Notes under the pieces: generated by a model
Database searches by the model: none
Seen by the model: the letters and a program-made list of their open reading frames with translations, nothing else
What the model was told of the DNA's origin: nothing
Source of the DNA: a virus
Lineage: Duplodnaviria; Heunggongvirae; Uroviricota; Caudoviricetes
DNA length: 64,000 nucleotides
IMG/VR virus record: IMGVR_UViG_3300035659_000001
Reading direction: 5' to 3' (one strand)
Shown here: positions 1 to 64,000 of the stretch, one piece after another
Numbering within the stretch: the stretch's first letter is position 1
Layout: each line of letters begins with the position of its first letter
Position numbers and translations under genes: made by a program

Positions 1-607
1 ATCATTAAAAGGTAAGGCAGCTGAGTTTACAGTAACAGTACGAAAAATTGACTCTAAAACTGTTAGATCAATTGAAGAAATGGCTGCTGCTGAGAATAAG
101 TCTATTGAAGAATATAGAAAGTTTGTTGAAGATTATAAGAAAATTGATGATGAACGATATGAGGCAGATGTTTTATCTCAGTGTGTTCTTATTGCTGAGA
201 TTCAACCAATACCAGATTCAATGGTAGAATATGAATTAGCAAATGAATGGAATCAATTGTTATATAGAATGAGTATGTCTGAAGAAGAATTTTTGAAAAA
301 GAATAAGAGTGGTAAAGATGTATTTTATGCGCAAAAAAGATTGAGAGTCGAAAAAGCTCTTGAAATTAAGATGTTTTTAGATCATATTTGTGAAAAGTAT
401 AATATTACTGCGTCAGAAGAAGAAGTGCAGAAATTATTTGACGACAGATTTACAAAGCTTAATAAAACTGAAGAAGAGAAAACTGAAATTAAAAATAATC
501 TTAAGAAAAAACAAAATTATTCTGCAGGTGAAATGGCAGTTAAGCACGAAAAAGCAACGAAATTGTTAGTTAAATCAGTAAAAAATATTGACGATTATGC
601 AAGCTGA
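1..607 (+). CDS. Trigger factor-like protein, C-terminal part (5' partial, reading frame open from window start)
   Basis: Frame is open from nt 2. The sequence 'GKAAEFTVTVRKIDSKTVRSIEE...' followed by a helical, acidic and lysine-rich domain matches the end of the PPIase domain and the C-terminal arm of bacterial trigger factor. Confidence 0.5.
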   Translation, partial: SLKGKAAEFTVTVRKIDSKTVRSIEEMAAAENKSIEEYRKFVEDYKKIDDERYEADVLSQCVLIAEIQPIPDSMVEYELANEWNQLLYRMSMSEEEFLKKNKSGKDVFYAQKRLRVEKALEIKMFLDHICEKYNITASEEEVQKLFDDRFTKLNKTEEEKTEIKNNLKKKQNYSAGEMAVKHEKATKLLVKSVKNIDDYAS

Positions 608-638
608 GTTGTGACGCTTGTTATGAAAAAATAAAATA

Positions 639-974
639 ATGCGTATATTGGTGCTTGATGATGATCAAATAAGATTGAGTAAATTTAAACACAAATATTT
701 AAATGATGATGTAGATTGTGTTGAAACTTCAAAAGACGCCATTAATAAACTTGACACTGAAAATTATGATTGCCTTTTTTTAGATCATGATCTCGGTGGT
801 GAAGTTTATGTTGATTCAGGCGAAAACACTGGTTATGAAGTAGCTAAATGGCTTGCTGATAATCCTCAAAAACAACCAAAAATTATTTTCATACATAGTT
901 TAAATCCTATTGGATCTGAAAACATGAAACAGTTGTTACCCAGAGCTGTAAAAAAGACATTTGCATGGATATAA
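639..974 (+). CDS. Stand-alone CheY-like receiver (REC) domain protein
   Basis: 'MRILVLDDD' acidic pocket and 'DCLFLDHDLGG'. The ~110-aa length is typical of a response-regulator receiver fold with no output domain. Confidence 0.5.
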   Translation: MRILVLDDDQIRLSKFKHKYLNDDVDCVETSKDAINKLDTENYDCLFLDHDLGGEVYVDSGENTGYEVAKWLADNPQKQPKIIFIHSLNPIGSENMKQLLPRAVKKTFAWI

Positions 975-1761
975 AATGAAAAAACTTGATTTTAATCTAT
1001 CTGCTTCTACAATAAATTATTTTTTTACATGTCCATGGGCATTTAAACAAGATAAAATTCTAAAAAGAGAAAAAATAAAACTATCAAATACAATTTTAGT
1101 TGTTGCACAAGCTTTTCATAAAATGCTTGCAGAGTTCTATGATCAAAAGAAATTTAGAACTTATGATTTATTCAAAAATTGGGATAAGTGTTTTGATGTA
1201 GAAACTAAAGTGCAAAAAGCTCAAAATTTGCAAGGGTTATCTTATGCAAAAATGTCAGGTTATACTCTTATAAAAAATTGGGTTGCAATGGCCAAAGAAA
1301 ATGATTGGCTACATGAAGCAATTGGTGCTGAATTAGAATTCATGCAACCATATAAGAATGATAGATTTGAAATTAATTTTCACGGTTTTATGGATTTAGT
1401 TATTGAAGTCAATAATAAGATATATGTGCTAGATTGGAAAACAGGAAAACATAATAAAGAAAAATATAGATTGCAAGCTTTGACTTATAGTTGGGCTCTT
1501 TGTAAACAATTCAATATGGTAGATGAATGCATAAGATTCATTCATCCTTCTAAGAAAATGAATACGATTATTGATGTATATGTTAAGGATGAAGATTATT
1601 TAATAGTCAAAGATAAAGTTGAAACAATTTTCAACGCTATTGAAAAAGATGATTTTAAGAAAAACGCAGATAAAAGTCATTGTAAGTATTGTAATTGGAC
1701 TGAATGTGAACATAATGTCAATGATAACTTAAAAGAGTATATAAAAAATAATGAAGATTAG
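961..1761 (+). CDS. PD-(D/E)XK nuclease of the RecB/Cas4 family with a 4-Cys cluster (Cas4-like exonuclease)
   Basis: Motif 'MDLVIEVNNKIYVLDWKTGK' (D..E..DxKTG), a 'QALTYSWAL' QhxxY motif, one N-terminal Cys ('FFTCPW') and a C-terminal 'HCKYCNWTEC' as in Cas4/AddB FeS nucleases. Start is probably M976 (MKKLDF). Confidence 0.6.
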   Translation: MHGYKMKKLDFNLSASTINYFFTCPWAFKQDKILKREKIKLSNTILVVAQAFHKMLAEFYDQKKFRTYDLFKNWDKCFDVETKVQKAQNLQGLSYAKMSGYTLIKNWVAMAKENDWLHEAIGAELEFMQPYKNDRFEINFHGFMDLVIEVNNKIYVLDWKTGKHNKEKYRLQALTYSWALCKQFNMVDECIRFIHPSKKMNTIIDVYVKDEDYLIVKDKVETIFNAIEKDDFKKNADKSHCKYCNWTECEHNVNDNLKEYIKNNED

Positions 1762-1813
1762 TATTCTATGTTGTTTGAATTGATTATTATTAAAATAAAA
1801 TCAATAAAATAGG

Positions 1814-3787
1814 ATGAAAATTATGAAAGTTACTGAAAAGTCAAAGAATCAAGAGATTGGTCGATTAGAAGGCGATATACGGTTGCATAGGTATTTGTAT
1901 TATAATAAAGAACCTCGAATATCTGATCAAGCTTATGATGCTTTAGTTGAACGTCTAAGGCAATTAGCACCAAATAGCGAAGTACTCAAAGAAGTTGGTG
2001 CACCGGCAGATGAACATTCTGGATGGCAAAAAGCTACGCATTCTATGATAATGGCATCGTTAGCAAATGCTATGACAATTGATGATTATAATAAATGGGT
2101 TCATACTACAAATGTCATTGGGAAAGTTTTAGTTTTAGAAGATAAACTTGATGGTTCATCAATTGAGTTGAATTATGAAAACGGTGAATTAACACAAGCA
2201 ATTACTCGTGGTGATAGCAGAATCGGTGAAGATATTACTCTCAACGTTAAAAAAATGAAATTTGTTCAATCCACTTTAAAGGAAAAAATTACCGTCAGCT
2301 TACGCGGTGAAATAATGTTGTTTAACGAAGAGTTTGAAGAAATCAATACATTAGTGGAAAAACCTTTTGCAAATCCAAGAAATGCAGCAAATGGCATAGC
2401 AAAACGATTTGATGGGAAATTTTGTGATAAGTTATGCATTGTACTGTATGATATGATTTCGCCTAATGTTACATTTTCGTATGAAACTGAAAAATTAGAT
2501 TACATGGCTAAAGCTCTTGATTTAGTAACTATTAATTATAAATTAGTTACTCCTCAAGAAGTCGTTAAAGTTCGAGAGCAATATACAAAAACTGATAGAG
2601 CAAATTTACCATATAATATTGATGGCCTTGTTATTAAAATAAACAGTATTCAACGACAAAAAGACCTTGGCCGTCATCCCAATGGTGATCCTAAAGGTCA
2701 TGTTGCTTTCAAATTTGATGCAAGAGGCGTTGCTACTACTATTTTAGATTGCATTGCTGAAGTTGGTAGGACAGGAGTAATTACACCAAATGCTGTTTTA
2801 GATCCTATTAATATTGATGGATCGATTGTAAAAGCTGCAACATTACACAATTATGATGAAATTGCTCGATTAGGTGTCGGTATTGGTGATACAGTTGTCG
2901 TAGTAAAATCGGGGGAGATAATTCCCAAAGTGATCGAAGTTATTAAACATGTAGGTAATAAGATTTTACCACCTACGCAATGTCCTGCTTGTGGAGGACC
3001 AGTTGTTAAAGATGGTGACGGTGCTCATCTTTATTGTGACAATGATAATTGTGTTGGTAAGGAATTCAGAAAATTACGTCATTTTACAGATGTTTTAAAG
3101 AAACGAATGAGTTTGACTGATATTGGTCATAGTACCGTTGAGCAATTATTTGAAAAAGGTTTTATAAAGGATCCTGCTGATTTTTATACATTAACAATGA
3201 CAAAAATTGCAAGTTTAGATAGATCGGGCGAAAAGTCTGCTAAGAAAATAGTTGATGGTTTTGAACGTTGTAAAGAAATGGACGTTGTTACTTTTTTAAT
3301 GGGACTTGCAATACCTACATTAGGTGAAACTATGGCTGAAACTATTACTGATGAATATGATTTATTTGCATTAATGGAAGAAGTTACAGAAACAGATTTG
3401 TCAAAAATATCTGGTATTGGTCTTTCTCGTGCTCATGACATTCTTGAAGGATTATCTCAACGTAAAGAGTTGATTGAAAAATTGATGCAAGTTGGTGTTA
3501 AAATTAAGAAATCTGGTGATGTGAAACTTGAGTCAACTAAATTACAAGATAAGTCATTTCAAGTAACAGGACCAATTACGAAAATAAATCCAAAAACAAA
3601 TAAATCATATAAACGCGAAGAATGGTATGATTTTGTAAAAGCTAATGGCGGAGAGATTAAACGAGTGAACAAGGAATTAATGTACCTTATAGCTAATAGG
3701 TCAAGTGGAAATAAGCTATCCAAGGCCTCTAGTATGGGGATTAAAGTAATATCTGAGGATGACTTTTGGAAAATGATTGACGATTAA
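1814..3787 (+). CDS. ligA: NAD+-dependent DNA ligase
   Basis: 'KLDGSSIELNY' KxDG adenylation motif, OB and HhH regions, a Cys4 zinc finger 'CPACGGPVV...HLYCDNDNC' and a C-terminal BRCT-like region. Length 657 aa. Confidence 0.9.
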   Translation: MKIMKVTEKSKNQEIGRLEGDIRLHRYLYYNKEPRISDQAYDALVERLRQLAPNSEVLKEVGAPADEHSGWQKATHSMIMASLANAMTIDDYNKWVHTTNVIGKVLVLEDKLDGSSIELNYENGELTQAITRGDSRIGEDITLNVKKMKFVQSTLKEKITVSLRGEIMLFNEEFEEINTLVEKPFANPRNAANGIAKRFDGKFCDKLCIVLYDMISPNVTFSYETEKLDYMAKALDLVTINYKLVTPQEVVKVREQYTKTDRANLPYNIDGLVIKINSIQRQKDLGRHPNGDPKGHVAFKFDARGVATTILDCIAEVGRTGVITPNAVLDPINIDGSIVKAATLHNYDEIARLGVGIGDTVVVVKSGEIIPKVIEVIKHVGNKILPPTQCPACGGPVVKDGDGAHLYCDNDNCVGKEFRKLRHFTDVLKKRMSLTDIGHSTVEQLFEKGFIKDPADFYTLTMTKIASLDRSGEKSAKKIVDGFERCKEMDVVTFLMGLAIPTLGETMAETITDEYDLFALMEEVTETDLSKISGIGLSRAHDILEGLSQRKELIEKLMQVGVKIKKSGDVKLESTKLQDKSFQVTGPITKINPKTNKSYKREEWYDFVKANGGEIKRVNKELMYLIANRSSGNKLSKASSMGIKVISEDDFWKMIDD

Positions 3788-3801
3788 AATGAGGAGTTTT
3801 T

Positions 3802-4113
3802 ATGATTAAAGAAACTATTACTATTCAAGACGTGTGCGATCTTTTAAATGAGCTATTGAAAAAAGATCCTTTTTGTATTAATAGTCTTATATTTCAAAGA
3901 GTTTTTTGTAATAAAGCTATTGCAAATCATCCTACAGTACAAGTTGATCAATGCGGAAATCAACCTCGTGTGGGTTTAATAGGAATAATCAATGGTTTGT
4001 TTGGCATTAGAGAAGATGGTATGGGTGCTTTATGTGCGGAAGTTAATAATGATGGCGAACTAATAGTTTTTAAGCCAACGCCTCCTCCTATTTCAAATGG
4101 ACAAATAAGTTGA
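3802..4113 (+). CDS. hypothetical protein
   Basis: ORF with an upstream GGAG-type ribosome-binding site ('aatgaggagttttt ATG'). No recognisable motif. Confidence 0.35.
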   Translation: MIKETITIQDVCDLLNELLKKDPFCINSLIFQRVFCNKAIANHPTVQVDQCGNQPRVGLIGIINGLFGIREDGMGALCAEVNNDGELIVFKPTPPPISNGQIS

Positions 4114-4125
4114 AAGGAACGCAGC

Positions 4126-4338
4126 ATGAACAAGTATAAACAAGCGTTAGTTAAAATATCACATTTTGATGTTCCGCCAGCTGATAATTCATGTTGTTAT
4201 GAAATGCAAAGAGCTGTATACGACATCAAGGACATAGCAGAAGCTGCGATCGGTAAACAGCGTAAATCACAACAAACTCAAAAGTTTTGTAGTTGGCAGT
4301 GGAAATGTATTGTAGACAAAATATTCGGGCGTTGTTGA
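4126..4338 (+). CDS. hypothetical small protein
   Basis: ORF with RBS 'aaggaacgcagc ATG'. Confidence 0.3.
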   Translation: MNKYKQALVKISHFDVPPADNSCCYEMQRAVYDIKDIAEAAIGKQRKSQQTQKFCSWQWKCIVDKIFGRC

Positions 4339-4389
4339 ACTGTTGGTTACAATTTCATTCTTAATTGATACTGAGGAGTTTGCGTTTAA

Positions 4390-4638
4390 ATGAAACATTA
4401 TACAATTGGTGCTAAGATGGCTTATGGAGATATTAGTCCTGTTTACGCTGATAATCAGCATGGTGAATGGGTTAAAGCAAAGGATATGGATAAAGCTATA
4501 AATAAACTTAAGCTTAAGTTAATAACAGTCAAGAAGGCAGTATTTACACAATCAAAATTATTAGATAATTGTGCATCTAACTTTAAATCAAAAACAATTT
4601 CTGATATAGCGTCTTCTTTAAGAAGCATTAAGTTCTAA
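4390..4638 (+). CDS. hypothetical protein
   Basis: ORF with RBS 'gaggagtttgcgtttaa ATG'. Confidence 0.35.
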   Translation: MKHYTIGAKMAYGDISPVYADNQHGEWVKAKDMDKAINKLKLKLITVKKAVFTQSKLLDNCASNFKSKTISDIASSLRSIKF

Positions 4639-4673
4639 TAGTCAAGCAGTTTCATTGTGATCAAAAACTGTAA

Positions 4674-4958
4674 ATGATAATGAAATTTAAAAAAATAGAA
4701 TTAGCTTCAACAAAAGAAACTGACAAGTACGATGAGTTTGCTGCTGAATTTTTGAAAAAAATCTTTGGAATAAAAAATTTTTTAATTACTGATGAATCAA
4801 GTATCTATGATTTTGATTTTGAACTTGTAGGAAAAGTTCATCATAATACTGAGAAAGTTTTAAAAAAAATTAAAAAAAATTATGGTGTAGATGTTTCAAA
4901 AATAAAAGGTTTAAAGCTTCATAAAATTTTTCAAATGATTTTTAAACAAAGGCATTAA
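4674..4958 (+). CDS. hypothetical protein
   Basis: ORF packed tightly against its neighbours. Confidence 0.3.
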   Translation: MIMKFKKIELASTKETDKYDEFAAEFLKKIFGIKNFLITDESSIYDFDFELVGKVHHNTEKVLKKIKKNYGVDVSKIKGLKLHKIFQMIFKQRH

Positions 4959-4959
4959 A

Positions 4960-5217
4960 ATGAGTATAATCTATGATTATCCATTATACAATAATGGGTT
5001 TTTACCGATTAAGTTACAATACATAGCTGCTGCTATTACTCAAATAGTATGTGATGCAGATGAGTTTGTTTTTAATATAGTTTTAACAGAAGGTCATACT
5101 ATACGAATATCACGATCAATGGAAACTCCTATTCCAAACAATAAAGCTGAATTTGCAGAACAAAGAACAAGATTAATTACAGCATGGAAAGAGCATGAGA
5201 ATCTTGCAAATAAATGA
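4960..5217 (+). CDS. hypothetical protein
   Basis: ORF that starts 2 nt after the previous stop. Confidence 0.3.
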   Translation: MSIIYDYPLYNNGFLPIKLQYIAAAITQIVCDADEFVFNIVLTEGHTIRISRSMETPIPNNKAEFAEQRTRLITAWKEHENLANK

Positions 5218-5578
5218 TGACACTTTAGTTGATGTCAAAAAAGTAAAAAAGTATGCTGAGCAGAATATTGTTTCAATTGATACAATAAAAGCTGCAGTTG
5301 AATGTCCCATGGAAAGTATCCCTATAGGTGATAATCCTGAACATGTTGTGTATATTCATGATGGATTTCGTGTAGTTTATTCGATTGAAGAACAGCCTAT
5401 AGGATTAATAGCTCATTTGTCTATTTCAGTAGAAGCTGTAGGTAAATATTCAAATGAGCAGGCTGTTAATGTAATTCTTAAAGAATTCGGAATGAATGAT
5501 GTATCTGAAAGTATAAACGTGTGGTTGGATGAAAGTAATCAATCAGTGAACATTTTACAAGAATTTATAAAGGATTAG
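5195..5578 (+). CDS. hypothetical protein
   Basis: ORF overlapping the previous gene's end. Typical phage gene packing. Confidence 0.3.
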   Translation: MRILQINDDTLVDVKKVKKYAEQNIVSIDTIKAAVECPMESIPIGDNPEHVVYIHDGFRVVYSIEEQPIGLIAHLSISVEAVGKYSNEQAVNVILKEFGMNDVSESINVWLDESNQSVNILQEFIKD

Positions 5579-5697
5579 TATGTTTAGTTTTTTTGAAGAT
5601 ATGATGGACGGTATTTATTTTGCTATTGATGTGTTTATAGAAACTGTCAATGACATTGTAGACAGCCTTTTCCAGTGGTGATTAATAGGAGAAAATT

Positions 5698-6267
5698 ATG
5701 AATTATCAAGAAAGACCTTGCGAGTCTCAACCAGGCGACATAATAAATAGCATAAAGAGATATGAGTGTGCCGCTATGATATGTAAAGGCAAACGAGTGT
5801 TAGACTTTTCATGCGGTTATGGCTATGGTACAAATGTTTTTCATAAAGCCGGTATTGATGTAGTAGGAGTAGAAAGAGATGCTCCAGTTATAGAAGAGGC
5901 AAGAAAGAAATTTCCAAGATGTAAATTTATGGTTGCTGAAGCGTTTGCTATTGATTTAACGCAGTTTGACATAATTGTTTCTATGGAAGTTATTGAACAT
6001 TTAGAATTTGAAGACAGAGATGCAACGTTGAAATTATTTAGTAGTAAAGTAAAAGAAATTATTATGTCAACACCAAATGGTGACATGTTTCCTTATAGAC
6101 CAAAAGAGAAAAAAGATCGAATTGGTTTTCATGTTTGTCATTATGCATATCTTGAACTGGACGATATTTTCAGAAAATTCTACAGCAATGTTGCAATTCT
6201 TGGACAAGCCTTTGACCCAAGAATTGGAAAATATACAGGTCATTTAGTATATGCTGCAAATACATAG
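5698..6267 (+). CDS. Class I SAM-dependent methyltransferase
   Basis: Motif I 'VLDFSCGYGYGT', motif II/post-I 'VVGVERD', 'IVSMEVIEHL'. RBS 'taggagaaaatt ATG'. Confidence 0.6.
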   Translation: MNYQERPCESQPGDIINSIKRYECAAMICKGKRVLDFSCGYGYGTNVFHKAGIDVVGVERDAPVIEEARKKFPRCKFMVAEAFAIDLTQFDIIVSMEVIEHLEFEDRDATLKLFSSKVKEIIMSTPNGDMFPYRPKEKKDRIGFHVCHYAYLELDDIFRKFYSNVAILGQAFDPRIGKYTGHLVYAANT

Positions 6268-6277
6268 GAGATTGCCT

Positions 6278-6421
6278 ATGAATGAACGTTCAATTAAAGT
6301 TTTGAAAAGTCAAGGATTCTTTTTAATTAAAGAATTGGAGAATGGAATGTATAGAGCTCAGTATGATAAAACTGTTTATTACAATTTGTATGTTGTTGGT
6401 AATTTAGTGAGACAAGCCTAA
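6278..6421 (+). CDS. hypothetical small protein (47 aa)
   Basis: ATG preceded by 'taggagattgcct'. Fills the gap between neighbours exactly and ends 2 nt before the next ATG. Confidence 0.3.
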   Translation: MNERSIKVLKSQGFFLIKELENGMYRAQYDKTVYYNLYVVGNLVRQA

Positions 6422-6423
6422 TT

Positions 6424-7590
6424 ATGAAAGCAATTTATGCATTTTCGGGTGATCCAATAACATTTGGTCACATTGATATTATAGAAAGAGCTGCTAAGGT
6501 TTTTACAAAAGTGTTAGTTTGTATTGGCAGTAATCCAGATAAAAAGTATATGTTTACACTTGAACAAAGATTGCAAATGGCCCAAGATGCATTGTCGTCA
6601 ATTAAAAATGTTGACGTCAAATCTTTTTCAGGATTGCTTGTTGACTTTGCTTTTGAGCAAAACATTTCAGTTATAATAAAAGGTGTTAGAAATACTACAG
6701 ATTTTGAATATGAAAATACTCTTCATGCTGTAGGCGAAAGTCAAAAATTAGGTATTGAAACATTTATATTGTTTGCAAAACCACAATTGGCTCATGTTAG
6801 CTCTAGTACAGTTAAGTCAATTCAAAAAGAACATGGCTTTATTCATGAATATGTTACATTGAATGTTAAAGAAGCTTTAGAGAAGCAGATGTCAAAACAG
6901 CTTATTATTGGTGTGACTGGTGAAATTGCTGCTGGAAAATCGTATGTAACTGATGCATTAGTTAGTTTGCTGGATAAGTCAAAAATTGAAGCTCATAATA
7001 TTGATTTAGATATTATTGCACATGAAATATTAGGTAGTTTAAAATTGCCTCAATATGTTGAAGTTAGACACAAAATATCTGCTAGATTTGGTGAAACCAT
7101 TAAGGATCTTTATGATTCTATTAATAGAAAAAAATTAGGAGCAATAGTGTTTAAGGATTCAAATGCTCTTAAAGATTTAAATGACATAATGAGAGATTCA
7201 ATACTTGTAAGAATTAAAAGAGAATTAAATAACAAAGAAGGCATTATCTTTTTGAATGCTGCTTTACTTGTAGAAGCAGGTATGACAGATTTATGTAATA
7301 ATAATGTGATTTTAGTTAAGTGTGACAAAGTTGTTCAGAGATCACGTCTTTACAAACGAGGCCTTTCAACTGTTCAATTAAATAAACGATTAAAATCTCA
7401 ATATTCTTATGATGAAAAGAAAGCAGTTCTTGCTGAGAGAATAAGAGAACATAACAAATATACAGGTAATATATTTATTGTAGATACTTCAAAAAATGAC
7501 TCTGACATTATAAATACTGCTAAATTATTATCAAATTTGCAAAGCGGTGATTCTAAAGGATTGTGGAAAAACAAATTTTTGACTTTATAA
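6424..7590 (+). CDS. Bifunctional phosphopantetheine adenylyltransferase / dephospho-CoA kinase (CoaD-CoaE fusion)
   Basis: N-terminus 'MKAIYAFSGDPITFGHIDIIERA' is the CoaD (H/T)xGH nucleotidyltransferase signature. The C-terminal half has the DPCK P-loop 'IGVTGEIAAGKSY'. Confidence 0.8.
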   Translation: MKAIYAFSGDPITFGHIDIIERAAKVFTKVLVCIGSNPDKKYMFTLEQRLQMAQDALSSIKNVDVKSFSGLLVDFAFEQNISVIIKGVRNTTDFEYENTLHAVGESQKLGIETFILFAKPQLAHVSSSTVKSIQKEHGFIHEYVTLNVKEALEKQMSKQLIIGVTGEIAAGKSYVTDALVSLLDKSKIEAHNIDLDIIAHEILGSLKLPQYVEVRHKISARFGETIKDLYDSINRKKLGAIVFKDSNALKDLNDIMRDSILVRIKRELNNKEGIIFLNAALLVEAGMTDLCNNNVILVKCDKVVQRSRLYKRGLSTVQLNKRLKSQYSYDEKKAVLAERIREHNKYTGNIFIVDTSKNDSDIINTAKLLSNLQSGDSKGLWKNKFLTL

Positions 7591-7661
7591 CCCTCTATAA
7601 CTCAGTGGTAGAGTGGCGTTCTCTAAAAATGCTGTCATCAGTTCAAATCTGATTAGAGGGA
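7591..7661 (+). tRNA. tRNA with anticodon CUA (amber-suppressor type; amino-acid identity undetermined)
   Basis: Manual cloverleaf: acceptor CCCTCTA/TAGAGGG, D arm ACTC-AGTGGTA-GAGT, anticodon stem GCGTT/AATGC with loop CTCTAAA (U33, anticodon CTA, A37), T arm ATCAG-TTCAAAT-CTGAT, discriminator A. No encoded CCA. Confidence 0.7.
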
Positions 7662-7674
7662 TTGATAAATTATA

Positions 7675-7700
7675 AGAGGGATTAAAATCCCTCTTTTTAT
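7675..7700. terminator. Rho-independent terminator (bidirectional hairpin)
   Basis: AGAGGGAT-taaa-ATCCCTCT followed by TTTTTAT. Lies between the + strand tRNA and the converging - strand gene. Confidence 0.7.
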
Positions 7701-8080
7701 GCAAAATTTAAGTGCTTAAAAATCTCGCCAGTATCAATACATGCAATAGCTGTAACTTGATTATTCAAATCAGGTTCTTTAAATGACACATATATTTTTT
7801 TACGAGCAGCAAGTTTTGCTGCCCATAAATTTAAAACTGATTCATTTCTTATACCAAGAAATATAAGATATGAATTATTCCATTTTTTATATGCTTCTAA
7901 ATCACCTTTTAATGAATACTCGACAATAGCATGAGCACCTTGCACGCACCGATACGTTTGATCTAGATCTTTACGCACCAATACATACATTCTCGGTTCT
8001 CGAATATTCATTAATCCAACTCCTAATAAGTTCTTGATCAGGTTCGTTACCTTCTGCACATTTTGACTCAATTTGCTCAT
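7697..8080 (-). CDS. Peptidyl-tRNA hydrolase, PTH2-like (tentative)
   Basis: 'MYVLVRKDL...QGAHAI' and a C-terminal 'IYVSFKEPDLNNQVTAIA' resemble the archaeal/eukaryotic Pth2 fold. The true start is probably an internal Met (MNIREPRM or MYVLV), because the upstream gene overlaps. Confidence 0.4.
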   Translation of the reverse strand: MSKLSQNVQKVTNLIKNLLGVGLMNIREPRMYVLVRKDLDQTYRCVQGAHAIVEYSLKGDLEAYKKWNNSYLIFLGIRNESVLNLWAAKLAARKKIYVSFKEPDLNNQVTAIACIDTGEIFKHLNFA

Positions 8081-8273
8081 ATTTAGTTCCTCGCATTAAA
8101 CAATATGCAATATGTTTATGTCTGTATTGCCATCGTTCAAGTTTTAATTTGAATTGTAATTCACCAGCATAAAGACAACTTCTTTGAGTTTCTTTGAGAT
8201 TCTTTTTATTAATTTTAATTTGAGAGGCTAATTGCTTAAGTTCGTTTTTGAAAGAAAGAATATTTGAATTCAT
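7971..8273 (-). CDS. hypothetical protein
   Basis: ORF with upstream 'taggagtgtagtt ATG'. Confidence 0.35.
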   Translation of the reverse strand: MNSNILSFKNELKQLASQIKINKKNLKETQRSCLYAGELQFKLKLERWQYRHKHIAYCLMRGTKYEQIESKCAEGNEPDQELIRSWINEYSRTENVCIGA

Positions 8274-8425
8274 AACTACACTCCTATTTATTTGTTTGTT
8301 GATTAATTAAACGTAATTTGACATGATCAACGAGCGTAGTTAAAATTAGGGAGGTTTGAATATCTACAGCATTTTTTAATATCTCCTATTATAATAGCTA
8401 ATATATAACATTTTAATCAACGATG

Positions 8426-8647
8426 TTACATGTTTTCAATAAAATAATTGCATTGACAATATTTACAGCCCACGACAGCCATCTTTTCATAAGTGTCAAA
8501 GTGACGATAATATGGATGACCACATTTACATAGTCGATCATCACCATAATTTGGATTGTAATGTAATTCTTTAACTATTGAAGTAATTTCAATGTATGGC
8601 TTATTATCATCTTTTAATGGTTTAATATCTGTTATTCTCATTGTCAT
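8426..8647 (-). CDS. small Cys/His-rich (zinc-binding) protein
   Basis: 'CKCGHPYYRH...GCKYCQC'. ATGA start/stop overlap with the upstream gene. Confidence 0.35.
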   Translation of the reverse strand: MTMRITDIKPLKDDNKPYIEITSIVKELHYNPNYGDDRLCKCGHPYYRHFDTYEKMAVVGCKYCQCNYFIENM

Positions 8648-9909
8648 TGTTTAAATACCTCGTCAAATGTTTTTTCTTCAATAGTAGAATTAAAATGAGT
8701 CTTAAACATATTTTTACTGCGCATGTAATCGTGTATTGTTATTTTTTGATGTTCAGTAATTTTATCATAATCCCAGAAAAATCTATTCATTGACACTTTG
8801 ACAAAACCTTTTTTATCAAGAAGAATTTGAGCATCTTTTCCTTCATGTTTGAAATTAAATTTTTCACAAAGTTCTTCAGAAAAATTAATATGATTCAAGT
8901 CAGAACAACCATAAAAATTTCCATCGCGATCAATATAACCGGATCTCCATTCTGTTTTTCTAATATCTTCTGGCTCAATATTTTTGCGATCACTTTCTTT
9001 AAGTAATGCATTAACATATTGTTCTACATTTATAGCAGGCCCAATATTAGCCATAGCTCTGGCAATAATAGCATCAGATTGATTAGTTCTTGCATTGACA
9101 AAACTATCATTTTCATTTCCTAAAAGAGTAGTGAATTCCGGTTGTTTTGACTCATAACTTTCATGAACTATTTCATTGTCGCTAAAAACAAACAAATGCT
9201 CATATTTTTTATTAAAATAGTCTCTTATTGGATTTAAATATGAAAATACTTCAGTGTAAACTCCGTAATTATGAAATTGACTCTTATAATTTTTTTTGTT
9301 TTTAAAAGTAGGGCCTTCAGATAATTCTAAAAAATCAGTAGGCAAATATTCTAAAGTTGGATCTAAAAAGAATTGTCTTGAAATATTTCTAATATCTGCC
9401 CAATATTCATTTATTTTTACTCTAATACTATTTTCAATTTTATTTTCTTCAACTGCTGAAAGCCAATTTAAAGTGTAAAATTTATTCTCTTTAAAAGTAG
9501 AAGGATATTTTCGAATTAATCTAAAAGAACGAAGATGAAACTCTGAGATATATAATCGAACTTTCTTAAGTAACATTACATCATGCCAACTATCAAGTAA
9601 CGGAAAATGCTTATTGTCTTTGCCTGATTTATTAGGATCCCAACATTTTCTGTTATCATCCACAATATCAAACTCATTAGTACCAACAAATTTTTTCTTG
9701 CCAGATACAATATCAATGAAATGTGTGTTTATGTCATCAATAGAACTGCATTGCGGAAACGTGTCTGTCCACATTTTGACGGCTTTTAATTCGCTACCTT
9801 CAGCCCAAAGATGTCGAAGTAACCATGTCATCGCTTTTCCTTCAATAGTAAAATAACATATTTTCATTGTCATAGTTTGTTTTTCTTTCAATCGTAAAAA
9901 TTGCGCCAC
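8644..9909 (-). CDS. hypothetical protein (421 aa)
   Basis: Long ORF with normal composition and no motif recognised by eye. Confidence 0.45.
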   Translation of the reverse strand: MAQFLRLKEKQTMTMKICYFTIEGKAMTWLLRHLWAEGSELKAVKMWTDTFPQCSSIDDINTHFIDIVSGKKKFVGTNEFDIVDDNRKCWDPNKSGKDNKHFPLLDSWHDVMLLKKVRLYISEFHLRSFRLIRKYPSTFKENKFYTLNWLSAVEENKIENSIRVKINEYWADIRNISRQFFLDPTLEYLPTDFLELSEGPTFKNKKNYKSQFHNYGVYTEVFSYLNPIRDYFNKKYEHLFVFSDNEIVHESYESKQPEFTTLLGNENDSFVNARTNQSDAIIARAMANIGPAINVEQYVNALLKESDRKNIEPEDIRKTEWRSGYIDRDGNFYGCSDLNHINFSEELCEKFNFKHEGKDAQILLDKKGFVKVSMNRFFWDYDKITEHQKITIHDYMRSKNMFKTHFNSTIEEKTFDEVFKQ

Positions 9910-10238
9910 AAATAGTGAACACGAGATGAGTTTCGTAATAATCCAAGTTGGGTAATTTTATTGATATTATCCACATTCAACTTTTCATTGATATTGTTCA
10001 CATCCAGCTGATTAGGCAGACAAGAAAATGAGTCTACATTAGTTGATCGCATATCTTTTATTAAAAAATCTTGTTGATGATCAACTGTAATATACTTTAC
10101 ATTTTCACATGATTTTTTAATTTCACTTGAAAGTGCAGACGAATCTGACATTGATCGCATATCTGGAGACACTTTTACTGTATGATTTGGCCATTGTAGT
10201 TCATCTGCTTTGTTGTCTATATGTAATATCATAAGCAC
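9888..10238 (-). CDS. hypothetical protein
   Basis: ORF overlapping the downstream gene by 22 nt. Confidence 0.3.
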   Translation of the reverse strand: MLMILHIDNKADELQWPNHTVKVSPDMRSMSDSSALSSEIKKSCENVKYITVDHQQDFLIKDMRSTNVDSFSCLPNQLDVNNINEKLNVDNINKITQLGLLRNSSRVHYLWRNFYD

Positions 10239-10456
10239 TCCTTTGTATAGTTTTTTTTACTTAATTTTTCACATTCTTTACAATATGTTTCAGACAAATG
10301 CCCTTTTTTACCCCAGACAGAGAGAGGAATTTCAGTTCGCATTACTTTTTTATTACCACATAAAGCAGGCTGACCGTTTAAACCAGTCTTTGATAAATGG
10401 AAATGCCACATGCCTTCTATACCTTCAACTATTTTTAAATTCTTTTGCATTTTCAT
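10229..10456 (-). CDS. hypothetical small protein
   Basis: ORF with a possible CxxC...CxxC zinc-binding arrangement ('CGNKK...CKEC'). Confidence 0.3.
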   Translation of the reverse strand: MKMQKNLKIVEGIEGMWHFHLSKTGLNGQPALCGNKKVMRTEIPLSVWGKKGHLSETYCKECEKLSKKNYTKECL

Positions 10457-10649
10457 ACTCTTCTGTATATTGTATTATTTTTTCACAATCAGTTTTATCA
10501 AGTTCACCAATATGAATTTTTTTCTTTCCCATTTTATTTGATATCCAAGAATAAGCTTCATTTTTAGTCATTTTGCCGTTTTTCCATAATTTATCAAATG
10601 CATTGTGCGCTTTAATTCGCCAATCTTTAACTTCTTTGGTTGCGGGCAC
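10425..10649 (-). CDS. hypothetical small protein
   Basis: ORF. Confidence 0.3.
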   Translation of the reverse strand: MPATKEVKDWRIKAHNAFDKLWKNGKMTKNEAYSWISNKMGKKKIHIGELDKTDCEKIIQYTEEYENAKEFKNS

Positions 10650-10651
10650 TC

Positions 10652-10819
10652 CTAATGGCTCACTTTCAGATTTGCACCATGAGAGCCATTACAATTAGGA
10701 TAATTGATACAACTATAAAATTTTTTACTTTGACCATTGTATTTGAATTTTGAAGTCTCTTTGAGGATCATGTCTGATTTGCAATATGGACAAGCATTTT
10801 TTAATGTTGTCGTTGTCAT
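10652..10819 (-). CDS. Topoisomerase-type C4 zinc-ribbon small protein (55 aa)
   Basis: Reverse-strand translation 'MTTTLKNACPYCKSDMILKETSKFKYNGQSKKFYSCINYPNCNGSHGANLKVSH*'. The pattern CPxC...FYxCxNYPxC is the zf-C4 ribbon found at the C-termini of topoisomerase I and primases. Confidence 0.4.
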   Translation of the reverse strand: MTTTTLKNACPYCKSDMILKETSKFKYNGQSKKFYSCINYPNCNGSHGANLKVSH

Positions 10820-10832
10820 TGACTCTTATTTC

Positions 10833-12497
10833 TCACTTCTTGAAAATGTTATCTACAGTTAACCACGCTCTTTTTGACATCCACAAACCAAATGTTTTCA
10901 CATATATAATTTGATTTTTTTCATGAGCATCAGAACCCAATGAAATTTTTACGCCCAAACTCTTGCATCTTTTAAGAATCATTTCATTTGCATCTAATCT
11001 ATTTGGCTGACAATTCAATTCAATTGCAACATTATTCTGTTTACAGGCTTGCAAAACAGTTTCTACGTCAACTAAATGACCCTCACGTTCATTTATTATT
11101 CGACCAATTATATGACCTATTGTATGAACTTTGCCTGTCTGTATTGCTTTCACGTACGTTTCTGTAACATCTTTCTGTGTATTGGTATGAATTGAAGCGA
11201 TTACAAAATCAAGCTGATCTAAAATTTCATCAGGATAATCTAATGAACCATCACTTTTAATATCAACTTCAGACCCTTTCAATATCTTAATCATTGGATA
11301 TTTTACTCTCAAAATATCGATTTCTTTATTCCTTTTCAATAAATCATTGATAGATAAACCTTTTGCAATTTTCAATGACTGAGAATGATCTGTTATTGCT
11401 ATTTCTTCAAGATCTTGACTAATGGCAAAATTAACAATTTCTTCAATTGATGATTTGCCGTCTGACCACGTTGAGTGTATATGATAATCACCTACAATAT
11501 TTGACTTATCTAATAAAGTGATAATATTTTGGTCTAATTTGTATTTTTGTATTTCATCTTGACCGCTTCTATGTTCTGGCGGTACCCAATGTAAACCGAG
11601 CAATTTGTAAATGTCTTTTTCAGTTCCATTGTCAAGTCTATCGCCAGTTCTTTCATTTCCATTTCTTTTGTATAAACCGTATTGTGAAAGAATGAGACCT
11701 TTTGATATTGCAATTTCACGCAATCTTTTATTATGATCTGCAGAACCTGTTAAATGCATCAAACCAGATTCAAAATCTTTTTCACTAAATGCATAACAAT
11801 CAACTCGAACGCCTTTTATCCATATTGATGATTTTTTTTCACCAGAATCAATTACACTATCGACAATTGGCATTTGTTCAAACACTCTTAATGAATCTTC
11901 TTCATTTTTTGGAATGATTGCGATGTCAATGTCACCGACAGTTTCCGTCGACCTTCTGAATGATCCACCGACATCGATTCTTAAAACGTAAGGAGATACA
12001 TAAGAAAAAATATCTCTGACTAAAATAATTGCTTCGTCTAATCTTATCCTGCCCTTTGTTTTATCTAAATATTCAAGACCTTTTTTTACTTTCAAGATCA
12101 TTTTATCACCAAGGACAGAACTAATTGAATTGTCAGCTATAGAAGCTTTTAATTGTTCAATCGTAAATATGCTTAATTCACGTTGAATCTTTATAGCAGT
12201 TTTTTCTCCAATACCTTCAACTTTTAATAATTCATCAATTTTAAAACTAGATGTAAGATGTTGTTTATTGTCTTCGATATATTGGATTTTACCCGTAGAT
12301 AAATATTCTTTGATATGACCTGCTATTTTAGGCCCTATGCCTTTTGTATTTTCTAAATCTATAGTATTTATAGGTACTGATAATAAACGGACAAATTGCG
12401 AAGCTTTTACATAAGCTCCAACAGAGAATGCATTAGAACCAGTAGCTTTTTTAATCTTCGATATCTCTAATAAAATATCACTTACATTATCATTCAT
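10833..12497 (-). CDS. polX: Family X DNA polymerase (Pol beta-like) with a C-terminal PHP phosphoesterase domain
   Basis: HhH motifs 'IGPKIAGHI' and 'IGEKTAIKI', nucleotidyltransferase 'GGSFRRSTETVGDIDI', and PHP 'DYHIHSTWSDG...ITDHSQS'. Confidence 0.85.
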   Translation of the reverse strand: MNDNVSDILLEISKIKKATGSNAFSVGAYVKASQFVRLLSVPINTIDLENTKGIGPKIAGHIKEYLSTGKIQYIEDNKQHLTSSFKIDELLKVEGIGEKTAIKIQRELSIFTIEQLKASIADNSISSVLGDKMILKVKKGLEYLDKTKGRIRLDEAIILVRDIFSYVSPYVLRIDVGGSFRRSTETVGDIDIAIIPKNEEDSLRVFEQMPIVDSVIDSGEKKSSIWIKGVRVDCYAFSEKDFESGLMHLTGSADHNKRLREIAISKGLILSQYGLYKRNGNERTGDRLDNGTEKDIYKLLGLHWVPPEHRSGQDEIQKYKLDQNIITLLDKSNIVGDYHIHSTWSDGKSSIEEIVNFAISQDLEEIAITDHSQSLKIAKGLSINDLLKRNKEIDILRVKYPMIKILKGSEVDIKSDGSLDYPDEILDQLDFVIASIHTNTQKDVTETYVKAIQTGKVHTIGHIIGRIINEREGHLVDVETVLQACKQNNVAIELNCQPNRLDANEMILKRCKSLGVKISLGSDAHEKNQIIYVKTFGLWMSKRAWLTVDNIFKK

Positions 12498-12567
12498 ATA
12501 TATATAGTCATATAGATAAGCGTAGAAAACAATAATCTATGACTTACTCTATCAATTATCGTAGCAT

Positions 12568-12927
12568 TTACTTTATTTCAATTAGCGTAGAATCAGCTGT
12601 AAGTGCAGTCTGCTTAGGTAAAATAACTGATAGCCCACAATCATGACCTTGAAAGAAAGAATGAGTGACGCAAGCTGCGCCTTGAGGTATATTAACAACT
12701 TCATTTTCTGGTCTTTTCCAAGGAGCAAAATCAGGAGGTGTTAATATCTTTTTATTATCTAATCGAACAAATTTATAATAAGTTCGAGAACCGCCAGACC
12801 AATTTGCGTTGTATCCAGTGTCTATAGAGTCTTCATAAGATAAATAAAATTTTCGACCGGTATAATCTGGATATACTTGTTTTGCTAATCTATAAATTTT
12901 AGGATGCGACTTCTTTGTTATTTTCAT
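12568..12927 (-). CDS. hypothetical protein
   Basis: ORF. Confidence 0.35.
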   Translation of the reverse strand: MKITKKSHPKIYRLAKQVYPDYTGRKFYLSYEDSIDTGYNANWSGGSRTYYKFVRLDNKKILTPPDFAPWKRPENEVVNIPQGAACVTHSFFQGHDCGLSVILPKQTALTADSTLIEIK

Positions 12928-13013
12928 AAATAAATAATCAATTAAATAATCATAGACATGTAAAGCTATTGAGGCATCTTACATATAAATCACTATGAAA
13001 GGAATCTTCTTTT

Positions 13014-13886
13014 ATGAAAATTGAATTTTATGGTGTTCGTGGAAGCTATCCAGTACCAGGTAATGATACTATCAAATATGGTGGCAACACAACGTGTGTT
13101 TCAATTTCAAAAGAAGTTAATGGTAAAATAATTAGACTTATTTTTGATAGTGGTACTGGCATCATTCGTCTTGGAAAAGACATTATTAAAAATTATTTTG
13201 AAGGCAAAGAAACTTTATGTGTTAATTTGTTTTTCACGCATTTACATCCTGATCATTGTCAAGGATTTCCATTTTTTGCTGTCAATTTTTTTAAAAATAG
13301 TTGTTTAAAGCTTTATGGAATGCAAACTTTGCATAAACATATTGGCGATATTTTATCCGAACAAATGTATCCGCCAAATTTTCCTATAGAATATCGAGAT
13401 TTAAAAAGTGATAGAGAAAGCATTGTTTTAGTTGATGGTCAAACAATAACAATAAGTGATTTTACTGTTACTTGTATGCAAGCGTTTGCACCGTCACATC
13501 CTCAGCAAGGTGCAATGTATTATAAAGTACGTGATAATTATGCTAATACAGAAGTTGTTTGTGTTTGGGACAATGAGTCAAAAATTGGTGGTGATCAAGC
13601 AGTTATTAGGTTTGCAAAAGATTGCAATGTTATGATTCATGACACACATTATACTTCTGAAGAATATGTAAGTAATAAAATAATTGTTCAAGGTTTTGGT
13701 CATTCAACATACGACATGGCTATGAATAATGCTATTCAAGCGCATATAAAGCAAAAGTTGATTTGTTTACATTTTAATCCGTTACATGATGATTATAAAT
13801 TAGATTTAATTCAGAAACAAATAAATGATAATTGTAGACCTTTTGAGACAGTTTTGGCCAAAGAAGGATTGATTTTAATAATATAA
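13014..13886 (+). CDS. Metallo-beta-lactamase-fold hydrolase
   Basis: 'HTHLHPDHCQG' HxHxDH motif and further H/D ligands ('GHSTYD'). RBS 'aaaggaatcttctttt ATG'. Confidence 0.6.
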   Translation: MKIEFYGVRGSYPVPGNDTIKYGGNTTCVSISKEVNGKIIRLIFDSGTGIIRLGKDIIKNYFEGKETLCVNLFFTHLHPDHCQGFPFFAVNFFKNSCLKLYGMQTLHKHIGDILSEQMYPPNFPIEYRDLKSDRESIVLVDGQTITISDFTVTCMQAFAPSHPQQGAMYYKVRDNYANTEVVCVWDNESKIGGDQAVIRFAKDCNVMIHDTHYTSEEYVSNKIIVQGFGHSTYDMAMNNAIQAHIKQKLICLHFNPLHDDYKLDLIQKQINDNCRPFETVLAKEGLILII

Positions 13887-13895
13887 GAGGAATGT

Positions 13896-14102
13896 ATGTT
13901 TTTAATATTATTGGAAATTACTGTAGCGTGTATAGTGTTAATATTTTTTGTTACGCAATTAATTATACCTCTTTTTAGAGGAACTGTTTTCTTTCCTATG
14001 TTTAGAGAAGAGAGTGATTTAGAAACTAAATTACGAAAAACAAAGCAAAAGAAATTAGAGAAAAACTTGCAAGATGAAATTAAAAAAAATGAAAGCATAT
14101 AA
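13896..14102 (+). CDS. small membrane protein
   Basis: Hydrophobic N-terminal helix and a Lys-rich tail. RBS 'agaggaatgt ATG'. Confidence 0.3.
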   Translation: MFLILLEITVACIVLIFFVTQLIIPLFRGTVFFPMFREESDLETKLRKTKQKKLEKNLQDEIKKNESI

Positions 14103-15067
14103 TGTCAAAAAAACTATTAACAAATTTAAAGGAGAAGAGTATGTCACCGAAAACGATGGGTTTAACTGCTTTAGTTTCTATTGCATGTTTATTTTTTCTA
14201 ATTTCATGTTTTAAATTGTTTGAAAATAATAATGCAAATCAAATTATGTGTGTTCAAAGTCCTATACTTGGTAAATTAACATGGTACATTACTGCCGGCA
14301 CTAAATGGCAAGGATTTGGAAAAATTACAAAATATGATAAACGTTCTATTTATAATTTTTCATTACCAGTTAGATTTAATGATGCAGGACACGCCACTAT
14401 GACTGGATCAGTTCAATTTGATATGTCATTATCTAAAGAACATCTTGATAAAGTACAATCTAAGTTTGGTACTGAAGAAGCTATAAAAACTCAATTGTTA
14501 CAAACTGTAGTTAATAAGTGTTTGTATATGACTGGCCCAATGATGAGTAGTAAAGAATCGTATGCTGAAAAGAGAAGCTATCTAATTAATTATGTAGAAG
14601 ATCAAATATCGAATGGCATTTTTAGGACTGCTATAAAAGATACTACAATTAAAGACCCTATTACAGGAGTAGATAAGATGGCTTCTTTAGTTGAAATTGT
14701 CACTGTAAACAAAATTCCTCAGCGTCAGGAAGAAGCTGTATTAAAAGAATTTGGAATTAGAGCATTTAACTTTTCTATTGAGAAATTAGATTATGACGAA
14801 ACTGTTGAGAAACAAATACAGCAACAACAACAAATGACAATGGCAGTACAGACGTCAATAGCTGATGCAAAGAGAGCAGAGCAAGCAGCTATTACTGCAG
14901 AAGCTAATGGAAAAGCAAATGCTGCTACTGCAAAATGGGAACAAGAAACTAATAAAGCTCGTGCTGTTACTATAGCTGAAAAAGATAGAGATAGTTGTAA
15001 ATTAGTTATGGAAGCTGCAGCATTTAGGAAGCAAGCAAGTATATATAACTTTTGGATGATTTTATAG
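14102..15067 (+). CDS. SPFH/band-7 (prohibitin/stomatin/HflC-like) membrane protein
   Basis: N-terminal transmembrane segment, a central SPFH-like region and a C-terminal Ala/Glu-rich coiled coil 'ADAKRAEQAAITAEANGKANAATAKWEQE'. Confidence 0.55.
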   Translation: MSKKLLTNLKEKSMSPKTMGLTALVSIACLFFLISCFKLFENNNANQIMCVQSPILGKLTWYITAGTKWQGFGKITKYDKRSIYNFSLPVRFNDAGHATMTGSVQFDMSLSKEHLDKVQSKFGTEEAIKTQLLQTVVNKCLYMTGPMMSSKESYAEKRSYLINYVEDQISNGIFRTAIKDTTIKDPITGVDKMASLVEIVTVNKIPQRQEEAVLKEFGIRAFNFSIEKLDYDETVEKQIQQQQQMTMAVQTSIADAKRAEQAAITAEANGKANAATAKWEQETNKARAVTIAEKDRDSCKLVMEAAAFRKQASIYNFWMIL

Positions 15068-15439
15068 TAACCAATAGAAATTGCGTCGTAATCAAAACGT
15101 AATAATAGGAGTAAGATTTGTAAAATAAAGACTTTATTGCACAGATTAACTAAAAAGAAGTTAAAAAATGCAAAAAAAAACATCACAAAAACTTAACGTA
15201 CAAAAACTTAAAGTAAAACTAATTAGTAACGAACTTGGGTGGTTTGTGTCGATTGAACAATCTAAGTCTTTTTCATATTATTGGTACTCTTTTTTAATAT
15301 GGTTAATGAGAACATTTATGAGATATGAAATTAAAATTGCCAAAATATGTAGAAACATTCATAACTTTCTTTACTGTGATCATAATGATATACGATAAAT
15401 TAGTACTACAATTGTAGGTCGTTTTGAATAAGGAAAAAT

Positions 15440-15709
15440 ATGATATGTTTACGTTGTGGTTATTGCTGCAAAAAATATTTTGTAGCAATAGTTAATGATC
15501 CAAGCAAAGGTATAACAGATAAAAATATAATTATACAAACTGGCGATAATCGATGTAAACATTTAGTAGGTACTGAAGTAGGTAAATATAGTTGCGCCAT
15601 ACATGACTATACTTGGTATAAAGAAACACCGTGTTATCAATTTGATCAAGTAGGTAAAATAGATGCTCCATGTAGAATAGGTGTTTATCAATTAAGTAAG
15701 GTTAACTAA
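15440..15709 (+). CDS. YkgJ/UPF0153-family CxxCxxCC Fe/Zn-chelating domain protein
   Basis: 'CLRCGYCCKKY' plus downstream Cys residues ('NRCKHL','CAIHD','PCYQF'). Confidence 0.5.
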   Translation: MICLRCGYCCKKYFVAIVNDPSKGITDKNIIIQTGDNRCKHLVGTEVGKYSCAIHDYTWYKETPCYQFDQVGKIDAPCRIGVYQLSKVN

Positions 15710-15754
15710 AAATTTTGTGATTATCTTGCAAAAGGATAGTAATAGTTAGTCTAT

Positions 15755-15899
15755 GGTTACTCGATTAATGCATTATTACAGATGGTCTGATCGTGCCGGT
15801 AATGGCAATTAATTGCTACTCGTAACTCGGCGATTAAACACCATACTATTACAAATTCGATAAGTGCGGGTGCACACGTGCGTGTATTAATTGGTAACC
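15755..15899. ncRNA. Candidate structured RNA (GC-rich island closed by a long-range stem)
   Basis: A 310-nt ORF-free gap. GGTTACTCGATTAATGC ... GTATTAATTGGTAACC closes about 140 nt. Internal palindromes GCAATTAATTGC and GTGCACACGTGCG. GC content well above the flanks. Confidence 0.3.
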
Positions 15900-16022
15900 T
15901 GGACTTTTTAAAAACTTTTGGGGTATAGATCAACAGTTATGACTATGAAATATATAGTTAATAATAATATAAATTATAGCAGTCGCATTTTATTTATACC
16001 ATAGCTTTAAAAAGGAAAGAGT

Positions 16023-17000
16023 ATGAAAGCAAATTTAGCAAAACAAGATAAAAAGCGCTTTGTAATTATGTTAATTTGTCTCATTTTATTTTCATTGTGC
16101 TTTGCGCAAAAAGATTCAACAAGTGATAGTTCACACGTGCTATTACCAAAGTCAATCGGTCCAACAACTCTATTTCAAAAATCATCAAGATTTAGAATGC
16201 AAGAATATAATTATTTCCTTTTTGGTTTAAGTAAAAAAAGTCCTATAATGGAATACAAAAATCAAGTTAAAATTTTATTTAGCATGAAATTTAATTTTTT
16301 TACTTTTACTTATGATTCATTATTAGTACTTGTTAAATTCAAAAAGATAACTAAAAATTTTAATTTATATAGAAGTTTAAACGTTGATATCGGCTATAGA
16401 CAAAAAAGCTTCTGGAATATTTATGATGATTCTACTTCTCGTCCAATGTATGACAATAATTACTCACCCTCTTTCTATCTTTCATGGATAACTTACATCA
16501 AAAAAATATCATTACCAATTTCAATATTAGCAGGCTATGTTCACGAATCAAACGGTGGAGCTACTTTTTTAAACCCATATTGTCCGGCAATATCAAGAAG
16601 TTGGGATAGAATTTATTTAGGCGCAAGCGCAGGAAATTTACAAACAAATCTTGTAACATTTCAATTAGATATGTGGGTACCTTTTGGTCTTGAAGAAAAT
16701 ACTGATATATATAAACATTATGGAATTGGTGAAATAACTTTGTACTATCAGCCATTTTTCAAATATCAACATTCATTATCAAATTTTGGTCTATCATTTA
16801 CGTGGAAAATAGCTAGTGAAAATTTCAACAATGCTGAACTTAGCTTATTTTTCAGTCCCTTTCAATTTGCTAAAAACAAAATTCTACGATTATTCACGCC
16901 CACATTTTATTCTCAACTATATTTAGGAAGCGGTGAGAATTTAATTGATTATCAAACTAGACATATTTCTTTTAGAATCGGTTTAGCTACGTTATTTTAA
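16023..17000 (+). CDS. pldA: Outer-membrane phospholipase A (OMPLA/PldA family) with signal peptide
   Basis: Signal peptide 'FVIMLICLILFSLCFA', a catalytic 'HESNGG...SRSWDRIYLG' block matching PldA 'HDSNG...SRSWNRLY', and a beta-barrel C-terminus ending in F. Confidence 0.75.
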   Translation: MKANLAKQDKKRFVIMLICLILFSLCFAQKDSTSDSSHVLLPKSIGPTTLFQKSSRFRMQEYNYFLFGLSKKSPIMEYKNQVKILFSMKFNFFTFTYDSLLVLVKFKKITKNFNLYRSLNVDIGYRQKSFWNIYDDSTSRPMYDNNYSPSFYLSWITYIKKISLPISILAGYVHESNGGATFLNPYCPAISRSWDRIYLGASAGNLQTNLVTFQLDMWVPFGLEENTDIYKHYGIGEITLYYQPFFKYQHSLSNFGLSFTWKIASENFNNAELSLFFSPFQFAKNKILRLFTPTFYSQLYLGSGENLIDYQTRHISFRIGLATLF

Positions 17001-17163
17001 GGTCATAGAATGAATGTAAAATGCATTTCAACGATAGTAAAAATACTCTATAATGGCAAATTGTTTGACCATAATCAAGTACTTAATTACAAAAACAGAT
17101 TTTGACTTGTCTATGTGAATTTAGTTGACTATAATAATAGTTCGATAGGTAGTTGTAAGAAAT

Positions 17164-17305
17164 AAAGGGTTACTTTTATGATTAGTATGCAGCGTTCATT
17201 AGGTGTGCGACAGTTTTCCTTCGAGGGAAACCCATGGTACGCGAACTCGAAGATACCGCGTATGGTGTCTTATTCGTTGCTGAAAATTATGAAGTAACCC
17301 TTTTT
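17164..17305 (+). ncRNA. Candidate cis-regulatory structured RNA upstream of the nucleotidyltransferase gene
   Basis: A 9-bp closing stem GGGTTACTT/AAGTAACCC encloses about 125 nt with at least two internal hairpins (TTCC-TTCGAG-GGAA; GTACGCG...CGCGTAT). GC-rich and ORF-free. Confidence 0.35.
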
Positions 17306-17348
17306 ACAATAACGTCAAAATTATTTTAAGATCATAGAACTAGATTAA

Positions 17349-18281
17349 ATGAAAATTTCAAATATTCATTCATTAATGACAAGAATACAAACTGTATTTA
17401 TTGATAATTTTGGTTTTACACCATTACGTCAAAGAAATCAAGACATACTCACAGAAGCTATTGAGATATCAAGGTTTTCATCGACTGCTAATCTCAAAGA
17501 AGAACATGGTGATTTATTGTGCAGCCTTTTAATGAGTTTCAAAGAAAACGGTTGGGACCCTGTTGAATGTGTTGAAGCAACATTAAATAAAATTGAAAGA
17601 AGAAAAAGTCAATATCAAGCATACGGTCGAAAATTGTCAATAGCTATTTTAGGTGGTGCGTTTGACCCAATTACTGTGGGCCATATTGCAGTCGCTGAAT
17701 TTCTATTAAATGCTAGCTCACAATTCGACGAAGTCTGGATAACACCCTGTCGTAAGCATTTATTTAATAAAAAATTAGCAGATGCTGAGTATAGATTAGA
17801 ATTATGCAGATTAGCAACAAAGCATGATAGACGTATAAAAGTTTGGGATTATGAAATTAAACATAAACTTGGCGGTGAAACTTACAATCTTGTTAAACGA
17901 TTATTAGCAGATAAAGAATATTATGATAAATATAGTTTTTCAATTGTAATAGGCATGGATAATGCAAACACTTTCAATCAATGGATGAATTTTGAACATC
18001 TTGAACGATTAATACCATTTGTTGTTGTTACTAGAAGTGGTATAGAGATAAAGCATGAAAGTAATTGGTATTTAAAGTCACCGCATAAGTTTCTTGTGCC
18101 AGAGAAACCATTGCCTGAAGTTTCATCAACAATTATTAAAGCTGATTTATGCATATATTATAATATTTTTAAATCAGCGGGTGCTAGTTTAGGTAAAGAA
18201 AATCCATTAATAAATCGATTGAAAAATAATTTGAATCCTGAAGTTTTTGCGTCAATTATAAAAAATGAGGCATATAAGTGA
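17349..18281 (+). CDS. Nicotinamide/nicotinate mononucleotide adenylyltransferase-like enzyme (NadD/NMNAT family)
   Basis: 'ILGGAFDPITVGHIAVAE' (cytidylyltransferase GxFxPxHxGH), 'GGETYNLVKRL', 'IVIGMDNANTF'. A ~100-aa N-terminal extension of unknown function. Confidence 0.65.
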   Translation: MKISNIHSLMTRIQTVFIDNFGFTPLRQRNQDILTEAIEISRFSSTANLKEEHGDLLCSLLMSFKENGWDPVECVEATLNKIERRKSQYQAYGRKLSIAILGGAFDPITVGHIAVAEFLLNASSQFDEVWITPCRKHLFNKKLADAEYRLELCRLATKHDRRIKVWDYEIKHKLGGETYNLVKRLLADKEYYDKYSFSIVIGMDNANTFNQWMNFEHLERLIPFVVVTRSGIEIKHESNWYLKSPHKFLVPEKPLPEVSSTIIKADLCIYYNIFKSAGASLGKENPLINRLKNNLNPEVFASIIKNEAYK

Positions 18282-18639
18282 AAAATAATGAATTATTTGC
18301 AACTATTTTATCATTAGAAAACGAAGTTGAAGATTTGACCAGTGAAAAAATCAGTACAAGTAAACAAAAAAAATTATTGAAAAGGTTGAAAATTCAAGCA
18401 AAAAATCAATTTAGACTAAAAGACAATGCAACATATAATTTGTAAACCTCGTGTACAAAAGAATTGTTTTGCAGAGCATTTAACTGACGGTATTTTTTTA
18501 AATTCACATGGCGAATTACAATATATGTCAGGTGACGCAAAACAAGTTATATATACAAGAACTGTTTTTTTCGAATCAAACACTACTACTGCAAGTTTTA
18601 TTGAAGCTTTTAATTTAACAAGAACACTTTTTAAAAAAT

Positions 18640-18676
18640 TTTTACAAAATTTTACAAAATATTCTATTATAATATT
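18640..18676 (+). promoter_or_regulatory. Candidate sigma70-like promoter upstream of the tRNA cluster
   Basis: TTTACA-N18-TATTAT(AAT) inside a long AT-rich, non-coding-looking stretch. The ORFs called here on both strands overlap each other and are low-complexity. Confidence 0.2.
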
Positions 18677-18999
18677 CACTGTTTATTGGTTTTTCATTCA
18701 AGAAGAAAACAAGATTATAGTTAATATTTTTGTTAAATCAGAAGATGAAGATGTTAATGATTTTTTTAGATATTTAAAAATATTGTAGTTCATGATTCAG
18801 AAAGATATGATCTTGCTTCTGTTACTAATCAAGATAACGTTGAAATACGAAAAATGCCGTATGCAAGTCATAGTGTTCAAGTTTTAGTAAGCAAATAAAT
18901 TACTACACTATATTTTTGAGAATATTGTAATACATTGAGAAAATTGATATATATTATACTTATAAGAAATATTGCTCTTTGGAATATAAAAAGAAGTGG

Positions 19000-19110
19000 T
19001 GCTTTAGTGAAGTTTCAGAAAATGTTCTAGGTGAACACCAAAACTGCTAATTTTGTATGACGGTTCAAATCCGTGTCTAACACTTTACTAGAATTTCATC
19101 CTTCTTTTAA
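19000..19110 (+). pseudogene. Degenerate tRNA-like element (anticodon-arm GCU), paralogous to the downstream tRNA unit
   Basis: Perfect anticodon arm CAAAA-CTGCTAA-TTTTG and T arm ACGG-TTCAAAT-CCGT, but a short D arm and no acceptor stem that pairs. About 18 nt are inserted between the T stem and the conserved 3' 'AATTTCATCC'. Same flanks as the 19149 tRNA. Confidence 0.3.
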
Positions 19111-19148
19111 ATTTGAAAAAATGAAGTGGCGCTCAAGAATAGGACTTC

Positions 19149-19224
19149 AGAAAATTTGCTCAATTGGTAGAGCGAAAGATTTAGGATCTTTACGTTGTTG
19201 GTTCAAATCCGACATTTTCATCCA
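19149..19224 (+). tRNA. tRNA with anticodon UAG (Leu by the standard code), class-I (short variable loop) structure, encoded CCA
   Basis: Acceptor AGAAAAT/ATTTTCA (A1·A72 mismatch), D arm GCTC-AATTGGTA-GAGC, anticodon arm AAAGA-TTTAGGA-TCTTT, variable loop ACGTT, T arm GTTGG-TTCAAAT-CCGAC, discriminator T, then CCA. Confidence 0.55.
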
Positions 19225-19458
19225 AACGTTTTATTCAATTTCGCCCTTCTTTTAATAAAAATTCTGTTGATACATGAGGTTAAACTCATGGTTTTAAAGG
19301 GTGCTGGTGAAAAGTCATGATTCCTCCTCGCCCTTTATTTTAAAGGTATAAAAATTATGAAAATGACAACGAACTTCACTTTTAATTGTAGCAGTTGCTT
19401 TAATAGTAGCAACTCAGTGAGGTTCATTTTCTAATTATTCCATTATAGAACAACTAGA

Positions 19459-19496
19459 AAAAAGGGCCTCACCTAAAAAATGAGGCCCTTTTTTTA
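19459..19496. terminator. Strong bidirectional rho-independent terminator
   Basis: AAAAAGGGCCTCA-cctaaaaaa-TGAGGCCCTTTTTTT. Confidence 0.75.
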
Positions 19497-20021
19497 TTGA
19501 GAAAAACTATGAAAATGTATATTTTAAGGTATTTGTTTGATATGAATATTAAACAATCTAAAAACTTTATTTTAAAGAAATCCCATACCTCAATTTGGAA
19601 TTTTTTACTTGTAATTTCTAATTTAATGTTTTTATTAAAAACAACATTATCACTAAATTCTTCCAATGACTTAGGGATAACAACAATAAATTCATTTAAA
19701 TTTAAATTACAAGAAAACTATGTACTAAACGCATTTTTAATTTTACATATTTAAGATTCATAAAGTGAAGATTGTAATTTTTTAAAACTTTGAAATTGTA
19801 TAAATGAATATGAGTTATGAATTAAAATTAAGTTTTGGTATGATGTGCAGGAAACAAAACTATTTGAGTTCTTTACAAGGATATGAGATTTTGTCGTGTT
19901 CAGAAATATTAAAACGTTATACTATTGTAAAACACGAAAATGATTATGATTTGGTAGACAATTTGGATTTGTTAGTTGAGTTTTTATATAAGAATATATT
20001 TTGAAAATTAGTGTAGTCGCC

Positions 20022-20094
20022 GCCGCCTTAGCTGAGATGGATTAGCGCAAGCCTGAAGAGCTTGAGAGCACAGTTCGATACTGTGAGACGGCAT
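20022..20094 (+). tRNA. tRNA-Phe (GAA)
   Basis: Acceptor GCCGCCT/AGACGGC (one C·A mismatch), D arm GCTG-AGATGGAT-TAGC, anticodon arm CAAGC-CTGAAGA-GCTTG, T arm CACAG-TTCGATA-CTGTG, discriminator A. Confidence 0.7.
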
Positions 20095-20104
20095 TTGAAA
20101 TCAT

Positions 20105-20179
20105 AGATAGGTACGCAAATTGGCACGCGGCAGGATTGTTACTCCTGTGATTTTGGGGGTTCGACTCCCTCCCTATCTG
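20105..20179 (+). tRNA. tRNA-Asn (GUU)
   Basis: Acceptor AGATAGG/CCTATCT, anticodon arm CAGGA-TTGTTAC-TCCTG, T arm GGGGG-TTCGACT-CCCTC, discriminator G. Only 11 nt after tRNA-Phe. Confidence 0.7.
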
Positions 20180-20340
20180 TTATTTTAATTATGGAGAAGT
20201 ATAGGCAATGGATAATAATGCTTTTATAAATTTTCTAATGGAAAGTAGTCGGATATTGGTTTGCCGAAGCTATCTGCTAAATAGTTGTTCAATAAAATGA
20301 ACTGAAAGTTCAATTCTTTCACTTTCCGTTAGGAGATTTT

Positions 20341-21483
20341 ATGTATAAATGCAATGATTGTAAATTAGATTTTAAAAATCGATCACAATTAGCAAATCAT
20401 TTTAGATGGAAACATAAACAATGTTTAATTTTCAAATGTAATAAATGCAACAAAGAAATAACAGATAAAAGCGGTTTGACGATTCATGAAAAATTTTGTA
20501 CAGGTGTTAAAGAAAAGAAAAACAATATTTGTCCAAAATGTAACTTTACAATTAAAACAAACTATAAGAAACATGTTGTTTCATGTAATGGGTTAGGTCC
20601 TCGTCGATTAAGAACAAAACATCGCGAGAGAGTTGTTTTAACAAAAGAAAATATTGAAATAATTAGAAAACAATATGATGATAATGTGCCATTAAAAATT
20701 ATTAGACAGCAAAATAAGTTTTCAAAATTACAAGTTAGACATGCATTAAAAGGATATAAGAAGCGATCAAAGTCAGACGTTATTAAAAGAAGTCACAAAG
20801 AAGGTAGAATGTGCAGACTGCAATTTCACGAATCTTTTGCTGAAAAGTTTTTTAATGACTTTTTACAAAAATCAGGATATAAATTAGGATTGGATTATAT
20901 TCGTGAATATAGAGTTTCTTATTATCGAATTGATTTCTTTTTTCAAAATTTGAATATAGCAATAGAAGTAGATGGATCACAACATTATACATATAATCAT
21001 CAAATAGAAATTGATAAAAGAAAAGATCAATTATTGAATAATCTTGGTATTAAAGTAATAAGGTTACCTTGGAAAGTGGTTTGTAATGAGTCAAAAAATA
21101 CATTAAATGAGGTACTAGATATTATTAAAAACAAAAATGTTGATGAATTTAATAATAAACAGAAAATTAAATTAGCAGATTTATTAAAAAAACGAAAAGA
21201 AACAAAGAAAAAGCAAAAACAAAGAAAGAAAAATTTGCCAAAAAAATACATTGAAAAATTAATAATTGCATTAAATAAATGCATTGTATATAAAACATAT
21301 ATGAAGCGCATGAATGATTTAAACAATGTTGATTTAAAAAAATGGGGAACTATTTCTGAGCTTTCAAATTTATGGAATGTTTCTCATACTCAGGTTAGAC
21401 GATATATTGAAAAACATTGTTTGTTAGAAAAATCAAAGACGGTGTGGCAGAGTTGGTACATGCTACGGTCTGCAAAACCGTAA
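20341..21483 (+). CDS. C2H2-type zinc-finger protein with a C-terminal DUF559/Vsr-like PD-(D/E)XK endonuclease domain (possible homing or free-standing endonuclease)
   Basis: N-terminal 'YKCNDCKLDFKNRSQLANHFRWKH' and further CxxC pairs. 'NIAIEVDGSQH...DKRKDQLLNNLGIKVIRLPW' matches the DUF559 endonuclease core. A Lys-rich linker. The last ~15 codons overlap tRNA-Cys. Confidence 0.5.
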   Translation: MYKCNDCKLDFKNRSQLANHFRWKHKQCLIFKCNKCNKEITDKSGLTIHEKFCTGVKEKKNNICPKCNFTIKTNYKKHVVSCNGLGPRRLRTKHRERVVLTKENIEIIRKQYDDNVPLKIIRQQNKFSKLQVRHALKGYKKRSKSDVIKRSHKEGRMCRLQFHESFAEKFFNDFLQKSGYKLGLDYIREYRVSYYRIDFFFQNLNIAIEVDGSQHYTYNHQIEIDKRKDQLLNNLGIKVIRLPWKVVCNESKNTLNEVLDIIKNKNVDEFNNKQKIKLADLLKKRKETKKKQKQRKKNLPKKYIEKLIIALNKCIVYKTYMKRMNDLNNVDLKKWGTISELSNLWNVSHTQVRRYIEKHCLLEKSKTVWQSWYMLRSAKP

Positions 21484-21510
21484 ACGTCGGTTCAAATCCG
21501 ATCACCGTCT
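21438..21510 (+). tRNA. tRNA-Cys (GCA)
   Basis: Acceptor GACGGTG/CACCGTC, D arm GCA(G)-AGTTGGTAC-TGC, anticodon arm ACGGT-CTGCAAA-ACCGT, T arm GTCGG-TTCAAAT-CCGAT, discriminator T. Confidence 0.7.
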
Positions 21511-21694
21511 CTTTTTAAATCAATTCTACGATAAATCACATGATTATAATAATAAAGGAGGATATTTGACATTATTATAAACTTTTCAAGGAGGTTTTTA
21601 TAAGATCTATGTGATTAGTTTATTGTTATCTTGTCAGTTTACTGGCTAGATATCGTTCTAAAACGAAAATTAACAATTAACGAAGGGATTAAAA

Positions 21695-22279
21695 ATGCTT
21701 GAATTACATGAACTTTTAAATTTACAGAGTGATTTTAATCAATATCAATATGGTATTGGCAATAATTTAATTCACTATTTCGCTCATCCACGAATTCCTC
21801 AACCAACTTTTATCTTTGCAAACGCTATAAATTCATTTGTCAAACGTCAACATGCTGAATCGTTAGATCAAATGAGAATGGCACCTCAAGACGTTTCAAT
21901 TTTCAAAAAACGAGCAGGACTTCTTGCAACGAATAACGCAGCTTATTATATTGCAAGTAAAGAATATCCGGCAGTGCAAGAATTATATGATTTTTCATTA
22001 ATTCAACCATGTTGGTCAATACTTTTTCCGCTTAAACATTATTTACTTCATCATCCAGAGACTGCAAGAAATTATAGAGGATTATTACCGTTTGGATCTG
22101 AAGTAGTAAAGTATATTAATAAGATGATCAAAAATAAACCTAAACCTGTATTAGCGTCACCAGATGTCGCAGATCATGTTTTCTTACAGCAAATAACTAA
22201 CAGTATGTCTGATTTTACTGGAATGACTACTGTGACAATTAACAATGTAATGTATTTAGAAGGTCGAAAAATAGATTAA
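21695..22279 (+). CDS. hypothetical protein (194 aa)
   Basis: ORF with RBS 'aagggattaaaa ATG'. Confidence 0.4.
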   Translation: MLELHELLNLQSDFNQYQYGIGNNLIHYFAHPRIPQPTFIFANAINSFVKRQHAESLDQMRMAPQDVSIFKKRAGLLATNNAAYYIASKEYPAVQELYDFSLIQPCWSILFPLKHYLLHHPETARNYRGLLPFGSEVVKYINKMIKNKPKPVLASPDVADHVFLQQITNSMSDFTGMTTVTINNVMYLEGRKID

Positions 22280-22467
22280 TTTTTTCAAGAGAGGCGAGAA
22301 ATCTCTACTCTCTTACAAATCTTCGTCAAACTATATGATTATAATTACGTAATACTACTTTCTTTGACAAATATACAGTTGACAATAGTGTTCCATTAAA
22401 ATGTTCATTGATTAGTCTCAGAGTCATCTTTCGACCTATAAAGGGCAACTAGAATGAAAGGAATATA

Positions 22468-22695
22468 ATGAAGATTAATAAACGATATTATTTGTATGCT
22501 TTTCCTATTTTTCTTATTGTAGCTTTAATTCTTACTTGTACAGATAGCGAAGTTATTTCGATATATATGACATATATGAAAAGTCTTCAACTTGTAATGT
22601 TTAATTGTTCTCCAATATCAATTGTTAGAATTGCATGTTTTGTGTTGGCATTTGCTTCGTATATTATGTATTTCATTTCAAATGATAAACGATGA
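22468..22695 (+). CDS. small membrane protein
   Basis: Two hydrophobic helices. RBS 'aaaggaatata ATG'. Confidence 0.3.
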   Translation: MKINKRYYLYAFPIFLIVALILTCTDSEVISIYMTYMKSLQLVMFNCSPISIVRIACFVLAFASYIMYFISNDKR

Positions 22696-23111
22696 ATAAA
22701 ATACTTTGCATAGACGATAGTTGCTGGGTTCAAGGATTTCATGGTTATGTTAGAAAATTAGATATAACTATTGGAAAAACTTATTCTATCATTGAACAAG
22801 AAGATAGTCGTTATTACTATATTTATGATGATAAAAATAGTAGAGGATATTATCCAAAACATTGTTTTAAAATAAGCGACGAGATTGACGATCCAAAAAA
22901 TTTAGAAATTTTCAGACAAAAAGAGCTTGATGATATTAAAGCACAAACACGACTCAATGAAGAACAGCAAAAGTTAGATAATCAAAAAGCAATAAGTGAT
23001 GAAATGGATAGATTTTATAATTCACAAAAATTTTATGATCGAATAAAATGTTATGATGCATTTGTAAATAAAATTTCACAAGTGTTTGTACAGGGCATAT
23101 CGTATGATTAA
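22692..23111 (+). CDS. hypothetical protein
   Basis: ORF with a 4-nt overlap with the upstream gene. Confidence 0.35.
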   Translation: MNKILCIDDSCWVQGFHGYVRKLDITIGKTYSIIEQEDSRYYYIYDDKNSRGYYPKHCFKISDEIDDPKNLEIFRQKELDDIKAQTRLNEEQQKLDNQKAISDEMDRFYNSQKFYDRIKCYDAFVNKISQVFVQGISYD

Positions 23112-23429
23112 ACTAGAATTAGTTGGGGATAGCGGTCTACGTAAGTTTATCGCACTTTGTCTAACTAGATTAGATGAATCTCGGATAATCCCCTTCTAGT
23201 TCTAATTAACAAGAAATAGATATGAAAATAAGTAAAAATTTTGCTTTTGAATTAAGCTTCTTAAACTTCATTCGAGAATTCTCTGATAGTATAACTTTCT
23301 TTACTGTAAACATTGAAAGTGACTGGTATAAAGGTGATCATAATCCTCAATTTGGCATTAGTTTAATTTTTTTAAATATTATGATTTTAGAATTTCGAAT
23401 ATACAATATTCATCATGAGGTGATAGACG

Positions 23430-24032
23430 ATGAAAAGTAAGTTTGCTAGAAGGATGTCGTTTGTTCAAAAAGATCAAATGCGTAAAATGTTTGTTGAGCA
23501 ATATGCAATTAGTTGTATAGCACGAAAGTTTAAATGTCGTCAGAATACAGTATGGAATAATGTATTTGATCTTGACAAAAATTACACACTTTCTAAAGAA
23601 AGAAAAATTAGAGCAATTACACATAGTAAGTTGAAAGTTGAACAAGTGAAGTTAATTAGAAGTTTGTCATATAAAGATAGAAAAAAATATAATGCAATTG
23701 CATTAGCAAAGCTGTATAAAGTTAGTCAATCAACTATTCTTGGTGTAGTACGAGGTAAAACTTTTAGATGGGTTGATGGATGGATATGTTCTAAAAAAGT
23801 TTGGAATTATTTGAAACCATCTAAACAAATTAGACCAAAAGGAAAAACTGATGTTAAATTTGGTCCAAGAATAGGATCACATTTTCATTATCGTAATGGT
23901 GAATTAACAGTTATTGCGAAAAAAGCCGGTGTTTCTCTTTCTACTATGTGTAGAAAAATGAAGAGAATGAGAATGAAAGAATTGACAAAGAAAAAGAAAT
24001 TGCATTTAACACATAATGATGAAGAACGATAA
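23430..24032 (+). CDS. Helix-turn-helix DNA-binding protein (several HTH-like repeats)
   Basis: Repeated 'sQ..Ia..f.vs.sTv' HTH-like segments ('LAKLYKVSQSTILGVVRGK', 'IARKFKCRQNTVWN', 'IAKKAGVSLSTMCRK') and a basic tail. Confidence 0.4.
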   Translation: MKSKFARRMSFVQKDQMRKMFVEQYAISCIARKFKCRQNTVWNNVFDLDKNYTLSKERKIRAITHSKLKVEQVKLIRSLSYKDRKKYNAIALAKLYKVSQSTILGVVRGKTFRWVDGWICSKKVWNYLKPSKQIRPKGKTDVKFGPRIGSHFHYRNGELTVIAKKAGVSLSTMCRKMKRMRMKELTKKKKLHLTHNDEER

Positions 24033-24056
24033 TCTGTTGCCGGTTTTGAAAAGAAG

Positions 24057-24347
24057 ATGCAACTGGATGTTACTATGATAGATTTTATACTAATTATAAT
24101 AGGTTTAATACTCATATATAAATGTAATATAGTTCTTATCAACGAGGATAAGTATTTATTATGGGTTTTCCTCGCTCCTTATGGATTAATATTTAAAGTT
24201 TTATTAATAAAAGCTACTTTTAATACTTATATGGGTAACTCATGGGATTTTAGTTTTTATACTATAGTAACTATATATTGTTGTTTAGCGGGTTTGCTTG
24301 ATGTACGGTGGTATTATAAATTTAAAAATAAAATAAATAAAATATGA
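24057..24347 (+). CDS. small membrane protein
   Basis: Three hydrophobic helices. Confidence 0.3.
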   Translation: MQLDVTMIDFILIIIGLILIYKCNIVLINEDKYLLWVFLAPYGLIFKVLLIKATFNTYMGNSWDFSFYTIVTIYCCLAGLLDVRWYYKFKNKINKI

Positions 24348-24380
24348 GAGTTTGTAAAAAATAAATTCGCAGAAGATAAA

Positions 24381-24539
24381 ATGACTGACAATATGAATGA
24401 CGATGATTACATTGTTTGTGGTCAATGTGGCTGCGATGAATTTATTATTGACGAGAAAGATGTAGTTAACGTTGAAAATAAAACTGCTACATGTGCTAAT
24501 TGTAAAAAAGCATATAAAGTTAAATTTTTAAAAAATTGA
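24381..24539 (+). CDS. small zinc-ribbon protein (52 aa)
   Basis: 'MTDNMNDDDYIVCGQCGCDEF...TATCANCKKAYKVKFLKN*', two CxxC pairs. Below the ORF-track cutoff. Confidence 0.3.
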   Translation: MTDNMNDDDYIVCGQCGCDEFIIDEKDVVNVENKTATCANCKKAYKVKFLKN

Positions 24540-24710
24540 GGTTGGAAATGCAAAAATTTAATAAAGGTGAGAAAAAAGTAGATAATACAGTTGGAATTTC
24601 TACAAAATCTAAAAAACTAATGTTCTTTATTGATCCACAAATTAATTTTATAAAAAATAAAGACGACAACTTGTCTAATTTCATTAAAGCGAGACATGTC
24701 AATCAACTTA

Positions 24711-25358
24711 TTAGAACGTGGCGCTGCACCGGCGTCTAATTTCATCAATTAACCATTTTCTAGCATTAGTCTGCTGCACAAGTTTATGATTCATGTTGAT
24801 TTTTTCAATAAATTCTTTGTATGATATTTTTTCAAATGTATAAATAGCTGATTCAAGTGAAACATTGTATATCTTACTCAAACTATTTTTGTAGACTTCA
24901 TAATAAGCATTGCCTCTTAAATATGCTTTCTCATTTTGTTTTCCTCTATGCTCTACATCATGAAAGTGACTTTTATTATTAATAAATCTACCATCATATC
25001 CCAATAAATATATTTCTTTAAATTGTAATGCAATACCCACTGATAAGGCAAACAAACCCACTAAATAAGGACTATACATGCCATCTTTAAATCCATTAGT
25101 ATTATATTGTTTTGACGTTTTTAATGTAATGAAATCATCAGGAACTGACAAAACTTTTTTTGTTATTTTCAATGCTTTATTATTTAGTATTTGTTGTTTA
25201 TTGTTTTGAGAAAAATCTTTATCGACCCAAACAATAGCTGTCGGCTCATAAAAATGACATACAAAATTTAATCCAAACGTTATGTGATTATTTAATGTAT
25301 GCAAATCAAAACTATCTATGCTAGAACCACCACCAATTATTATTAGCTTTTCATTCAT
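24711..25358 (-). CDS. GT42-like (CstII/Cst-I sialyltransferase-like) glycosyltransferase
   Basis: The motif order matches Campylobacter CstII. 'KLIIIGGGSSI' corresponds to IIAGNGPSL, 'TFGLNFVCHFYE' to VFRCNQFYFE, 'YLVGLFALSVGIALQFKEIYLLGYDGRF' to GVYMCAVAIALGYKEIYLSGIDFY, and 'HFHDVEH' to the catalytic-His region. Confidence 0.55.
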   Translation of the reverse strand: MNEKLIIIGGGSSIDSFDLHTLNNHITFGLNFVCHFYEPTAIVWVDKDFSQNNKQQILNNKALKITKKVLSVPDDFITLKTSKQYNTNGFKDGMYSPYLVGLFALSVGIALQFKEIYLLGYDGRFINNKSHFHDVEHRGKQNEKAYLRGNAYYEVYKNSLSKIYNVSLESAIYTFEKISYKEFIEKINMNHKLVQQTNARKWLIDEIRRRCSATF

Positions 25359-28300
25359 TTTTTAATCTTCTTGATGCTTGAAAGTGTTCAATTACAGGCT
25401 TATCTGCATCTTTCATTGTGTCAAAGATTTGACAATATGCAGGAGATAAAATGTAAGTTTTCAAATTTTGCAATGAATTAACTGCTTCATGAAGATAGGA
25501 TTGATCTAATTTATATTTTTTATTATTGCTATTAACTAACTGTTTCCATTTTTCTAACAATTCAAAAGCTTTTTGAGTATAATTGAAATACATAGTACCG
25601 CCAAGCAGCTCGCTAGTGTTATTTCTTTTCATTCTTAAGTGATATGCAAAATCATATTTATCTAACTTAAATAATAACTCAGGCTGTTGTTGAATTATTG
25701 CATCACAATCAACCCATACTACAGGACATCTATGCTTATTTAGCATGTCTTTAACAAATTCAGTTCTATAAAAACAATTTGCAAACCAACTACCCTGTGA
25801 GTTAATACCAATTATTTCATAATTCAATTTAAATTTTTTCAATGATAATTCTAAAGTTTTGTATTCTTTTTCATAGCCTGTATTTTTAGTATAATAAGAC
25901 ACAAACACTAAGTTAGAAGTCGGTTGTTCTAGTTGACGTGTAACTTGTTTTGATTCAACAATTGGTTGAATTTGTTCAATCTCTTTAAATGTGGTTTGTT
26001 CAAATTGAATATCTAAATTTTTAAAATCTATATTCTTACGATTAGGTAACAAATTAATAAAATCATTACTCATATTTTCAATCTCTTTAAATTTATTTTG
26101 CATTACTAATTGAAAAGTGTTATCCCATAATTTCTGAGTGACTGACCAACTAAAAAACTTTTCAATGTGTTGTCTATTTCTTTCGCCAGTTTGTCGTCTT
26201 AATTGAAGATTGTTTTTCAATAACAATAACTTTTCATTCATTTCTTTTATTACTTGATCATCAGGTGTCACTGACACTATCCATTGCTCGTCTAATAGCA
26301 TACAGATACTGCCAACTTTAGTTGAAACAACTGGCAATCCGCAAGCCATTGCTTCTAATACTACTCTTGGCATACATTCACTTATGCTTGTTAAAATTAA
26401 TACATCAATTGAATTGTAAAAGTCTTTCATTTTGTCTAATGTTTGACCATCAACAAAGTATTGCTTTCCCCAGTCACTCTTTTTTTCAACTTTAAAATCT
26501 AATTGATCTAATAAATAAGGTCTTTTTACATCTCTGATGCAGCCTGCCCAACCAACAATAAAACTATTTGATTTTTTATTAGAAGGAATAAAGTAATTAG
26601 TATCAATAGCTTCAGGTAAGAAAATTACTGACTTGTTAGGATACATTTGTCTCAAAAAATCCAGATGTTGAATCGAAATTGAGACTATTATGTCAGGCTC
26701 AGGTTCGTATTTCATTTTACATTCGCCGCCATAGCCGCCAATTATTTTCACATTCTTTTGTTTTAATTGTGTTATCAATTGCTGACATCTAGTATAATCT
26801 ATATTCGGTGAATGTATGTACACTACATCAGCGCTTAAAGTTGTTACATCTAGTAATCTTTTATATTCAATGTTATGAGTTGAATATTTTTGTTGATCTT
26901 TTGCAATAAAATAATATGCCCAACCGAACTGGTCAATTATTTTACAAATAGTAAGTTTTTTGTTTTGTAAGGTTGGTTTCTGTTGAATATTTTGAACATT
27001 TTTTTTAGTAGGTACATATTCATTCCAATTTCTAAAACATAACTTGCATGTGTCATTCATTTTATTTGGCTCACAGAGACTGTCTCTTAAATTGCTGGCA
27101 TAGTCATTTTGCCAGACAATATTATCTTTTATGGTTCCGTGTTCTTTTGCAGGCGCAAAGACGGAACCACAAAATGAAACGCTTCCGTTACCATTTATGC
27201 CAATTGTTGTCCACGGTATTTGACAATTACATCTTATTTCATTTCGTTGTATTAATGTAGGATAAAGCTTGATAATGTCAGCTTCTGGTAGATTTTGCAA
27301 TTCGTCAATTTCTTTTTTATCATTATACGTTAATACTTCATTCCAAAAATTTTCATCATCATAATTGACAGCTAAGTGAGGTAATAAATTTAATAAATGA
27401 ACTGTTTTAACACCATGATCTTTTACTAATTTTAAAAATTCAGGAACATATTTCAAATTACTTTTCGTGCAAACATAAGAACAAAATGTATTAAGATCAT
27501 TACTTATACAAAAATCAATGCCTTGTAAGACTTTTTGAAATGTATTTGAATTATTTATTTTATTATGTAGTTTTGCATTTGGTGCATTTAAGCTAATCGA
27601 TATATAATCAGGTTTTGCATTAAGTAATTCATTAGCTCTATCAATTATTAATGACCCATTGGTTATTAGACCCACAATTTTATTTTTATTTTTCAAATGG
27701 TTAATAATTTGAAATAAATTTTGATTTAGAAATGGTTCACCATACCCTGCACAACAAAAACTTTTTAAACTATCAAATTTAGATAATAAATTATTGACAG
27801 TTTCAATAGTTAAGTCAGGCGCTTGTTCAATTAGATTTGTATTTCTGTAGCAAAAATTACAATTAAAGTTGCATTTTGAAGTTAAGTATAAATTTGCATT
27901 TATAGGCATTTGTAAGAAGCTACGTGCACGTTCAAAGCTTCGATGATGACATCTAAAATCTTTTTCACCAATTTGTATGTTATCATTAATCAAACTAGTG
28001 TATATTCCAAGAAATGCATATAAGTTATTTTCGGAAGGATTAGATTTTAATATATTCCATAATTTTAGCGGTAAATCAGCAATCCATATATATTTGAATT
28101 GCTTAAATTTGTCCATTAAATTATAATAACGTTCAAATATACCTTCATTTGACCATTGTGGAGCATGTTTGCCAACTATATTTTTAAATAATTTAATTAA
28201 ATATCCATCTTGTTTAAGTCTGTCAATTTGTTCAACTTCACAAGACATTGATTCTAAATTATATGGATATTTTTTGAGAATATCATGCTTGTAAATTTTT

Positions 28301-28623
28301 ACGCCCGAGATTTCAAAGTCAAGATGAACATCAATTAAATTACAAATTATAATGGCAGTTTTATTATTAGATTGCTTAGCGAAATTATAGAGTGTTTCAA
28401 TGCCATTTTCATTCATAACCATATCTTCATCTATTTCAATATAATATGACGTTTTACAAGAGTCAATCATTAATTGAAAAGCTGCAGACATTGGATGAAC
28501 ATTTTTAATAATTTCAATATTGAACGTGAGCGTTTGCTGTTGCAATGCTTTTATACATTCATTATAGCACGGATTTTCCCCACAGCTAATTACAAAAACA
28601 GTTAAGTCTTTAGCAAAGTTCAC
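25351..28623 (-). CDS. 1090-aa four-domain enzyme: GT-A/GT2-like, radical SAM with SPASM/twitch Cys cluster, GT-B/GT4, and a C-terminal DXD nucleotide-sugar transferase-like domain
   Basis: N-terminus 'TVFVISCGENP' and 'YYIEIDEDMV' (DXD). rSAM 'YLTSKCNFNCNFCY' (CX3CX2C), 'GYGEPFL', 'ISISLN'. SPASM 'CNCQIPWTTIGINGNGSVSFCG...CEPNKMNDTCKLC'. GT4 'VGWAGCIRDVKRPY...ECMPRVVLEAMACGLPVVSTKVG'. C-terminus 'PVVWVDCDAI'. Overlaps the GT42 gene by 8 nt. Confidence 0.75.
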   Translation of the reverse strand: MNFAKDLTVFVISCGENPCYNECIKALQQQTLTFNIEIIKNVHPMSAAFQLMIDSCKTSYYIEIDEDMVMNENGIETLYNFAKQSNNKTAIIICNLIDVHLDFEISGVKIYKHDILKKYPYNLESMSCEVEQIDRLKQDGYLIKLFKNIVGKHAPQWSNEGIFERYYNLMDKFKQFKYIWIADLPLKLWNILKSNPSENNLYAFLGIYTSLINDNIQIGEKDFRCHHRSFERARSFLQMPINANLYLTSKCNFNCNFCYRNTNLIEQAPDLTIETVNNLLSKFDSLKSFCCAGYGEPFLNQNLFQIINHLKNKNKIVGLITNGSLIIDRANELLNAKPDYISISLNAPNAKLHNKINNSNTFQKVLQGIDFCISNDLNTFCSYVCTKSNLKYVPEFLKLVKDHGVKTVHLLNLLPHLAVNYDDENFWNEVLTYNDKKEIDELQNLPEADIIKLYPTLIQRNEIRCNCQIPWTTIGINGNGSVSFCGSVFAPAKEHGTIKDNIVWQNDYASNLRDSLCEPNKMNDTCKLCFRNWNEYVPTKKNVQNIQQKPTLQNKKLTICKIIDQFGWAYYFIAKDQQKYSTHNIEYKRLLDVTTLSADVVYIHSPNIDYTRCQQLITQLKQKNVKIIGGYGGECKMKYEPEPDIIVSISIQHLDFLRQMYPNKSVIFLPEAIDTNYFIPSNKKSNSFIVGWAGCIRDVKRPYLLDQLDFKVEKKSDWGKQYFVDGQTLDKMKDFYNSIDVLILTSISECMPRVVLEAMACGLPVVSTKVGSICMLLDEQWIVSVTPDDQVIKEMNEKLLLLKNNLQLRRQTGERNRQHIEKFFSWSVTQKLWDNTFQLVMQNKFKEIENMSNDFINLLPNRKNIDFKNLDIQFEQTTFKEIEQIQPIVESKQVTRQLEQPTSNLVFVSYYTKNTGYEKEYKTLELSLKKFKLNYEIIGINSQGSWFANCFYRTEFVKDMLNKHRCPVVWVDCDAIIQQQPELLFKLDKYDFAYHLRMKRNNTSELLGGTMYFNYTQKAFELLEKWKQLVNSNNKKYKLDQSYLHEAVNSLQNLKTYILSPAYCQIFDTMKDADKPVIEHFQASRRLKNE

Positions 28624-28691
28624 TTTTTTGTCACTTTCAAAAATTTTTAATCTATTAATATAAGATTTAGATTAGGCACCAGTTTACATAA

Positions 28692-29357
28692 TTAGAATGT
28701 TCTTCTAAAAGGAGATGCAGTCGGAATATTTATATTGTATGACTGCGGCTTTGATCCTTTAGGCGCTGCTACTACATTTACTATATAATTGTAATTGTCA
28801 CTCCAAATAACACCGTCACTGACTTGTAAAGCTATTTGACGAGACATATCTGATACGTCGCCCAACACTTTAATTTTAGCTGTTGTGTCAGTTACTGAAG
28901 AAATTTCGTATTTAGTTCCAGGTGATACTAGTAATTTAAAACTACCAGGATAAGGTTTACTTGTTTGAACGTTTAGATTGTTCAAAGTAATTGTAAAATA
29001 TGAGCCAATGTACATTTTTGGAAAGCTTGTTTGATTGACAATTATTGGAATTTCAACAACTGTTACATTCAATATGTACCAGTTACTATAATCAATTCCA
29101 TTATTTACTCTTACTTGAACTGACAGGTTACCTTTATAACTAGCTGTGGGAATCACATATAAGTACGTGACTTCACCTGAGTCAGTGTCAATAGTATAAT
29201 GAGCGCCTGAATGAGCTTCTATTGACCAGTCTTTGCCACTACCGTCTGGATAGTCTGGATCATCAACAATCAAATCTGTTAATCTGACTGTTAAAACTTT
29301 GTTTTCTCCTAAAATAATAGGATTTACAATTTGACCTGTAATAATTGGAGCTGACAT
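28692..29357 (-). CDS. hypothetical protein, beta-rich (possible Ig-like/structural or carbohydrate-binding)
   Basis: Ser/Thr/Val/Asn-rich with alternating patterns. No catalytic motif. Confidence 0.35.
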   Translation of the reverse strand: MSAPIITGQIVNPIILGENKVLTVRLTDLIVDDPDYPDGSGKDWSIEAHSGAHYTIDTDSGEVTYLYVIPTASYKGNLSVQVRVNNGIDYSNWYILNVTVVEIPIIVNQTSFPKMYIGSYFTITLNNLNVQTSKPYPGSFKLLVSPGTKYEISSVTDTTAKIKVLGDVSDMSRQIALQVSDGVIWSDNYNYIVNVVAAPKGSKPQSYNINIPTASPFRRTF

Positions 29358-29432
29358 AAATTTTTCCTTTCGTTATGAAACGACAATTCTGTTCATTTAG
29401 ATTTAGATGAAAGATAAACTCTTAAGAAAATT

Positions 29433-29890
29433 ATGATTTTTGACACAATCATTAAAACATTTGAAGAAAAGAACAAAAGAAACTGGACAACACTTTATTT
29501 TGCAATTGATCTACACGGCACGATAATCAATAAATATAAAGGTGATGAAATCGAGCCAATTGAATTTGCGACTGAAGTACTTACAGAATTGAGTAGTACA
29601 CCTGACATTGTTCTGATTCTATTTACTTCAACTTATCTCGAACAACTTACTCATTTTTATAAATGGTGTTCAGAAAACAACATTAACTTCAAATATCTAA
29701 ATGAAAATCCAGAATGTCCTAGTACTATTACTGGAGATTTTTCAAAAAATTCTACTATAATGTATTGATTGATGATCGTGCAGGGTTTGATCATTCAGAA
29801 TGGCTCGAAGTTCTCAGAGCAGTCAAAATTGGTTCTAAGTTGTACTATAATAAAAAACGACTGCGTGCTATTACGCCAAAGAAGAATTAG
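29433..29890 (+). CDS. HAD-superfamily-like hydrolase interrupted by a -1 frame change at an A-run (pseudogene or programmed -1 frameshift)
   Basis: Frame 0 'AIDLHGTI' (motif I-like) ends at 29768. The -1 frame continues 'KKFYYNVLIDDRAGF...' (HAD motif IV-like hhhDD) to 29890. The junction 'A AAA AAT' (29744-29750) is an X XXY YYZ slippery heptamer in the correct phase. Confidence 0.4.
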
Positions 29891-30075
29891 TCCTTACCAG
29901 TTATGGGGGTGACCTTTTACTATCCCCATTTTTCCTCTGCACGTCATCCATGTAATACCATGAATATAGTTTATTCCTTTAGGCATTTAATGCTATACAC
30001 GTTAGATACTTATTGGACATATCGCGCTGAGAGGTGGTTCGCTTCACTCATTAAAGATGGCTGCCTCTAAGCCCA
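29885..30075. ncRNA. Candidate structured RNA (GC-rich ORF-free island)
   Basis: No ORF of 60 aa or more, GC clearly above the flanks. Hairpin TGGGGG-N15-CCCCA and GCTGAGAGG...CCTCTAAGC pairing. Strand unknown. Confidence 0.25.
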
Positions 30076-30085
30076 CTGCAATCGT

Positions 30086-30412
30086 TTATAATTCTATTGA
30101 CCATTTAGATCTTAATATTATTCGTTTACCGTCTTGAGAAACAACTCTATTAACGCCGTCTCGCAAATGCACTTCTATTTCGTCACTGCCAACAAATTTC
30201 TTAATTTCATCATTTTCTAATTGCTTTAACTTTCTTAATAAAAAGAATGTAGTAAATAAAAATCGTTTTGCATAACTTTTATTAGATGCAAATACTATAC
30301 AATCTAAGTCATGATTTTTCCATTCTTTACTAATCCAAGTTTCCTGTCTTTGACTCCAATCTCTATCATGCCAATTTGATTGCGTAAAATTTAATCGTTT
30401 TATCGTAAACAT
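30086..30412 (-). CDS. hypothetical protein
   Basis: ORF. Confidence 0.35.
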   Translation of the reverse strand: MFTIKRLNFTQSNWHDRDWSQRQETWISKEWKNHDLDCIVFASNKSYAKRFLFTTFFLLRKLKQLENDEIKKFVGSDEIEVHLRDGVNRVVSQDGKRIILRSKWSIEL

Positions 30413-30575
30413 ATAATCCTTTACGGTTCTTGCAATTTTGCACGTTCTTCATCTGTTAAGTCTAACCAAATTGCATCCATTTTATCAAGTAAATTATCTT
30501 CCTCATTACTTTCCAAACCATTATGTAATTCTCGTATTTTCACAAGGTCATTTAGTAAAGATATATATTCAGACA

Positions 30576-32264
30576 TTATAGTCCCTTTGGCATTAATCCT
30601 TCAGATTTATCATCAGCAACTTTTGATAAAACTTCTTTAAATAATTCATCGATTTCATCAGTTTCATTATTAGCGAATCTTGCTCTTATACCTTCATTTC
30701 TTTCTTTATCATAACCAACCCATTTTACAAGATACTCTAATTGTTTTTCCATCGTTTTGACAATTGGCACTTTCATTCTTAACGAGTTTTTTAACATTGC
30801 TTGCGTTAAATCAGATTTCTTATCATTTTTATAAAGTGAAAAAGCTTCATATAAACTTTCATGAGTCGCTTGCATGATTTCTCGACCAGCTAAATTTGGG
30901 CAGCAACCAGCTAATTCATCAAGATTGAATTTTTTTGGATCTCTATTATTTTGTTTTAAATGAATATCAATAATTTCTTTTCTTTCATTTAAGTCAGGCG
31001 GCCCAACAAAGAAAATACCATCAAATCTTGATACTAATTCCGGTGGTAAAATATGAATCTGATTGCAAGTTGCAGCGACGAAAGTAAATGACTTATTATC
31101 ATTCATCCATATCAAAAATATACCAATAGTTCTAAGAGTAGTCCCTGCATCAGAAAATGAAGAACTCTGTGACCCTGCAAAACCTTTTTCAATCTCATCA
31201 ATAAACATAATTGACGGCGCTAAACTTTCAGCCCTTGCAAGAACTAAATGCATATTTCCTTCACTCTCTCCAACCCTCGATGAAAATACTTTTGAAGGAT
31301 CAAACTGAATAAAATTTAAACCCCACTCACTTGCGAGAGCCTCACAGATAAGACTTTTTCCGCATCCTGGAAGTCCGACTAGAATCACGCCTTTTAATGG
31401 AGGTAATCCGAATTCTTTACCTTCATTAGTCCATCCACCATACATTTTTCTGAACCATTTTTTAAGTCTGCCTAAGCCGCCCACAGTCTTGAATGTAACT
31501 TCTGGCTCTTTAAACTTTAAAAGAGAAGTTTTACTAATAGCAGTTCTTTTTAGTGTATTAATTATAGTTGGATCGAGACATCCTTTACCATGTTTATTTT
31601 GTTTTCTAGTGATATCAATGCAAGAAGTTATAACTTGATGTATTTGAGGTATGATTAGACCTTTTAATGAATTAATAACTTCAAAATCTGTTCTAACTTC
31701 AATGCTTTTTGATTTATCTTTTAAAGCATTATTAAATTTTGCAACCAAACTAACTAATTCAAACCGTATTTCTTCATCATCAGGATATGGATATGTAAAT
31801 ACATCAATATATTTTTCTAATTTATCAGGCAAAAATAACTTTGAAGACATCAAAATAACAACTTTTAAATTACTATCACTACTATCAGCTTGTATAGCAA
31901 AATCTTTAACTCTACGTAATACTTGAGCATCTTCTAAATGTTGATCTGCTTCAGTGATAATAAATATTTGTCGTCTATCTTTTTTGTTTTGTTGATGAAT
32001 ATGAATAAGTGCATTATGAATGTCTACTGTAGCAGCATCAGCTAAACACTTTTTTTCATCAATTTCCTTCTTGTAACTTTGAATGTTCACTATGCCAGTT
32101 GTAGATTTGTAAATGAATATTTCAGTAGTATACTTATTACTTGCAGAAATTTTTTCAATATTCAAAATTACTCTATGTTCGTCTTCAGTTAATACATAAA
32201 CAAGAGATGTAATTTGATCTAATTTTGATTTGAAATAATCAATTGAATTTGTTTTAATCATCAT
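30576..32264 (-). CDS. Classic-clade AAA+ ATPase with a ~270-aa N-terminal domain of unknown function
   Basis: Walker A 'GLPGCGKSL', Walker B 'IMFIDEIEK', second region of homology 'ATCNQIHILPPELVSRFD'. Followed by a helical C-terminal subdomain. Confidence 0.7.
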   Translation of the reverse strand: MMIKTNSIDYFKSKLDQITSLVYVLTEDEHRVILNIEKISASNKYTTEIFIYKSTTGIVNIQSYKKEIDEKKCLADAATVDIHNALIHIHQQNKKDRRQIFIITEADQHLEDAQVLRRVKDFAIQADSSDSNLKVVILMSSKLFLPDKLEKYIDVFTYPYPDDEEIRFELVSLVAKFNNALKDKSKSIEVRTDFEVINSLKGLIIPQIHQVITSCIDITRKQNKHGKGCLDPTIINTLKRTAISKTSLLKFKEPEVTFKTVGGLGRLKKWFRKMYGGWTNEGKEFGLPPLKGVILVGLPGCGKSLICEALASEWGLNFIQFDPSKVFSSRVGESEGNMHLVLARAESLAPSIMFIDEIEKGFAGSQSSSFSDAGTTLRTIGIFLIWMNDNKSFTFVAATCNQIHILPPELVSRFDGIFFVGPPDLNERKEIIDIHLKQNNRDPKKFNLDELAGCCPNLAGREIMQATHESLYEAFSLYKNDKKSDLTQAMLKNSLRMKVPIVKTMEKQLEYLVKWVGYDKERNEGIRARFANNETDEIDELFKEVLSKVADDKSEGLMPKGL

Positions 32265-32276
32265 TAATCTTCTCCG

Positions 32277-32627
32277 TTAATAATTTGAACTTACCCATTG
32301 CCGTAAACTCTCAACTATTTCAGAAGCTACCATGTCATCTAAAGACATACAACTATGAAGACTAAATTCAGTCTTTGCAGTTGATTGTCTATCAAGAGTT
32401 TTCATGTTGAAATATCTTTTTATTTCTTGTGGCAGAAATTGTTTCTCTGTAACAGAAATAGAAAGAAACTCATTATTTTTGTTATCACAAAATCTAAAAC
32501 ATCTACCCATTGCGTCGTCAACAACTTTTAATGGTCCTTCAGGATAAATTTCTAAAAAACCTCTAGGCTCTGGATAAGATAAAAACATATTTTTTATTTT
32601 TTGCTTTAATTCAGCTTTAGAAGACAT
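32277..32627 (-). CDS. hypothetical protein
   Basis: ORF directly downstream of the AAA ATPase gene. Confidence 0.35.
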   Translation of the reverse strand: MSSKAELKQKIKNMFLSYPEPRGFLEIYPEGPLKVVDDAMGRCFRFCDNKNNEFLSISVTEKQFLPQEIKRYFNMKTLDRQSTAKTEFSLHSCMSLDDMVASEIVESLRQWVSSNY

Positions 32628-32638
32628 CTACTTCTCCA

Positions 32639-32968
32639 TTAGATAGGTTTGTTGACTTTTACTTCTTCAATCCAATAATCATACTCTGAACTGTGGTCAT
32701 GACTAGTTTGTCGTTTAAACTTATTGTCACCAATAGAATATACAGAACATCCTGAATCTTTTGCTACTTTTTTAATGAGATTTTCAGCAGCAATAATATC
32801 AGTACCAACACCAATAACAACACTAACGTCAAAATCACCGTTAGTATATACTAAAAAAACAGTATTCATAATTTTACAGGTTTTTCCATAGTGAAAACAG
32901 GTCTTAATGTTCGTTTTTTGTATATAAAAAAATGTGCCCATTTCCAAGGTATGAAGATAAAATACCAT
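32639..32968 (-). CDS. hypothetical protein
   Basis: ORF. Confidence 0.3.
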   Translation of the reverse strand: MVFYLHTLEMGTFFYIQKTNIKTCFHYGKTCKIMNTVFLVYTNGDFDVSVVIGVGTDIIAAENLIKKVAKDSGCSVYSIGDNKFKRQTSHDHSSEYDYWIEEVKVNKPI

Positions 32969-33216
32969 TTAGGCGGCACAATTTTTCTTACATCAAAATT
33001 AGCATAGCGAAACGTAACTTGTAATTTAATGTCAGCCACAATAAATCTTTGGATGGTCACCATTTAAATCAATAAGTTGTTGACGTTCTTCTTTTGAATA
33101 AACAGTATCAAGTATCAAATCAGAAAATTCTGGGTTTATCCATTGAACAAAAATTGAACCATCTTCATTAATTATAAATGTTTGAATTGATTCAACTTCT
33201 TTAAATTCATTCATAC

Positions 33217-33528
33217 TTAATACGATGCATTGATTTCAATTTTGCCGTCTACATTCTTCACTGACTTCACTCTGTGACCTTTTTTAGCAATTTCAGCAAG
33301 AATAAAATTTTTGCTATATGTTTGTTTAAGTCTATCAAACTCGTAACTGCGCATTTCGTCGTACTTAATTTCACCTGTAATACAATTAATTGTCATTTTG
33401 TCGTAGCCTTGACCCCATTGAAAATTGCCTTCTTTGAGTTCATTATAAGAAATGTTCATTTCTTTCAATGATTGTTCAAGAATTGCCCTGTTACGAATGT
33501 CAGTTGTTCCTATTATTTGTCTTGACAT
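33217..33528 (-). CDS. hypothetical protein
   Basis: ORF with ATGA coupling to the upstream ORF 33528..33752. Confidence 0.3.
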   Translation of the reverse strand: MSRQIIGTTDIRNRAILEQSLKEMNISYNELKEGNFQWGQGYDKMTINCITGEIKYDEMRSYEFDRLKQTYSKNFILAEIAKKGHRVKSVKNVDGKIEINASY

Positions 33529-33752
33529 TAGTTGCCTCCTTGTACGAATAGGTCATTTTTTACTGGTACGTGATCATCTTTTTTGTTTTTGACAGAATCA
33601 ACATTTCCCATTGAATTCATGACAGTCACAAATTCTTCACATTTGTGAGTGCCGGCATTTACAACAGATCCATTCCATGAACCGTCTCTTTCAACTGTAA
33701 TTTTATATTCCATGAACTTCCTCCTCATTGTATTTTTTATTTTTTTTAACAA
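33528..33752 (-). CDS. hypothetical small protein
   Basis: ORF. Confidence 0.3.
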   Translation of the reverse strand: MLKKIKNTMRRKFMEYKITVERDGSWNGSVVNAGTHKCEEFVTVMNSMGNVDSVKNKKDDHVPVKNDLFVQGGN

Positions 33753-33817
33753 TAAAAATTATCGCAAGTATAATTAAGGTGGTAATCATTCCTGAGGTCA
33801 AAGCAATCTTAATTTTT

Positions 33818-34561
33818 TTATTCATTTTTTTCTCCATTCATAAGCCATTTGAATTTGTTTAAGTTATTTTTATAATATACTTCTTTATCAATAAATTTTA
33901 CGACACGTTGCGGTTCCCTTACTAACAAACCGAATTTACTGCGTGTGGTTATATTAACTGCTAAAGTATTTGCATCTAAATCTTGATTACAATTAATATC
34001 ATTAATTAAAAACCCATCAAGTTTATCTATTGCCAAGATTATGCCTGGTTCAATAGTATCACATCTGATAATATTATTATTAACATCATGAATGGTTTTC
34101 ATACTCAGTCTAGTTTTGTAGTTACATACATAATATTTAAAATCACAGTATGTGCTGAAATCAAGTTCATTGAAATCTTGAAAATCATTTATAATTACGA
34201 TATTTTTAGTCATATCAAAAATATAATTAATGATTTTTAACAAACATTGCATTTCTAGTTCAGACAATTGATCTGCGATTTTAATTGCCAAATCAGTCTT
34301 ATCTAAAAGAAGCTCTATATCTAAACGACATTGCAAATCATATTTTAAAACATGAAATGCTGCACTATTACACTTAAATAATGTAAACGCTTCTCTACGA
34401 ACTGAATTAGCTATAGAATTTGATGGATTAATAATAGTAATGTTTTGATTATTATCTAATGTAATGTACGTGTCATTTAGACGCAAAACAGACATTTGTG
34501 ATTGAATAAAATTTTTACGAATGAAGTGGCATTGTAATCGTTGATTAATGACATTTATCAT
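33818..34561 (-). CDS. hypothetical protein (247 aa)
   Basis: ORF. Confidence 0.4.
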   Translation of the reverse strand: MINVINQRLQCHFIRKNFIQSQMSVLRLNDTYITLDNNQNITIINPSNSIANSVRREAFTLFKCNSAAFHVLKYDLQCRLDIELLLDKTDLAIKIADQLSELEMQCLLKIINYIFDMTKNIVIINDFQDFNELDFSTYCDFKYYVCNYKTRLSMKTIHDVNNNIIRCDTIEPGIILAIDKLDGFLINDINCNQDLDANTLAVNITTRSKFGLLVREPQRVVKFIDKEVYYKNNLNKFKWLMNGEKNE

Positions 34562-34587
34562 AAAGAAAAGGCTTAAATTAATGAGAC

Positions 34588-35919
34588 TTAAATTTTTAAA
34601 CTAAGTTTTTTCCTCTTTTTTCGTTCTACTTCAGATTCTTCATCTTGTAGTTCAGTTTTTTCAACTACTGATTCAATCTGTGGTTCAGGAGTTTCATCGT
34701 CACTATTTGAAACATTCTTTTCAGAATATGCTGAATCTGGTATTTCTTCCTTGACTTGATCTTTATTGACAAATATTTTTCTGTCTTTAATAAGATCATT
34801 GATCTTTTGTTTTATTTCTGGTTTTGTTTCCAAGATTTCATCAAATTTTCTTTTAGAGAAGTCGTCCAAGTCATTGTATAATTTTTGACCAGATACAGGA
34901 TTGACAAAATTATATCTTAAAGTTATTTTTCCATCTTTTTTGGTTGTTTGATATTCCTTTATAACACCATTTATGAAAGCAACATCAAATAATTCTTTTT
35001 CATTATTTACACCAGAACCATCGTGCATAAGCGTAAATACAATTGCATCTTCTGGTAAAGGTCCTGCTTTATTTTTCTCAAAAGTAACTTTTACATCATG
35101 AGAGAGTATTTCACCTGCCTCATCTCTTTCAACTGAGTCCCAAACTTTTGCCACTTTAAGAGCAACTGTGTCATAAAATGGCAGAGCATTACCACCCGTT
35201 CGATAATCGCTAACTCGTCCTAAAGAATTGGGATTTTTACGTAATTGATTGATAAAGAATAATATTGATCTTGATTCAACGTCTGTTCTAGCCATTGCTG
35301 AAGTAACTTTTTTCAAGCCTAAGCCAATAGCTGAAGCCTGTGATCCTCTTTGTCTTGAGTCACCTAATTGTTTAACTGAATCAATAGTCGAAACAAGTTG
35401 AGTAACACTGTCAATACCGATTATTGCATATTTGCCAGGATTAATAACTTTTAATACTTCACCTGTTTTCTTATCTACTTCATGTTCACCTAAAACTAAA
35501 GCATGAATCATATCAAAACATTCTTCAGCAGTTGAACATTTCAATACAATAAGCTTTGATATATCAACACCAACTTTTTCAGCCCATTCAGCCTGAAATT
35601 CAAATTGTCTTTCAGCATCTATTAATACGCATGGTTCATCAGGATATTTCTTTTGTGCTTCAGCTATTGCTAAATAAAGAAGCAATGTCTTACCTGCGCC
35701 TTCCCAGCCAAAAACTTCAATTGTTGAACCTCTAGGATATCCTTTACATTTACCAATAGAATTATCCAGCAAGATTGATCCTGATGAAATAGCTTCAATA
35801 GGCTTTTTATATTTATCTCCTGATACTTCAATGGAACGACCAAATCTTTCTCTTATGATATTTGCAGCGCTAATAACGACTGATTTTTTTTCTTTTTCTT
35901 TCTTTTCTTCGTGCGACAT
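34588..35919 (-). CDS. uvsX: RecA-family recombinase (T4 UvsX-like)
   Basis: Walker A 'GWEGAGKT', Walker B 'IIGIDSVTQL', RecA core layout and an acidic C-terminal tail. Confidence 0.85.
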   Translation of the reverse strand: MSHEEKKEKEKKSVVISAANIIRERFGRSIEVSGDKYKKPIEAISSGSILLDNSIGKCKGYPRGSTIEVFGWEGAGKTLLLYLAIAEAQKKYPDEPCVLIDAERQFEFQAEWAEKVGVDISKLIVLKCSTAEECFDMIHALVLGEHEVDKKTGEVLKVINPGKYAIIGIDSVTQLVSTIDSVKQLGDSRQRGSQASAIGLGLKKVTSAMARTDVESRSILFFINQLRKNPNSLGRVSDYRTGGNALPFYDTVALKVAKVWDSVERDEAGEILSHDVKVTFEKNKAGPLPEDAIVFTLMHDGSGVNNEKELFDVAFINGVIKEYQTTKKDGKITLRYNFVNPVSGQKLYNDLDDFSKRKFDEILETKPEIKQKINDLIKDRKIFVNKDQVKEEIPDSAYSEKNVSNSDDETPEPQIESVVEKTELQDEESEVERKKRKKLSLKI

Positions 35920-35999
35920 AGTTATCCTTTCATAAATAAACTAATTTTTTATGTGCGTGAAAAAATTAGTGCCGTTAAAGCAATGGCACTAATCATCAA

Positions 36000-37280
36000 T
36001 TAAAATGGTAATTTACGTTTTACAGCAGCAGCAACTGGTGTAGAAGTTGATGCAACAGGTTTTTCAGGAATCGGTGTACTTGACCCTTGTTTACCGACTT
36101 TTCCTTGTTTGCCGACTAAACTTTTAGTAGCTTCTGCAGTTTTTTCTTTTATGAGCTTTTCAATTTCAGCACCTGACATATTAGCAATGCTAATGTTTAA
36201 TTCTTTAGCTTTTGCTTTAAATGTTGATTTTAGTTCTTGACATTGTTTAACAAATGGACATTCCTGACAACCAACATCTTCTCCATCATGAGTACCACGA
36301 CAATCAAGTGCTTCAAATGTTACAGTTTCTTCATTTGATTCATTTGCATTTTCAGGTGAAGTAAAAGCACTGCTGTCATTATTGTCATCACTTGATGAGT
36401 CAGTTTCAGTATCAGTATCATCATCAGCAGATGGAGTAGCTACATCATGATCGTCTTCATCATTTGTCGAAGTAGCAGTTGTGTTTTCACTAGCTACGGG
36501 TGCAGAAGATTTTTCGTCATCATCACTATCAACTTCTTTTAATTGTTTTTTTAGTTTTTTGAGGTTAATAGTATCAAGAGGAGGTTTTGCATTTTCAATG
36601 ATGTCAATCATTTCTTCAGCAGATGAAAAAGTTCTGAGTTTTATAAGATCATAAGCAGTGGCTTTTATTGCTTGTATTTCTTCTTCAGTTAAACTTTTAC
36701 GTTCAGAATCAGGCAATATTGTATATTCTCTTTTAATCTTTTCTCCAGTTACTGTTACAGTCAAATCATAACCTCTATCTCCTGATGATGAAGGATTGCC
36801 CCATTTTGAGCTACTTCCGAGTTCAATAACAGGTTTCCAAATAGTAGGCCCAGCCACTAATCTTTTAATCTTTATTTGTCCTTTTTCATTGCGATAATCT
36901 TCTCTATGAATGACATTCATATCGTAAGTTTTTTTACCACGAAATACATTAATTTGTTTGATCAGTTTTTTAATTTCTGGTGATTCGTCAGTCATATTTT
37001 CTTCTTCTTTTAATCTGTAAACTTCACTCCATAATAAACTAACGTAATCACAAACGGGACATTTGTATTTTACATCATGTATAATTGGTCTGTTTTTAAT
37101 ACTAGTTTTTATTGGAATCCAGTGAACAATGTACTTTACAAACGGTAAACCATTTGGCTTTACACTAGGACAAATTCTAAGTGTATGATCACCTTGTTTC
37201 CATGTCATGCCTACAATGTCACTTCTTTTAGTTTTACTACTTTCTTCATTTTCATGTGCCCAGGGATTTTCGTCATGCAT
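36000..37280 (-). CDS. gp32-like single-stranded DNA-binding protein with an acidic C-terminal region
   Basis: 'HTLRICPSVKPNGLPFVKYIVHWIP' parallels T4 gp32 '[24 protein letters not shown]'. Candidate zinc site 'H...CPVCD'. A long Asp/Ser/Thr-rich acidic segment. Immediately upstream of uvsX. Confidence 0.55.
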   Translation of the reverse strand: MHDENPWAHENEESSKTKRSDIVGMTWKQGDHTLRICPSVKPNGLPFVKYIVHWIPIKTSIKNRPIIHDVKYKCPVCDYVSLLWSEVYRLKEEENMTDESPEIKKLIKQINVFRGKKTYDMNVIHREDYRNEKGQIKIKRLVAGPTIWKPVIELGSSSKWGNPSSSGDRGYDLTVTVTGEKIKREYTILPDSERKSLTEEEIQAIKATAYDLIKLRTFSSAEEMIDIIENAKPPLDTINLKKLKKQLKEVDSDDDEKSSAPVASENTTATSTNDEDDHDVATPSADDDTDTETDSSSDDNNDSSAFTSPENANESNEETVTFEALDCRGTHDGEDVGCQECPFVKQCQELKSTFKAKAKELNISIANMSGAEIEKLIKEKTAEATKSLVGKQGKVGKQGSSTPIPEKPVASTSTPVAAAVKRKLPF

Positions 37281-37315
37281 TTGCTGACTCCTTTGTTAAA
37301 TGTTTATTGTTTGTT

Positions 37316-37882
37316 CTATTTTGTATCATCTTCATCTTCTTTTTCATCTTCATCGCTACTAAAAGCACGTACATCATCATTTTTATCTTTTCTAACAAAT
37401 GTTGTCGGCTTTTCTGACTTCATCATTGAAATGATATTAACTAATCGTTCTCCTCTTTCTCCAAAGCCATAGGCAATTGACTTAATATTTGCAGCATCTT
37501 TCTTTCTCATTAAAACCTGATTATATTGTCTCATATATTCAGGATCAGTCATTACAGCTTCTTTTACCATTTTGTCAGTTATTCTTTTACCAGACACTGT
37601 CTCAGTCAATTCTTCCCTATAATGCTTTGATTGCTCTTCAACCCATATATCAAATTGTATCTGAGCTCTATCAAAATCAACTGCAGCTTCATTTGAAAGA
37701 ACATTCCACCTTGCATGAAGTGCCGGATTTTCAGCCATCATATTGCATACTTTAGCTGGCGTCAAAAGATCTATATAAGGAATATGTAACTTTTCATTAA
37801 CATCTATCTCTAATGTCTCTTGACGAACAAATATAGATACTTTAAATTCTGACTGAGCAACTTTTCCTTTTTTTCCTATCAT
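37316..37882 (-). CDS. hypothetical protein; position and size suggest a recombination mediator (UvsY-like?) but the motif match is weak
   Basis: Lies between gp32-like and DnaE. Helical with an acidic tail 'DEDEKEDEDDTK'. Confidence 0.3.
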   Translation of the reverse strand: MIGKKGKVAQSEFKVSIFVRQETLEIDVNEKLHIPYIDLLTPAKVCNMMAENPALHARWNVLSNEAAVDFDRAQIQFDIWVEEQSKHYREELTETVSGKRITDKMVKEAVMTDPEYMRQYNQVLMRKKDAANIKSIAYGFGERGERLVNIISMMKSEKPTTFVRKDKNDDVRAFSSDEDEKEDEDDTK

Positions 37883-37925
37883 ATTATTTATTATATGTTA
37901 AATGGGTATAAAATTTTACAGAGAT

Positions 37926-40900
37926 TTATTCGTTTGCCATTTCATCATATTTGGCTAATTTCTCCTTTTGCTCGGGAGTTCTTTCATATAAATTGCCAAC
38001 ACAACAAATATCTAACAAATCTATAAATATTCTGCCCATATATTCGCTAGCAACAGCTTCACCAACTAAAATATTATCAACTTTGATAACTTCTTGAACT
38101 TTGACTTTTGCATATTTTCCAGTTTCTTGTTTTAAAAGAAAAGCGCTTGAGCATCTTCTATTATAACAGGGTATTCTAACTTTGACCATGTTAAATTTTG
38201 AATCAGTTAATGTCACATAATAATAACTATTATTAGCTTTACTTGTTTTTTCAACAATCTCAGAAGCTACTCCCCAAACAGTAGCTTTCATATTTACTTT
38301 TGGTTGTGTAAAATTTGTTAACATGACAGCTTTTAATTTTGCAACTTCTCTTTTTTGACTATCAGATAATTTTGTTCGCCAATCTAAAGCATAAGCATCA
38401 ATAAACTGTTCATGTTCATATTTTGTATCATTATAATCAACATCTCGTTCCCACTTTTTCTCTTTTCTTATTTCTTTGTAATATTTTTCTAATATCTCAT
38501 TTTGAGTGCCAAATGCATCAAATGCATGACCGCTAATTAAAGCTATCATAGCTGTTTTTGTTATTTTCTTTATTTGTGATGTTTTCTCGCAAAAATCTTC
38601 AAATGAATCAAATGGCTGTGACTGTAAAATATTATTTATAACTGCAGGTCCTACATGATTTATATGGCCTAAGCCAAACATAATACTTTTTTCTTCACCA
38701 TATATTGAAAAACCTTCTTTAGCTCTGCTAATATTTGCAGGAACAATACTTATGCCATGACTTATGATCTCTGCAAAATAACTTGTAAACTTTTCCTTCA
38801 ATGAATTTGACAACAATACTACATAAAACTCCAAAGCATAATATTCTTTAAACCACATCATCTGGTAACTTAGAACAGTGTATGCTACTGCATGCGAGCG
38901 GTTGAATCCGTAGCGTGCAAATGCGACGCAACTTTGCCACAAAATTTCAGCAGAAGTTTCAATTAAGTCACCGACGCTTATACAGCCCTTAATAAATTTA
39001 TCATGAATTTCTTTTCGTTGTTTAGCTTCTTTATCTTTTGCATCAGTGTCTCGTATTGATTTCATTAAATTTTTTCTAACTGTATCAGTCAAATCTAATG
39101 GAAATCCTGCAACCATGTGACACAATCTCATTACATCTTCTTGATAAACTAAAATACCATAACTTGATTTCAAACATTTTTCAACTAATTTTGATTCGTA
39201 ATTGAATTCTTTACCATTTTTTCTTTGTGCATATTCATGATGCATTCCCATATCTAACGGTCCGGGGCGACCTAGCGCTGTTGCTGTCGTTATGTCAGAA
39301 AACGTTGTAGGTTTTATTTCTTTCAATAAAGCTTTCATTAAGTTGCTATTATGAACTACAAATCCATTAGCTATATAATTATGATTTATAGCTTCAGGAT
39401 CAAAACCAATATCATAAACTTCTTTTGTACCAACAAATTGAATGGCTTTAATTGGCACATATATATACCTGAACATGTGTCTTGCAAATCGTTTATATAT
39501 TTTAACTTTAACTTTACCCTTTTTCCATACACGTCTAAGAATATAATCTTTCTTATAAGTTTTTATTGGTCTAAATTTTGACAACAATTGAGGTCTACAT
39601 GTTCTTTGACCACTTCTAATGCAACTTGCGCAATTTTCAGCTATACCTTGCACATCTACTGATCTATTGTAAAATGCACAATAATGTTGACATCTGAACC
39701 GCTCTTGATCAATTAATATTTTGTCATCAACTTTTAATTCTTCTAATCTTTTCCAACCGCGAGGTGTATAAAATTCATGTAGTAATGCAGTTTCAATACA
39801 TCTATCGTTATCATATTGAACTGTAACTCTGTAAACATCTCGTACTTGTTTTTTCATAGCAAATATTTTTTGTCTAATTTTCATTTTTCTAGTTGACGGA
39901 TTTAAATTAACACAGCTAACTTTGTGTATTGACTTTTTATTTTTTTCAAACATATCATATAAGTTTTTGATTCTATATGAGCCAACCCATGAATTGCCGT
40001 CAATACATTCAAATTGAAAAATACCATTTGTATCAGTTTGTCTAAATTTTGAATAAATTGTGTTATTGCCATCTAACGGCAATTTTGATGAAAATTCTTC
40101 ATAAAATAATGATGTTATTTGCTTATGTTCAATAGATCGTAAATCAAAATCTGCTTTATCATTATACGATTTTGTTGATCTAATAATGTCAAGTATTTCT
40201 TTTATAATAGATAATGTTTTTAGACCAAGAATATCAAATTTAATGAATCCTGAAGATTGTAAATCTTTTCGAATGATGCCATCAACCCAGCTTGTTATAA
40301 GCTCATTTTTATGTCTCATTAAAGGTATTGTTTCATCAATTTTTGTCGGCGTTGCAACTACACCTGCGGGATGTTTTGTAAGATGTCTTAATTGGCCTTT
40401 TAGTTTGAATAAGATCTCTCTTATTTGAGGATGTCGTCCAAGATATTGTTTTATATCATATAGATCCTGTCTAAAGCCATCTTGACCAGATTCAATCATT
40501 AAAGTTGCGTCAAACACTTCTTCAGACATTTCATCAACATCATCAGCAAGATTTTTAACAACATCATTAGTGTCTTGAATATCAATATCAAATATTCTAG
40601 CAATATCTCTTAAAACCATTTTCATTTTCATTTGACCGTAAGAGCCAATAGGAGCTACATGGTCATTGCCATATTTGTCAATAAAATATTTAATGACAAG
40701 TTCTCTTTCATTCATACTAAAATCACTATCAATGTCAGGAAATGAAGATTGCTTTTTGATTTTTAGAACGATGTTGTTTTTGATTGGATCTGTAGACGAT
40801 ATGTTTAAAAGATAATACATTAAAGAACCGTGCGTTTTAACTTTTACTTTATTTTTAATGAGGCTAATTATGTAGTCTTGTAAATTTTGAACATTGACAT

Positions 40901-41012
40901 TTGTTAATTCTCTTTCAAGTGCTTGAATATATTTATCATTTTCATGTAATGATAGTTCTTTTAATTTTTTCTCACACAAATATTGAATAAAATCAATTTT
41001 TTTTATATCCAT
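37926..41012 (-). CDS. dnaE: DNA polymerase III alpha (DnaE, family C) C-terminal segment containing an intein
   Basis: 'FPDIDSDFSMNERELVIKYFIDKYG' corresponds to DnaE 'MPDFDVDFCMEKRD..', 'FIKFDILGLKTLSII' to 'FDFLGLRTLT', 'ALGRPGPLDMGM' to 'ALFRPGPLQSGM', 'YGILVYQEDVMRL' to 'YGIILYQEQVMQI', and 'RSHAVAYTVLSYQMMWFKEYY' to '[21 protein letters not shown]'. Confidence 0.8.
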   Translation of the reverse strand: MDIKKIDFIQYLCEKKLKELSLHENDKYIQALERELTNVNVQNLQDYIISLIKNKVKVKTHGSLMYYLLNISSTDPIKNNIVLKIKKQSSFPDIDSDFSMNERELVIKYFIDKYGNDHVAPIGSYGQMKMKMVLRDIARIFDIDIQDTNDVVKNLADDVDEMSEEVFDATLMIESGQDGFRQDLYDIKQYLGRHPQIREILFKLKGQLRHLTKHPAGVVATPTKIDETIPLMRHKNELITSWVDGIIRKDLQSSGFIKFDILGLKTLSIIKEILDIIRSTKSYNDKADFDLRSIEHKQITSLFYEEFSSKLPLDGNNTIYSKFRQTDTNGIFQFECIDGNSWVGSYRIKNLYDMFEKNKKSIHKVSCVNLNPSTRKMKIRQKIFAMKKQVRDVYRVTVQYDNDRCIETALLHEFYTPRGWKRLEELKVDDKILIDQERFRCQHYCAFYNRSVDVQGIAENCASCIRSGQRTCRPQLLSKFRPIKTYKKDYILRRVWKKGKVKVKIYKRFARHMFRYIYVPIKAIQFVGTKEVYDIGFDPEAINHNYIANGFVVHNSNLMKALLKEIKPTTFSDITTATALGRPGPLDMGMHHEYAQRKNGKEFNYESKLVEKCLKSSYGILVYQEDVMRLCHMVAGFPLDLTDTVRKNLMKSIRDTDAKDKEAKQRKEIHDKFIKGCISVGDLIETSAEILWQSCVAFARYGFNRSHAVAYTVLSYQMMWFKEYYALEFYVVLLSNSLKEKFTSYFAEIISHGISIVPANISRAKEGFSIYGEEKSIMFGLGHINHVGPAVINNILQSQPFDSFEDFCEKTSQIKKITKTAMIALISGHAFDAFGTQNEILEKYYKEIRKEKKWERDVDYNDTKYEHEQFIDAYALDWRTKLSDSQKREVAKLKAVMLTNFTQPKVNMKATVWGVASEIVEKTSKANNSYYYVTLTDSKFNMVKVRIPCYNRRCSSAFLLKQETGKYAKVKVQEVIKVDNILVGEAVASEYMGRIFIDLLDICCVGNLYERTPEQKEKLAKYDEMANE
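39348..40007 (-). other. Intein (about 220 aa) inserted in the DnaE 'GxFQxES' motif
   Basis: The extein reads 'NGIFQFE|S NLMKALLKEIKP', matching DnaE 'GVFQLESRGMKDLIKRLQP'. The insert begins with 'CIDGNSWVG' (block A Cys) and ends 'NGFVVHN' followed by Ser (block G). The interior is basic and Cys-rich. Confidence 0.6.
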
Positions 41013-41029
41013 TATTATCCTTATGCTTT

Positions 41030-41362
41030 TTAATTGTCGAGAGTTACAATTTTTACTTTTCTCGACGTTAATAGCGTTTGAAGATCAATATTAAAGGTGT
41101 TGTAATCTAGAATCCAACATTTTTTATCTATGAAAGTGTCGCCGTCAATATCAAATTGCTTGAAATAAATAGCTTGCCATGAAATTGATTTATTCAAAGT
41201 TGTATTACAATACATTAATAATGATGAAAAACTTTCAAGCATTATCATGGAGCTAAATTTTTGTATAAAATAGTCAAACCACATATTTCGTTGTTTGATG
41301 CCTGTAAGTTGTACAAAATCAAATAACGTTAAATTTTTATCAACAATAAACATTATTTTCAT
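41030..41362 (-). CDS. hypothetical protein
   Basis: ORF between the two dnaE segments. Confidence 0.35.
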   Translation of the reverse strand: MKIMFIVDKNLTLFDFVQLTGIKQRNMWFDYFIQKFSSMIMLESFSSLLMYCNTTLNKSISWQAIYFKQFDIDGDTFIDKKCWILDYNTFNIDLQTLLTSRKVKIVTLDN

Positions 41363-41384
41363 AATTTAGATCTCATCATTAACA

Positions 41385-42014
41385 TTACCTCGTAGCTAAA
41401 GAGCAAATGTTCTCTTTAGAAATATCAACGTCTATTTGCTTACTTTGAATAGTAAGTTTTGCAATTGCTTTATCTTTTATAGATACAAACAATTCATTTC
41501 CCTTTAATTCAACTGATAATTGTTCATGTAATTTATCGACATCAATATTTTGTCGTAACATCCATGAAGGTGAAAACGGATCACTATGACGAAATCTTGG
41601 TACTTGAAAAGACGGTCTTCCAAATGTACCTGTTACACCTGATAAACCTGTAACACCTGATAAACCTGTAACACCCTGTATACCCATATATCCTACAAGT
41701 TCAGCAGGCGCACCTACAAATTCAGTGCCAGTTGCACCACCAATAAGCCCGTTAGTTACCATGTGTCCGTTAGATGAAAGTGCAACACTTTGAACTCGTC
41801 TTTCAAAAAGAGTATCACGGGAAAGACATTCTTGACTTATTTGTTCATTTTCTATTTCATCGTTACAAAGTAAATTAAATTTTTCAAAAGATTTTTTACT
41901 AACAATATCTACTTTGTCAACAACTATATCGTCTACTCTATTATAGCTTCTAAAAAATAATTTTTTCTTAACTAAATCTAACCCATTAATTGCTAAAAAT
42001 TTTTCATTTGACAT
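41385..42014 (-). CDS. hypothetical protein with an in-frame 18-nt tandem repeat (GVTGLSGVTGLSGVTG)
   Basis: DNA repeat 'CCTGATAAACCTGTAACA' about 2.5 times at ~41640-41690, giving Gly-Val-Thr-Gly-Leu-Ser repeats. Confidence 0.4.
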   Translation of the reverse strand: MSNEKFLAINGLDLVKKKLFFRSYNRVDDIVVDKVDIVSKKSFEKFNLLCNDEIENEQISQECLSRDTLFERRVQSVALSSNGHMVTNGLIGGATGTEFVGAPAELVGYMGIQGVTGLSGVTGLSGVTGTFGRPSFQVPRFRHSDPFSPSWMLRQNIDVDKLHEQLSVELKGNELFVSIKDKAIAKLTIQSKQIDVDISKENICSLATR

Positions 42015-42775
42015 TTTAGCTTCTTTATAGTTCTTTCATAGTCCTCAAATCTAATTTTTGCTATTTTTGATCGATCACTTGTCCTGACTACAATACCTTC
42101 TGGTTTTCCACCCTCTCCGTCAATAGGTGCATTTGTCTTACCGGGAAGCATAGTTTTTAACCAAGCAAATGTCTCTATTAAATCTTTAGGCGGACAATAT
42201 GACTCTAATCTTGGAACTATTGGTATATCGACTTTTCTTGCTATATCTTGAAATTGCTGTTCATTAAGAAATTTTTGATGACCATGATCACGAAGAAAAG
42301 AAATTGACTGAATTGAATTATTCACTAAAAAACTATCAAAATCATATTCAGAATCATAATAAGCGACATCGAATAATCTAAAACCAGGTGCACGACAACT
42401 TGTATAATTTTTAGCGTTATTAATATTCAATCCATATACTTCACCAAAAAATATCCATACATAACTTGTTAAATTTATATCATTGAACTTTGACATTAAT
42501 GGTCTTAAAGTATCTACTATGCCCATTGATGGATTGTAAATTAAATCACCACTAGCAGTAAGTAGTTCTTCCCTTGAGCCTATAAAATAAGACTTATCAT
42601 AAAATAGAATGATCCTTGCATTAGTGCCATCAATCTTCTCTGTAAGAATTACTGGATCATTAAATTCAACTTGAACATTATTTACTAAACTACCTTTATC
42701 ACCAAGTTCATGATAAGTAAGAATTGAAGGATATTTTGCTGCTGAATTTAATTTGTCTAAATTTGTCTTAATCAT
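41993..42775 (-). CDS. RNA ligase, Rnl2-like (nucleotidyltransferase superfamily)
   Basis: Motif I 'KIDGTNARI', motif IV 'EGIVVR', motif V 'KIRFEDY'. Size 260 aa. Confidence 0.7.
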   Translation of the reverse strand: MIKTNLDKLNSAAKYPSILTYHELGDKGSLVNNVQVEFNDPVILTEKIDGTNARIILFYDKSYFIGSREELLTASGDLIYNPSMGIVDTLRPLMSKFNDINLTSYVWIFFGEVYGLNINNAKNYTSCRAPGFRLFDVAYYDSEYDFDSFLVNNSIQSISFLRDHGHQKFLNEQQFQDIARKVDIPIVPRLESYCPPKDLIETFAWLKTMLPGKTNAPIDGEGGKPEGIVVRTSDRSKIAKIRFEDYERTIKKLKCQMKNF

Positions 42776-42852
42776 TTCATTTCCTTTAAAAATCTGTCTT
42801 TATCTTTAAAAAAATATGTATGTTGCACATATCTTCTAAAACTGCAGAAAAT

Positions 42853-44697
42853 TTATTCATTATCCAACCTAATGAGTCTATTATTATACCATTCTTCAAA
42901 TTCATTTTCTATATATAATTCGTTCTTATCTTCTATTTCTTTAATCTCACCAACAGATAAGTCATATACAGCCATACTTCTTGACATACTCAAAAATCTC
43001 TCAAATAACAAATCATGCTTTAATGGATCTATATTTGTAATATCCATTAAGTAACATGCAAGAGAACCTGCGCTCGACCCACGTGCTGGGCCTACAAGCA
43101 CACCATGTTCTTTGGCCCATTTAATATAATCAGCTACAATTAAAAAATAATCAGACATTTCTGTGCGCCTGATAACACTTAATTCATATTTTATTCTTTT
43201 TGTATATTGACTATTTTCTTCATACCAATGATCTTCAGCTTTTCTATCCCATCCATCTCTAGTCAACTGAACTAAATAATCGTAACTGCTCAAATCACCA
43301 GTATCAATTTTTGGTAATTTTTCTTTAGTATCCCAGTCCCAAGAATCAATTTTTTTAGCTACTTTTATTGTATTATCAAGAGCCACTTGAAAGTCTTCAA
43401 GGCTTAAGTATTTATAATGACCTTGATCTATATATGCATCAATCATTTGATGTCTGTCTTTAAACCAGAAGTCTTTAGTTGAAAACTCCCAAACTCTTTT
43501 AAATTTTTTCTTTCCAGTAACAATGTCTAAAATTTCATTAAAAGTAATTCCGTCATCTTTATCTCTTAATGGTTTAAACTTTTTAAATCTATCTAACTCA
43601 ATAAAACTATTGTAAGTTTTACGTATATGATTTGGATCAACATCATTTCCAATTGCATCTAAAATTTCACCCATTGCATGCAATCTTTCTTTATCTTTCA
43701 TTGTAACTTGTTCACCATCATCTTTAGAACCCAACATTAGTGATATTTCTTGAGCTTTAGAATCAAGTTTATCTAAATAATGAACGTCGTTTGTTACAAT
43801 GAAATTAATGTTTAATTCTTTAGCAATCTCAACTAATATCTTATTTACATATCTTTGTTTATCAATATCAATAACCATTATCTCAATATAAAAATCATCA
43901 CCAAACGTATCTTTATATAATTTTGCTGCTTTTAATCCTGCTTCTTTTGCTTGGTCTTTATCTTCATACTGTAAAATCATATTACTAATGATACCTTGTA
44001 GACAAGCTGACGTGACAATTATACCTTCTTTATTTTCAGCTATGAATTCAAAAGATGTCCTGGGTTTGTAATAAAAACCATTTCTTGCAGCGTCACTAAT
44101 AATTTTAATGATGTTTTTACTGCCAATGTTGTTTTTTGCTAATAAGACGACGTGTTGATTTTTTTTTAATGTATCTCTTTTAATTGATAACTGCTTGTCT
44201 TCATTTTTGAAATATTTTAAAGCTATATCAAATTTTTCAACTAATTCTTCATATTCATATTTACTAGCTTTTTCATAATCAAGTTGAGGTTGTTTAAGCA
44301 CTTCTCTAATAAAATTAATGTGAACATTAAATAATTGTTTATTTAATTTTTCATGCTTCATAGCTTGCTTTAGTATTTTAACTTTTTTGTCAATTTCATC
44401 TAAAACATCATTGTGTTTTTTAACTTCAAATCTATCATTTTGTACATACATTTCTACGCCAATAATAGGCTTTAAATTATTTGATCTACAATACATAAAA
44501 AAAGACGGATGAGAGCCTGCACTGCCATGATCAGTTATAGCTAATGCTGACATACCGATTTCAATTGCTTTTTTTGCATATTGAGTGGGTTTGCAAATGC
44601 CGTCTTTTAATGAGAAATCACTATGTAGATGTAGATGAATAAAATCTTTTTTGTCACCTGTAGAATATAGTTGTTGTCGTATTTGTTCTTTATTCAT
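42853..44697 (-). CDS. dnaE: DNA polymerase III alpha (DnaE) N-terminal segment (PHP domain through the GPxRGS region)
   Basis: 'FIHLHLHSDFSLKDG...ALAITDHG' (PHP), 'HVVLLAKNNIGSKNI', 'VGPARGSSAGSLACYLMDITNIDPLKHDLLFERFLS'. Ends about 40 aa after the point where the C-terminal segment resumes. Confidence 0.8.
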   Translation of the reverse strand: MNKEQIRQQLYSTGDKKDFIHLHLHSDFSLKDGICKPTQYAKKAIEIGMSALAITDHGSAGSHPSFFMYCRSNNLKPIIGVEMYVQNDRFEVKKHNDVLDEIDKKVKILKQAMKHEKLNKQLFNVHINFIREVLKQPQLDYEKASKYEYEELVEKFDIALKYFKNEDKQLSIKRDTLKKNQHVVLLAKNNIGSKNIIKIISDAARNGFYYKPRTSFEFIAENKEGIIVTSACLQGIISNMILQYEDKDQAKEAGLKAAKLYKDTFGDDFYIEIMVIDIDKQRYVNKILVEIAKELNINFIVTNDVHYLDKLDSKAQEISLMLGSKDDGEQVTMKDKERLHAMGEILDAIGNDVDPNHIRKTYNSFIELDRFKKFKPLRDKDDGITFNEILDIVTGKKKFKRVWEFSTKDFWFKDRHQMIDAYIDQGHYKYLSLEDFQVALDNTIKVAKKIDSWDWDTKEKLPKIDTGDLSSYDYLVQLTRDGWDRKAEDHWYEENSQYTKRIKYELSVIRRTEMSDYFLIVADYIKWAKEHGVLVGPARGSSAGSLACYLMDITNIDPLKHDLLFERFLSMSRSMAVYDLSVGEIKEIEDKNELYIENEFEEWYNNRLIRLDNE

Positions 44698-44950
44698 GAT
44701 GCATTCGTCGAAAGAAATTTAAAAATTTTCTAATGTTTCTTTTTATAAAATTATTTTGTATTTTTATATCTTCATAGATTATCTTTAATAAATCTAGTGA
44801 ATAAAATTCATTTTCAAATTTGTAACCTCGTTTACCATTTTGCTCTACAAGTTGACAACCATGATGTATGAATTGTAAACAAAAATTTACAAAAGAAAAG
44901 TTTGACAATTCTTTTTTATCATTTAATAGTATTAATTCAAGCTTTGTCAT
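44690..44950 (-). CDS. hypothetical protein
   Basis: ORF overlapping the dnaE-N start by 8 nt. Confidence 0.3.
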   Translation of the reverse strand: MTKLELILLNDKKELSNFSFVNFCLQFIHHGCQLVEQNGKRGYKFENEFYSLDLLKIIYEDIKIQNNFIKRNIRKFLNFFRRMHHE

Positions 44951-45053
44951 ATTGTTGATTAGTTTTAGAAAATTTAATCGTATTCAATGCTTCAATTTTA
45001 TTTTTTTTTAGAACTTCACTATCCAAAATAGTTTCTAAATTTTATTTGTAACT

Positions 45054-45779
45054 TTATAGATAATCATATTGATCTACTATGCTTGTCAATAAATCAAAGT
45101 GTTTTTCGTATACATGTAAACTATTTGAATGCCAATTTATATATCCAATTTCTAAATTTGGATAAATTTTTTTTAAATCATTATACAATAAATCATAGAC
45201 ATAACATTTAAAATAAAAATCATTTAAAAAACCATAAATTAGATCTGAACTTCTGAAATGTACACTACTTATTAGTTTATTATTTCGAATAAAAAATGTA
45301 TTACTTAAACAACAAATAAAGTCAGACATTCCATTTTTATTAAAATCCATCCACATACTTGGTCTATTATAAATCATGATTGCTCTTCTACTATCTTTGT
45401 TCATTCTTAATTCATTTAAGCAATTATTATATTGATTATAATTTTCAGACGAAAAAATGCACCAGCCATAATTTGAATTAACTAATTTTTCATCATCTTT
45501 AGAACATATCATATTCCAAATTTGAATATTATCTACATAATTTTTTATAGATAAAGATTGACTTAAATACCATTCAAGCTCTTTCCTACAATAATTTTCA
45601 TTTGTTTTCCTTATTTTAAAATCTAAAACAGGTTGACTTGGGTTTAAGTTTAAAATTTGAGCATCTATAAGTTCGACAGTTTTTACACAACTTTTATCTA
45701 TAACAAACTCTGAATTTTTTATTTTTCTATACAATTCAAAAAAGTATTGCTTAAGTATTGCTTCATTTTTCATTCTCAT
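45054..45779 (-). CDS. Deoxycytidylate (dCMP) hydroxymethylase, T4 gp42-like (thymidylate synthase superfamily)
   Basis: Collinear with T4 gp42. 'FVIDKSCVKTVELI' corresponds to 'FVVDKTGVKTIEII', 'RKELEWY' to 'QRELEWY', and 'NSNYGWCIF...RRAIMIYNRPSMWMDFNKNGMSDFICC' to 'NSNYGWAIW...RRGIMIYTRPSMQFDYNKDGMSDFMC'. Size 241 aa. Confidence 0.85.
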   Translation of the reverse strand: MRMKNEAILKQYFFELYRKIKNSEFVIDKSCVKTVELIDAQILNLNPSQPVLDFKIRKTNENYCRKELEWYLSQSLSIKNYVDNIQIWNMICSKDDEKLVNSNYGWCIFSSENYNQYNNCLNELRMNKDSRRAIMIYNRPSMWMDFNKNGMSDFICCLSNTFFIRNNKLISSVHFRSSDLIYGFLNDFYFKCYVYDLLYNDLKKIYPNLEIGYINWHSNSLHVYEKHFDLLTSIVDQYDYL

Positions 45780-46075
45780 TCTTCTCCTAAAATGAATTTA
45801 AATTTTGATATGCCTGTTACTGCCAACTCTTCAAGCTTACATTGTTGTAGATCTCTTATTATTAATTTACCGAGATTTGATTTTGGTATAAAAATTATAT
45901 TGATTTTTGATCGATCAGTATCATCAGTTTCACAAGTAAATTCAACATTATCTGACACATCACATTTATACACTTTATCTAAATTAGCTAATATGGTTTG
46001 TAAATTGTTAGCTATTTGTGCTTCAGCCTGTTTTGATGACTTTTGACCAATATGTTGGCACATTGATTCACGCAT
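45776..46075 (-). CDS. hypothetical protein
   Basis: ORF with ATGA coupling to gp42-like. Confidence 0.35.
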   Translation of the reverse strand: MRESMCQHIGQKSSKQAEAQIANNLQTILANLDKVYKCDVSDNVEFTCETDDTDRSKINIIFIPKSNLGKLIIRDLQQCKLEELAVTGISKFKFILGEE

Positions 46076-46197
46076 TGCATTTCCTATATTGTACTATTAA
46101 TTTATGTTCATCAGTACAAATTTCATTTCGAGCGTCTAAATATCGATTAAGGTTCATAATTGAATTAATTTACAAAATTTGTCGTCAACTTTACATA

Positions 46198-46236
46198 AAA
46201 AAAGCTGCTATATTTCTATAACAGCTTTTTCATTTT
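46198..46236. terminator. Rho-independent terminator downstream of the HU gene
   Basis: AAAGCTGcTATA-tttc-TATAaCAGCTTTTT. A-run on the other side, so bidirectional. Confidence 0.65.
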
Positions 46237-46252
46237 TAAAGAGGAGTTGTTC

Positions 46253-46651
46253 TTATTTCTTCTCTTCAGTTGACTCCGGTGCATCTTCAACATATTGTTC
46301 AAGTTCAATTTTGCCATTGACAAGTTGTTTGAAACCCTTGAGCGGTCTAAACTTTACAACATCTTTTTCGGGAACATTAGTCATTTTGCCGAAAGATTTG
46401 CGAATTGCAGCTTTTTTATGAATCTTGACAAATTTTCCGAATCCAGAAATCTTAACAAATCCCTTATCAAGCATGCCTTTTTTGATAGCATAGATGACAG
46501 CTTGAATTGCAACTTTTGATTCACGACGTGAAAGACTTGTAACTTCCTGAACAACTGCAATAAGATCAGTCATTCTGAACTGTTCTGTCTTAGATTTGCG
46601 AACCTTTTTAGTTTTTGTTGCGGCAACATCTACTTTTGCCTCTTTAGCCAT
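46253..46651 (-). CDS. HU/IHF-family DNA-binding protein with an N-terminal Lys-rich extension
   Basis: 'ISGFGKFVKIHKKAAIRKSFGKMT' and 'FRPLKGFK' match the HU beta-arm signature. Confidence 0.75.
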   Translation of the reverse strand: MAKEAKVDVAATKTKKVRKSKTEQFRMTDLIAVVQEVTSLSRRESKVAIQAVIYAIKKGMLDKGFVKISGFGKFVKIHKKAAIRKSFGKMTNVPEKDVVKFRPLKGFKQLVNGKIELEQYVEDAPESTEEKK

Positions 46652-46845
46652 AAAAAGCCTCCTATTTTGAATTATGAATTAATTATGAATTATGCATTAA
46701 TTAACTTTAAATGACAATATTATTGTTTGTTTTTTTTATTTATTAATTTACATTTTTTCATATATTATCATAACGAACGTTGCATGTCGCTTATAAACGT
46801 TGTCTGCGCATGTACGACGAATTATTAAATTAAAGAATTAATGAG

Positions 46846-47763
46846 CTATGCAAAGATAGCAACAAACTCGTCGAATTTTTGAAGTTGCGAAGTAAATGAA
46901 TATGTTTTAAATAACTCCTTCAAATACAAAAAATTAGGCTTTGCTTGTTCAATTTCAAGATTAACGTCCATATCTAACTTGATAGTTACTAGTTGCTTTG
47001 CAAGTTTCAATATATCTTTTGACGAATTAATCTTTTGTTGTAAGTTGTCACTAACAGGTGCTTTCTTATCTTTCTTAAACTTATAATGTATATCATTATT
47101 TATAATATTATCTATATTACCGTTACATTGAATCAATTCTGCTGCAGTTTTTTTGCCTACACCATCAATACCTTCAATGTTATCAGACGAATCACCCGTT
47201 AATGACAACCAACTTACAAATAAATTTGGTGCTATTCCATATCTCTCTTTAACTTCATCAGGTGTAATCAATTTATCATCTTCTTGACCAGCACCAGGAT
47301 GTAGCACATGAACATTATTACTTACTAATTGATTAAAATCTTTATCACCAGAAATAATTAGTACTCTATAACCTTTTAATCGTGCTTGTTTCGTTAATAT
47401 ACCAATAAGATCATCTGCTTCAACATTTGCAGTTTGACATTGTAATACGCCCAGTGCTTTTAAAAATTCTTGAGTTATTCCAATTTGAAATAAATAATCA
47501 GGCGTTCTTGATATCCTATTAGCTTTATATGTTGAGCATAATGTGTTTCTAAAGCCTTTGCCTGGACCGTCCCAAACAACAATTAATTTATCGTTTTCTT
47601 GCTTAAGATCTTTATATATTTTTTTGATTGATTGAATGAAACCAAAAGCAGCACCAGTTAGAACTTCTTGACCATCAATAACAGCTCTCAAATGCTGAAA
47701 TGACGGCACATGAAAAGTTCTACTTAACAAATGACTAGCATCAACTAAAATAACTTTACTCAT
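46846..47763 (-). CDS. 5'-3' flap exonuclease / RNase H (FEN family; T4 rnh-like)
   Basis: 'ILVDASHLLSRTF', 'VVWDGPGKGFRNTLCSTYKANR', 'EADDLIG', 'ISGDKDFNQL', and a H3TH 'LTGDSSDNIEGIDGVGKKTA'. Confidence 0.8.
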   Translation of the reverse strand: MSKVILVDASHLLSRTFHVPSFQHLRAVIDGQEVLTGAAFGFIQSIKKIYKDLKQENDKLIVVWDGPGKGFRNTLCSTYKANRISRTPDYLFQIGITQEFLKALGVLQCQTANVEADDLIGILTKQARLKGYRVLIISGDKDFNQLVSNNVHVLHPGAGQEDDKLITPDEVKERYGIAPNLFVSWLSLTGDSSDNIEGIDGVGKKTAAELIQCNGNIDNIINNDIHYKFKKDKKAPVSDNLQQKINSSKDILKLAKQLVTIKLDMDVNLEIEQAKPNFLYLKELFKTYSFTSQLQKFDEFVAIFA

Positions 47764-48268
47764 TTTCTTTATCTTTTGCTTCTTTTGCTTTTAAAATTTT
47801 ATCAGCATCTTCTCCGTGTATACCATAACGTTGTAAAAGATATGAAAAATCTTGAACATCATGCTTTAGACATTTTCTGTAATCTTTTGAACCTTCATCA
47901 AAACCTTGTTCAGGTATATGCATCAGTTCATGTAAAATTAATAAATATTTTGCAGATTTTTCAATCATAACCCAATTTTCAAAATGAACTGTTAATATGT
48001 AATCAACATTAGAGAAAAATGCAAACATGGGTTTTAGACCATAAATTTTCGCTTGTATAGTTGATTTTTTCTTCGAAAATGAGATGTAGCCAATTTTATT
48101 TGGTCGTATTTGAGATAGAATTTCTGGATATAACTTAATAAGATCCATAACAATTGGAAAAATGTCTTCTTGCTTTTGCCACTTTGGTGTAGCAGGTTTT
48201 TGAGGCTTGTCTTCAATGTCATCTTTAACTTCTACAACATTGTCTTCAACATTTTGTGGTACTGGCAT
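47756..48268 (-). CDS. HExxH zinc-metallopeptidase-like protein
   Basis: 'LLILHELMHIPE' HEXXH motif. Small (170 aa), basic N-terminus. Confidence 0.4.
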   Translation of the reverse strand: MPVPQNVEDNVVEVKDDIEDKPQKPATPKWQKQEDIFPIVMDLIKLYPEILSQIRPNKIGYISFSKKKSTIQAKIYGLKPMFAFFSNVDYILTVHFENWVMIEKSAKYLLILHELMHIPEQGFDEGSKDYRKCLKHDVQDFSYLLQRYGIHGEDADKILKAKEAKDKENE

Positions 48269-48427
48269 AGAATTCTCCTCTTTTTAAAATGGCCCACTTG
48301 GATAGTTTTGAACTATCTAAATTGTAATACTATCGCGAATCGACATACAATCTAAACCCTCTGTAGAGTACAAGTGGTTATGATAATAGTATTATATACC
48401 GGAAATTATGATAAATTTATGAACGAT

Positions 48428-50044
48428 TTAAAATTTGCAGGCTTCGATAAACCAATCAGGTAGAATGTCTTTATTTTTCTTGATAAACCATTTTGCGCTA
48501 CTATCAAAAATATAAGCAGTTCCCCAATCTTCTTCTGATCTAAAAATTCTACCATAACTCTGTACTAATGTCAAACATGTCTGCCAAGTATACCAGTCTG
48601 GATCTATTTGCATTCTTCTAGCAATTTGTTTATCACCGATATAAAGATGAGGTATTTTAACAATCACTTCCCAACGAGCTAAATCATCTTTTAAATCGAG
48701 ACCTTCAGTCATTGATGGTGAAACTAATACACTTGCAGTTTTAGATGATAAAAATTTACTTAACATCTTCTCTCGCGACTCAGAATCATGAAATATTAAT
48801 CTATCATTGTTGCAATTATCTCTAATATAGTTGGCAATTTTATACGAGTGACAGTGAACAAGCCCGCGTTCTTCTCTATGATAATCTAAAGCTTTATTTA
48901 AATCAGTGACAATATTTGGTAGTGTTTCTTGAATCTTGTTTAGATTCATATATCCACTATTTGCAAAAAATATTTTTCTATTCTCTGCTGGAAACGTAGA
49001 CGGTGTTCGTACAAATTGAGCTTCGTCAGCGTTAATACCAAGACTTCTACAAAAGCTATTTTTATCTAAAATTGTCGCTGACAGATATATTCTATGTTCA
49101 CCGAGATTAAGTAATGAATCACCTGCAAATAGATTGATTGTTAATGGTCTAAATACTATTCTTTTCATTTTTAATTTTTCAGTTTTTTCAATAGTAAAAA
49201 TCCATTCAACATCATTTAGAGTATTTAGAAACTTGTTCATTCTTCTATACAGTCTATCAACTTCATCAATTTGTGACACTAACTCTGATGCTTCACCTGA
49301 TAATTTTTTAAATTGATGAGAATCTCTATTTAAATTAACTCTATAATTATTTAAATTATTTAATTCTTTAGTCTTGCTAACTAAAATATTACTAACAATA
49401 CTAACATTTTCTTTTATCCACTTATGATATTCATCTAATGTGTCGTATGAAGGAATGTTGACAGGATAGCCTACTCGCTTAAACATATATTCTGACAATA
49501 AAAACTCGATGAAATTTAAAACTTCTGATTCAATGCAGTGAGCTTCATCTAATATCAGTAATTTTCTTTTAGTAAACGTTTTTTTTGGATCACACTCAAC
49601 AACACTTAAAAGATATGCATAATTCATCATTGCAACTTGAGCACCAGCTGTTCTCATTTTAGCAATTTGATATAAGCAAGTGCCGTTTTTATAACAATCT
49701 TTTCTTGCTGATTCATAGCATTCATTACACATAGTGGGCGCTCCCAAAAATGTGCATTCATAATTTCCGCGACCTTTTAAAACTGATATTCTTGAATCTT
49801 CAGTGAAATCACGAACATATTGATCTTGAAGTATTTTTTGTGAAGTTAAGCAATATGCATTTGTTGACCATAAACCGCAAGCAATTGCAACAGGTGACTT
49901 ACCAGAACCTGTTGGCATTTCAATGATAATGTCTTTTATACCTTTATCAAAAAACTCTTGAATTTTTTCTATAGTTTCTTTTTGATGAAGTCTGTATGAT
50001 GAAAATGGAAAAAAATCAGTTATATTGTTATTAGGTTTTAACAT
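48428..50044 (-). CDS. SF2 DEAH helicase of the Rad3/XPD/DinG type with an FeS Cys cluster
   Basis: Walker A 'EMPTGSGKS', DEAH 'LILDEAHCIES', and four Cys in 'CTFLGAPTMCNECYESARKDCYKNGTC' between Walker A and B as in XPD/DinG. Motif VI 'QSYGRIFR'. Confidence 0.65.
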   Translation of the reverse strand: MLKPNNNITDFFPFSSYRLHQKETIEKIQEFFDKGIKDIIIEMPTGSGKSPVAIACGLWSTNAYCLTSQKILQDQYVRDFTEDSRISVLKGRGNYECTFLGAPTMCNECYESARKDCYKNGTCLYQIAKMRTAGAQVAMMNYAYLLSVVECDPKKTFTKRKLLILDEAHCIESEVLNFIEFLLSEYMFKRVGYPVNIPSYDTLDEYHKWIKENVSIVSNILVSKTKELNNLNNYRVNLNRDSHQFKKLSGEASELVSQIDEVDRLYRRMNKFLNTLNDVEWIFTIEKTEKLKMKRIVFRPLTINLFAGDSLLNLGEHRIYLSATILDKNSFCRSLGINADEAQFVRTPSTFPAENRKIFFANSGYMNLNKIQETLPNIVTDLNKALDYHREERGLVHCHSYKIANYIRDNCNNDRLIFHDSESREKMLSKFLSSKTASVLVSPSMTEGLDLKDDLARWEVIVKIPHLYIGDKQIARRMQIDPDWYTWQTCLTLVQSYGRIFRSEEDWGTAYIFDSSAKWFIKKNKDILPDWFIEACKF

Positions 50045-50099
50045 AAATTATGCACTATAATTATACCTTTTAAAAGTCTCATATCACAAAAACCTGTAT

Positions 50100-50270
50100 T
50101 CATGACATTACATGACGACGATCTTTCATTTCATATATCTCATTGTCTTTTTCCTGTATTTCTTTCTTTGCATTGTCTAGTGCAATTTCTTTTTCACATA
50201 AAGGACAATCAAAGACATGGTCGGGGTATGTCACTGCTGTCCCATTTTCATGTCGATCACAACTTCTCAT
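50100..50270 (-). CDS. small zinc-ribbon protein (56 aa)
   Basis: 'MRSCDRHENGTAVTYPDHVFDCPLCEKEIALDN...'. Start overlaps the upstream stop in ATGA. Below the ORF-track cutoff. Confidence 0.3.
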   Translation of the reverse strand: MRSCDRHENGTAVTYPDHVFDCPLCEKEIALDNAKKEIQEKDNEIYEMKDRRHVMS

Positions 50271-51388
50271 AAAAAAATCCTTTTGTTAATTTGTACTATA
50301 CTATTAAATTTTTTCATAACATTTTTAATATCAAATGGTTCTAACTTTTCAATATGCTCATCTAATATTTGCTGTTTTTTAGTATTTGACAAGCTCAATA
50401 ACATTTCAATTGCTTGAACTAAATCATAAGCGTCAGAAGCTATTAGTGATTTATTGATAAACTTATCAATTCCTTTTTGTTCAGCTAAACCAATTGCAAG
50501 CACGCCGTTTGCGGTCGTCTCATGTATTCTTTGAGTTATGTGACCGTGTTCAGCATAATTCTTTTTACATAACAAAACTGACGACAAACAGTGTCTATAA
50601 ACTTTATGCATGTCCTTAGGTAATATTCTATCTCTAAATAATACACGTGGGAAGTTTATGCTATTTCTATTTGCTACGTCAGGATATTTTAACCAATTGC
50701 CTACAAATATTGTTTGAAATGGATATTTAACTGAAAAAGGATTAATGAATCTATAAAGTTGATCGTCTCTTTCATATTGCGAACCAACATATCCAATCAA
50801 ATAATCAAAATCTTTATTAACTTTAGTTCCTCTAATTTGTTCTAAATTACAAGGAAATAGTAAAGTCTCTCTGGGATATAATTGATCTATAAGAGGATAT
50901 AATGCAGGAGAAATGATTATAGGTTTATTGACAAAACATTTAAAAATTTTATAATCTTCTTCTATTATTTTTTCATCTTTGTCCCAAATTAATATCTGTG
51001 TATTTGTTAAACCATAATGTGACAATAAATCCATTTGTCTATCATAATCAGGTGTATAAGCAGCGCTTGACTTATCAACATCAAAATTTCTTTTGAGTAT
51101 TTTCCATCGCCATTCTAAAAATAAGATATTTATTTGCGGATATCCAGTATCATACTGTATTTTGCATAATGTTTGTTTTTGATTATCTAAATAATGTCTA
51201 TTTGTGTCAAACAATGGTTGATTAAACTTATTTACATCTCTATTTTGTTGAAGCCAAATTATAGTATAGTTATCATCAATTAAATTTTCTATGAATAATG
51301 ATCTAGTAAGTCGACCACCATCAGGTGAATCATTTTGACCATCGCCAACAAATCCCCAAGCTGAATAACCGATCTTAATATTTTTCAT
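50267..51388 (-). CDS. GT-B glycosyltransferase resembling T4 DNA beta-glucosyltransferase (GT63-like)
   Basis: 'IGYVGSQYERDDQLYRFINP...IFVGNW' parallels BGT 'VIYGGSFRSGQRESKMVEF...EFFGN'. 'HGHITQRIHETTANGVLAIGLAEQ' parallels 'DNFITLRVWETMASDAVMLIDEEF'. Genomic context with gp42-like. Confidence 0.5.
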   Translation of the reverse strand: MKNIKIGYSAWGFVGDGQNDSPDGGRLTRSLFIENLIDDNYTIIWLQQNRDVNKFNQPLFDTNRHYLDNQKQTLCKIQYDTGYPQINILFLEWRWKILKRNFDVDKSSAAYTPDYDRQMDLLSHYGLTNTQILIWDKDEKIIEEDYKIFKCFVNKPIIISPALYPLIDQLYPRETLLFPCNLEQIRGTKVNKDFDYLIGYVGSQYERDDQLYRFINPFSVKYPFQTIFVGNWLKYPDVANRNSINFPRVLFRDRILPKDMHKVYRHCLSSVLLCKKNYAEHGHITQRIHETTANGVLAIGLAEQKGIDKFINKSLIASDAYDLVQAIEMLLSLSNTKKQQILDEHIEKLEPFDIKNVMKKFNSIVQINKRIFL

Positions 51389-51442
51389 AGTTAGTAAAAG
51401 TCTTTTTCATATTAGTATAATCAGTCATTGTTTCAATGATTC

Positions 51443-51967
51443 TTAATAACTTTCACTTTCAATTCTTCTTGCGTTCTTTGCATTTTTTTCAATGAAAGCT
51501 GTAGTAAGCTCTTGTGGTGTAACGTTCCAAACAATACATAGATTTATGAAGAAATGAAGTATGTCAGCCAATTCATCTTTAATATTGTCTACGTTAATAG
51601 TCTTTTTAACTTTTTTGTGTGATTTGAAATTTGTTTCACGTAATAATTCATGAGTTTCTTCTAGAAGATATAAAACCATGTCTTTTGTATATTCTTCTCT
51701 TTTATCTATCGTCATATTCGAAAAAATATAACCTAAAGACTGTTGTATTTTATTTTGCAATTCAAAAAATAACGTTAAGCTATCAACATTAATGTTTATT
51801 ATCGGTTCTTCAAAATCTTTAGATTCAACAGACTTTAATGAATATGCTTTATTTAAATAATAAATTAAAACAAAAATCACTATTAATAAGAGTATAATAA
51901 ATAAAGATTGTGCTTGTATCAATTGTATTATAGAATTCATAATTACATCTTTTTCATAAAAAGTCAA
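51443..51967 (-). CDS. MazG-like all-alpha NTP pyrophosphohydrolase (candidate dCTPase/dUTPase, T4 gp56 analog) with an N-terminal TM helix
   Basis: 'LLEETHELLRE' and 'DELADILHFFINL' divalent-cation-binding motifs of the MazG/HisE family. Confidence 0.5.
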   Translation of the reverse strand: MTFYEKDVIMNSIIQLIQAQSLFIILLLIVIFVLIYYLNKAYSLKSVESKDFEEPIININVDSLTLFFELQNKIQQSLGYIFSNMTIDKREEYTKDMVLYLLEETHELLRETNFKSHKKVKKTINVDNIKDELADILHFFINLCIVWNVTPQELTTAFIEKNAKNARRIESESY

Positions 51968-52008
51968 TCATTTCACTCGGAATTGTTTTCAATTGCAAAA
52001 ACCATACC

Positions 52009-52545
52009 CTAAGCAACTTTGATGTCTTCAACTTTTATGTTAGTATAAATTGCTCTATTGAAAATTTGAATTTCTAATCGTAAACTATTAACATCAACTA
52101 TTTCAATTATTCTTCCTGATAAGCCCTTACAATGACCACCCAATATTTCAACTACATCATTAACTTTGTATTTAAAAGCACTGTGAATCTTGTTATCAGC
52201 TGCAATAGCTTTCACAATATCCATGTCTTCTTGACTAATTGGCAGCGGTTTTTTGTAGCCTAAAAATTTTATGACAAAGTTGATTTCATTTAAGATGTGA
52301 GATTGAAGTTCTTCTAATAAATTAGCTCTAATAAATAGATATGATGAATAGACTGGAACATTTCGAACAATTTTTTTTCGTCTTATTTCAGATATTTCTT
52401 TAACAGTCGGTAACAATACTTCATAAATCATACCACTATTTACAAATAGTTCAAGATTATTTTTAATCACAAATTCTTTGTCTTGTACAACAAATAGAAC
52501 ATACCAATTAACATTTTTAAGGCATTTATTTTCATTTAAATTCAT
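52009..52545 (-). CDS. NusG/Spt5-like transcription factor (NGN + KOW)
   Basis: N-terminus 'WYVLFVVQDKEFVIKNNLE' (NGN). C-terminus 'VNDVVEILGGHCKGLSGRIIEIVDVNSLRLEIQIFNRAIYTNIKVEDI' (KOW-like). Confidence 0.5.
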   Translation of the reverse strand: MNLNENKCLKNVNWYVLFVVQDKEFVIKNNLELFVNSGMIYEVLLPTVKEISEIRRKKIVRNVPVYSSYLFIRANLLEELQSHILNEINFVIKFLGYKKPLPISQEDMDIVKAIAADNKIHSAFKYKVNDVVEILGGHCKGLSGRIIEIVDVNSLRLEIQIFNRAIYTNIKVEDIKVA

Positions 52546-52686
52546 TTATCAATGATCTCCTATGAAATAAACTAAAAACTTTGAATTTTTTCAAAGAAAC
52601 CCTTACCTCAATTAAGATTTTTTACTTGTTTATGCAACTCTTTCTAATTTTTAATATCTACTAAATTAATAGCATAATTTACAAGA

Positions 52687-53430
52687 TTATACATTTGGTA
52701 AGTTAAACTCTTTAATAGTTTCATTTTTTATTCTTTTTAAAACGCGTGCAATTTTTCGTCTTTTACTAGCTGATATTGTAGGCTCTGATTTATTATATTT
52801 TATAGCTAACTCTTTTCCTGACACTAAACCTTGAATATCATCTCTGATAAACACATCCCATTGCATGGGTGTTAAATATAATTTGCATTTGTCAAGTATA
52901 TATTCTGCTAATATTTCTTCATTTTCAGATATGTCGTCATGAGGTTCAGTTATTACTTCCATTAGTGTTAATGATTTGTCATCATTACCAATAGATTTTG
53001 AAAGACTGTCAGTAAATAGATGAGGACTTAATCTTTTTATAATAGTTTTATTGTCTTTTGTTTCAATAACTTCAATTGTTCTTTTCTTTTTCCGTAATTC
53101 GACAATTACTCTATTAACAGTTTTTTCAAGAGCTGTATACATGTACGTTGAAAATTTTACTTGATAGCTAAAATCAAATTTTTCTGATACAGCTTTATAT
53201 AAACAACATAAGCATCTTTGACATAAGTCATCTTCATCGTAAATATCAAAACCATTTTTAAACTTTGATATTCTCCATTTAACATATTTTTTAATTGTAA
53301 CTTGCCAAGAATTTTTACCTTCATCTCTTGGTAGTGCAAGAACTTGATTAAAAATCTTGCTCTTTTGTGCATCAGATGTACCTGGCTCTCGATACTTTAT
53401 AATCAACTGCTCATCAAAAGATGAATTCAT
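52687..53430 (-). CDS. RNA polymerase sigma factor (sigma-70 family, regions 2 and 4)
   Basis: Region 2-like 'FSTYMYTALEKTVNRVI'. Region 4 HTH 'LTPMQWDVFIRDDIQGLVSGKELAIKYNKSEPTISASKRR'. Confidence 0.55.
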   Translation of the reverse strand: MNSSFDEQLIIKYREPGTSDAQKSKIFNQVLALPRDEGKNSWQVTIKKYVKWRISKFKNGFDIYDEDDLCQRCLCCLYKAVSEKFDFSYQVKFSTYMYTALEKTVNRVIVELRKKKRTIEVIETKDNKTIIKRLSPHLFTDSLSKSIGNDDKSLTLMEVITEPHDDISENEEILAEYILDKCKLYLTPMQWDVFIRDDIQGLVSGKELAIKYNKSEPTISASKRRKIARVLKRIKNETIKEFNLPNV

Positions 53431-53509
53431 AATATTTACTCCATTAAAACTAATAAGATAGCATAAATATAAATAAGATTCGAGTAATGTTCAAATTAAA
53501 AAATAAATA

Positions 53510-54658
53510 TTATCTTAATAAATCGATGTTATTTATTGCGTTATCAAAATATTGTTTAAATTCTTCGTGTGAGCATTCATCTGGATCTTTATTTGGTGGT
53601 AAAACAATGTTGCAAACATCAACATTTCTACTTAAATTGCTTATTATCATTCTAGCTGCTTCTTGACCGGCATTTTTATCATTTTTATCGTCATTATCTA
53701 ATGCTAAATAAACTTGGTCAAATGTTGCTAATATTAAGGCTTTATTTTGTTCACTTAATTTTGTTCCACACAAAGCAACACTATTAAATTTCCACACAAA
53801 TAGTCTCATACAATCAAATACACCTTCAACAAGTATAACATAATCACTATTTTTTTTAGCATTGTCAAAGTTAAATAGCAATGTTTTAATAGATGAACCA
53901 TAAATTATATTCTTAATTTCTTCGTTTTCATCTAATACTGGAGGATATAATATTTTTTTACATTCGTATTTAATTTTAAGATCTGCTAGTTCTGTAACAG
54001 TAAGTTTATCTTTTTTTGCTTGCTTTAAAAGCTTAAGCCACTTATTTGCTTTGCCTGACATGTCACGAGCAGCAAATGATAATACTTCATTATTCATTGT
54101 GATTGGTACTATTAATCTATCTTTATAGTAACCAGAAGCAGCATATTTGAGGTTCCATAAATGTATCATAGATCTACTAATACGTTTTCTTATTTTTATG
54201 AAATGTTTTTCTGCATCTTCAAATTCTAGATATTTCGAAAAATCAATAATTGTTTTTTTACATTGCTTATCAGTTTCAACGTCGTCATTTTGCAATTCAC
54301 TTATTTCATTTAACAATGCATCAATATGACTTTCACTTCCTTCATAGCCAACCATACTTTTTACAAATTCAACTGCATCATCAAATGTAGATAAATTTTC
54401 TAATTCTTTTACTAATGAAAAAAAATTTCGTCCACCACATACAAAACAATTATAAACGCCATTCTTAATATTAAAACCAGCAGACGGAGAAGAATCTCTA
54501 TGCCCAGGCAAAATACATTGCATTTTAAACCAATTACCAAATTTACTATCGATTTTTACATTATAGTGCTTAAAAAAATTTTGTACGTCAACTTTTTGAT
54601 ATATATTTTGTAATTCGACTTTACTGTACATAATTCTTATTATATACTTATTTAACAC
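53510..54658 (-). CDS. DNA primase (DnaG/T4 gp61 type: zinc-binding domain + TOPRIM)
   Basis: 'CILPGHRDSSPSAGFNIKNGVYNCFVCGGRNFFSL' matches the primase CHC2 zinc finger. TOPRIM 'VILVEGVFDCMRL' and 'DNDDKNDKNAGQ'. Confidence 0.8.
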   Translation of the reverse strand: MLNKYIIRIMYSKVELQNIYQKVDVQNFFKHYNVKIDSKFGNWFKMQCILPGHRDSSPSAGFNIKNGVYNCFVCGGRNFFSLVKELENLSTFDDAVEFVKSMVGYEGSESHIDALLNEISELQNDDVETDKQCKKTIIDFSKYLEFEDAEKHFIKIRKRISRSMIHLWNLKYAASGYYKDRLIVPITMNNEVLSFAARDMSGKANKWLKLLKQAKKDKLTVTELADLKIKYECKKILYPPVLDENEEIKNIIYGSSIKTLLFNFDNAKKNSDYVILVEGVFDCMRLFVWKFNSVALCGTKLSEQNKALILATFDQVYLALDNDDKNDKNAGQEAARMIISNLSRNVDVCNIVLPPNKDPDECSHEEFKQYFDNAINNIDLLR

Positions 54659-54670
54659 AATGATTTATGC

Positions 54671-54702
54671 AAAAAAAAGGTAGTTAACTACCTACCTTTT
54701 TG
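54671..54702. terminator. Bidirectional rho-independent terminator
   Basis: AAAAAAAA-GGTAG-ttaactac-CTACC-TTTTT, with an A8 run on one side and a T5 run on the other. Confidence 0.6.
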
Positions 54703-54737
54703 AATATATTAAAATTGATTAAAGACAAATAAATTTT

Positions 54738-55061
54738 TTATACATCAGCAATGCTTGTCATATAATCTATGTCTCTTATACGTTTAAGCTTAATGTAAGC
54801 GTACACTTGTTTAATTGGATTCGTATTTGCATTATCAAGTGTCATTGTTGATAAAAATTTATCAAAATCATCGCCTTTAATATCACATTGAAACGACATT
54901 ACAGACTTTTTATTTTCTTTTCTTGCATCAGCATCTTTATAGATTGATAATTCAAAAACTGCTCTTTTTTCACGTAACCAAAAAATTAGCATTGTCACTT
55001 TATGATACGCATTACTTAATTCAATACCATTTGGTAAAGAAATCGCTTTCTGAATAGCCAT
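54738..55061 (-). CDS. hypothetical protein
   Basis: ORF with RBS 'ttaggaggaaac' upstream of the ATG. Confidence 0.4.
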   Translation of the reverse strand: MAIQKAISLPNGIELSNAYHKVTMLIFWLREKRAVFELSIYKDADARKENKKSVMSFQCDIKGDDFDKFLSTMTLDNANTNPIKQVYAYIKLKRIRDIDYMTSIADV

Positions 55062-55070
55062 TGTTTCCTC

Positions 55071-55262
55071 CTAATTGTTAACATTGCTATTATAATCTTC
55101 ACTACTGACTTCATCAATATCAACATTATCTTCTACACTACATTCATCACAAATTCCATCATGTGTCAAATAACAATCATCACACATTATTTCTTCACAT
55201 GAGTCACAAGTTTGCTCATCAACAAAACCAACATTTTCACCACAACAAACACATACTGACAT
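55071..55262 (-). CDS. Cys-rich small acidic protein (zinc-ribbon-like)
   Basis: 'CVCCGEN...CDSCEEIMCDDC...CDEC'. Confidence 0.35.
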   Translation of the reverse strand: MSVCVCCGENVGFVDEQTCDSCEEIMCDDCYLTHDGICDECSVEDNVDIDEVSSEDYNSNVNN

Positions 55263-55320
55263 AATTACTCACTCCGCTGTTTTTTAATTTAACATAATTT
55301 TACGAATAATAAAACAAAAA

Positions 55321-55572
55321 TCAATAAACTATTTTATCATCAAACTCATCATTTTCAATTTCATTAAAATCAATTTCATCTTCATTAATTTCTTCTTCTA
55401 TAACAGCACCAATATCAAAAGCAATTAATACATCCTGATCAGAATGAAAAACTTTAATATCTTCATTATCAATATCATAAAAATTATCTTCAAAACTAAA
55501 AACAACGTCTTTATCAATACCATATATGTCAATAAACTGACAAATCTTATTCTGCAAGTCTCCTAAATTCAT
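55321..55572 (-). CDS. small highly acidic protein
   Basis: Asp/Glu-rich 83-aa ORF. Confidence 0.3.
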   Translation of the reverse strand: MNLGDLQNKICQFIDIYGIDKDVVFSFEDNFYDIDNEDIKVFHSDQDVLIAFDIGAVIEEEINEDEIDFNEIENDEFDDKIVY

Positions 55573-55613
55573 AATAATCCTTTCTTGATTTAATTTTTCA
55601 TCAATTTTACTTT

Positions 55614-56702
55614 TTAAAATATTCTAAAAATCTCTCTATTATTTTCAACACCTATCTTTTCATAATTAATATGTTTTGTTTGCTCACAAATAAATCTAAC
55701 AAAACTTTGTGGATCATAATTAATGTAAGCATCTTTCATTTGACCGTCATCATGGTCATGCGTCTGAACAAACATTTCTTTCATTTTAATACTATTCAAA
55801 AATCGTTTAAACATTATAAAACTAGATTCAAATTTTAAAAAATGATGAAATACGTTTAGAGCTAATATAACATCAAAACTAGTATTTTGCAAATTAAATA
55901 TTGAAATATTCATTGCAGTAAAAGATCGACTTCTGGCTATTCTAATCTTTTCTAAATAATCAAAATATTTTGTTTGAATTTCAACAGCTGTGCACTTAAA
56001 ACCATCATCTTCAAATTTATGACAAAAATATCCAAATAATGATCCAATATCTAGTAATGTACCACTTTTAGTTTGCATTGATTTCTTTATTACATCATAC
56101 CTATAAGCTGTCCATATTGAAGTTAATTCACTAAACTCAATATGCTCAATTGGCTGATATATCTCACCTCTATGATCAATCTGCCATTCTTTTTTAACAA
56201 ATGACAATATATCATTATAAAAATCTACCCACAGCTTGTGTCTCAAACCTACACGAATTGGAATTGACTTCACATTCAAAATTCTAGCAATCGCTAATCT
56301 ATGCCAACCATTAAGTAATATTAACTGACCATGTCTAGTAATCGCAACAACAATTTCATCTCCAAACTTATTGTCAGGATTATAAATGAAAATATTTTTA
56401 GCAAATAACACACGTTGATCTTTAAAACCATTTGCTTTAATATCTTCAAACGTTTGTCTTAAAGTATTCTTTCTAATTTGTCGTTCTTCTACAGGTCGAT
56501 CATTATAAATTTTATCATCTTTATTATTTAACAAAAAATCGCACGTTTGCTGATATACTTCAAATTTTTCAAATTCATTCTGATTAAGATCCCAATCACC
56601 ATCAATTACATTATTCAAATTTTCAAATAAAACTATGTGCGTGACGCCCATTTTAATTTCATTTGGATTTATCCAGAATACTTTGTACCAATCAAATTGC
56701 AT
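55614..56702 (-). CDS. ParB-like nuclease (ParB/Srx) domain fused to a class I SAM-dependent methyltransferase
   Basis: 'AITRHGQLILLNGWHRLAIA' (ParB/sulfiredoxin GxxR/HRxxA box). C-terminal motif I 'LLDIGSLFGYFC', 'CTAVEIQ', 'VILALNVFHH'. Confidence 0.6.
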   Translation of the reverse strand: MQFDWYKVFWINPNEIKMGVTHIVLFENLNNVIDGDWDLNQNEFEKFEVYQQTCDFLLNNKDDKIYNDRPVEERQIRKNTLRQTFEDIKANGFKDQRVLFAKNIFIYNPDNKFGDEIVVAITRHGQLILLNGWHRLAIARILNVKSIPIRVGLRHKLWVDFYNDILSFVKKEWQIDHRGEIYQPIEHIEFSELTSIWTAYRYDVIKKSMQTKSGTLLDIGSLFGYFCHKFEDDGFKCTAVEIQTKYFDYLEKIRIARSRSFTAMNISIFNLQNTSFDVILALNVFHHFLKFESSFIMFKRFLNSIKMKEMFVQTHDHDDGQMKDAYINYDPQSFVRFICEQTKHINYEKIGVENNREIFRIF

Positions 56703-56764
56703 AATTATTCCTCGTAAATACTTTTAAGTAAAATAATTAAATCATTATACAATATAATTAATTT

Positions 56765-57118
56765 ATGAATACTCTAAAATTAAAATATCTAACCAGTAAA
56801 GAAAATAGAAACATTATTTTGAACTACATGAAAAATCAAAATAATGTCATTAGATTTCTATACAATAGATTACAAGAGAACAAGCTACTCTCACAAGTAC
56901 AACTTATAGCTCTATCTAATTCAATGAATAACATATTCATAGACTCTTGGTTCAAACAATGCGCGATGTATAAAGCTAAAGAACTTAATGAGAAAGAAAA
57001 AGTTATTTTTGGTGGTAAGAAGTTGTTTTTTGAGCGATTTAAGAATAGAATAACAAAAGAAGAATTTCAAATAAAGAAATTGTTACCATTACATGTTATA
57101 GGCGAGTGTAATTATTAA
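56765..57118 (+). pseudogene. N-terminal fragment of an IS200/IS605-type TnpB-like (OMEGA/Cas12-ancestor) gene
   Basis: 'KLKYLTSKENRNIILNYMKNQNNVIRFLYNRL' parallels TnpB 'AYKYRLYPTKEQEELL...CRFVYNWAL'. Ends in TAA. The RuvC part follows in another frame about 70 nt downstream. Confidence 0.45.
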
Positions 57119-57188
57119 TGACAAATTACTGCCTGTAACAATTTCTTTAGACTTAGATTTTGTTTACATTACTTATGATGAGAATTAT

Positions 57189-57962
57189 TTGAAAGAAGAG
57201 ATTGTTAGTAAAGTCAAAAATAGAATTATGACTTTAGACTTAAATCCTAATTATATAGGATATTCTATAATTGACTGGCAAAATGAAGATGATAAGTGTA
57301 TAGTAAAAGCAGGTTGTATAAGTATAAAGCAATTGAATGATAAGCAATTTGAATTGAAAAAGTTAAAAGCAAGTTGTGAAGATGAAAGAATGAAATATTT
57401 AGTAAACAAGAGAGTGTTTGAAATTTTTGAGATAAGCAAGTATTTAGTAAATGTTGCAAAACAATATCATGTAGAGTGTTTTGGTATAGAAGAATTGTCA
57501 ATTAAGTCGAGTGACAAGGGTAAAGGAAGCAAGTATAATAGGTTAGTTAATAATTTGTGGAATAGAGGGAAATTAGTAAGTAATATAGAAAAGCGACTAA
57601 ATATTTGTGGTATTAAACTGTACAAGATATTACCACAATATTCAAGCTTTGTTGGAAATATAATGAATAGGGAGTATTTTGATCCAATAGCTAGTAGCAT
57701 AGAAATAAGTAGAAGAACTTATAAATTTTCAAACAAATTAAAGCCTGTACTTTTTCCGGACTTTAATAAGTCTATTAGTGTTATCATTACGTCATTGGAA
57801 GAATTTAGTGATAACGTGATTAAATTAGTAGACATTAAAGATTGGCTAGAGTTATATAGACGAGTAAAACACTTGAAATTGAGGTATCGAGTGTCTTTAA
57901 GTGTTGAGCTTAGAGTTTTTAGATTGTTTAATAGAAAGTCATTATTATATGAATTTTATTAA
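57189..57962 (+). pseudogene. RuvC-like nuclease fragment of a TnpB-like gene, lacking the zinc-finger insert
   Basis: RuvC-I 'MTLDLNPNYIGYSIID', RuvC-II 'FGIEELSIKS', 'KLYKILPQYSSF' (TnpB Y-T-S-Q box), RuvC-III 'FDPIASSIEISRR' (cf. DADVNAAINIARR). No CxxC pairs between them. The table start is a TTG; the first ATG is MTLDL. Confidence 0.5.
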
Positions 57963-57990
57963 ATCAATTACCTTATAATCAAATCTTGTC

Positions 57991-59289
57991 ATGATTGATG
58001 CAATTAAAATAATCAAAAAACTAGATGATAACGGCTTTCAAGCAGTATTAGCTGGCGGTTGTGTCAGAGACTTAATTCTTGGTTTACCATCAAATGACTA
58101 TGATATTGCTACAAATGCTACGCCTGAAGTCATAGAGTCATTATTTGAGAAAACAATACCAGTTGGCAAATCATTTGGCGTTATAATTGTCATAGAAAAT
58201 GACAAACAATATGAAATTGCTACGTTTCGTGAGGACGGAAAATATTCTGATAATAGGAGACCAGATTCAGTTACCTTTGGCTCAATAGAAGAAGACGCTA
58301 AAAGACGAGACTTAACGATAAATGGCATTTTTTACGATCCAATAATAAATAAATACTATGATTTTGTCAATGGCGTAGACGACATTCAACGCAAAATTGT
58401 TCGTTTTATTGGCGATCCCAATAAGAGAATTGAAGAAGATAAACTAAGAATATTACGCGCTTGTAGATTTTCAATTAAATTTGATTTTGAGATTGAAAAA
58501 GAATCTTTCGAAGCTATTAAAAATCATGCTCATGAAATTCAAACAGTTTCAATTGAACGTATAAGTGATGAATTTATTAAAATATTACGTTTAAGAAAAC
58601 CCAAAAAAGCATTTGATTTACTATTTGAAACTAAACTCATTGACTACGTCTTACCTGAAATAAGAACTTTGCAAGGTGTAGAACAACCAATTGACTATCA
58701 TCCCGAGGGCTGCGTTCTTACACATACAATAAAAACACTTGAAAATTTGCCTGAAAATGCATCAGATGAATTATTGATGGGCATGTTATTACATGATATT
58801 GGAAAACCTGCAACTTTTGAAATGCTTGATAGAATTAGATTTAATGGTCATGATAAAAAAGGAGCTGAGATAGCAGAAGTTATTCTCAAAAGAATGAAAT
58901 TTTCAAATGATTTCATTGACAGAGTAGTTTCTCTAGTTTCAGATCACATGAAATTTATGGCTGCACCTATCATGAAAATGTCTACTCTCAAACGGTTTGT
59001 ACGACAACCTCATTTTAATGAACATCTAGTTTTGCACAGAGCAGATTGTTTATCATCTCATGGCAATTTAGACAATTATAATTTTGTTGTACAAAAGATG
59101 AATGAAATACCGCCAGAGAAAATAAAACCACCTAAATTAATCACAGGTAAAGATTTATTAGATTTAGGCTTTATAGAAGGGCCTATTTTCAGAACAATTT
59201 TAGATGATATTGACGATAAACAATTAGAAGAAATAATTAAAGATAGGGAGTCAGCACTGTTATATGTCAAACAACAATATACAAAATAA
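57991..59289 (+). CDS. cca: tRNA nucleotidyltransferase (CCA-adding enzyme), class II with HD domain
   Basis: 'LAGGCVRDLILG...DYDIAT', 'RRDLTINGIFYD', 'ERISDEFIKIL'. HD domain 'LLHDIGKP...GHDKKGAEIA'. Confidence 0.8.
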   Translation: MIDAIKIIKKLDDNGFQAVLAGGCVRDLILGLPSNDYDIATNATPEVIESLFEKTIPVGKSFGVIIVIENDKQYEIATFREDGKYSDNRRPDSVTFGSIEEDAKRRDLTINGIFYDPIINKYYDFVNGVDDIQRKIVRFIGDPNKRIEEDKLRILRACRFSIKFDFEIEKESFEAIKNHAHEIQTVSIERISDEFIKILRLRKPKKAFDLLFETKLIDYVLPEIRTLQGVEQPIDYHPEGCVLTHTIKTLENLPENASDELLMGMLLHDIGKPATFEMLDRIRFNGHDKKGAEIAEVILKRMKFSNDFIDRVVSLVSDHMKFMAAPIMKMSTLKRFVRQPHFNEHLVLHRADCLSSHGNLDNYNFVVQKMNEIPPEKIKPPKLITGKDLLDLGFIEGPIFRTILDDIDDKQLEEIIKDRESALLYVKQQYTK

Positions 59290-59524
59290 TCCGTGTCTTA
59301 CGTGTCATGGTAGTAATTGCTGTGTTGATCCTATTGAAGTATTTCCGCTTGATTATATGCCATATAAATTAGCTAGAGATGGCAAAATGATTGTTAATGA
59401 TAAAAAGCAATGTATTGCACTTGTAAATGGTAAATGCTCAATTTATGAAGACAGACCAATTGTGTGTAGAAAATATAAATGTGAAAAATTCTTCAAAGGA
59501 ACAAATAATGGATGTATCACTTGA
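59264..59524 (+). CDS. YkgJ/UPF0153-family CxxCxxCC protein (second paralog)
   Basis: '[10 protein letters not shown]', '[21 protein letters not shown]'. The 3' end overlaps the ACP start region. Confidence 0.45.
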
Positions 59525-59744
59525 AAAAAGAATAAAAGAAATTATTTCAGATAAATTATCTGTCAATGTAGATAAAATTGTTCCTCAAGCAAACATTGTA
59601 GATGATTTGGGTGCTGATTCATTAGATGAAGTTGAATTATTGATGGCTTTTGAAGATGAATTTGATATTGAAATACCTGACGAAGATGCTATGAAATTTA
59701 AAACAGTCAAAGATGTTTTATCTTATATAGATTTAAAAGTATGA
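59508..59744 (+). CDS. Acyl carrier protein
   Basis: '[44 protein letters not shown]' is the canonical ACP helix II with the DSL phosphopantetheine-attachment Ser. The in-frame start is taken at MDVSLEK, giving 78 aa; the ORF track extends further upstream. Confidence 0.75.
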
Positions 59745-60091
59745 TTATTTACAGCAACGAGCCTGAAAAATTAAAAACAATTATTGGTGAATTGTTTCTT
59801 CATAAAGATCAGATTTTATTATCTGAAGAAACTAAAAATTGGCTCAATAAAGTTCAAGTTGAACCTATTGATAGAAAAACTAAAGTCATTAAAACAATTG
59901 TTGGTTATTTAGAAAATAGTAAACTAAAAAGAATCATACAAGGCTTTAAAGACGGCTATTTTTTAAATACAAGATCACCTGACCAAGCTGCCCTTGATAT
60001 AGTTATTTGGAAATCAAAAGATAATGTATACGTTGATGACGAAAGCTATACTAAAGTAGCTTTAACAATTGAAAGTGATCATGAGCTCTGA
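59741..60091 (+). CDS. hypothetical protein
   Basis: ORF with ATGA coupling to ACP. Confidence 0.35.
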
Positions 60092-60428
60092 TTACGAATT
60101 TAGAATCAATAATGTAAAACATCCTGATCATTGGCTTCATGAGGGAATAGCTGCGCCTACAGAAGATTGTAAAAAATTAACACTTGAGGTTTGCAATCAC
60201 ATATCCAAAAACTACAATTTGTTGCCCACTATAATTGCTAGCACAGTTGAAGAGGGCATTTATTTGCGATTTGATAGAGACACTAAAAACACTAAAAAAT
60301 CATTAACAGTTGAAGTGTACAATAATTTGGAAATAGCTGCATTAGTGAATGACAATTCTACAAAAAAGATATTAGGTTTTGAAGACATTAAAAATCTTGA
60401 CTTTTCTAGAATGATAAATATCTTATAG
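60069..60428 (+). CDS. hypothetical protein
   Basis: ORF. Confidence 0.35.
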   Translation: MKVIMSSDYEFRINNVKHPDHWLHEGIAAPTEDCKKLTLEVCNHISKNYNLLPTIIASTVEEGIYLRFDRDTKNTKKSLTVEVYNNLEIAALVNDNSTKKILGFEDIKNLDFSRMINIL

Positions 60429-60578
60429 AGTCTTGACTTACTAGCACTTGATTCATTAAAATTGTTTGTCGATATTGAATTATTATTTTATAACTTCTAA
60501 AATAATAAACAGTGGAGTTGTCCAGTTGTAAATAGAAACGTTGAAGAGAGAAGTTACTTTTGTAACGATCAATATACT

Positions 60579-61193
60579 ATGAAACATCTTGCTAAAATTC
60601 AAGTTGAATTTCTAAAACATGCTCGTGCTTGGGATATGTTTTCTTTAGAAGAACAAAAAGATTATTTAAAGCGGCATCCTAAGACAAAAAGAAGAATTAC
60701 AGCAAGACCAGAAACTCAATTACAACAACAATTAGAAGAGAAAAGACAAGATTTAACGGAGCATTCTAATTCAGATGAAATAAGAGCTAATACACAGAAA
60801 ATTGAAAATGATATTAATAGTTGGCAAAATAATGAAAGTAAAACAATTGCATCGTCAGCACTTTCAGGTGTGATTGATAAATTAGAAAATACTGAAGGTA
60901 TTTTATTATCTAAAGATGGAAAGTCGGCGGGTATAGCATTAATAGAAAATAGGCCTGATAAAGATTATATTAAAATAAAAGATATTGCTTCAAATGAAAA
61001 GGGTTATGGAACTAAATTGATGAATGCTATAATGGATAAAGCAATTGAAGCAAATAAGAGTCTTGCATTAGTTTCTATGACAACAAATGCTAATAAGTTT
61101 TATGAAAAGATGGGTATGAAAGCTGATAAGAATAATTCAAGTATCTATAGAATGTCATTAGATGAAATAAAAAATAAACACTCATCTACCTAA
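60579..61193 (+). CDS. GNAT-family N-acetyltransferase with an N-terminal helical/coiled-coil region
   Basis: 'GYGTKLMNAIMDKAIE' (Q/R-x-x-G-x-G/A acetyl-CoA loop) and 'FYEKMGM'. Confidence 0.5.
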   Translation: MKHLAKIQVEFLKHARAWDMFSLEEQKDYLKRHPKTKRRITARPETQLQQQLEEKRQDLTEHSNSDEIRANTQKIENDINSWQNNESKTIASSALSGVIDKLENTEGILLSKDGKSAGIALIENRPDKDYIKIKDIASNEKGYGTKLMNAIMDKAIEANKSLALVSMTTNANKFYEKMGMKADKNNSSIYRMSLDEIKNKHSST

Positions 61194-61226
61194 GGTAGAA
61201 GGAGATCTTCATTAGTAACTGCACAA

Positions 61227-61258
61227 AGTCTGGAGTTTTTACTTCAGACTTTTTTTTG
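61227..61258 (+). terminator. Rho-independent terminator
   Basis: AGTCTG-gagtttttact-tCAGACT followed by TTTTTTTT. Confidence 0.65.
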
Positions 61259-61306
61259 TATAAATTAAAGTATATTTGCATATAATACTCTTTAAAAGGA
61301 GAATTT

Positions 61307-63580
61307 ATGATAATAGAAAAAATTAAACTGCAAGGTTTCATGAGCTATATTGATGAAGAAGTTGATTTTCGCAAATATCACACATTATTAATCTCAGGCG
61401 CAAACGGTGAAGGCAAAAGTGCTCTACTTGAAGGAGTACCGTTTTGCTATTGGGGAATCGGGCGAGGCAAGTCGCTATCTGACTATGTAAATGATAATTG
61501 TAGTACGTTGCGACTTGAAGTTACTTTTTTAATGGAAAATTTGCGATATAAAAAGATCAGACAATATGGAAAAGCTGGTAAAATAAATGAATTATATATA
61601 GACAAAACGATGAAGCAATTAGAAGATGCAGAATGGAATTTAATATCTGATGACTCAAAAAGAAAAACTGATGAATTGTTGTCTGAAATTTTAGGTCTAG
61701 ACTATAATATTTTTTATAATAGTATCTTCTTTGGTCAAAAAGAAGAATCATCCTTCATAGACGGTGAGGCTTCAGAAAGAAAAGAATTGTTATGCAACCT
61801 TTTAGGAATTCAAGTATATGAAGATGCCGAAGAAGTCACAAAAGACTTCATAAAAGAACTTGATAACAAAATTCAAACTAAATCTTTTGTACTAAATGAA
61901 AAATCAAAACTAGCAGAACAAAAAATAACAATTCAAACTCAATTCAGTTCAACTACACAAAAACTTAATGACCAAACTAAACAAATCAAAGAATTAACTG
62001 ATCATTTAACTACAAATAGAAAAAAACAAGAAACAATAAAAATCAATATTGCAGGTCAAGATAAAAACAAACAACAATTATCAGACATCATTCAACAACA
62101 AAGTAAAATAAAAAGCAAAAAAGAACAATTACAAGAAGATATAAAGGCCAAAGATGTTGAGCTTGAAGAAACGATTGAAGAAGGAATTGATGCAGTTGAG
62201 TCATTACAGACAATTATTGACTTAAATAATGAATCAAAATTGTTAGAGCAAAAATCAGAATATGAAAAAACTTTAAGTGAAATATCATCACACAAACTCA
62301 AAATGCCTGATATTAAAGACAAACTCACTAATCAACGAAATGCAAAAGAAAAGCTAATACAACAACAGACTGAAGTTAATACTAAAATTTTATCATTAAA
62401 AGACAAAAAGAAGAAAATAGAAAAATCAGGTGCTATTTGTCCTGTGATAGATGAGCCATGTAATAAATTATCTGAAGATAATAAAAAGCAAACTGTTGAA
62501 GCAATTGAAAAAGACATTGCTGTATATAATAAAGATTTATTGGCAATTGAAAAAGATTTGACTTCTACAAAAGCTAAAATTTTAGAATTAGATGGCAATT
62601 TAGAATCATTAAATAAAAAAATTCAGAGAGAGACATCTATAACGACAATGCTTGCGACTACAAATGACAATTTGAAACAGCGTAAAGAGGCAATTGACAA
62701 TTTGCCAAAAGTAAAGGTCAAGTATAGAGAGAAAGTTGATAAGTTTGAAGCAGCTAAAGCAAAGTTAGCTGAGCAAATGATTGAGATTGTTAATTCAACA
62801 AATGAATTGCAAGTTAAGAAAGAAGAAATTGAGAAGTCATTGTCTACAAGTTTTAATGATGATTTGATTAAAGTGCAAAAACAAATTAAAGCTTATGAAA
62901 ATGACTTAGAAAGTTTGAATGAAGAAAAGCAATCATTATCAGTGCAGTTGGGTGAGATTAAATCTAAAATGGACGGAATTGAATTAGCTGAAAAAGATGT
63001 AAAACAAATGCAAGAAGAGATAGATATTTTGAGTAAAGATTTGAGAGTGTATACTGAGTTAAGTATTTTGTTTGGTAAGAATGGTATACAAAAAGATATA
63101 ATTAATGATAATGTGCCAGTGTTAGAGCAAAAGACAAATGAGATATTATCTAAATTTTGTAAGAATAGTCAATTACAAGTTAGGTTTGATTTAGATCCTG
63201 TTAAGAAGTCGGGTGAGTTGAAAAAGAAGGGTGGATTAGATATTGTAATATTTGAAAAAGGAAAACAGCCTAGAACATTGAATATGTATAGTGGAGGTGA
63301 AACTATACGAATTGTTTTTGCTATTTTGTTATCATTATCGTATTTGTTGACAAAGCGTGCAGGAAAGAAAAGTCATACACTCATTATAGATGAACGTATC
63401 GCAGCTTTGGACCAAGAAGGAATAAATGAATTCATTGAAATTATTAAGTATTTGCAAGATCAATATAAAAAAATAATAATTGTGTCTCATATAACTGAAC
63501 TAAAAGATGCTTTTTCTGAAATAATGTTAGTTAAAAAAACTCAAGATGGTAGTAAAATTTCATTGTTAAATAACAAATGA
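61307..63580 (+). CDS. Rad50/SbcC-like recombination ATPase (T4 gp46-like)
   Basis: Walker A 'ISGANGEGKSALLEGV', a long coiled coil, zinc-hook 'CPVIDEPC', ABC signature 'YSGGETIRIVFAILLSLS', Walker B/D-loop 'LIIDERIAALD', H-loop 'IIVSHIT'. Confidence 0.85.
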   Translation: MIIEKIKLQGFMSYIDEEVDFRKYHTLLISGANGEGKSALLEGVPFCYWGIGRGKSLSDYVNDNCSTLRLEVTFLMENLRYKKIRQYGKAGKINELYIDKTMKQLEDAEWNLISDDSKRKTDELLSEILGLDYNIFYNSIFFGQKEESSFIDGEASERKELLCNLLGIQVYEDAEEVTKDFIKELDNKIQTKSFVLNEKSKLAEQKITIQTQFSSTTQKLNDQTKQIKELTDHLTTNRKKQETIKINIAGQDKNKQQLSDIIQQQSKIKSKKEQLQEDIKAKDVELEETIEEGIDAVESLQTIIDLNNESKLLEQKSEYEKTLSEISSHKLKMPDIKDKLTNQRNAKEKLIQQQTEVNTKILSLKDKKKKIEKSGAICPVIDEPCNKLSEDNKKQTVEAIEKDIAVYNKDLLAIEKDLTSTKAKILELDGNLESLNKKIQRETSITTMLATTNDNLKQRKEAIDNLPKVKVKYREKVDKFEAAKAKLAEQMIEIVNSTNELQVKKEEIEKSLSTSFNDDLIKVQKQIKAYENDLESLNEEKQSLSVQLGEIKSKMDGIELAEKDVKQMQEEIDILSKDLRVYTELSILFGKNGIQKDIINDNVPVLEQKTNEILSKFCKNSQLQVRFDLDPVKKSGELKKKGGLDIVIFEKGKQPRTLNMYSGGETIRIVFAILLSLSYLLTKRAGKKSHTLIIDERIAALDQEGINEFIEIIKYLQDQYKKIIIVSHITELKDAFSEIMLVKKTQDGSKISLLNNK

Positions 63581-63675
63581 TTACATTTATGGATGATATA
63601 AAGAAAGATACAATAAAAAATGTAAGTTGTATTCGATGAAGCAGAAAACTATTTATTTAGTAATTCACGATTTCA

Positions 63676-64000
63676 ATGAATTCTAATTTTATGATTGATT
63701 TTATTGACTTAATGGATCCATCCATTTTACACATTGAAAAATCTGATGAACAATTTGAAGATGACAATTGGATTGTAGAACCAAAGATTAATGGTCGTAG
63801 AATTCAATGTCTTATAAATGATGACGTTTCTTTTGCTGGTCGATATGGTCGAAATGCTCATGAAAATATTAGCAATTTCAAATACAAATTTTCAAGAATA
63901 TATGATAACATTCGCAGTATGGGTTTACCAAAAAACACATTATTAGATGGTGAAGTTTATTTACCGGGAAGGTCCGTGTCCCAGACATATCAAATAATAA
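63676..64000 (+). CDS. Nucleotidyltransferase-superfamily (ATP-dependent ligase-like) protein, 3' partial
   Basis: 'EPKINGRRIQ' (KxNG variant of ligase motif I) and 'LLDGEVYLPG' (motif III-like). Runs off the window end. Confidence 0.3.
   Translation, partial: MNSNFMIDFIDLMDPSILHIEKSDEQFEDDNWIVEPKINGRRIQCLINDDVSFAGRYGRNAHENISNFKYKFSRIYDNIRSMGLPKNTLLDGEVYLPGRSVSQTYQII

Follow-up and report, generated by a model that had tools for sequence, protein, structure and literature searches.

The window analysed here is a 64,000-nucleotide stretch of DNA in which a single ORF combines domains of pantetheine-phosphate adenylyltransferase (PPAT, CoaD) and dephospho-CoA kinase (DPCK, CoaE). The features relevant to this gene are listed below.

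5698..6267, + strand: class I SAM-dependent methyltransferase, a conserved upstream neighbour that is 85% identical in the relative at locus L009
6424..7590, + strand: coaD-coaE fusion ORF, 388 aa, ATG to TAA, predicted bifunctional PPAT/DPCK
6424..6894, + strand: CoaD (PPAT) domain, residues 1-157, with T13-F-G-H16, K40, R89, D93/Y96/E97 and S126-S128
6898..7458, + strand: CoaE (DPCK) domain, residues 159-345, with Walker A G166-x4-G171-K172-S173 and D194-L-D196
7519..7590, + strand: lineage-specific C-terminal tail, residues ~366-388; most homologues stop earlier
7591..7661, + strand: tRNA with anticodon CUA (amber suppressor type), identified by ARAGORN and matching Rfam RF00005 with 60.1 bits
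7674..7695, no strand assigned: terminator-like hairpin with a 9-bp stem, between convergent + and - transcription units
17349..18281: NMNAT-like gene
59508..59744, + strand: acyl carrier protein (ACP), 78 aa, with its ATG at 59508 within the ORF 59427..59744 and a GADSLD motif
60579..61193, + strand: GNAT-domain protein of 204 aa, in which the GNAT fold spans residues 88-185 (Acetyltransf_10/1/7, 2e-6 to 4e-5)

A preliminary description of this DNA had read the 388-aa ORF as joining the two final steps in the making of CoA, and matches in Pfam, NCBIfam and the PDB bore this out. Pfam assigned residues 10-131 to CTP_transf_like (3.3e-18) and residues 160-335 to CoaE (1.2e-23), both halves passed NCBIfam equivalog cut-offs, and a PDB sequence search with the fusion returned bacterial PPATs at ~1e-30 and DPCKs at values as low as 4e-15. 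The two signatures originally recognised, SGDPITFGH and GVTGEIAAGKS, lie at residues 8-16 (nt 6445-6471) and 163-173 (nt 6910-6942), respectively.

The CoaD half scored 151.5 bits against TIGR01510 (coaD; cut-off 103.3) over residues 3-155. E. coli PPAT aligned to it without gaps at an offset of +2, with H16, K40, R89 and S127 falling on E. coli positions 18, 42, 91 and 129. In the E. coli enzyme, we take H18 to be the catalytic histidine and K42, R91, D95/Y98/E99 and S128-S130 to be the substrate- and phosphate-binding residues. H16 of the T13-F-G-H16 motif was invariant in 32 family members, as were K40, R89, D93, Y96, E97, S126 and S127 across the fusion family. Compared to stand-alone CoaD (E. 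coli PPAT, 1b6t/6cck), this half is a full-length homologue with 35-39% identity to PPAT structures. A Foldseek search of the CoaD half against the PDB retrieved PPAT structures with target-normalised TM scores of 0.84-0.93 and an rmsd of 1.5-2.2 Å over ~155 residues; the predicted fold is that of a Rossmann-like nucleotidyltransferase and is superposable on PPAT.

The CoaE half is likewise a full-length homologue of the stand-alone enzymes (2grj, 2if2, 1jjv; best DPCK E-value 2e-15), with 92.4 bits against TIGR00152 (coaE; cut-off 65.55) over residues 161-341 and 84.2 bits against PF01121 (cut-off 27). It aligned with the DPCK structures 2grj, 2if2, 4i1u and 6n39 and with the DPCK domain of mouse COASY (2f6r). 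The Walker A motif GxxxxGK[ST] is present as G166-E-I-A-A-G171-K172-S173 and lines up with the P-loop in each of 2grj, 2if2 and 4i1u; among the 32 family members, T165, G166 and K172 were invariant and G171 and S173 were kept in at least 90%. D196 of D194-L-D196 was also invariant in these members and aligned with the 'DaD/DrD' segment of the DPCK structures, the Asp of which, following strand 2, is presumably the catalytic base. The DPCK 'H-P' segment deviates, as the His of the aligned structures and the Pro of most family members (P259) are both replaced and the window reads IMRDSIL. The replacement of the 'H-P' residues is unlikely to be fatal to function. CoaE homologues without activity exist, for example TK1334 and TK2192 (PMC6650551). 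Loss of the catalytic His or of the P-loop Lys had been named beforehand as a reason to abandon the assignment, but both residues (H16 and K172) were intact on alignment. The fusion product is a bacterial-type CoaD joined directly to a classical CoaE.

The AF2 model of the fusion (pLDDT 86, pTM 0.82) comprises two folded domains with no linker between them, the last CoaD helix running directly into the first CoaE strand. Purifying selection acts on each domain, with dN/dS values of 0.04 for CoaD and 0.20 for CoaE in comparison with the 89% identical relative from L009 (dS ~0.44). The C-terminal tail was called lineage-specific on the basis of a query coverage of 91-96% in homologues, and its residues 377-388 are predicted to be disordered (pLDDT <50). 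The suppressor tRNA begins at the base immediately following the TAA of the fusion, an arrangement that also occurs in L009. A promoter scan gave sigma-70-like matches no better than chance.

The preliminary description had considered this architecture unusual for bacteria or phages. This is contradicted by its distribution: ~310 clusters (50% identity) matched the fusion at E<=1e-30, the family occurs in five cellular groups (DPANN archaea, CPR bacteria, Fibrobacterota, Bacteroidota including the cultured Tenacibaculum, and Aminicenantes), and six IMG/VR viral contigs of 85-354 kb bear the fusion. Both Pfam domains were present in all of the best 120 matches, at 52-62% identity and 87-100% coverage, with two close relatives at 94% and 89%. 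The fusion family is old and widespread in prokaryotes and clearly serves as a housekeeping enzyme in cells, and the window's copy is a fairly ordinary captured metabolic gene. Some members carry the JGI label 'pantetheine-phosphate adenylyltransferase/dephospho-CoA kinase', whereas the usual NCBI label is 'pantetheine-phosphate adenylyltransferase' only. A literature search returned no description of a prokaryotic CoaD-CoaE fusion. No near-identical phage genome was obtained by megablast of window positions 5000-9000 against GenBank phages, and an exact 44-mer taken from the fusion gene had no match in IMG/VR. In a neighbour-joining tree with 200 bootstraps, 78% of replicates put the sister of the window clade within a subclade that is putatively bacterial, but which was delimited from the first tree itself and has independent evidence for three members only (P0005, P0009 and P0014). 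Identity of the fusion was ~61% to the nearest unlabelled matches and ~57% to DPANN-labelled ones. These identity gaps are small, and the contig that bears the immediate sister (P0045) is itself small and virus-like or MGE-like; we make no claim for a donor lineage.

The window's protein shares with cellular CoaD-CoaE fusions the domain order, the linker-less junction, a length within 371-390 aa and the invariant catalytic residues, and it is collinear with them at 53-62% identity. Unlike the cellular copies, it resides in a phage-like genome, has a partly disordered tail of ~20 residues and is followed by a suppressor tRNA; unlike many of them, it has no following or fused HD-phosphohydrolase. 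In most bacteria, coaD and coaE are separate, unlinked genes, whereas here they form a single polypeptide. A resemblance to eukaryotic COASY had also been suggested, and this holds in part: both proteins cover the two reactions in the same N-to-C order and have homologous DPCK domains (mouse 2f6r, 2.8e-6). However, 2f6r matches the kinase half alone (residues 159-329), and the window's PPAT passes the bacterial CoaD equivalog. Eukaryotic COASY has a PPAT of the archaeal/eukaryotic type and an N-terminal targeting region. The window's protein, in contrast, opens directly with the CoaD fold in the AF2 model and has no N-terminal region of the COASY type. COASY and the window's fusion are independent, convergent products. 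In archaeal PPAT-arCOG04076 fusions, PPAT is likewise joined to the next enzyme of the pathway (Shimosaka et al. 2019, PMC6650551); the arCOG04076 DPCK, however, is GTP-dependent and has no significant similarity to CoaE (PMC6650551), whereas the window's kinase is a classical CoaE. PPAT-DPCK fusions have at least three origins, namely COASY, the archaeal PPAT-arCOG04076 proteins and the bacterial-type fusion.

Terminal CoA steps are also encoded by Microcystis phage MaAM05, Myxococcus phage Mx1, Campylobacter phages A11a/A18a, the uncultured megaphage LR756501 (735 kb) and phages of snow viromes, in which coaD/coaE are reported to be abundant auxiliary metabolic genes (PMC11097641). These phages carry a stand-alone coaD or coaD and coaE as separate ORFs, which in LR756501 are adjacent and overlapping; the fused form was found in the window, in L009 and on the six IMG/VR contigs. 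No neighbours within ±10 kb were common to the window and these six contigs, which represent separate lineages or separate insertions. At one of the IMG/VR loci (L092), NAMPT and an NMNAT-like gene are found no more than 4 kb from the fusion. Taken together with the NMNAT-like gene of the window, this indicates that end-step enzymes of CoA and NAD synthesis travel together in large phages.

We consider it likely that the gene is a phage-captured PPAT/DPCK fusion that acts as an auxiliary metabolic gene and turns 4'-phosphopantetheine into CoA during infection. A huge-phage lineage would have acquired it from the widespread prokaryotic CoaD-CoaE family. The CoaD domain would convert 4'-phosphopantetheine and ATP to dephospho-CoA, and the CoaE domain would phosphorylate the 3'-OH with a second ATP to yield CoA. 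Neither PanK nor CoaBC was detected in the window when ~50 of its ~93 ORFs, including every ORF of at least 240 aa, were scanned against family libraries; because all ORFs of that size were covered, a normal-sized copy of either is unlikely to have been overlooked. The enzyme would thus depend on 4'-phosphopantetheine that is made by the host or recycled. CoA routes needing just PPAT and DPCK have been discussed for reduced genomes (PMC8721197). The phage enzyme would bypass the host's own CoA-regulated CoaD step, and the CoA/acyl-CoA pool would be upheld during infection, beside the NAD-branch adenylyltransferase encoded 10 kb away. This benefit to the phage is conjecture.

The preliminary description had placed the fusion in a dedicated phage pathway, in which CoA provides 4'-phosphopantetheine for the ACP and acetyl-CoA for the GNAT protein, perhaps feeding a phage-specific acylation, lipid or glycan process. 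Both of these genes are real: the ACP is canonical, has the GADSLD motif and scored above the TIGR00517 (acpP equivalog) cut-off (91.4 versus 70.45 bits), and the GNAT gene matches the Acetyltransf families. The window also harbours glycosyltransferases, a radical-SAM/GT1 fusion and a phospholipase A1, and formation of holo-ACP uses up CoA. However, the ACP and GNAT genes lie 52 kb from the fusion in another transcription block, and no signature of a PPTase, a Fab enzyme or an acyltransferase was seen in the ORFs beside the ACP gene. Two AcpS-sized ORFs (59741-60091 and 60069-60428) were considered as PPTases and rejected; neither had a Pfam match, and 59741-60091 had no NCBIfam match either. 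Co-occurrence lends no support either. The neighbours of the fusion conserved in L009 are the methyltransferase and the tRNA rather than ACP genes, an ACP match is absent in the confirmed CoaD/CoaE phages LR756501, Campylobacter phages A11a/A18a, MaAM05 and Mx1, and none of the IMG/VR fusion loci (±10 kb) matched the window's ACP at E<=1e-5. The proposed branch is unsupported, and we regard a dedicated acylation pathway as unlikely.

The reading as a captured phage gene was also weighed against a non-viral source of the window, that is, a CPR/DPANN-like small-genome fragment or a giant plasmid-like element with the fusion as its housekeeping gene. Cellular proteins are the nearest homologues of the fusion, and the window includes cell-like genes (a trigger-factor C-terminal domain, NusG-like and sigma-like proteins and a CCA-adding enzyme). 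Neither capsid, portal nor terminase was found in the window, and the 10 kb past its right end had none of them either. These 10 kb encode SpoVG, a patatin, an ATP-dependent ligase and a sigma-like protein besides orphan ORFs, two of which (628 and 275 aa) had no PHROG match. At locus L103, the region beyond RecA similarly had no capsid or terminase; it encodes a RuvC-like resolvase, a homing endonuclease, a transposase, RNR and dUTPase. Because no virion gene was seen in ~74 kb, the designation 'phage' rests on gene content and on the IMG/VR classification of relatives. On the other hand, the same ~74 kb lack genes for ribosomal proteins, rRNA and core metabolism, and about half of the ORFs scanned against family libraries had no match. 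Mostly orphan small ORFs accompany homing endonucleases, a tRNA cluster with the suppressor tRNA, a DnaE split with an intein, RecA and, by PHROGs, phage-type SSB, exonuclease, RNA ligase and ThyX. Moreover, two IMG/VR UViGs are collinear with the window over 33.8-48.3 kb at 58-81% amino-acid identity. Judged by these genes and the class of its relatives, the window probably comes from a huge phage, on a contig that measures at least 262 kb, and a non-viral origin appears quite improbable. A Shine-Dalgarno-like core occurred in 37% of genes versus 2.4% in the background, a figure that is uninformative on the host.

Phage NAD+ reconstitution pathways exist, and on this model the fusion could serve in counter-defence by restoring a CoA pool depleted by host immunity or infection stress. 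The vicinity of NAD-type genes at L092 and in the window agrees with such a role but is equally compatible with plain metabolic boosting. A literature search for a CoA-depleting defence system yielded none, a paper on retron Eco2 being unrelated, and we hold counter-defence to be very unlikely. Still less can be said for RNA modification, in which PPAT would add 4'-phosphopantetheine to 5'-pppA RNA ends, giving CoA-type caps instead of free CoA. The precedent is E. coli PPAT, which caps RNA in vitro, with support in vivo (PMC10761072), and the window has many RNA-handling genes (CCA-adding enzyme, RNA ligase, tRNAs). However, the capping reaction is strongly inhibited by ATP (PMC10761072), the same fusion is a housekeeping enzyme of many cells, and the DPCK domain, although under selection, would have no role in capping, where the adenosine 3'-OH would be held in a phosphodiester chain; we therefore rate RNA capping as highly improbable.

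That sequencing or assembly error artificially merged two neighbouring ORFs has practically no chance of being correct: the separate coaD and coaE of the 735-kb megaphage do overlap by 4 nt, such that a single indel could merge a pair of this kind, but the identical 388-aa protein was found on seven contigs, with the Logan runs SRR11719878 and SRR11714508 among the sources, the 94% and 89% identical relatives are also 388 aa long, homologues in the hundreds are collinear with it over the junction, nearly all of the best 150 of ~310 cluster representatives cross the junction in one stretch (~residues 2-360), and the predicted structure is continuous across it. The join, which had been flagged as a potential error, is genuine and no frameshift artefact, because the exact protein recurs in independent assemblies. 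A false ORF due to an alternative genetic code was ruled out by the TAA end, standard stop codon usage in the window (TAA 40, TGA 14, TAG 10) and a code-11 coding density of ~92%; with such values, the ORF call is independent of an alternative code.

At other fusion loci, an uncharacterised HD-superfamily phosphohydrolase frequently, though not universally, adjoins the fusion or is fused to it. This partner was present in 9 of ~24 fusion loci, or in 10 if the 214-aa ORF after the L105 fusion represents the same module, and was not found in the window (tblastn best E=0.01). A Pfam search with the HD partner gave no match; the best PDB profile match was the uncharacterised HD protein BH2835 (7.5e-4), and the best Foldseek matches were PDE5 and YpgQ-like (E>=4e-3). 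Its fold class is clear. One far-reaching reading is that HD phosphohydrolase, PPAT and DPCK constitute an unrecognised mobile CoA-salvage module with the CoaD-CoaE fusion as its core. Such a module may be common to DPANN lacking the archaeal DPCK, to bacteria of the CPR and FCB groups and to several lineages of huge phages. The HD enzyme may strip 4'-phosphopantetheine from a carrier or recover it from a cofactor that has been degraded. Phages may use the module beside NAD-salvage genes and so rebuild pools collapsed by infection or host immunity, and the window's phage may represent a variant minus the HD component, with the gene coupled to a suppressor tRNA. In its entirety, we consider this reading unlikely.

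With the fusion read as a captured auxiliary metabolic gene, the window extends the list of cofactor genes in huge phages, beside enzymes of the NAD branch, by a PPAT/DPCK that is fused and apparently functional. This is a modest result, which suggests that the supply of adenine-containing cofactors is a recurrent need in long infections by large phages. As NCBI usually names the fusion as PPAT only, pathway reconstructions in DPANN and CPR may wrongly score the last CoA step as absent. For the uncharacterised HD phosphohydrolase, linkage or fusion to CoaD-CoaE provides a testable functional context.

The ORF at positions 6424..7590 (plus strand) runs from an ATG to a TAA over 388 codons and encodes, as the preliminary description had proposed, a fusion of CoaD (phosphopantetheine adenylyltransferase, PPAT) and CoaE (dephospho-CoA kinase, DPCK). 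Pfam searches placed CTP_transf_like at residues 10-131 (3.3e-18) and CoaE at residues 160-335 (1.2e-23), and the protein exceeded the NCBIfam equivalog cut-offs for both CoaD (TIGR01510, 151.5 bits vs. 103.3) and CoaE (TIGR00152, 92.4 bits vs. 65.55). By sequence search of the PDB, about 35 bacterial PPATs matched residues 1-156 (1e-30 to 1e-20) and DPCKs matched residues 159-335 (best 4e-15). The motifs SGDPITFGH and GVTGEIAAGKS occupy residues 8-16 and 163-173, respectively. In a gap-free alignment with E. coli PPAT, H16, K40, R89, and S127 correspond to E. coli positions 18, 42, 91, and 129, which we take from the PPAT literature to be catalytic and substrate-binding residues. An alignment of 32 family members shows all four to be invariant, together with D196 and the P-loop residues T165, G166, and K172, so that both the catalytic histidine and the P-loop lysine are kept. 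The AlphaFold model (pLDDT 86, pTM 0.82) displays two folded domains, in which the final CoaD helix (146-157) leads directly into the first CoaE strand (159-166), and disordered residues 377-388. PPAT crystal structures superposed on the N-domain with a TM of about 0.9, while a structural search with the model found no solved chain spanning both halves. We infer, with strong support, that the protein is a PPAT/DPCK.

A sequencing error joining two ORFs was ruled out: seven contigs, two independent Logan assemblies among them, carry the identical protein, and copies of 94% and 89% identity are equal to it in length. The genome carrying the 89% copy (L009) is collinear with the window around the fusion, in the order trigger factor, REC-like protein, Cas4-like nuclease, LigA, methyltransferase, fusion, PolX, and MBL protein. 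Between these two copies (dS about 0.44), dN/dS was 0.13 over the full length, with 0.04 in the CoaD half against 0.20 in the CoaE half, ratios which indicate at the sequence level that the fusion is under selection. The fusion is followed by a tRNA:

7591-7661, plus strand: tRNA with anticodon CUA (amber-suppressor type; ARAGORN label 'Pyl'; Rfam 60 bits)

This tRNA begins on the first base after the TAA stop of the fusion and occupies the equivalent position in L009 (11169-11241). The window uses stop codons in the standard manner (TAA 40, TGA 14, TAG 10), and code 11 gives it a coding density of 92%; thus, the abutting tRNA is no threat to the ORF call. Because TAG still serves as stop in 10 of the 64 window ORFs, the tRNA may serve recoded genes, perhaps late ones, elsewhere in the 262-kb genome.

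A word-indexed search with the fusion protein returned 849 matches at E≤1e-5. The best 120 of these all had both Pfam domains, were mostly 371-390 aa long, and shared 52-62% identity with the query, save the window's own protein and the 94% and 89% relatives. Exhaustive searching of 1.84 billion cluster representatives yielded 310 clusters at E≤1e-30, and nearly all of the best 150 representatives matched both domains in one stretch. Cellular carriers include a 1.36-Mb archaeal contig with HisRS, HisG, and TrmB, an NCBI Woesearchaeota MAG with archaeal CDP-archaeol synthase, and bacterial contigs, one with PNPase-S15-RibF and type III PanK and another with a T9SS-tail protein; one cluster is labelled by NCBI as Fibrobacter, Fibrobacterota, and Chitinispirillaceae. 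Among GTDB species representatives, full-length fusions occur in Nanoarchaeia, Woesearchaeota, Paceibacterota, Aminicenantes, Bacteroidota, and the cultured Tenacibaculum sp. M341. Genomic context indicates that the cellular fusion genes are housekeeping genes. Six IMG/VR contigs of 85-354 kb also carry full-length fusions (35-52% identity). The suggestion that this architecture is unusual for bacteria or phages therefore fails, and the window gene adds a phage-borne member to a kind of enzyme already known and widespread.

The proposed likeness to COASY stands for the two reactions and their order, but not for the PPAT half, which is a bacterial CoaD; the COASY structure 2f6r aligns with the kinase half alone. 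COASY membership was rejected on these grounds, and judged from sequence the likeness is convergent. The fusion belongs to the prokaryotic CoaD-CoaE fusion family, its halves to CoaD and CoaE. A further kind of PPAT-DPCK fusion, in archaea, uses the GTP-dependent arCOG04076 kinase (PMC6650551), which is unrelated to the kinase type of the window fusion. According to the same study, Nanoarchaeota and some other DPANN lack the arCOG04076 kinase, and the genomes found here with the bacterial-type fusion are of the same kinds as those reported to lack it.

The neighbourhoods of the six IMG/VR fusions are phage-like, with T4-type RNA ligase, homing endonucleases, and NAMPT. No neighbours within ±10 kb were common to the window and these contigs, and the IMG/VR fusions branch at two or more other points of the tree, indicating at least three viral lineages with the fusion. 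In megaphage LR756501 (735 kb), coaD (149 aa) and coaE (205 aa) are unfused ORFs that overlap by 4 nt. Annotations list a stand-alone coaD for Microcystis phage MaAM05 and for Myxococcus phage Mx1; in Campylobacter phages A11a and A18a, tblastn matched the CoaD half at sites that carry no annotation. In the NJ tree, the window clade (P0001-P0003) forms a long branch within a subclade in which those members that could be identified are bacterial, a placement found in 78% of 200 bootstrap replicates, the subclade being delimited from the first NJ tree itself with independent taxonomic evidence for three members only. The immediate sister, P0045, lies on a 7.9-kb contig (L105), and the nearest matches are about 61% identical to the fusion vs. 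about 57% for DPANN-labelled copies. Because the subclade is tree-defined, the P0045 contig mobile-element-like, and the identity gap small, we concluded that the fusion was captured from the cellular fusion family and claim no narrower donor. On L105, a UvrD-like helicase is followed by the fusion, an overlapping 214-aa ORF, small same-strand orphan ORFs, and a PTH2 peptidyl-tRNA hydrolase; a weak STIV_B116-like match also occurs. This contig may be another virus or mobile element bearing the fusion module.

The 214-aa ORF is probably an HD-superfamily phosphohydrolase of about 200 aa that is closely linked to the fusion at several loci:

L004 (archaeal), 9146-9772: HD partner overlapping the stop codon of the fusion
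L008 (bacterial), 11131-11778: HD partner overlapping the stop codon of the fusion
L092 (IMG/VR phage locus), 9393-9986: HD partner directly upstream of the fusion
L093 (IMG/VR phage locus), 9217-9810: HD partner directly upstream of the fusion
L095 (IMG/VR phage locus), 9163-9756: HD partner directly upstream of the fusion

At L010-L012, tblastn placed the HD module immediately downstream. The examined family members of 570-620 aa (P0142, P0144, P0149, P0188, P0095, P0087, P0113, and L017) carry it as a C-terminal fusion, and about one-sixth of the best 150 cluster representatives reach that size. Residues H41, H45, H73-D74, D132, and D134 are invariant, as is H118 in an eight-member alignment. 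The protein had no Pfam match; its AF2 model (pLDDT 95.7) gave weak structural matches to PDE- and YpgQ-type HD enzymes. No copy occurs within the 64-kb window. We regard the HD partner as a candidate component of CoA salvage.

The window has a GC content of about 30% and derives from a contig of 261,940 bp. It encodes replication and repair proteins (NAD-dependent ligase, PolX-PHP polymerase, split DnaE, RecA, DEAD/DEAH-box helicase, DnaG primase, SbcC, Cas4-like nuclease), transcription and RNA proteins (sigma-like protein, NusG-like protein, CCA-adding enzyme), a dUTPase/MazG-like protein of nucleotide metabolism, a homing endonuclease, a radical-SAM/GT1 fusion protein, phospholipase A1, six tRNAs, and many small ORFs without family match. 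PHROGs matches comprise phage-type SSB, ThyX, exonuclease, and RNA ligase. Gene content is similar in style across 10 kb past the right end, and positions 33.8-48.3 kb are collinear with two IMG/VR viral contigs (58-81% amino-acid identity). We infer that the window is very probably part of a huge phage, although no capsid, portal, or terminase gene was found in the window, in the 10 kb past its right end, or in the examined stretch of L103, a collinear IMG/VR relative. Further features are:

1814-3787: NAD-dependent ligase
16023-17000, plus strand: phospholipase A1 homologue (PF02253, 1.8e-23)
20341-21483, plus strand: 380-aa ORF with C2H2 zinc finger and DUF559/MTES_1575 endonuclease
21438-21511, plus strand: tRNA-Cys, overlapping the 3' end of the 380-aa ORF
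25351-28623, minus strand: radical-SAM/GT1 fusion protein, 1090 aa
37926-41012 and 42853-44697, minus strand: DnaE-type DNA polymerase III alpha, two ORFs
56765-57118 and 57189-57962, plus strand: neighbouring ORFs of 117 and 257 aa
80-607, 52009-52545, 52687-53430, and 57991-59289; 13446-14387 and 19270-19554 of L100, which continues beyond the right end; 4285-5574 of L009: gene-expression factors

The DnaE ORFs are separated by about 1.8 kb with three small or medium ORFs inside, a layout kept in the IMG/VR relatives L102 and L103, and the C-terminal part has an intein-like insertion (residues 349-554, Intein_splicing). The 1090-aa protein unites radical-SAM (SPASM/MoaA-like, residues 245-398) and GT1 glycosyltransferase (residues 705-837) domains, an unusual pairing. 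PF02253 is presumably the outer-membrane OMPLA type and would hint at a diderm host; a patatin-like phospholipase lies immediately past the right end (L100 21080-21988). The 380-aa ORF closes a tRNA cluster (Leu, Phe, Asn, Ser, Cys; 19149-21511); it may have been inserted beside the tRNA genes as a homing endonuclease. The gene-expression factors (trigger factor, NusG-like protein, two sigma-like proteins, CCA-adding enzyme, SpoVG) form an unusually 'cellular' set carried by this genome; trigger factor is full length in L009, and the window holds a C-terminal-domain ORF only, at its left edge. The 117- and 257-aa ORFs, between a methyltransferase and the CCA-adding enzyme, had no Pfam match, and the latter, also called at the matching position in assemblies L100 and L101, had no PHROG match.

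The fusion enzyme would convert 4'-phosphopantetheine to CoA, using two ATP. Family searches detected neither PanK nor CoaBC among window ORFs of at least 240 aa; 4'-phosphopantetheine must therefore be supplied by the host's upstream pathway or by ACP/CoA turnover. In E. coli, according to Jackowski and Rock, CoA reportedly inhibits CoaD, which is a secondary control point, and 4'-phosphopantetheine is said to leak from cells. A phage-supplied PPAT/DPCK would capture this host pool; what physiological benefit the phage gains is conjecture. Routes to CoA with PPAT and DPCK only have been discussed for reduced genomes (PMC8721197). Genes for NAD end steps occur in the window and, less than 4 kb from the fusion, in L092:

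17349..18281, plus strand: NadD/NMNAT-like adenylyltransferase (TIGR00482, 98 bits, just below cut-off 112), with an N-terminal extension of about 95 aa
L092, 13585-14700: NAMPT (phrog_448, 2.8e-158)
L092, 14776-16197: NMNAT-like gene

NAD and CoA end-step enzymes appear to travel together in large phages, and the theme common to the fusion and the NAD genes is the upkeep of adenine-containing cofactors. By analogy with phage NAD+ reconstitution, a counter-defence role is possible, although no CoA-depleting defence was found in the literature searched. The fusion had also been proposed to feed a virus-directed branch of ACP, GNAT, and glycan synthesis. Both the ACP and the GNAT are real, the former being canonical acpP-type (TIGR00517, 91.4 bits vs. 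cut-off 70.45), and a link is possible because any holo-ACP needs CoA. However, it is unsupported: the fusion lies 52 kb from both genes, the pair of AcpS-sized ORFs following the ACP lacks any PPTase signature, the conserved neighbourhood of the fusion holds nothing ACP-related, confirmed CoaD/CoaE phages had no ACP match, and the few ACP matches in the phage collection mostly resembled contaminating bacterial contigs. RNA capping as the main function, for which PPAT can put 4'-phosphopantetheine on pppA-RNA (PMC10761072), is argued against by the DPCK being fused and selected and by the enzyme's housekeeping role in cells.

The assignment of both CoA steps to one protein also bears on cellular genomes. 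The bacterial-type fusion is present in many DPANN archaea (Woesearchaeota, Nanoarchaeia, and others), as at loci L004, L005, L010-L012, and L017. Some family members are named 'pantetheine-phosphate adenylyltransferase/dephospho-CoA kinase' by JGI. Because NCBI names the fusion solely by its first activity, 'pantetheine-phosphate adenylyltransferase', the last step of CoA synthesis may score as absent in DPANN pathway reconstructions.

Follow-up and report, generated by a model that had tools for sequence, protein, structure and literature searches.

A conserved three-part cassette of large phages joins a tRNA with an amber-type CUA anticodon to a predicted PTH2-fold protein and a small partner protein

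In the analysed stretch of phage DNA, a window of 64,000 nucleotides, a tRNA gene with the anticodon CUA, a protein predicted to adopt the fold of PTH2 peptidyl-tRNA hydrolases and a small partner protein, ORF-A, form a conserved three-part cassette that is present in hundreds of large-phage contigs. The tRNA is genuine, its structure is under selection and its anticodon pairs with UAG, and the phage uses the standard code over the approximately 83 kb that can be read, and presumably beyond. The preferred reading, held with about even confidence, is that this genuine tRNA and its conserved cassette include a two-protein hydrolase acting on the tRNA 3' ester, in a standard-code phage with low-level or conditional UAG decoding. 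Neither the three-part cassette nor any tie between PTH2 and suppressor tRNAs was found in the literature searched.

Organization of the locus

The genes around the tRNA encode the CoaD-CoaE fusion, a methyltransferase, ORF-A, the PTH2-like protein and Pol X (Table 1), and the window as a whole is a replication and translation region of the early type. The first base of the tRNA lies directly 3' of the TAA stop of the CoaD-CoaE gene, so that the two are probably co-transcribed; the same placement right after the CoaD-CoaE stop is seen in the homologous locus L148. On the other side, 35 nt separate the 3' end of the tRNA from the PTH2-like gene, the mechanical open reading frame of which runs on to 8080. 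The hairpin lying in this gap is flanked by T runs on both strands, with TTTTTA following on the plus-strand side, and its match to the consensus makes it a likely bidirectional terminator. The CCA-adding nucleotidyltransferase could supply the 3' CCA absent from the tRNA gene. An RNA ligase is also encoded in the window. Neither the ORFs scanned nor the Pfam lists precomputed for the flanks contain an aminoacyl-tRNA synthetase or release factor domain.

Table 1. Features of the cassette and of related genes and elements in the window
Feature	Position	Strand	Basis
tRNA, anticodon CUA (amber-decoding type)	7591..7661	+	ARAGORN, Rfam, sequence
PTH2-fold protein (predicted fold), 104 aa, start MNIREPRMYVLVRKDL	7697..8011	-	phrog_3668, AlphaFold, Foldseek
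ORF-A, 100 aa	7971..8273	-	conserved partner just upstream of the PTH2-like gene
CoaD-CoaE fusion (pantetheine-phosphate adenylyltransferase / dephospho-CoA kinase)	6424..7590	+	PF01467 + PF01121; TIGR01510 151 bits, TIGR00152 92 bits
Hairpin, 9 bp, AAGAGGGAT-TAAA-ATCCCTCTT	7674..7695		terminator scan, minus-strand site 7695-7674
CCA-adding tRNA nucleotidyltransferase	57991..59289	+	NF009814 266 bits; PF01743/PF12627/PF01966 listed for the identical gene in L007/L008

Genetic code of the phage and its relatives

The window genes had been described as intact under the standard code in a sequence-only reading of this DNA, and the same is true of about 20 kb of flanks, which reach 10 kb beyond window genes; the two together make up the readable part, approximately 83 kb, of a genome that is apparently larger than 200 kb. 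No TAG-interrupted gene was found in the window or in these flanks, and TAG ends 11 of the 83 genes. The idea, put forward in that reading, that amber codons are read through in late genes elsewhere met with no instance in the ~20 kb beyond the window, the scan covering ~83 kb of the genome; the other roles suggested there were suppression of host or competitor translation and a decoy function. Reading TAG as sense takes the coding density of the window from 0.84, the standard-code value, to 0.88, a smaller gain than with TGA, and leaves the longest ORF unchanged; in the positive control, Lak-A1, it raises the density from 0.59 to 0.88. Just upstream of the window, 940 codons of a Hoc/tail-like Ig protein (1383 aa) are visible and contain no stop. 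Back-up stops are not enriched after TAG-terminated genes, either in the window or at the cassette loci. One candidate read-through, of the TAG between 54738-55061 and 55071-55262, was rejected; this TAG belongs to a TAGGAGG Shine-Dalgarno sequence, 7 nt before an ATG.

These observations bear on the possibility of a code switch, in which, as proposed for recoded phages, the tRNA would serve late genes for structure or lysis that lie outside the 64-kb window and contain in-frame TAG codons, with the PTH2-like pair assisting. Suppressor tRNAs located in standard-code early regions have been described as unlocking recoded late genes (bioRxiv 10.1101/2021.08.26.457843), and the window is a region of that type with a GC content of 29.4%, low GC being a condition said to favour recoding; against this stand the uninterrupted genes of the window and flanks, the use of TAG as a stop with back-up stops no closer than elsewhere, and the long stop-free frame of the Ig protein beside the window. 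The PTH2-like family occurs in Lak phages, which are TAG-recoded, as are about 14 loci with an in-frame TAG inside the PTH2-like gene, whereas signs of local recoding are confined to about 4 of 63 cassette loci, a complete 462-kb cassette-bearing phage looks standard-coded, with no recoding across 200 kb in the cassette-bearing phage LR756500, and code 11 applies to 7,108 of 7,295 huge phage genomes. Taken together, and on the approximately 83 kb read of this genome, a code switch is considered unlikely.

Conservation of the cassette

A CUA tRNA (in one case UUA) lies within 4 kb of the PTH2-like homologue in 41 of 43 IMG/VR loci, and in 25 of the 43 it is placed 0-20 nt past the PTH2-like stop codon on the same strand; at the metagenome loci, the tRNA is found 0-30 nt downstream in 54 and within 4 kb in 61 of the 76 that could be evaluated, and a CUA or UUA tRNA comes first downstream in 61 of 66, all of these being counts of phylogenetically related loci from overlapping collections and therefore not of independent events. 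The adjacency to a peptidyl-tRNA hydrolase-like gene, which the sequence-only reading had singled out in this one genome, is thus a deeply conserved linkage. It persists among proteins only approximately 35% identical, with every other neighbour replaced, and no gene family besides the cassette is common to more than 5 IMG/VR loci. No suppressor tRNA was found within 3-4 kb at 15 of the 76 metagenome loci and in the complete huge-phage genomes LR756504 and LR756511.

In most relatives the tRNA is co-directional and starts 0-8 nt after the PTH2-like stop; this tight spacing may reflect selection for co-transcription alone. The window lineage has the tRNA inverted and joined to the 3' end of the CoaD-CoaE gene, an arrangement whose departure from the relatives was beyond the reach of a reading of one sequence. 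In L148, as in the window, transcription of the tRNA is uncoupled from that of both proteins, and a 281-aa gene can intervene.

The linkage is not symmetrical. Among 70 independently sampled tRNA(CUA) genes, just 20 have a PTH2-like match nearby; the proteins are usually accompanied by tRNA(CUA) and most of the sampled tRNA(CUA) genes lack the proteins, which suggests that these are accessory to the tRNA. Distances between proteins and between tRNAs are weakly correlated (Mantel r=0.15, a value reached by 40 of 2000 permutations).

The PTH2-like protein

The assignment of this neighbour to PTH2 is upheld by structure prediction, with sequence scores remaining below the Pfam threshold. The window protein matches PF01981 with 16.6 bits (E=0.0095), under the gathering threshold of 23, and phrog_3668, annotated "hydrolase", with 2.4e-9; weak PF01981 matches occur in 16 of 24 family members (best 4.8e-6), and the family profile retrieves from the PDB 24bt_A, a peptidyl-tRNA hydrolase, at E=0.005. 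The AlphaFold model (pLDDT 93.7) has as its best Foldseek matches the PTH2 structures 2zv3, 3erj, 1q7s and 1xty (TM 0.72-0.80). All 13 matches at E<=0.001 are chains of the PTH2 family (E 1.3e-5 to 6.6e-4, probability 1.00, TM 0.70-0.80 normalised to the query), and two later high-probability matches are 2gax (Atu0240, of unknown function) and 1rzw, a PTH2 entry. The modelled structure is accordingly of the PTH2 alpha/beta fold. The family is large and phage-only, with 641 clusters at E<=1e-10; no relative was found in GTDB genomes, hence these give no clue to the host.

The polar residues D15, Q24, H27, E79-P80-D81 and T87 are conserved family-wide, which argues for an enzyme. In canonical PTH2, represented by the S. 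solfataricus enzyme, the active site comprises a lysine in the GK loop and the Asp and Thr of DAG.T. In the phage family, the alignment shows a 2-residue deletion and variable residues at the GK loop, and the invariant acidic E-P-D and Thr align at DAG.T, this correspondence being one of aligned sequences rather than of superposed side chains. As the lysine loop is not conserved, the protein might bind its target rather than cleave it. One phage locus (L011) has a canonical PTH2 alongside the divergent protein, so that the two are not redundant.

ORF-A

The third member of the cassette, overlapping the PTH2-like gene, had escaped the sequence-only reading. The overlap at the start of the PTH2-like gene is 41 nt, which suggests that the two genes are translationally coupled. 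Of 113 loci, 100 have an ORF-A homologue directly 5' of the PTH2-like gene. Fusions of ORF-A with the PTH2-like domain occur in L049/50, L135/136, P0054, P0065, P0100, P0104, P0161, P0150 and P0135 and represent multiple independent events. The protein consists of a long helical hairpin followed by a small basic C-terminal motif (RHKHIAY..RG..YEQIE..C..GNEPDQ), and its AlphaFold model has a pLDDT of 84.7. No ORF-A family was found in Pfam, PHROG or NCBIfam, and the model has no significant structural match. Two look-alikes, the arm of seryl-tRNA synthetase (E~6-9) and the MarA HTH (E 2e-4, far below the cut-off), were set aside as mere leads.

It is improbable that the cassette is a coincidental operon, in which an enzyme of general peptidyl-tRNA hydrolysis or ribosome rescue would lie near tRNA(CUA) only through tRNA islands and a common transcript. 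The PTH2 of jumbo phages has indeed been read as a ribosome-rescue factor (Iyer et al., PMC7824862), but the present family is divergent from canonical PTH2, with which it can share a phage, and has in ORF-A a dedicated partner that is repeatedly fused to it. Many cassettes do lie inside tRNA clusters, and the RNA ligase and CCA-adding enzyme of the window suggest a general theme of tRNA repair; nevertheless, the neighbouring tRNA is nearly always CUA or UUA and not a random member of arrays with many species, and the linkage survives divergence of the proteins and the replacement of other neighbours.

Structure of the tRNA

ARAGORN calls a 71-nt tRNA with the anticodon cta, and Rfam RF00005 covers it from end to end (1-71) with 60.1 bits (E=1.7e-10; gathering score 29 bits), in agreement with the canonical cloverleaf and UAG-reading anticodon first described from the letters. 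The elements read from the sequence are: (i) an acceptor stem of 7 bp, CCCUCUA/UAGAGGG, and two spacer bases, UA; (ii) a D stem, ACUC/GAGU, with a 7-nt loop, AGUGGUA, containing G18G19; (iii) an anticodon stem, GCGUU/AAUGC, with the 7-nt loop CUCUAAA, in which CUA occupies positions 34-36, next to U33, the purine A37 and A38; (iv) a variable loop of 4 nt; and (v) the T arm AUCAG-UUCAAAU-CUGAU. The tRNA is of class I with the discriminator A73.

A comparison by eye with the homologous tRNA of L148 shows about 15 differences over the 71 positions, three fully compensated base pairs and an identical anticodon; when 12 cassette tRNAs were aligned with MAFFT, the anticodon stem was out of register. 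Infernal confirms 13 of 14 sampled cassette tRNAs (47-63 bits), and CUCUAAA is the anticodon loop in 51 of 83. This loop agrees with that of the classic, efficient amber suppressors and with the A36-A37-A38 context in which i6A37 is formed. The acceptor features C1-G72 and A73 do not fit the Gln identity rules of E. coli. In nearest-neighbour typing with 260 other phage tRNAs as reference, scores for the 83 cassette tRNAs were low; they look slightly like tRNAs for Lys, Phe or Arg and unlike those for Gln. The reading of the inserted amino acid from residues opposite in-frame TAG codons in all fetched loci was discarded; the tallies (Y, Q, K, L, W, E) came mostly from antisense shadow frames, and too few sites were left after filtering. 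The exact tRNA had no match in IMG/VR, and megablast gave no hit among deposited phages.

A non-decoding role, in which the two proteins would bind or shield an RNA that serves for decoy, protection or regulation, for instance when host defences attack tRNAs, is quite improbable given that every feature of ribosomal decoding is kept, from U33, A37, A38 and G18G19 to the T loop and the 7-bp acceptor, and that helices are compensated. Such a role would suit the missing catalytic lysine loop of the PTH2-like protein and the apparent standard code of most cassette-bearing phages, and the CUA tRNAs of phage XacN1 lack an identifiable read-through target (PMC5852040). However, recoded relatives pair the same cassette with real TAG decoding, and the anticodon CUA is absent from host tRNAs, so that tRNA(CUA) could not replace a cleaved host tRNA.

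In tRNA-Pyl, a single base separates the acceptor and D stems, the D loop is short and lacks G18G19, and the T54-psi55 motif is absent. A pyrrolysine tRNA or a decaying relic is hardly credible here, since the "tRNA-Pyl" label printed by ARAGORN, which draws a 6-bp anticodon stem and a 3-nt variable loop, is given to any CUA anticodon, the two spacer bases, the 7-nt D loop with GG and the standard T loop are unlike genuine tRNA-Pyl, no PylS-type or PylBCD-type match was found among about 35 scanned window ORFs, and the high Rfam score and helix-preserving compensatory changes speak against decay.

Proposed role of the cassette

In the preferred reading, that of a two-protein hydrolase serving limited UAG decoding, ORF-A and the PTH2-like protein would act as one two-domain enzyme that recognises tRNA(CUA), as suggested by the fold and the gene order. 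The putative enzyme would hydrolyse the 3' ester of the tRNA, either aminoacyl or peptidyl, and would thereby set the extent of UAG decoding and the amino acid used. The favoured function is proofreading or limiting, in which an unwanted charge would be stripped from a CUA tRNA prone to mischarging, or suppression would be capped; simple peptidyl-tRNA recycling is considered less likely. Since the phage is standard-coded over the approximately 83 kb read, its tRNA(CUA) would be a low-level or conditional decoder of UAG and not the agent of a genome-wide code change.

A bolder form of this proposal, which can be offered only tentatively, makes the cassette a self-contained, portable UAG-handling device, with the two-domain protein cleaving the amber-tRNA 3' ester as a governor or proofreader of read-through. 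Recognition would perhaps proceed via the anticodon loop or the elbow, and in recoded lineages a TAG within the hydrolase gene would close a negative-feedback loop. A wilder variant would be the tRNA-dependent, RF1-independent resolution of ribosomes at UAG. If true, either variant would explain why an amber tRNA is retained in many standard-code huge phages.

Phage suppressor tRNAs are the accepted route to stop-codon recoding, and they raise the questions of how so dangerous a molecule is controlled and why many standard-code jumbo phages carry one. A widespread protein pair with a tRNA-ester hydrolase fold, nearly always accompanied by tRNA(CUA), provides a concrete, clonable handle on both, in a cassette of about 700 nt. 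Should the pair tune or proofread suppression, it would be a new component of the "code change" toolkit, with possible use in engineered amber suppression.

Comparison with known systems

The trans-editing deacylases YbaK/ProX, AlaX and DTD are small free-standing proteins that hydrolyse the ester of wrongly charged tRNA. The activity proposed for the phage pair would be functionally analogous, although the folds are unrelated. None of these deacylases is known to be genetically tied to a suppressor tRNA.

The TAG-recoded Lak and crAss-like phages ("code 15"; 10.1101/2021.08.26.457843, PMC9523058) likewise combine a CUA tRNA, low GC and a replication/translation region in the standard code, and the Lak phages share the PTH2-like family with the window phage; no crAss-like record is among the 37 phage records with a match to the family. 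In contrast to the code-15 phages, the window phage has no in-frame TAG in its readable genes, and TAG is a normal stop. The partners in code change named in these two papers are tRNA synthetases and release factors, and a hydrolase is never mentioned. The "code change module" of Jade phages consists of a suppressor tRNA, a Trp-tRNA synthetase and RF1 (10.1101/2021.08.26.457843). It resembles the present cassette as a compact standard-coded unit in which a suppressor tRNA is paired with translation-acting proteins, but it concerns the TGA stop, contains other proteins and adjoins recoded lysis genes, whereas no such genes were seen at the window locus and neither a tRNA synthetase nor a release factor lies beside its tRNA(CUA).

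Phage XacN1 (PMC5852040) is a standard-code jumbo phage with an amber-type tRNA and, like the window phage, encodes a PTH2-like domain protein related to the window family. There, the domain is fused to an HD domain instead of ORF-A, and it is encoded a long way from the tRNAs, whose genes belong to the terminal repeats. The N-terminus of XacN1 ORF364 was considered as an ORF-A and ruled out, being the HD domain.

With archaeal and eukaryotic PTH2 (PF01981; 2zv3, 3erj, 1q7s, 1xty), the phage protein shares the fold and the motifs VR.DL and Q..HA, but it is only 14-21% identical to them, lacks the GK lysine loop and has EPD....T in place of DAG.T. What sets the phage family apart from these enzymes, and from the PTH2 of jumbo phages (PMC7824862), is its partnership or fusion with ORF-A and its near-exclusive tie to one tRNA species.

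Conservation of the cassette

The amber-reading tRNA of the window, tRNA(CUA), belongs to an operon-like cassette conserved among related loci, in which it follows the two parts of a PTH2-fold protein: ORF-A, a partner ORF of about 100 aa, and a PTH2-like gene. In the first relative (55% identity, on a 149-kb ENA scaffold), tRNA(CUA) begins 5 nt after the PTH2-like gene. A scan of IMG/VR with the family alignment yielded 43 loci (34-53% identity), 41 of which carry a suppressor-type tRNA at most 4 kb from the PTH2-like gene (40 CUA, one UUA); the tRNA starts 0-20 nt past the stop codon on the same strand in 25 loci and lies 85-600 nt downstream in 8 further ones. The JGI metagenomes gave 348 relatives, and among the best 80, which were examined, 76 have at least 110 nt of downstream sequence. 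The suppressor-type tRNA lies 0-30 nt downstream in 54 of these 76 and within 4 kb in 61, and of the 66 metagenome loci with any tRNA downstream, 61 have CUA or UUA as the anticodon of the first one. In a sample of 14 cassette tRNAs, 13 were also recognised by Infernal (47-63 bits). As the two collections partly overlap and the loci are relatives, these counts measure conservation, not independent origins. All-against-all clustering of flanking ORFs revealed no other family common to more than five loci; the tRNA-PTH2 linkage has therefore been kept while its surroundings were reshuffled, and the adjacency called notable in the sequence-only reading is a conserved one.

The converse was examined with a protein-blind pattern search (CTCTAAA plus a common T arm), which gave 70 distinct evaluable tRNA(CUA) genes in IMG/VR. 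Only 20 have a PTH2-like match anywhere in the stored stretch, two of them directly adjacent. The proteins usually accompany the tRNA, whereas the tRNA often occurs without the proteins; the proteins thus depend on the tRNA and not the reverse, as would be expected of accessory factors.

The PTH2-like family comprises 641 clusters at E<=1e-10, or 2,497 when the limit is relaxed to E<=1e-3 (1.84 billion representatives searched), and was not found in the 185,579 GTDB species genomes searched. Carriers among deposited phages are Lak megaphages, several 460-735-kb "huge phages" and Stenotrophomonas and Xanthomonas jumbo phages; Aeromonas T4-like phages give weak matches, and none of the 37 deposited-phage records with a family match is crAss-like. 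The domain in XacN1 and RAS14 is fused to an HD domain, away from any tRNA, and represents a different branch.

Individual relatives show further variants (see table). UUA versions of the cassette tRNA also occur in loci L021/L105, L066 and L112. In L137-L142 a TAG lies inside the PTH2-like gene, yet no suppressor tRNA is detectable; L138, L140 and L142 have a tRNA-Thr(CGU) 600-750 nt downstream.

Features of the window and of related loci (L-numbers)
Feature	Locus	Position	Strand	Remarks
CoaD-CoaE fusion	window	6424-7590	+	388 aa; pantetheine-phosphate adenylyltransferase and dephospho-CoA kinase (last two CoA-synthesis steps), joined as in eukaryotic CoA synthase; distant relative (33% identity) in one IMG/VR contig (L006)
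tRNA(CUA)	window	7591-7661	+	acceptor stem 7 bp, CCCUCUA/UAGAGGG; acceptor/D-stem spacer UA; D arm ACUC-AGUGGUA-GAGU; anticodon arm GCGUU-CUCUAAA-AAUGC; variable loop 4 nt; T arm AUCAG-UUCAAAU-CUGAU; discriminator A73; CCA unencoded
9-bp hairpin	window	7674-7695		3' of tRNA(CUA); T runs on both strands
PTH2-like gene	window	7697-8011	-	104 aa
ORF-A	window	7971-8273	-	100 aa; 41-nt overlap with PTH2-like start
Outer-membrane phospholipase A1 homologue	window	16023-17000	+	PF02253
Five-tRNA cluster	window	19149-21511		Leu-UAG, Phe, Asn, Ser-GCU, Cys
C2H2 zinc-finger/DUF559 endonuclease-like ORF	window	20341-21483		380 aa; separates tRNA-Ser from tRNA-Cys; 3' end runs 46 nt into tRNA-Cys
Radical SAM and group-1 glycosyltransferase domains	window	25351-28623	-	one 1090-aa protein
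DNA polymerase III alpha, split	window	37926-41012; 42853-44697	-; -	about 1.8 kb apart; intein-like insertion in C-terminal piece (residues 350-555, weak PF14890 match)
ORFs between Pol III alpha halves	window	41030-41362; 41385-42014
RNA ligase	window	41993-42775		also between Pol III alpha halves
NusG-like protein	window	52009-52545
SpoVG-like protein	L008	18905-19189
Canonical PTH2 gene (PF01981)	L011	5061-5624		directly after two tRNA-Gln genes (UUG, CUG); second PTH2-tRNA juxtaposition in one cassette-bearing phage
Cas12f1/TnpB-like gene	L011	6538-7650
Group I intron (RF00028)	L014	2580-2778		93 bits; in tRNA array upstream of cassette
tmRNA gene	L023	1222-1597		at most 2-3 kb upstream of cassette
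tmRNA gene	L043	1855-2186		at most 2-3 kb upstream of cassette
HEARO/OMEGA-type RNA (RF02033)	L047	4420-4656		113 bits; directly 3' of cassette tRNA(CUA)
tRNA(UUA)	L059 (Lak-A1)	3233-3305		about 700 nt upstream of PTH2-like copy; would read UAA and UAG
Trigger-factor homologue, full	L061	8671-9969		sister contig, just upstream of window
tRNA in cassette position	L130	10313-10384		ARAGORN call Arg(UCU), yet contains TTCTAAA; may be a CUA tRNA with irregular anticodon arm
Two tandem tRNA(CUA) genes	L146 (LR756501, 735-kb phage)	5421-5574		2.1 kb after PTH2-like gene

The tRNA

ARAGORN detected six tRNAs within the window, one of them with the anticodon cta. The Rfam tRNA model matches all 71 bases of this gene end to end with 60.1 bits (E=1.7e-10), against a gathering score of 29 bits, and both programs thereby agree with the canonical CUA cloverleaf of the sequence-only reading. 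The predicted fold is that of a textbook cloverleaf, and the molecule looks functional as an amber tRNA. ARAGORN prints "Pyl" for any CUA anticodon; genuine tRNA-Pyl has no GG D loop, standard T loop or two-base spacer, and these features speak against such an identity here.

In the window, tRNA(CUA) runs opposite to the rest of the cassette, and its first base directly follows the TAA stop codon of the CoaD-CoaE gene. In locus L148, whose PTH2-like protein is 91% identical to that of the window, the tRNA lies one base after the CoaD-CoaE stop, and an inserted 281-aa gene separates it from the PTH2-like gene. The window and L148 copies have different bases at about 15 of 71 positions, including pairs 1:72 (C-G in the window, G-C in L148), 10:25 (A-U, G-C), 11:24 (C-G, U-A) and 29:41 (G·U, G-C), while all helices are kept and the anticodon loop is identical, a direct sign that the tRNA is under selection. 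The closest sequences to the window tRNA are the cassette tRNAs of co-directional relatives (72-75% similar), indicating the same lineage, relocated.

The cassette tRNAs form 83 distinct sequences, all with short variable loops; 51 have the anticodon loop CUCUAAA, and A37 is nearly universal. CUCUAAA is the loop of efficient amber suppressors and A36-A37-A38 is the i6A37 context, which argues for real decoding by these tRNAs. Among 78 of them the discriminator is A73 in 54, G73 in 14 and U73 in 10, and G1-C72 is found in 60; this diversity of acceptor ends speaks against recognition by one synthetase through the acceptor stem. TAG suppressors tend to be glutaminylated via the anticodon (Borges et al., bioRxiv 10.1101/2021.08.26.457843). 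Recent copying of cassette tRNAs from phage tRNA-Gln is not supported. ARAGORN gives 26 of the 83 (L011, L015, L016 and L019 included) an 8-bp acceptor stem with an extra U-1:A73 pair; Infernal trims these to the normal 7 bp, a U recurs before and after the tRNA, and the longer stem is probably a boundary artefact.

The PTH2-like protein and ORF-A

The mechanical ORF of the PTH2-like gene spans 7697-8080 (-); gene prediction on sister contigs places its start at 8011 or 7990, of which the former was adopted. By sequence the protein is only marginally PTH2: PF01981 scores 16.6 bits (cut-off 23), with weak matches in 16 of 24 relatives, the phrog_3668 "hydrolase" match stands at 2.4e-9, and the family profile reaches peptidyl-tRNA hydrolase in the PDB at E=0.005. 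The AlphaFold model (mean pLDDT 93.7) points clearly to a PTH2 fold, since all 13 Foldseek matches at E<=0.001 are PTH2-family chains (TM 0.70-0.80, identity 14-21%), among them MJ0051, AF2095, human Bit1, PH1539, S. solfataricus PTH2 and Ta0108. The PTH2-like neighbour proposed earlier is thus upheld by structure prediction, while its sequence score stays below the Pfam threshold. The motifs VR.DL and VQ.xHA are common to PTH2 and the phage protein. At the GK lysine loop of PTH2, the phage family has two residues deleted and variable residues instead, and an invariant E-P-D....T is aligned with the DAG.T motif. The protein thus has the PTH2 fold, and its polar site, though remodelled, is conserved.

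Of the 113 loci with room for one, 100 have an ORF-A homologue immediately upstream of the PTH2-like gene. The two are fused in at least 4 loci and in seven database proteins, with differing linker lengths; the fusions P0100, P0065 and P0150 carry RH.H.AY..RG.....IE...N.P followed by MYVLVR.DL. Such repeated fusion is strong evidence that both proteins act as a single unit. ORF-A belongs to no family in Pfam, PHROG or NCBIfam; it is modelled (pLDDT 84.7) as a long helical hairpin with a small C-terminal element, and the model has no significant structural neighbours.

Genomic setting and genetic code

The window (29.4% G+C) is densely coding under the standard code and has the appearance of a segment for replication and translation in a very large phage genome. 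Besides the tabulated genes it encodes an NAD-dependent ligase, Pol X-PHP, RecA, SSB, a 5'-3' exonuclease, a primase, a CCA-adding enzyme and SbcC. Two JGI metagenomes contain near-identical contigs (135.6 kb and 122 kb), as do several SRA assemblies, and the SbcC gene is also carried by one contig of 0.2-1 Mb. The trigger factor, NusG-like and SpoVG-like proteins, CCA-adding enzyme and RNA ligase constitute an unusually rich translation/transcription accessory set. The phospholipase A1 homologue hints at a Gram-negative host.

No TAG-interrupted long ORF is present in the window, as had been read from its sequence, and the stops of 83 gene proxies are TAA (51), TGA (21) and TAG (11); back-up stops are no closer after TAG-terminated genes than after others. 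Only one pair of ORFs is joined in frame by a TAG (55071/55061); this candidate for read-through was rejected because the TAG belongs to a ribosome-binding site, TAGGAGG, that precedes an ATG. Amber-interrupted genes had been envisaged elsewhere in the genome; the 10-kb flanks read from sister contigs have intact genes too, among them that of a 1383-aa Hoc/tail-like Ig protein with 940 codons visible, which shows the standard code across the approximately 83 kb of genome read.

Among the relatives, about 14 loci have an in-frame TAG within the PTH2-like gene, and at the Lak-A1 locus coding density rises from 0.59 to 0.88 when TAG is read as sense, so the cassette does occur in recoded phages. 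However, local recoding is apparent in only about 4 of the 63 distinct loci that reach 6 kb or more, and the complete 462-kb LR756500, with a tRNA(CUA) 840 nt past the cassette, gains no density from TAG as sense in the 200 kb sampled. In published surveys, 7,108 of 7,295 huge phages use code 11. The cassette is therefore no marker of recoding, and most carriers, this phage probably among them, are standard-coded.

Proposed function and relation to known systems

To our knowledge, the only chemistry of the PTH2 fold is hydrolysis of the peptide or amino acid ester at the tRNA 3' end, and the parsimonious reading is hence a hydrolase dedicated to tRNA(CUA): the PTH2-like protein and ORF-A would hydrolyse the 3' ester on the charged tRNA. 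A role in binding only is possible for the PTH2-like protein, as its sequence is missing the lysine loop. General peptidyl-tRNA recycling seems unlikely to require a dedicated enzyme, since both host Pth and a canonical PTH2 of the phage itself are present, and we lean towards a hydrolase that would control or proofread the charged tRNA(CUA) pool. The CUA anticodon is a mischarging magnet in E. coli, and an unrestrained suppressor would extend the TAG-ending genes of the phage, 13-16% of its own genes. Where the hydrolase gene itself bears a TAG, its synthesis would depend on suppression, creating a negative feedback.

In the open-access full texts, no paper was found that joins "PTH2" with "suppressor tRNA", a report elsewhere being possible, and the main recoding and huge-phage papers do not mention peptidyl-tRNA hydrolase. 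Known already are phage suppressor tRNAs (Borges et al., bioRxiv 10.1101/2021.08.26.457843), their presence in the standard-code jumbo phage XacN1 (PMC5852040) and PTH2 genes in jumbo phages (Iyer et al., PMC7824862). We rate tRNA(CUA) itself as of a kind already known, and the cassette as an addition within the known theme of phage code change.

Follow-up and report, generated by a model that had tools for sequence, protein, structure and literature searches.

[quoted passage not shown] In E. coli OMPLA, the calcium ion of the catalytic site is held by the side chain of Ser152 together with the backbone of Arg147 and Ser106, Asp149 and Asp184 make up a second calcium site, and Gln94 has a role in dimerisation. 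The enzyme is regulated by dimerisation and Ca2+, and the same source provided the definition of the catalytic triad used here (PMC5043575). Colicin lysis proteins activate OMPLA, which results in colicin release and lysis (PMC4305986), and the neisserial enzyme acts in autolysis according to Bos et al. 2005, as far as that work is cited in two other papers (PMC11798529, PMC11481481). Among phages of Gram-negative hosts, approximately 15% have no recognisable spanin (10.1101/515445), and other outer-membrane disruptors must therefore exist.

Here we describe a gene for an OMPLA-family protein on a 64-kb stretch of DNA, referred to below as the window, that is assigned by its gene content and its IMG/VR relatives to a megaphage. 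The gene very likely specifies a functional phage-borne OMPLA, and this protein probably lets the phage damage or remodel the outer membrane of its host during infection. No phage OMPLA was found in the PHROG families, in genuine GenBank phage genomes or in the literature searched. The five GenBank matches considered as further phage OMPLAs were set aside as non-phage or unverified: two are Salmonella WGS contigs, two come from an Acinetobacter chromosome that had been mislabelled, and the fifth is an unannotated 4.3-kb scaffold.

The closest characterised proteins are the PldA enzymes of E. coli and Salmonella (PDB 1qd5, 1qd6, 1fw2 and 7ezz; PF02253), with which the phage OMPLA shares family, predicted fold, the HxSNG motif, the SRSW motif with its Ca2+-ligand Ser, the YxQKSxW motif, a signal peptide and a terminal Phe. 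Identity amounts to 26% with the Salmonella enzyme in the alignment and to 22–24% over the Foldseek matches to the E. coli and S. typhi OMPLA. Unlike E. coli PldA, the phage protein has Asp in place of Asn156, has lost the equivalent of Asp149 and has its Ca2+ loop extended by 7 inserted residues, none of them acidic; unlike both enterobacterial enzymes, it carries an insertion of about 20–25 residues in the β2-β3 hairpin and is encoded by a phage rather than by a chromosome.

Among phage proteins, the spanins (lambda Rz/Rz1) and the phiKT gp28 disruptin offer a possible functional analogy, namely an outer-membrane breach that completes lysis. However, spanins fuse membranes and the disruptin belongs to the cationic peptides, in contrast to the phage OMPLA, a predicted integral-barrel serine hydrolase that has no sequence or structural kinship with either and is encoded outside a lysis cassette. 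The LysB esterase of mycobacteriophages is an enzymatic analogue of the outer-membrane disruptors. Outer-membrane β-barrels encoded by phage morons and exported into the host outer membrane are represented by lambda Lom and the Lc porin of phage PA-2; these are lysogenic-conversion genes of temperate phages and their products are not enzymes, whereas the phage OMPLA is a predicted enzyme on a megaphage, with no integrase seen in the 64-kb window.

The gene product and its fold

The complete coding sequence spans positions 16023–17000 of the + strand, the strand on which all features given below are located, and runs from an ATG start to a TAA stop over 325 codons for amino acids; its position as given in the initial annotation was borne out by the list of open reading frames. 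Reading of the sequence placed a Shine-Dalgarno-like AGGAAAG at 16013–16019, with its AGGA 6 nt 5' of the ATG at 16023. Sites of the AGGAG or AAGGA type precede many other genes of the window, and the alternative ATG at 16068 is without a Shine-Dalgarno-like site. The identical protein is encoded on five contigs from at least three samples, with the same flanks. An Rfam search of the structured flanks of the gene gave no match even at E ≤ 1, and divergent copies of these flanks for a covariation test were not found among the loci collected. Recoding of TAG was considered and rejected for the window: despite the presence of an amber-suppressor tRNA, the open reading frames gain only a few codons when TAG is taken as sense, and the OMPLA gene (PLA1) ends in TAA.

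The open reading frame encodes a true OMPLA-family protein, with a likeness to the family that is far beyond chance. The initial annotation had called it an OMPLA/PldA homologue with a β-barrel C-terminus, and the Pfam, phmmer and Foldseek searches and the alignment all agree with that description. Pfam PF02253 (PLA1) matched residues 109–322 at E = 1.8e-23, with 83.9 bits where the gathering score is 27, and was present in 13 of the 13 homologues, while phmmer against the PDB OMPLA chains 1qd6, 1fw2 and 7ezz gave E values of 3e-10 to 1.4e-9. The AlphaFold2 model, which is of moderate confidence (pLDDT 68.4, pTM 0.65), contains the 12 canonical strands of the antiparallel β-barrel plus a lengthened hairpin. 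When this model was compared with the PDB by Foldseek, the best eight matches were all OMPLA entries, with E values of about 1e-9 and target-normalised TM scores of 0.64–0.70, and the first match after these followed at E = 9e-3. A barrel topology incompatible with OMPLA had been named at the outset as a reason to abandon the assignment; the 12-strand topology of the model is compatible with it. The enterobacterial PldA equivalog model NF008031 of NCBIfam (PRK10763) scored 62 bits, below its cut-off of 369, and on sequence scores the phage protein is a member of the OMPLA family and not an orthologue-grade equivalent of enterobacterial PldA.

The N-terminus is predicted to be a Sec signal peptide comprising residues 1–28, MKANLAKQDKKRFVIMLICLILFSLCFA (16023–16106), with cleavage before Gln29. 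This call was made from a heuristic charge and hydrophobicity profile, in which a basic n-region (+5) is followed by a 12-residue hydrophobic core, LICLILFSLCFA, and by Ala at position -1, so that the signal of its own proposed in the initial annotation fits on heuristic assessment. The best 11-residue Kyte-Doolittle window within the core reaches 3.55, residues 3–26 are modelled as a helix by AlphaFold2, and equivalent h-regions ending in A or S align in the homologues and in Salmonella PldA. The opposite end of the protein carries the last β-strand, modelled at residues 314–322, and a putative BAM β-signal, SFRIGLATLF (16968–16997), with the terminal Phe. The clade to which the protein belongs shares the C-terminus R(I/V)G(L/I)AT(L/I)(F/Y), and Salmonella PldA likewise ends in Phe.

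This clade, made up of homologues P0001–P0012 with P0014 as sister, was monophyletic in 186 of 200 bootstraps, and its members share 45–92% identity with the query. An N-terminal motif, GPTxxF...QEPNYFIFGF, is common to the whole clade, as is an Asp or Glu at the third position of the catalytic triad, whereas gene neighbourhoods and GC content differ between the query and these sequences from uncultured lineages: the members occupy several distinct phage backgrounds and one cellular-looking contig, the GC of these backgrounds ranges from 29% to 46%, and the neighbourhoods are unrelated. The hairpin insertion is specific to the clade, being absent from Salmonella PldA and from P0013 in the alignment. 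It lies at 16299–16373 (alignment columns 201–225) and lengthens the β2-β3 hairpin, which is modelled with long strands at residues 80–105 and 110–133; by homology with the topology of E. coli OMPLA, the insertion would be on the periplasmic side.

Active site, calcium site and dimer interface

Residue conservation was scored in 15 aligned sequences (the query, 13 homologues and Salmonella PldA), and column and loop-spacing counts for the family were taken from 136 scored family representatives. The two motifs quoted in the initial annotation are present, HESNGG as residues 174–179 (16542–16559) and SRSWDRIY as residues 191–198 (16593–16616). The catalytic motif H174-E-S176-N-G178 (16542–16556) aligns with H142 and S144 of the PDB OMPLA chains, which upholds the catalytic His-Ser region that had been proposed; His174 and Ser176 correspond to E. 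coli His142 and Ser144, and Gly178 to Gly146 of the oxyanion hole. The motif is invariant, with H174, S176, N177 and G178 found in 15 of the 15 aligned sequences, as are S139, Q127 and S191.

The second motif, S191-R-S-W-D195-R (16593–16610), contains Ser191, equivalent to the E. coli Ca2+ ligand Ser152, and Asp195, which occupies the triad position of Asn156. While S191, R192, W194 and R196 are invariant across the alignment, position 195 varies: of the 14 non-enterobacterial sequences (the query and the 13 homologues), 13 have D and one has E, and Salmonella has N. Loss of the conserved triad Asn had been put forward as a refutation of the assignment, and taken literally the Asn is indeed gone, Asp195 having replaced it. 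The premise itself was wrong, however, as this column holds N in 85, D in 44 and E in 4 cases family-wide, with D or E in 48 of the 136 representatives, and every member of the phage-associated clade has Asp or Glu there. Asp195 is on these counts a common natural variant of the family and is predicted to yield a classical Ser-His-Asp triad, and the Ser176-His174-Asp195 triad is judged intact from the alignment.

The calcium-binding residues, the absence of which would likewise have spoken against the assignment, are retained in part. Ser191 and Ser139, which correspond to Ser152 and Ser106, show no variation in the alignment, and the position of Asp184 is taken by Glu225, but the loop with Asp149 is not preserved. 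The segment that bears Arg147 and Asp149 in E. coli OMPLA is replaced in the phage protein by residues 179–190, GATFLNPYCPAI (16557–16592), which include a subclade-specific insertion of 7 residues and contain no acidic residue. Between HxSxG and SRxW lie 5 residues in 124 of the 136 family members and 12 in the query and P0001–P0003, so that the 12-residue active-site loop is found in the subclade of the query only. Residues 181–190 of the model have a pLDDT of 52. Because the loop at the Ca2+ site has this unusual non-acidic insertion, regulation of the phage enzyme may differ from that of E. coli OMPLA.

The putative dimer interface is represented by the YRQKSFW motif, of which each of the 15 aligned sequences has Y125, Q127, K128 and W131. 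Gln127 (codon at 16401–16403) corresponds to Gln94 of the E. coli YTQ motif, and its invariance is consistent with dimerisation of the phage protein.

Genomic surroundings and possible roles

The OMPLA gene is surrounded by replication, nucleotide and tRNA genes, with the gene of an SPFH/Band-7 membrane protein 1 kb upstream and an NMN-adenylyltransferase-like gene downstream, which are surroundings typical of host-physiology genes. The adjacency to the SPFH gene is not conserved, as it is absent in L094 and extra genes intervene in L008, and all-against-all clustering of neighbours in search of a conserved partner gene returned only PLA1 itself as common across backgrounds. In the L004 lineage the conserved small flanking ORFs encode soluble, unannotated products. 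IS200/IS605 elements adjoin the gene in L096, and TnpB is found nearby in L004. Since related IMG/VR megaphages are apparently without the gene, its occurrence is sporadic and the gene appears dispensable; PolX, used as a synteny anchor for presence or absence of PLA1 in the IMG/VR relatives, gave no match. With regard to expression, a sigma-70 consensus scan was uninformative in this 70% A+T DNA (43 sites found against 31 expected), and k-mer enrichment upstream of 28–40 genes returned no promoter consensus.

Among the possible roles, for which the initial annotation had named an alternative to spanins, superinfection exclusion, envelope remodelling and a virion-associated lipase, we tentatively favour one as a lysis helper, in which the phage OMPLA would be a pre-loaded outer-membrane lipase triggered by damage. 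[quoted passage not shown] Perturbation of the envelope would bring phospholipids into the outer leaflet, and Ca2+-dependent dimerisation would then activate the enzyme; in this way the lipase already in place would fire once holin and endolysin had compromised the envelope. Conversion of outer-membrane phospholipids to lysophospholipids and fatty acids would hasten the eventual rupture of the outer membrane, making the phage OMPLA an enzymatic helper of, or a substitute for, disruption of the spanin type. As activation would be post-translational, the gene would need neither a position in a lysis cassette nor late expression. The activation of OMPLA by colicin lysis proteins and its part in neisserial autolysis are precedents for such a triggered lytic function.

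Against a lysis role stand the host-physiology type of the neighbourhood, the lack of a neighbour conserved across lineages, the dispensability of the gene and the lack of a linked lysis gene; the window and its two 10-kb extensions (approximately 84 kb) yielded no recognisable endolysin, holin or spanin. In two relatives there is a loose linkage to peptidoglycan hydrolases at 4–9 kb, with an endolysin-like M23 peptidase 8.5 kb downstream of the OMPLA gene in L001 and an M15_3 peptidase 4.4 kb upstream of it in L095. If the phage OMPLA does act in lysis, it would be the first enzyme to serve phages of Gram-negative hosts as an outer-membrane disruptor and a concrete candidate for the means by which some spanin-less phages escape. 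A more far-reaching proposal, which we consider rather doubtful, is that it adds a third class, an enzymatic one, to the spanins and disruptins among phage outer-membrane disruptors, and that with the co-occurring patatin-like phospholipase of the cytoplasm it could give megaphages a lipolytic lysis strategy acting on two membranes.

The host-physiology genes around PLA1 could instead point to maintenance of the envelope, a less likely but still plausible explanation in our view, whereby the phage OMPLA would keep the host outer membrane intact through the long infection of a megaphage. Phospholipids mislocalised to the outer leaflet would be cleared by the enzyme, and the fatty acids so released would signal for more LPS synthesis, as with E. 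coli PldA; premature failure of the envelope would thus be prevented after shut-off of host gene expression, or in hosts without a pldA of their own. Besides the position of the gene between the SPFH/Band-7 and NMN-adenylyltransferase-like genes, the HflK/C branch of the SPFH family being a modulator of FtsH, this explanation draws on the trigger factor, NusG and CCA-adding enzyme encoded elsewhere in the genome and on the fact that lysis genes are not linked to the OMPLA gene. It also draws on the function of PldA as a sensor and repair enzyme of outer-membrane lipid asymmetry, with a signal via FadD and acyl-CoA that blocks the degradation of LpxC by FtsH (PMC5874903). However, the SPFH adjacency does not hold in L094 and L008, no phage genes related to fadD or lpxC were seen, and the gene is sporadic among related megaphages. 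OMPLA barrels are moreover very stable, so that a host copy would outlast the infection. Should the phage OMPLA nonetheless maintain or remodel the envelope, huge phages would be taking over outer-membrane lipid homeostasis.

The mobile, sporadic character of this accessory gene, which is found in different phage backgrounds and next to or near the transposon-related genes of L096 and L004, gives it a distribution typical of competition and defence genes. It could on this ground serve superinfection exclusion or surface remodelling, with altered lipids or vesiculation hindering adsorption or DNA injection by rival phages, or with receptor-bearing vesicles being shed as decoys. Its location in a non-structural part of the genome away from recognised lysis genes, and the CBASS-effector-like patatin phospholipase carried by the same phage, would agree with such a function. 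The PADLOC defence models gave no match to PLA1, however, and the literature searched holds no precedent for superinfection exclusion by OMPLA; as cellular OMPLA stays latent in an undamaged envelope, it is also a poor fit for constitutive remodelling, and we regard this role as less likely again than envelope maintenance. The lysis-helper role that we favour, like the others, is open to direct study, as the phage OMPLA is small, easily synthesised and testable in E. coli pldA and lambda Rz/Rz1 backgrounds.

The replicon and its relatives

The replicon is classified from its gene content and its IMG/VR relatives as a phage of a megaphage family (Caudoviricetes, huge-phage type). The window encodes a DnaE-like polymerase, a UvsX-like recombinase, SSB, a helicase, a primase, an SbcC/D-like nuclease, a phage metallopeptidase (PhageMetallopep) and 6 tRNAs. 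Matches to PHROG families were obtained for the DnaE-like polymerase (E = 3.7e-131), helicase, primase, UvsX-like recombinase, SSB and SbcC-like nuclease. Viral contigs of IMG/VR, 330 and 416 kb in length, encode relatives of the DnaE protein with 61–73% identity, and T4_Y16D and a T4 gp3-like tail protein occur in relatives. A reading of the polymerase as a split, T4-like family-B enzyme was ruled out by tblastn, which shows it to be DnaE-like. The placement of the gene in a phage by the initial annotation is supported by gene content and by the IMG/VR relatives, in a window that itself holds no virion structural gene.

It is highly improbable that we are dealing with a non-phage replicon, such as a different mobile element or part of a small cellular genome of low GC, or with a gene devoid of phage-specific function, be it a passenger recently taken from a host or the product of a chimeric assembly. 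No capsid, portal, terminase or tail gene was found in the window or in the 20 kb of extensions, the approximately 84 kb read belonging to a genome of likely >135–300 kb, and several encoded functions are cell-like, namely a full-length trigger factor, NusG, sigma-like proteins and an NAD-dependent ligase. One clade member, P0005 on L014, has surroundings that look cellular, including C25 peptidases and a weakly matched type-IX-secretion sorting domain, and seems to be chromosomal, its source being probably a bacterium of the FCB group. On the other hand, the replication proteins match PHROG families strongly, DnaE relatives stem from viral contigs, relatives carry T4-type genes, and the identical gene and flanks were recovered from at least three samples. 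The GC of the gene is 28% against 29% for the phage, its GC3 likewise matches the replicon, and dN/dS is 0.16 at a dS of 0.52 between the query and its L094 orthologue. The gene is under purifying selection, and the phage OMPLA forms a conserved, selected, phage-associated clade in megaphages.

The initial annotation had also allowed for a virion-associated lipase, which would travel in the phage particle and attack host outer-membrane lipids at entry, and in L001 the OMPLA gene does adjoin that of a 2530-aa Ig/BNR-repeat protein near a gp3-like tail gene, but such adjacency to structural genes occurs in one lineage only, and the predicted cleavable signal peptide, BAM β-signal and lipid-embedded 12-stranded barrel are incompatible with a soluble virion component, so that for a Sec/BAM-targeted integral membrane barrel this option is barely credible.

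The nearest representatives share at most 38% identity with any named locus, and a scan of a genome collection for OMPLA homologues, biased by its search patterns, returned only Bacteroidota sequences with 25–32% identity. Homologue P0010 sits on IMG/VR UViG_3300035179_000003. Since the phage OMPLA implies a host with two membranes and BAM machinery, its presence is useful for the host assignment of uncultured megaphages.

The PLA1 open reading frame and its OMPLA features

The open reading frame PLA1 (16023–17000, plus strand) lies exactly where the initial annotation had placed it; it encodes 325 residues, begins with an ATG that has AGGA 6 nt on its 5' side, and ends in TAA. The core interpretation of that annotation, an OMPLA homologue in a phage, proved correct by sequence and by fold. 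Residues 109–322 match PF02253 (phospholipase A1/OMPLA) at 83.9 bits (E=1.8e-23; gathering score 27), and the query matches the solved OMPLA structures 1qd6, 1fw2, 1ild and 7ezz with E=3e-10 to 1.4e-9. The AlphaFold2 model, computed from 14 clade sequences, is a β-barrel (pLDDT 68.4, pTM 0.65) for which the best eight Foldseek matches in the PDB are all OMPLA (E ~1e-9, target-normalised TM 0.64–0.70), with BamA at rank 9 (E=9e-3). The enterobacterial PldA equivalog model gave 62 bits against its cut-off of 369, so the query is a family member and not an orthologue-grade PldA. PLA1 is an intact, phage-associated new variant of a well-known enzyme family.

The query was aligned with 13 metagenomic homologues and a chromosomal Salmonella PldA encoded next to recQ. 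Invariant residues in this alignment are His174, Ser176, Asn177 and Gly178, corresponding to E. coli His142, Ser144, Asn145 and Gly146; Ser139, the counterpart of Ser106; Ser191, Arg192, Trp194 and Arg196; and Tyr125, Gln127, Lys128 and Trp131. Ser191 occupies the position of the E. coli Ca2+ ligand Ser152, and Gln127 that of Gln94 within the dimer-interface motif. In the E. coli enzyme, His142, Ser144 and Asn156 form the triad, and reversible dimerisation together with Ca2+ controls activity (PMC5043575; PMC11481481). The Asn156 position is Asp195 in the query, and is Asp in 13 and Glu in one of the 14 non-enterobacterial sequences. The initial annotation had treated loss of the triad Asn as evidence against an OMPLA homologue; Asn is literally absent, yet the test was mis-specified, with 85 Asn, 44 Asp and 4 Glu in this column among the 136 motif-scorable representatives from the exhaustive HMM search. 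As judged from these alignments, Asp is a normal family state and would yield a classical Ser-His-Asp triad.

The calcium-binding residues, whose absence had also been named as contrary evidence, are retained in part: the Ser152 and Ser106 equivalents are present, Asp184 is conservatively replaced by Glu225, and there is no equivalent of Asp149, a calcium ligand in E. coli. This last absence follows from the loop between HxSNG and SRSW, which contains no acidic residue in the query and has a 7-residue insertion, giving a spacing of 12 versus 5 in 124 of the 136 sequences; within the clade the longer spacing is found only in the query and homologues P0001–P0003. A clade-specific insertion of approximately 20–25 residues, seen in both alignment and model, elongates the β2-β3 hairpin. 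The Sec signal claimed for the protein is in keeping with a signal-like N-terminus (basic n-region, hydrophobic core LICLILFSLCFA, Ala at -1), and the C-terminus reads GLATLF, as in other outer-membrane barrels, both by heuristic targeting calls.

Distribution and gene neighbourhoods of the PLA1 clade

A word-indexed search of 5.8 billion proteins recovered 13 relatives of the query and an exhaustive profile search 2326 OMPLA-family proteins, in which the query clade forms one 50%-identity cluster at 476 bits, the next match scoring 289 bits. In a neighbour-joining tree, the clade comprising the window protein and P0001–P0012 was recovered in 186 of 200 bootstraps, and P0014 was its sister in 199 of 200.

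The members of the clade occupy clearly different backgrounds. Contig L094 (85% identity) shares synteny with the window, and a T4_Y16D-family gene stands directly upstream of PLA1 there. On L001 (68%) the neighbours of the gene encode a secreted protein of 249 aa, a repeat protein of 2530 aa, an M23 peptidase resembling an endolysin, and a T4 gp3-like protein. The lineage of L004, L101–L104 and L013 (45–53%) includes IMG/VR UViG_3300035179_000003. In the phage-like contig L095 (53%), which also encodes an M15_3 peptidase and SpoVG, a papain-like Peptidase_C1 of 252 aa without an obvious signal peptide (4747–5505) ends 20 nt upstream, whereas L096 (47%) carries IS200/IS605 TnpA and TnpB genes (3859–5435) immediately upstream. 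The latter TnpB clusters with one located 8.5 kb upstream of PLA1 on L004 (377–1519). Homologue P0005 on L014 (51%) is nested in the clade, with two C25 peptidases, a glycosyltransferase and PCMT encoded nearby; this gene context, including weak type-IX-secretion sorting-domain matches in a neighbour, points to an FCB-group bacterium, and looks chromosomal. When neighbour ORFs were clustered all-against-all, PLA1 was the sole family common to all backgrounds. The TnpA/TnpB neighbours may be linked to mobility of the PLA1 accessory region.

The G+C content of PLA1 follows that of its replicon, from 28% where the replicon has 29% (the window) to as much as 45.5% where it has 46% (L014), and the window and L094 copies differ with a dN/dS of 0.16 (dS=0.52). 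Together these values argue that the gene has long resided in phages, where it is functional and under selection. Only one IMG/VR contig has PLA1 even though the phage family has members there, and for this reason we regard the gene as mobile and sporadic.

No match for the PLA1 protein was found among PHROG families or PADLOC models. A tblastn search with three divergent family members against 50,697 GenBank phage records matched five records only, none of them accepted as a phage OMPLA. Two are Salmonella WGS contigs (AGRM01000003.1, AFYI01000004.1), the inspected one carrying the chromosomal pldA beside recQ; two are labelled 'Acinetobacter phage MD-2021a' (CAKLQF020000008.1, CAKLQH020000031.1), the inspected contig being chromosomal (cydA, ilvA, argC, clpS, TonB-dependent receptor); and the fifth, a 4.3-kb faecal scaffold that is unverified and unannotated, has an OMPLA like those of large gut-metagenome contigs. 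Bacterial chromosome contigs inside the GenBank phage collection thus produce false 'phage' matches for housekeeping genes such as pldA. A full-text literature search found no paper on a phage-encoded OMPLA and, as far as we have found, PLA1 in phages is unreported.

The phage replicon and its other genes

Two minus-strand ORFs (42853–44697 and 37926–41012) encode DnaE-like polymerase (phrog_405, E=3.7e-131 and 7.2e-124); a first reading as family-B polymerase was ruled out by tblastn. Between them lie an RNA-ligase-like gene (41993–42775) and a 209-aa ORF (41385–42014). The window also encodes a UvsX-like recombinase, SSB, helicase, primase, SbcC/SbcD-like nuclease and NAD-dependent ligase, as well as a CCA-adding enzyme, thymidylate synthase, dUTPase, NusG, a sigma-like protein, a 'phage metallopeptidase' and six tRNAs. 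No close relative was found among GenBank phages; IMG/VR viral contigs of 330 kb and 416 kb carry DnaE relatives of 61–73% identity, and the SbcC-like gene is also on one contig of the 0.2–1 Mb size class. Five contigs from at least three samples, the longest of 135,639 bp, encode an identical PLA1 protein in the same flanking context. We conclude that the replicon is a megaphage, with the caveat that no capsid, portal, terminase or tail gene is present in the ~84 kb of readable sequence (the window and two 10-kb extensions).

One of the six tRNAs (7591–7661, plus strand) is an amber suppressor with a CTA anticodon, called tRNA-Pyl by ARAGORN and scoring 60 bits as Rfam tRNA. TAG is a normal stop in the window, where 9 of 45 long ORFs end in it and read-through gains few codons; stop-codon recoding may operate only in late genes in other parts of the genome. 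Cell-like expression and folding factors (L098:7496–8794; window 80–607, 52009–52545 and 52687–53430; L097:13446–14387; L097 and L098 hold further sequence of this phage) include a full-length trigger factor (432 aa), NusG, the CCA-adding enzyme and a cREC_REC protein, and two sigma-70-like proteins have weak r2 and r4 matches. Two plus-strand genes of the cytidylyltransferase-like (NMN/NaMN adenylyltransferase) type (17349–18281 and 6424–7590), in one of which the N-terminal region is weakly MazG-like, the other being a fusion with a CoaE-like kinase, suggest that the phage manipulates NAD or CoA metabolism. A 1090-aa minus-strand protein (25351–28623) combines radical-SAM and Glycos_transf_1 domains; in the L004/L013 lineage, the stretch just upstream of PLA1 likewise contains radical-SAM genes. 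Ig-repeat giants of the window phage (L098:1–1648, 1383 aa) and the L001 phage (L001:11790–19382, 2530 aa), the latter encoded two genes downstream of PLA1, share repeat similarity and are probably virion surface or fibre proteins.

A second lipase, a patatin-like phospholipase of 302 aa (PF01734; L097:21080–21988), is encoded ~9 kb past the right end of the window and strongly resembles phospholipase effectors of the CBASS type (PADLOC PDLC00758, E=1.5e-39). On L096 (2594–3508), a patatin of 62% identity is encoded only 2.1 kb from PLA1; at least two related phages therefore carry both lipases.

Possible roles and flanking elements of PLA1

The reading we favour is that of a pre-loaded, damage-triggered lipase. 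The protein would be exported by Sec, assembled by BAM into the host outer membrane and remain latent until phospholipids appear in the outer leaflet, when Ca2+-dependent dimerisation would activate it as in cellular OMPLA (PMC5043575). At lysis it would then aid the breach of the outer membrane, and neither late expression nor a lysis-cassette position would be needed. This is favoured by precedent: OMPLA is the effector of release and lysis induced by colicin lysis proteins (PMC4305986) and plays a part in neisserial autolysis (Bos et al. 2005, as cited in PMC11798529 and PMC11481481), and ~15% of phages of Gram-negative hosts have no recognisable spanins, at least one using another outer-membrane disruptor (10.1101/515445). 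Against it count the absence from the ~84 kb of endolysin, holin or spanin candidates linked to PLA1 and of lipobox ORFs, a neighbourhood of host-physiology-type genes, and the lack of a conserved partner gene across backgrounds in the neighbour clustering. Small ORFs with two TM segments number only two in the 84 kb, both orphan.

The main rival explanation is envelope maintenance. A membrane-anchored SPFH/Band-7 protein (PF01145, 27.7 bits), of the family to which the FtsH modulators HflK/C belong, is encoded 1 kb upstream of PLA1 and immediately follows a 68-aa protein that has a TM segment at its N-terminus (13896–15067 for the pair, plus strand), resembling an NfeD-stomatin pair. Cellular PldA repairs lipid asymmetry, and a FadD/acyl-CoA signal stabilises LpxC against FtsH (PMC5874903). 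The SPFH-PLA1 adjacency, however, is not conserved among relatives. On L008 a longer SPFH gene (399 aa) is set apart from PLA1 by ~3 kb of additional genes (RRM_1, HTH_11 and two others). Superinfection exclusion or vesiculation is a third option, and an integral barrel targeted by Sec and BAM is unlikely to be a virion lipase.

The intergenic region 5' of PLA1 contains a GC-richer, long imperfect hairpin (15748–15905, plus strand; z=-2.4, equalled by 2 of 200 shuffles) that has no Rfam match; L094 has no counterpart, and PLA1 there starts 10 nt after the upstream gene. Between PLA1 and the NMN-adenylyltransferase-like gene lies a 140-nt multi-branched RNA-like structure (17166–17305, plus strand) with a long closing stem, GGGTTACTT...AAGTAACCC, and then a T-run. 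It folds with an MFE of -52.8 kcal/mol (z=-5.4), none of 200 shuffles folded equally well, no Rfam match appeared even at E<=1, and the copies among the examined loci are all identical. Candidate functions are those of an elaborate terminator, of a small RNA, or of a leader or riboswitch for the downstream gene.
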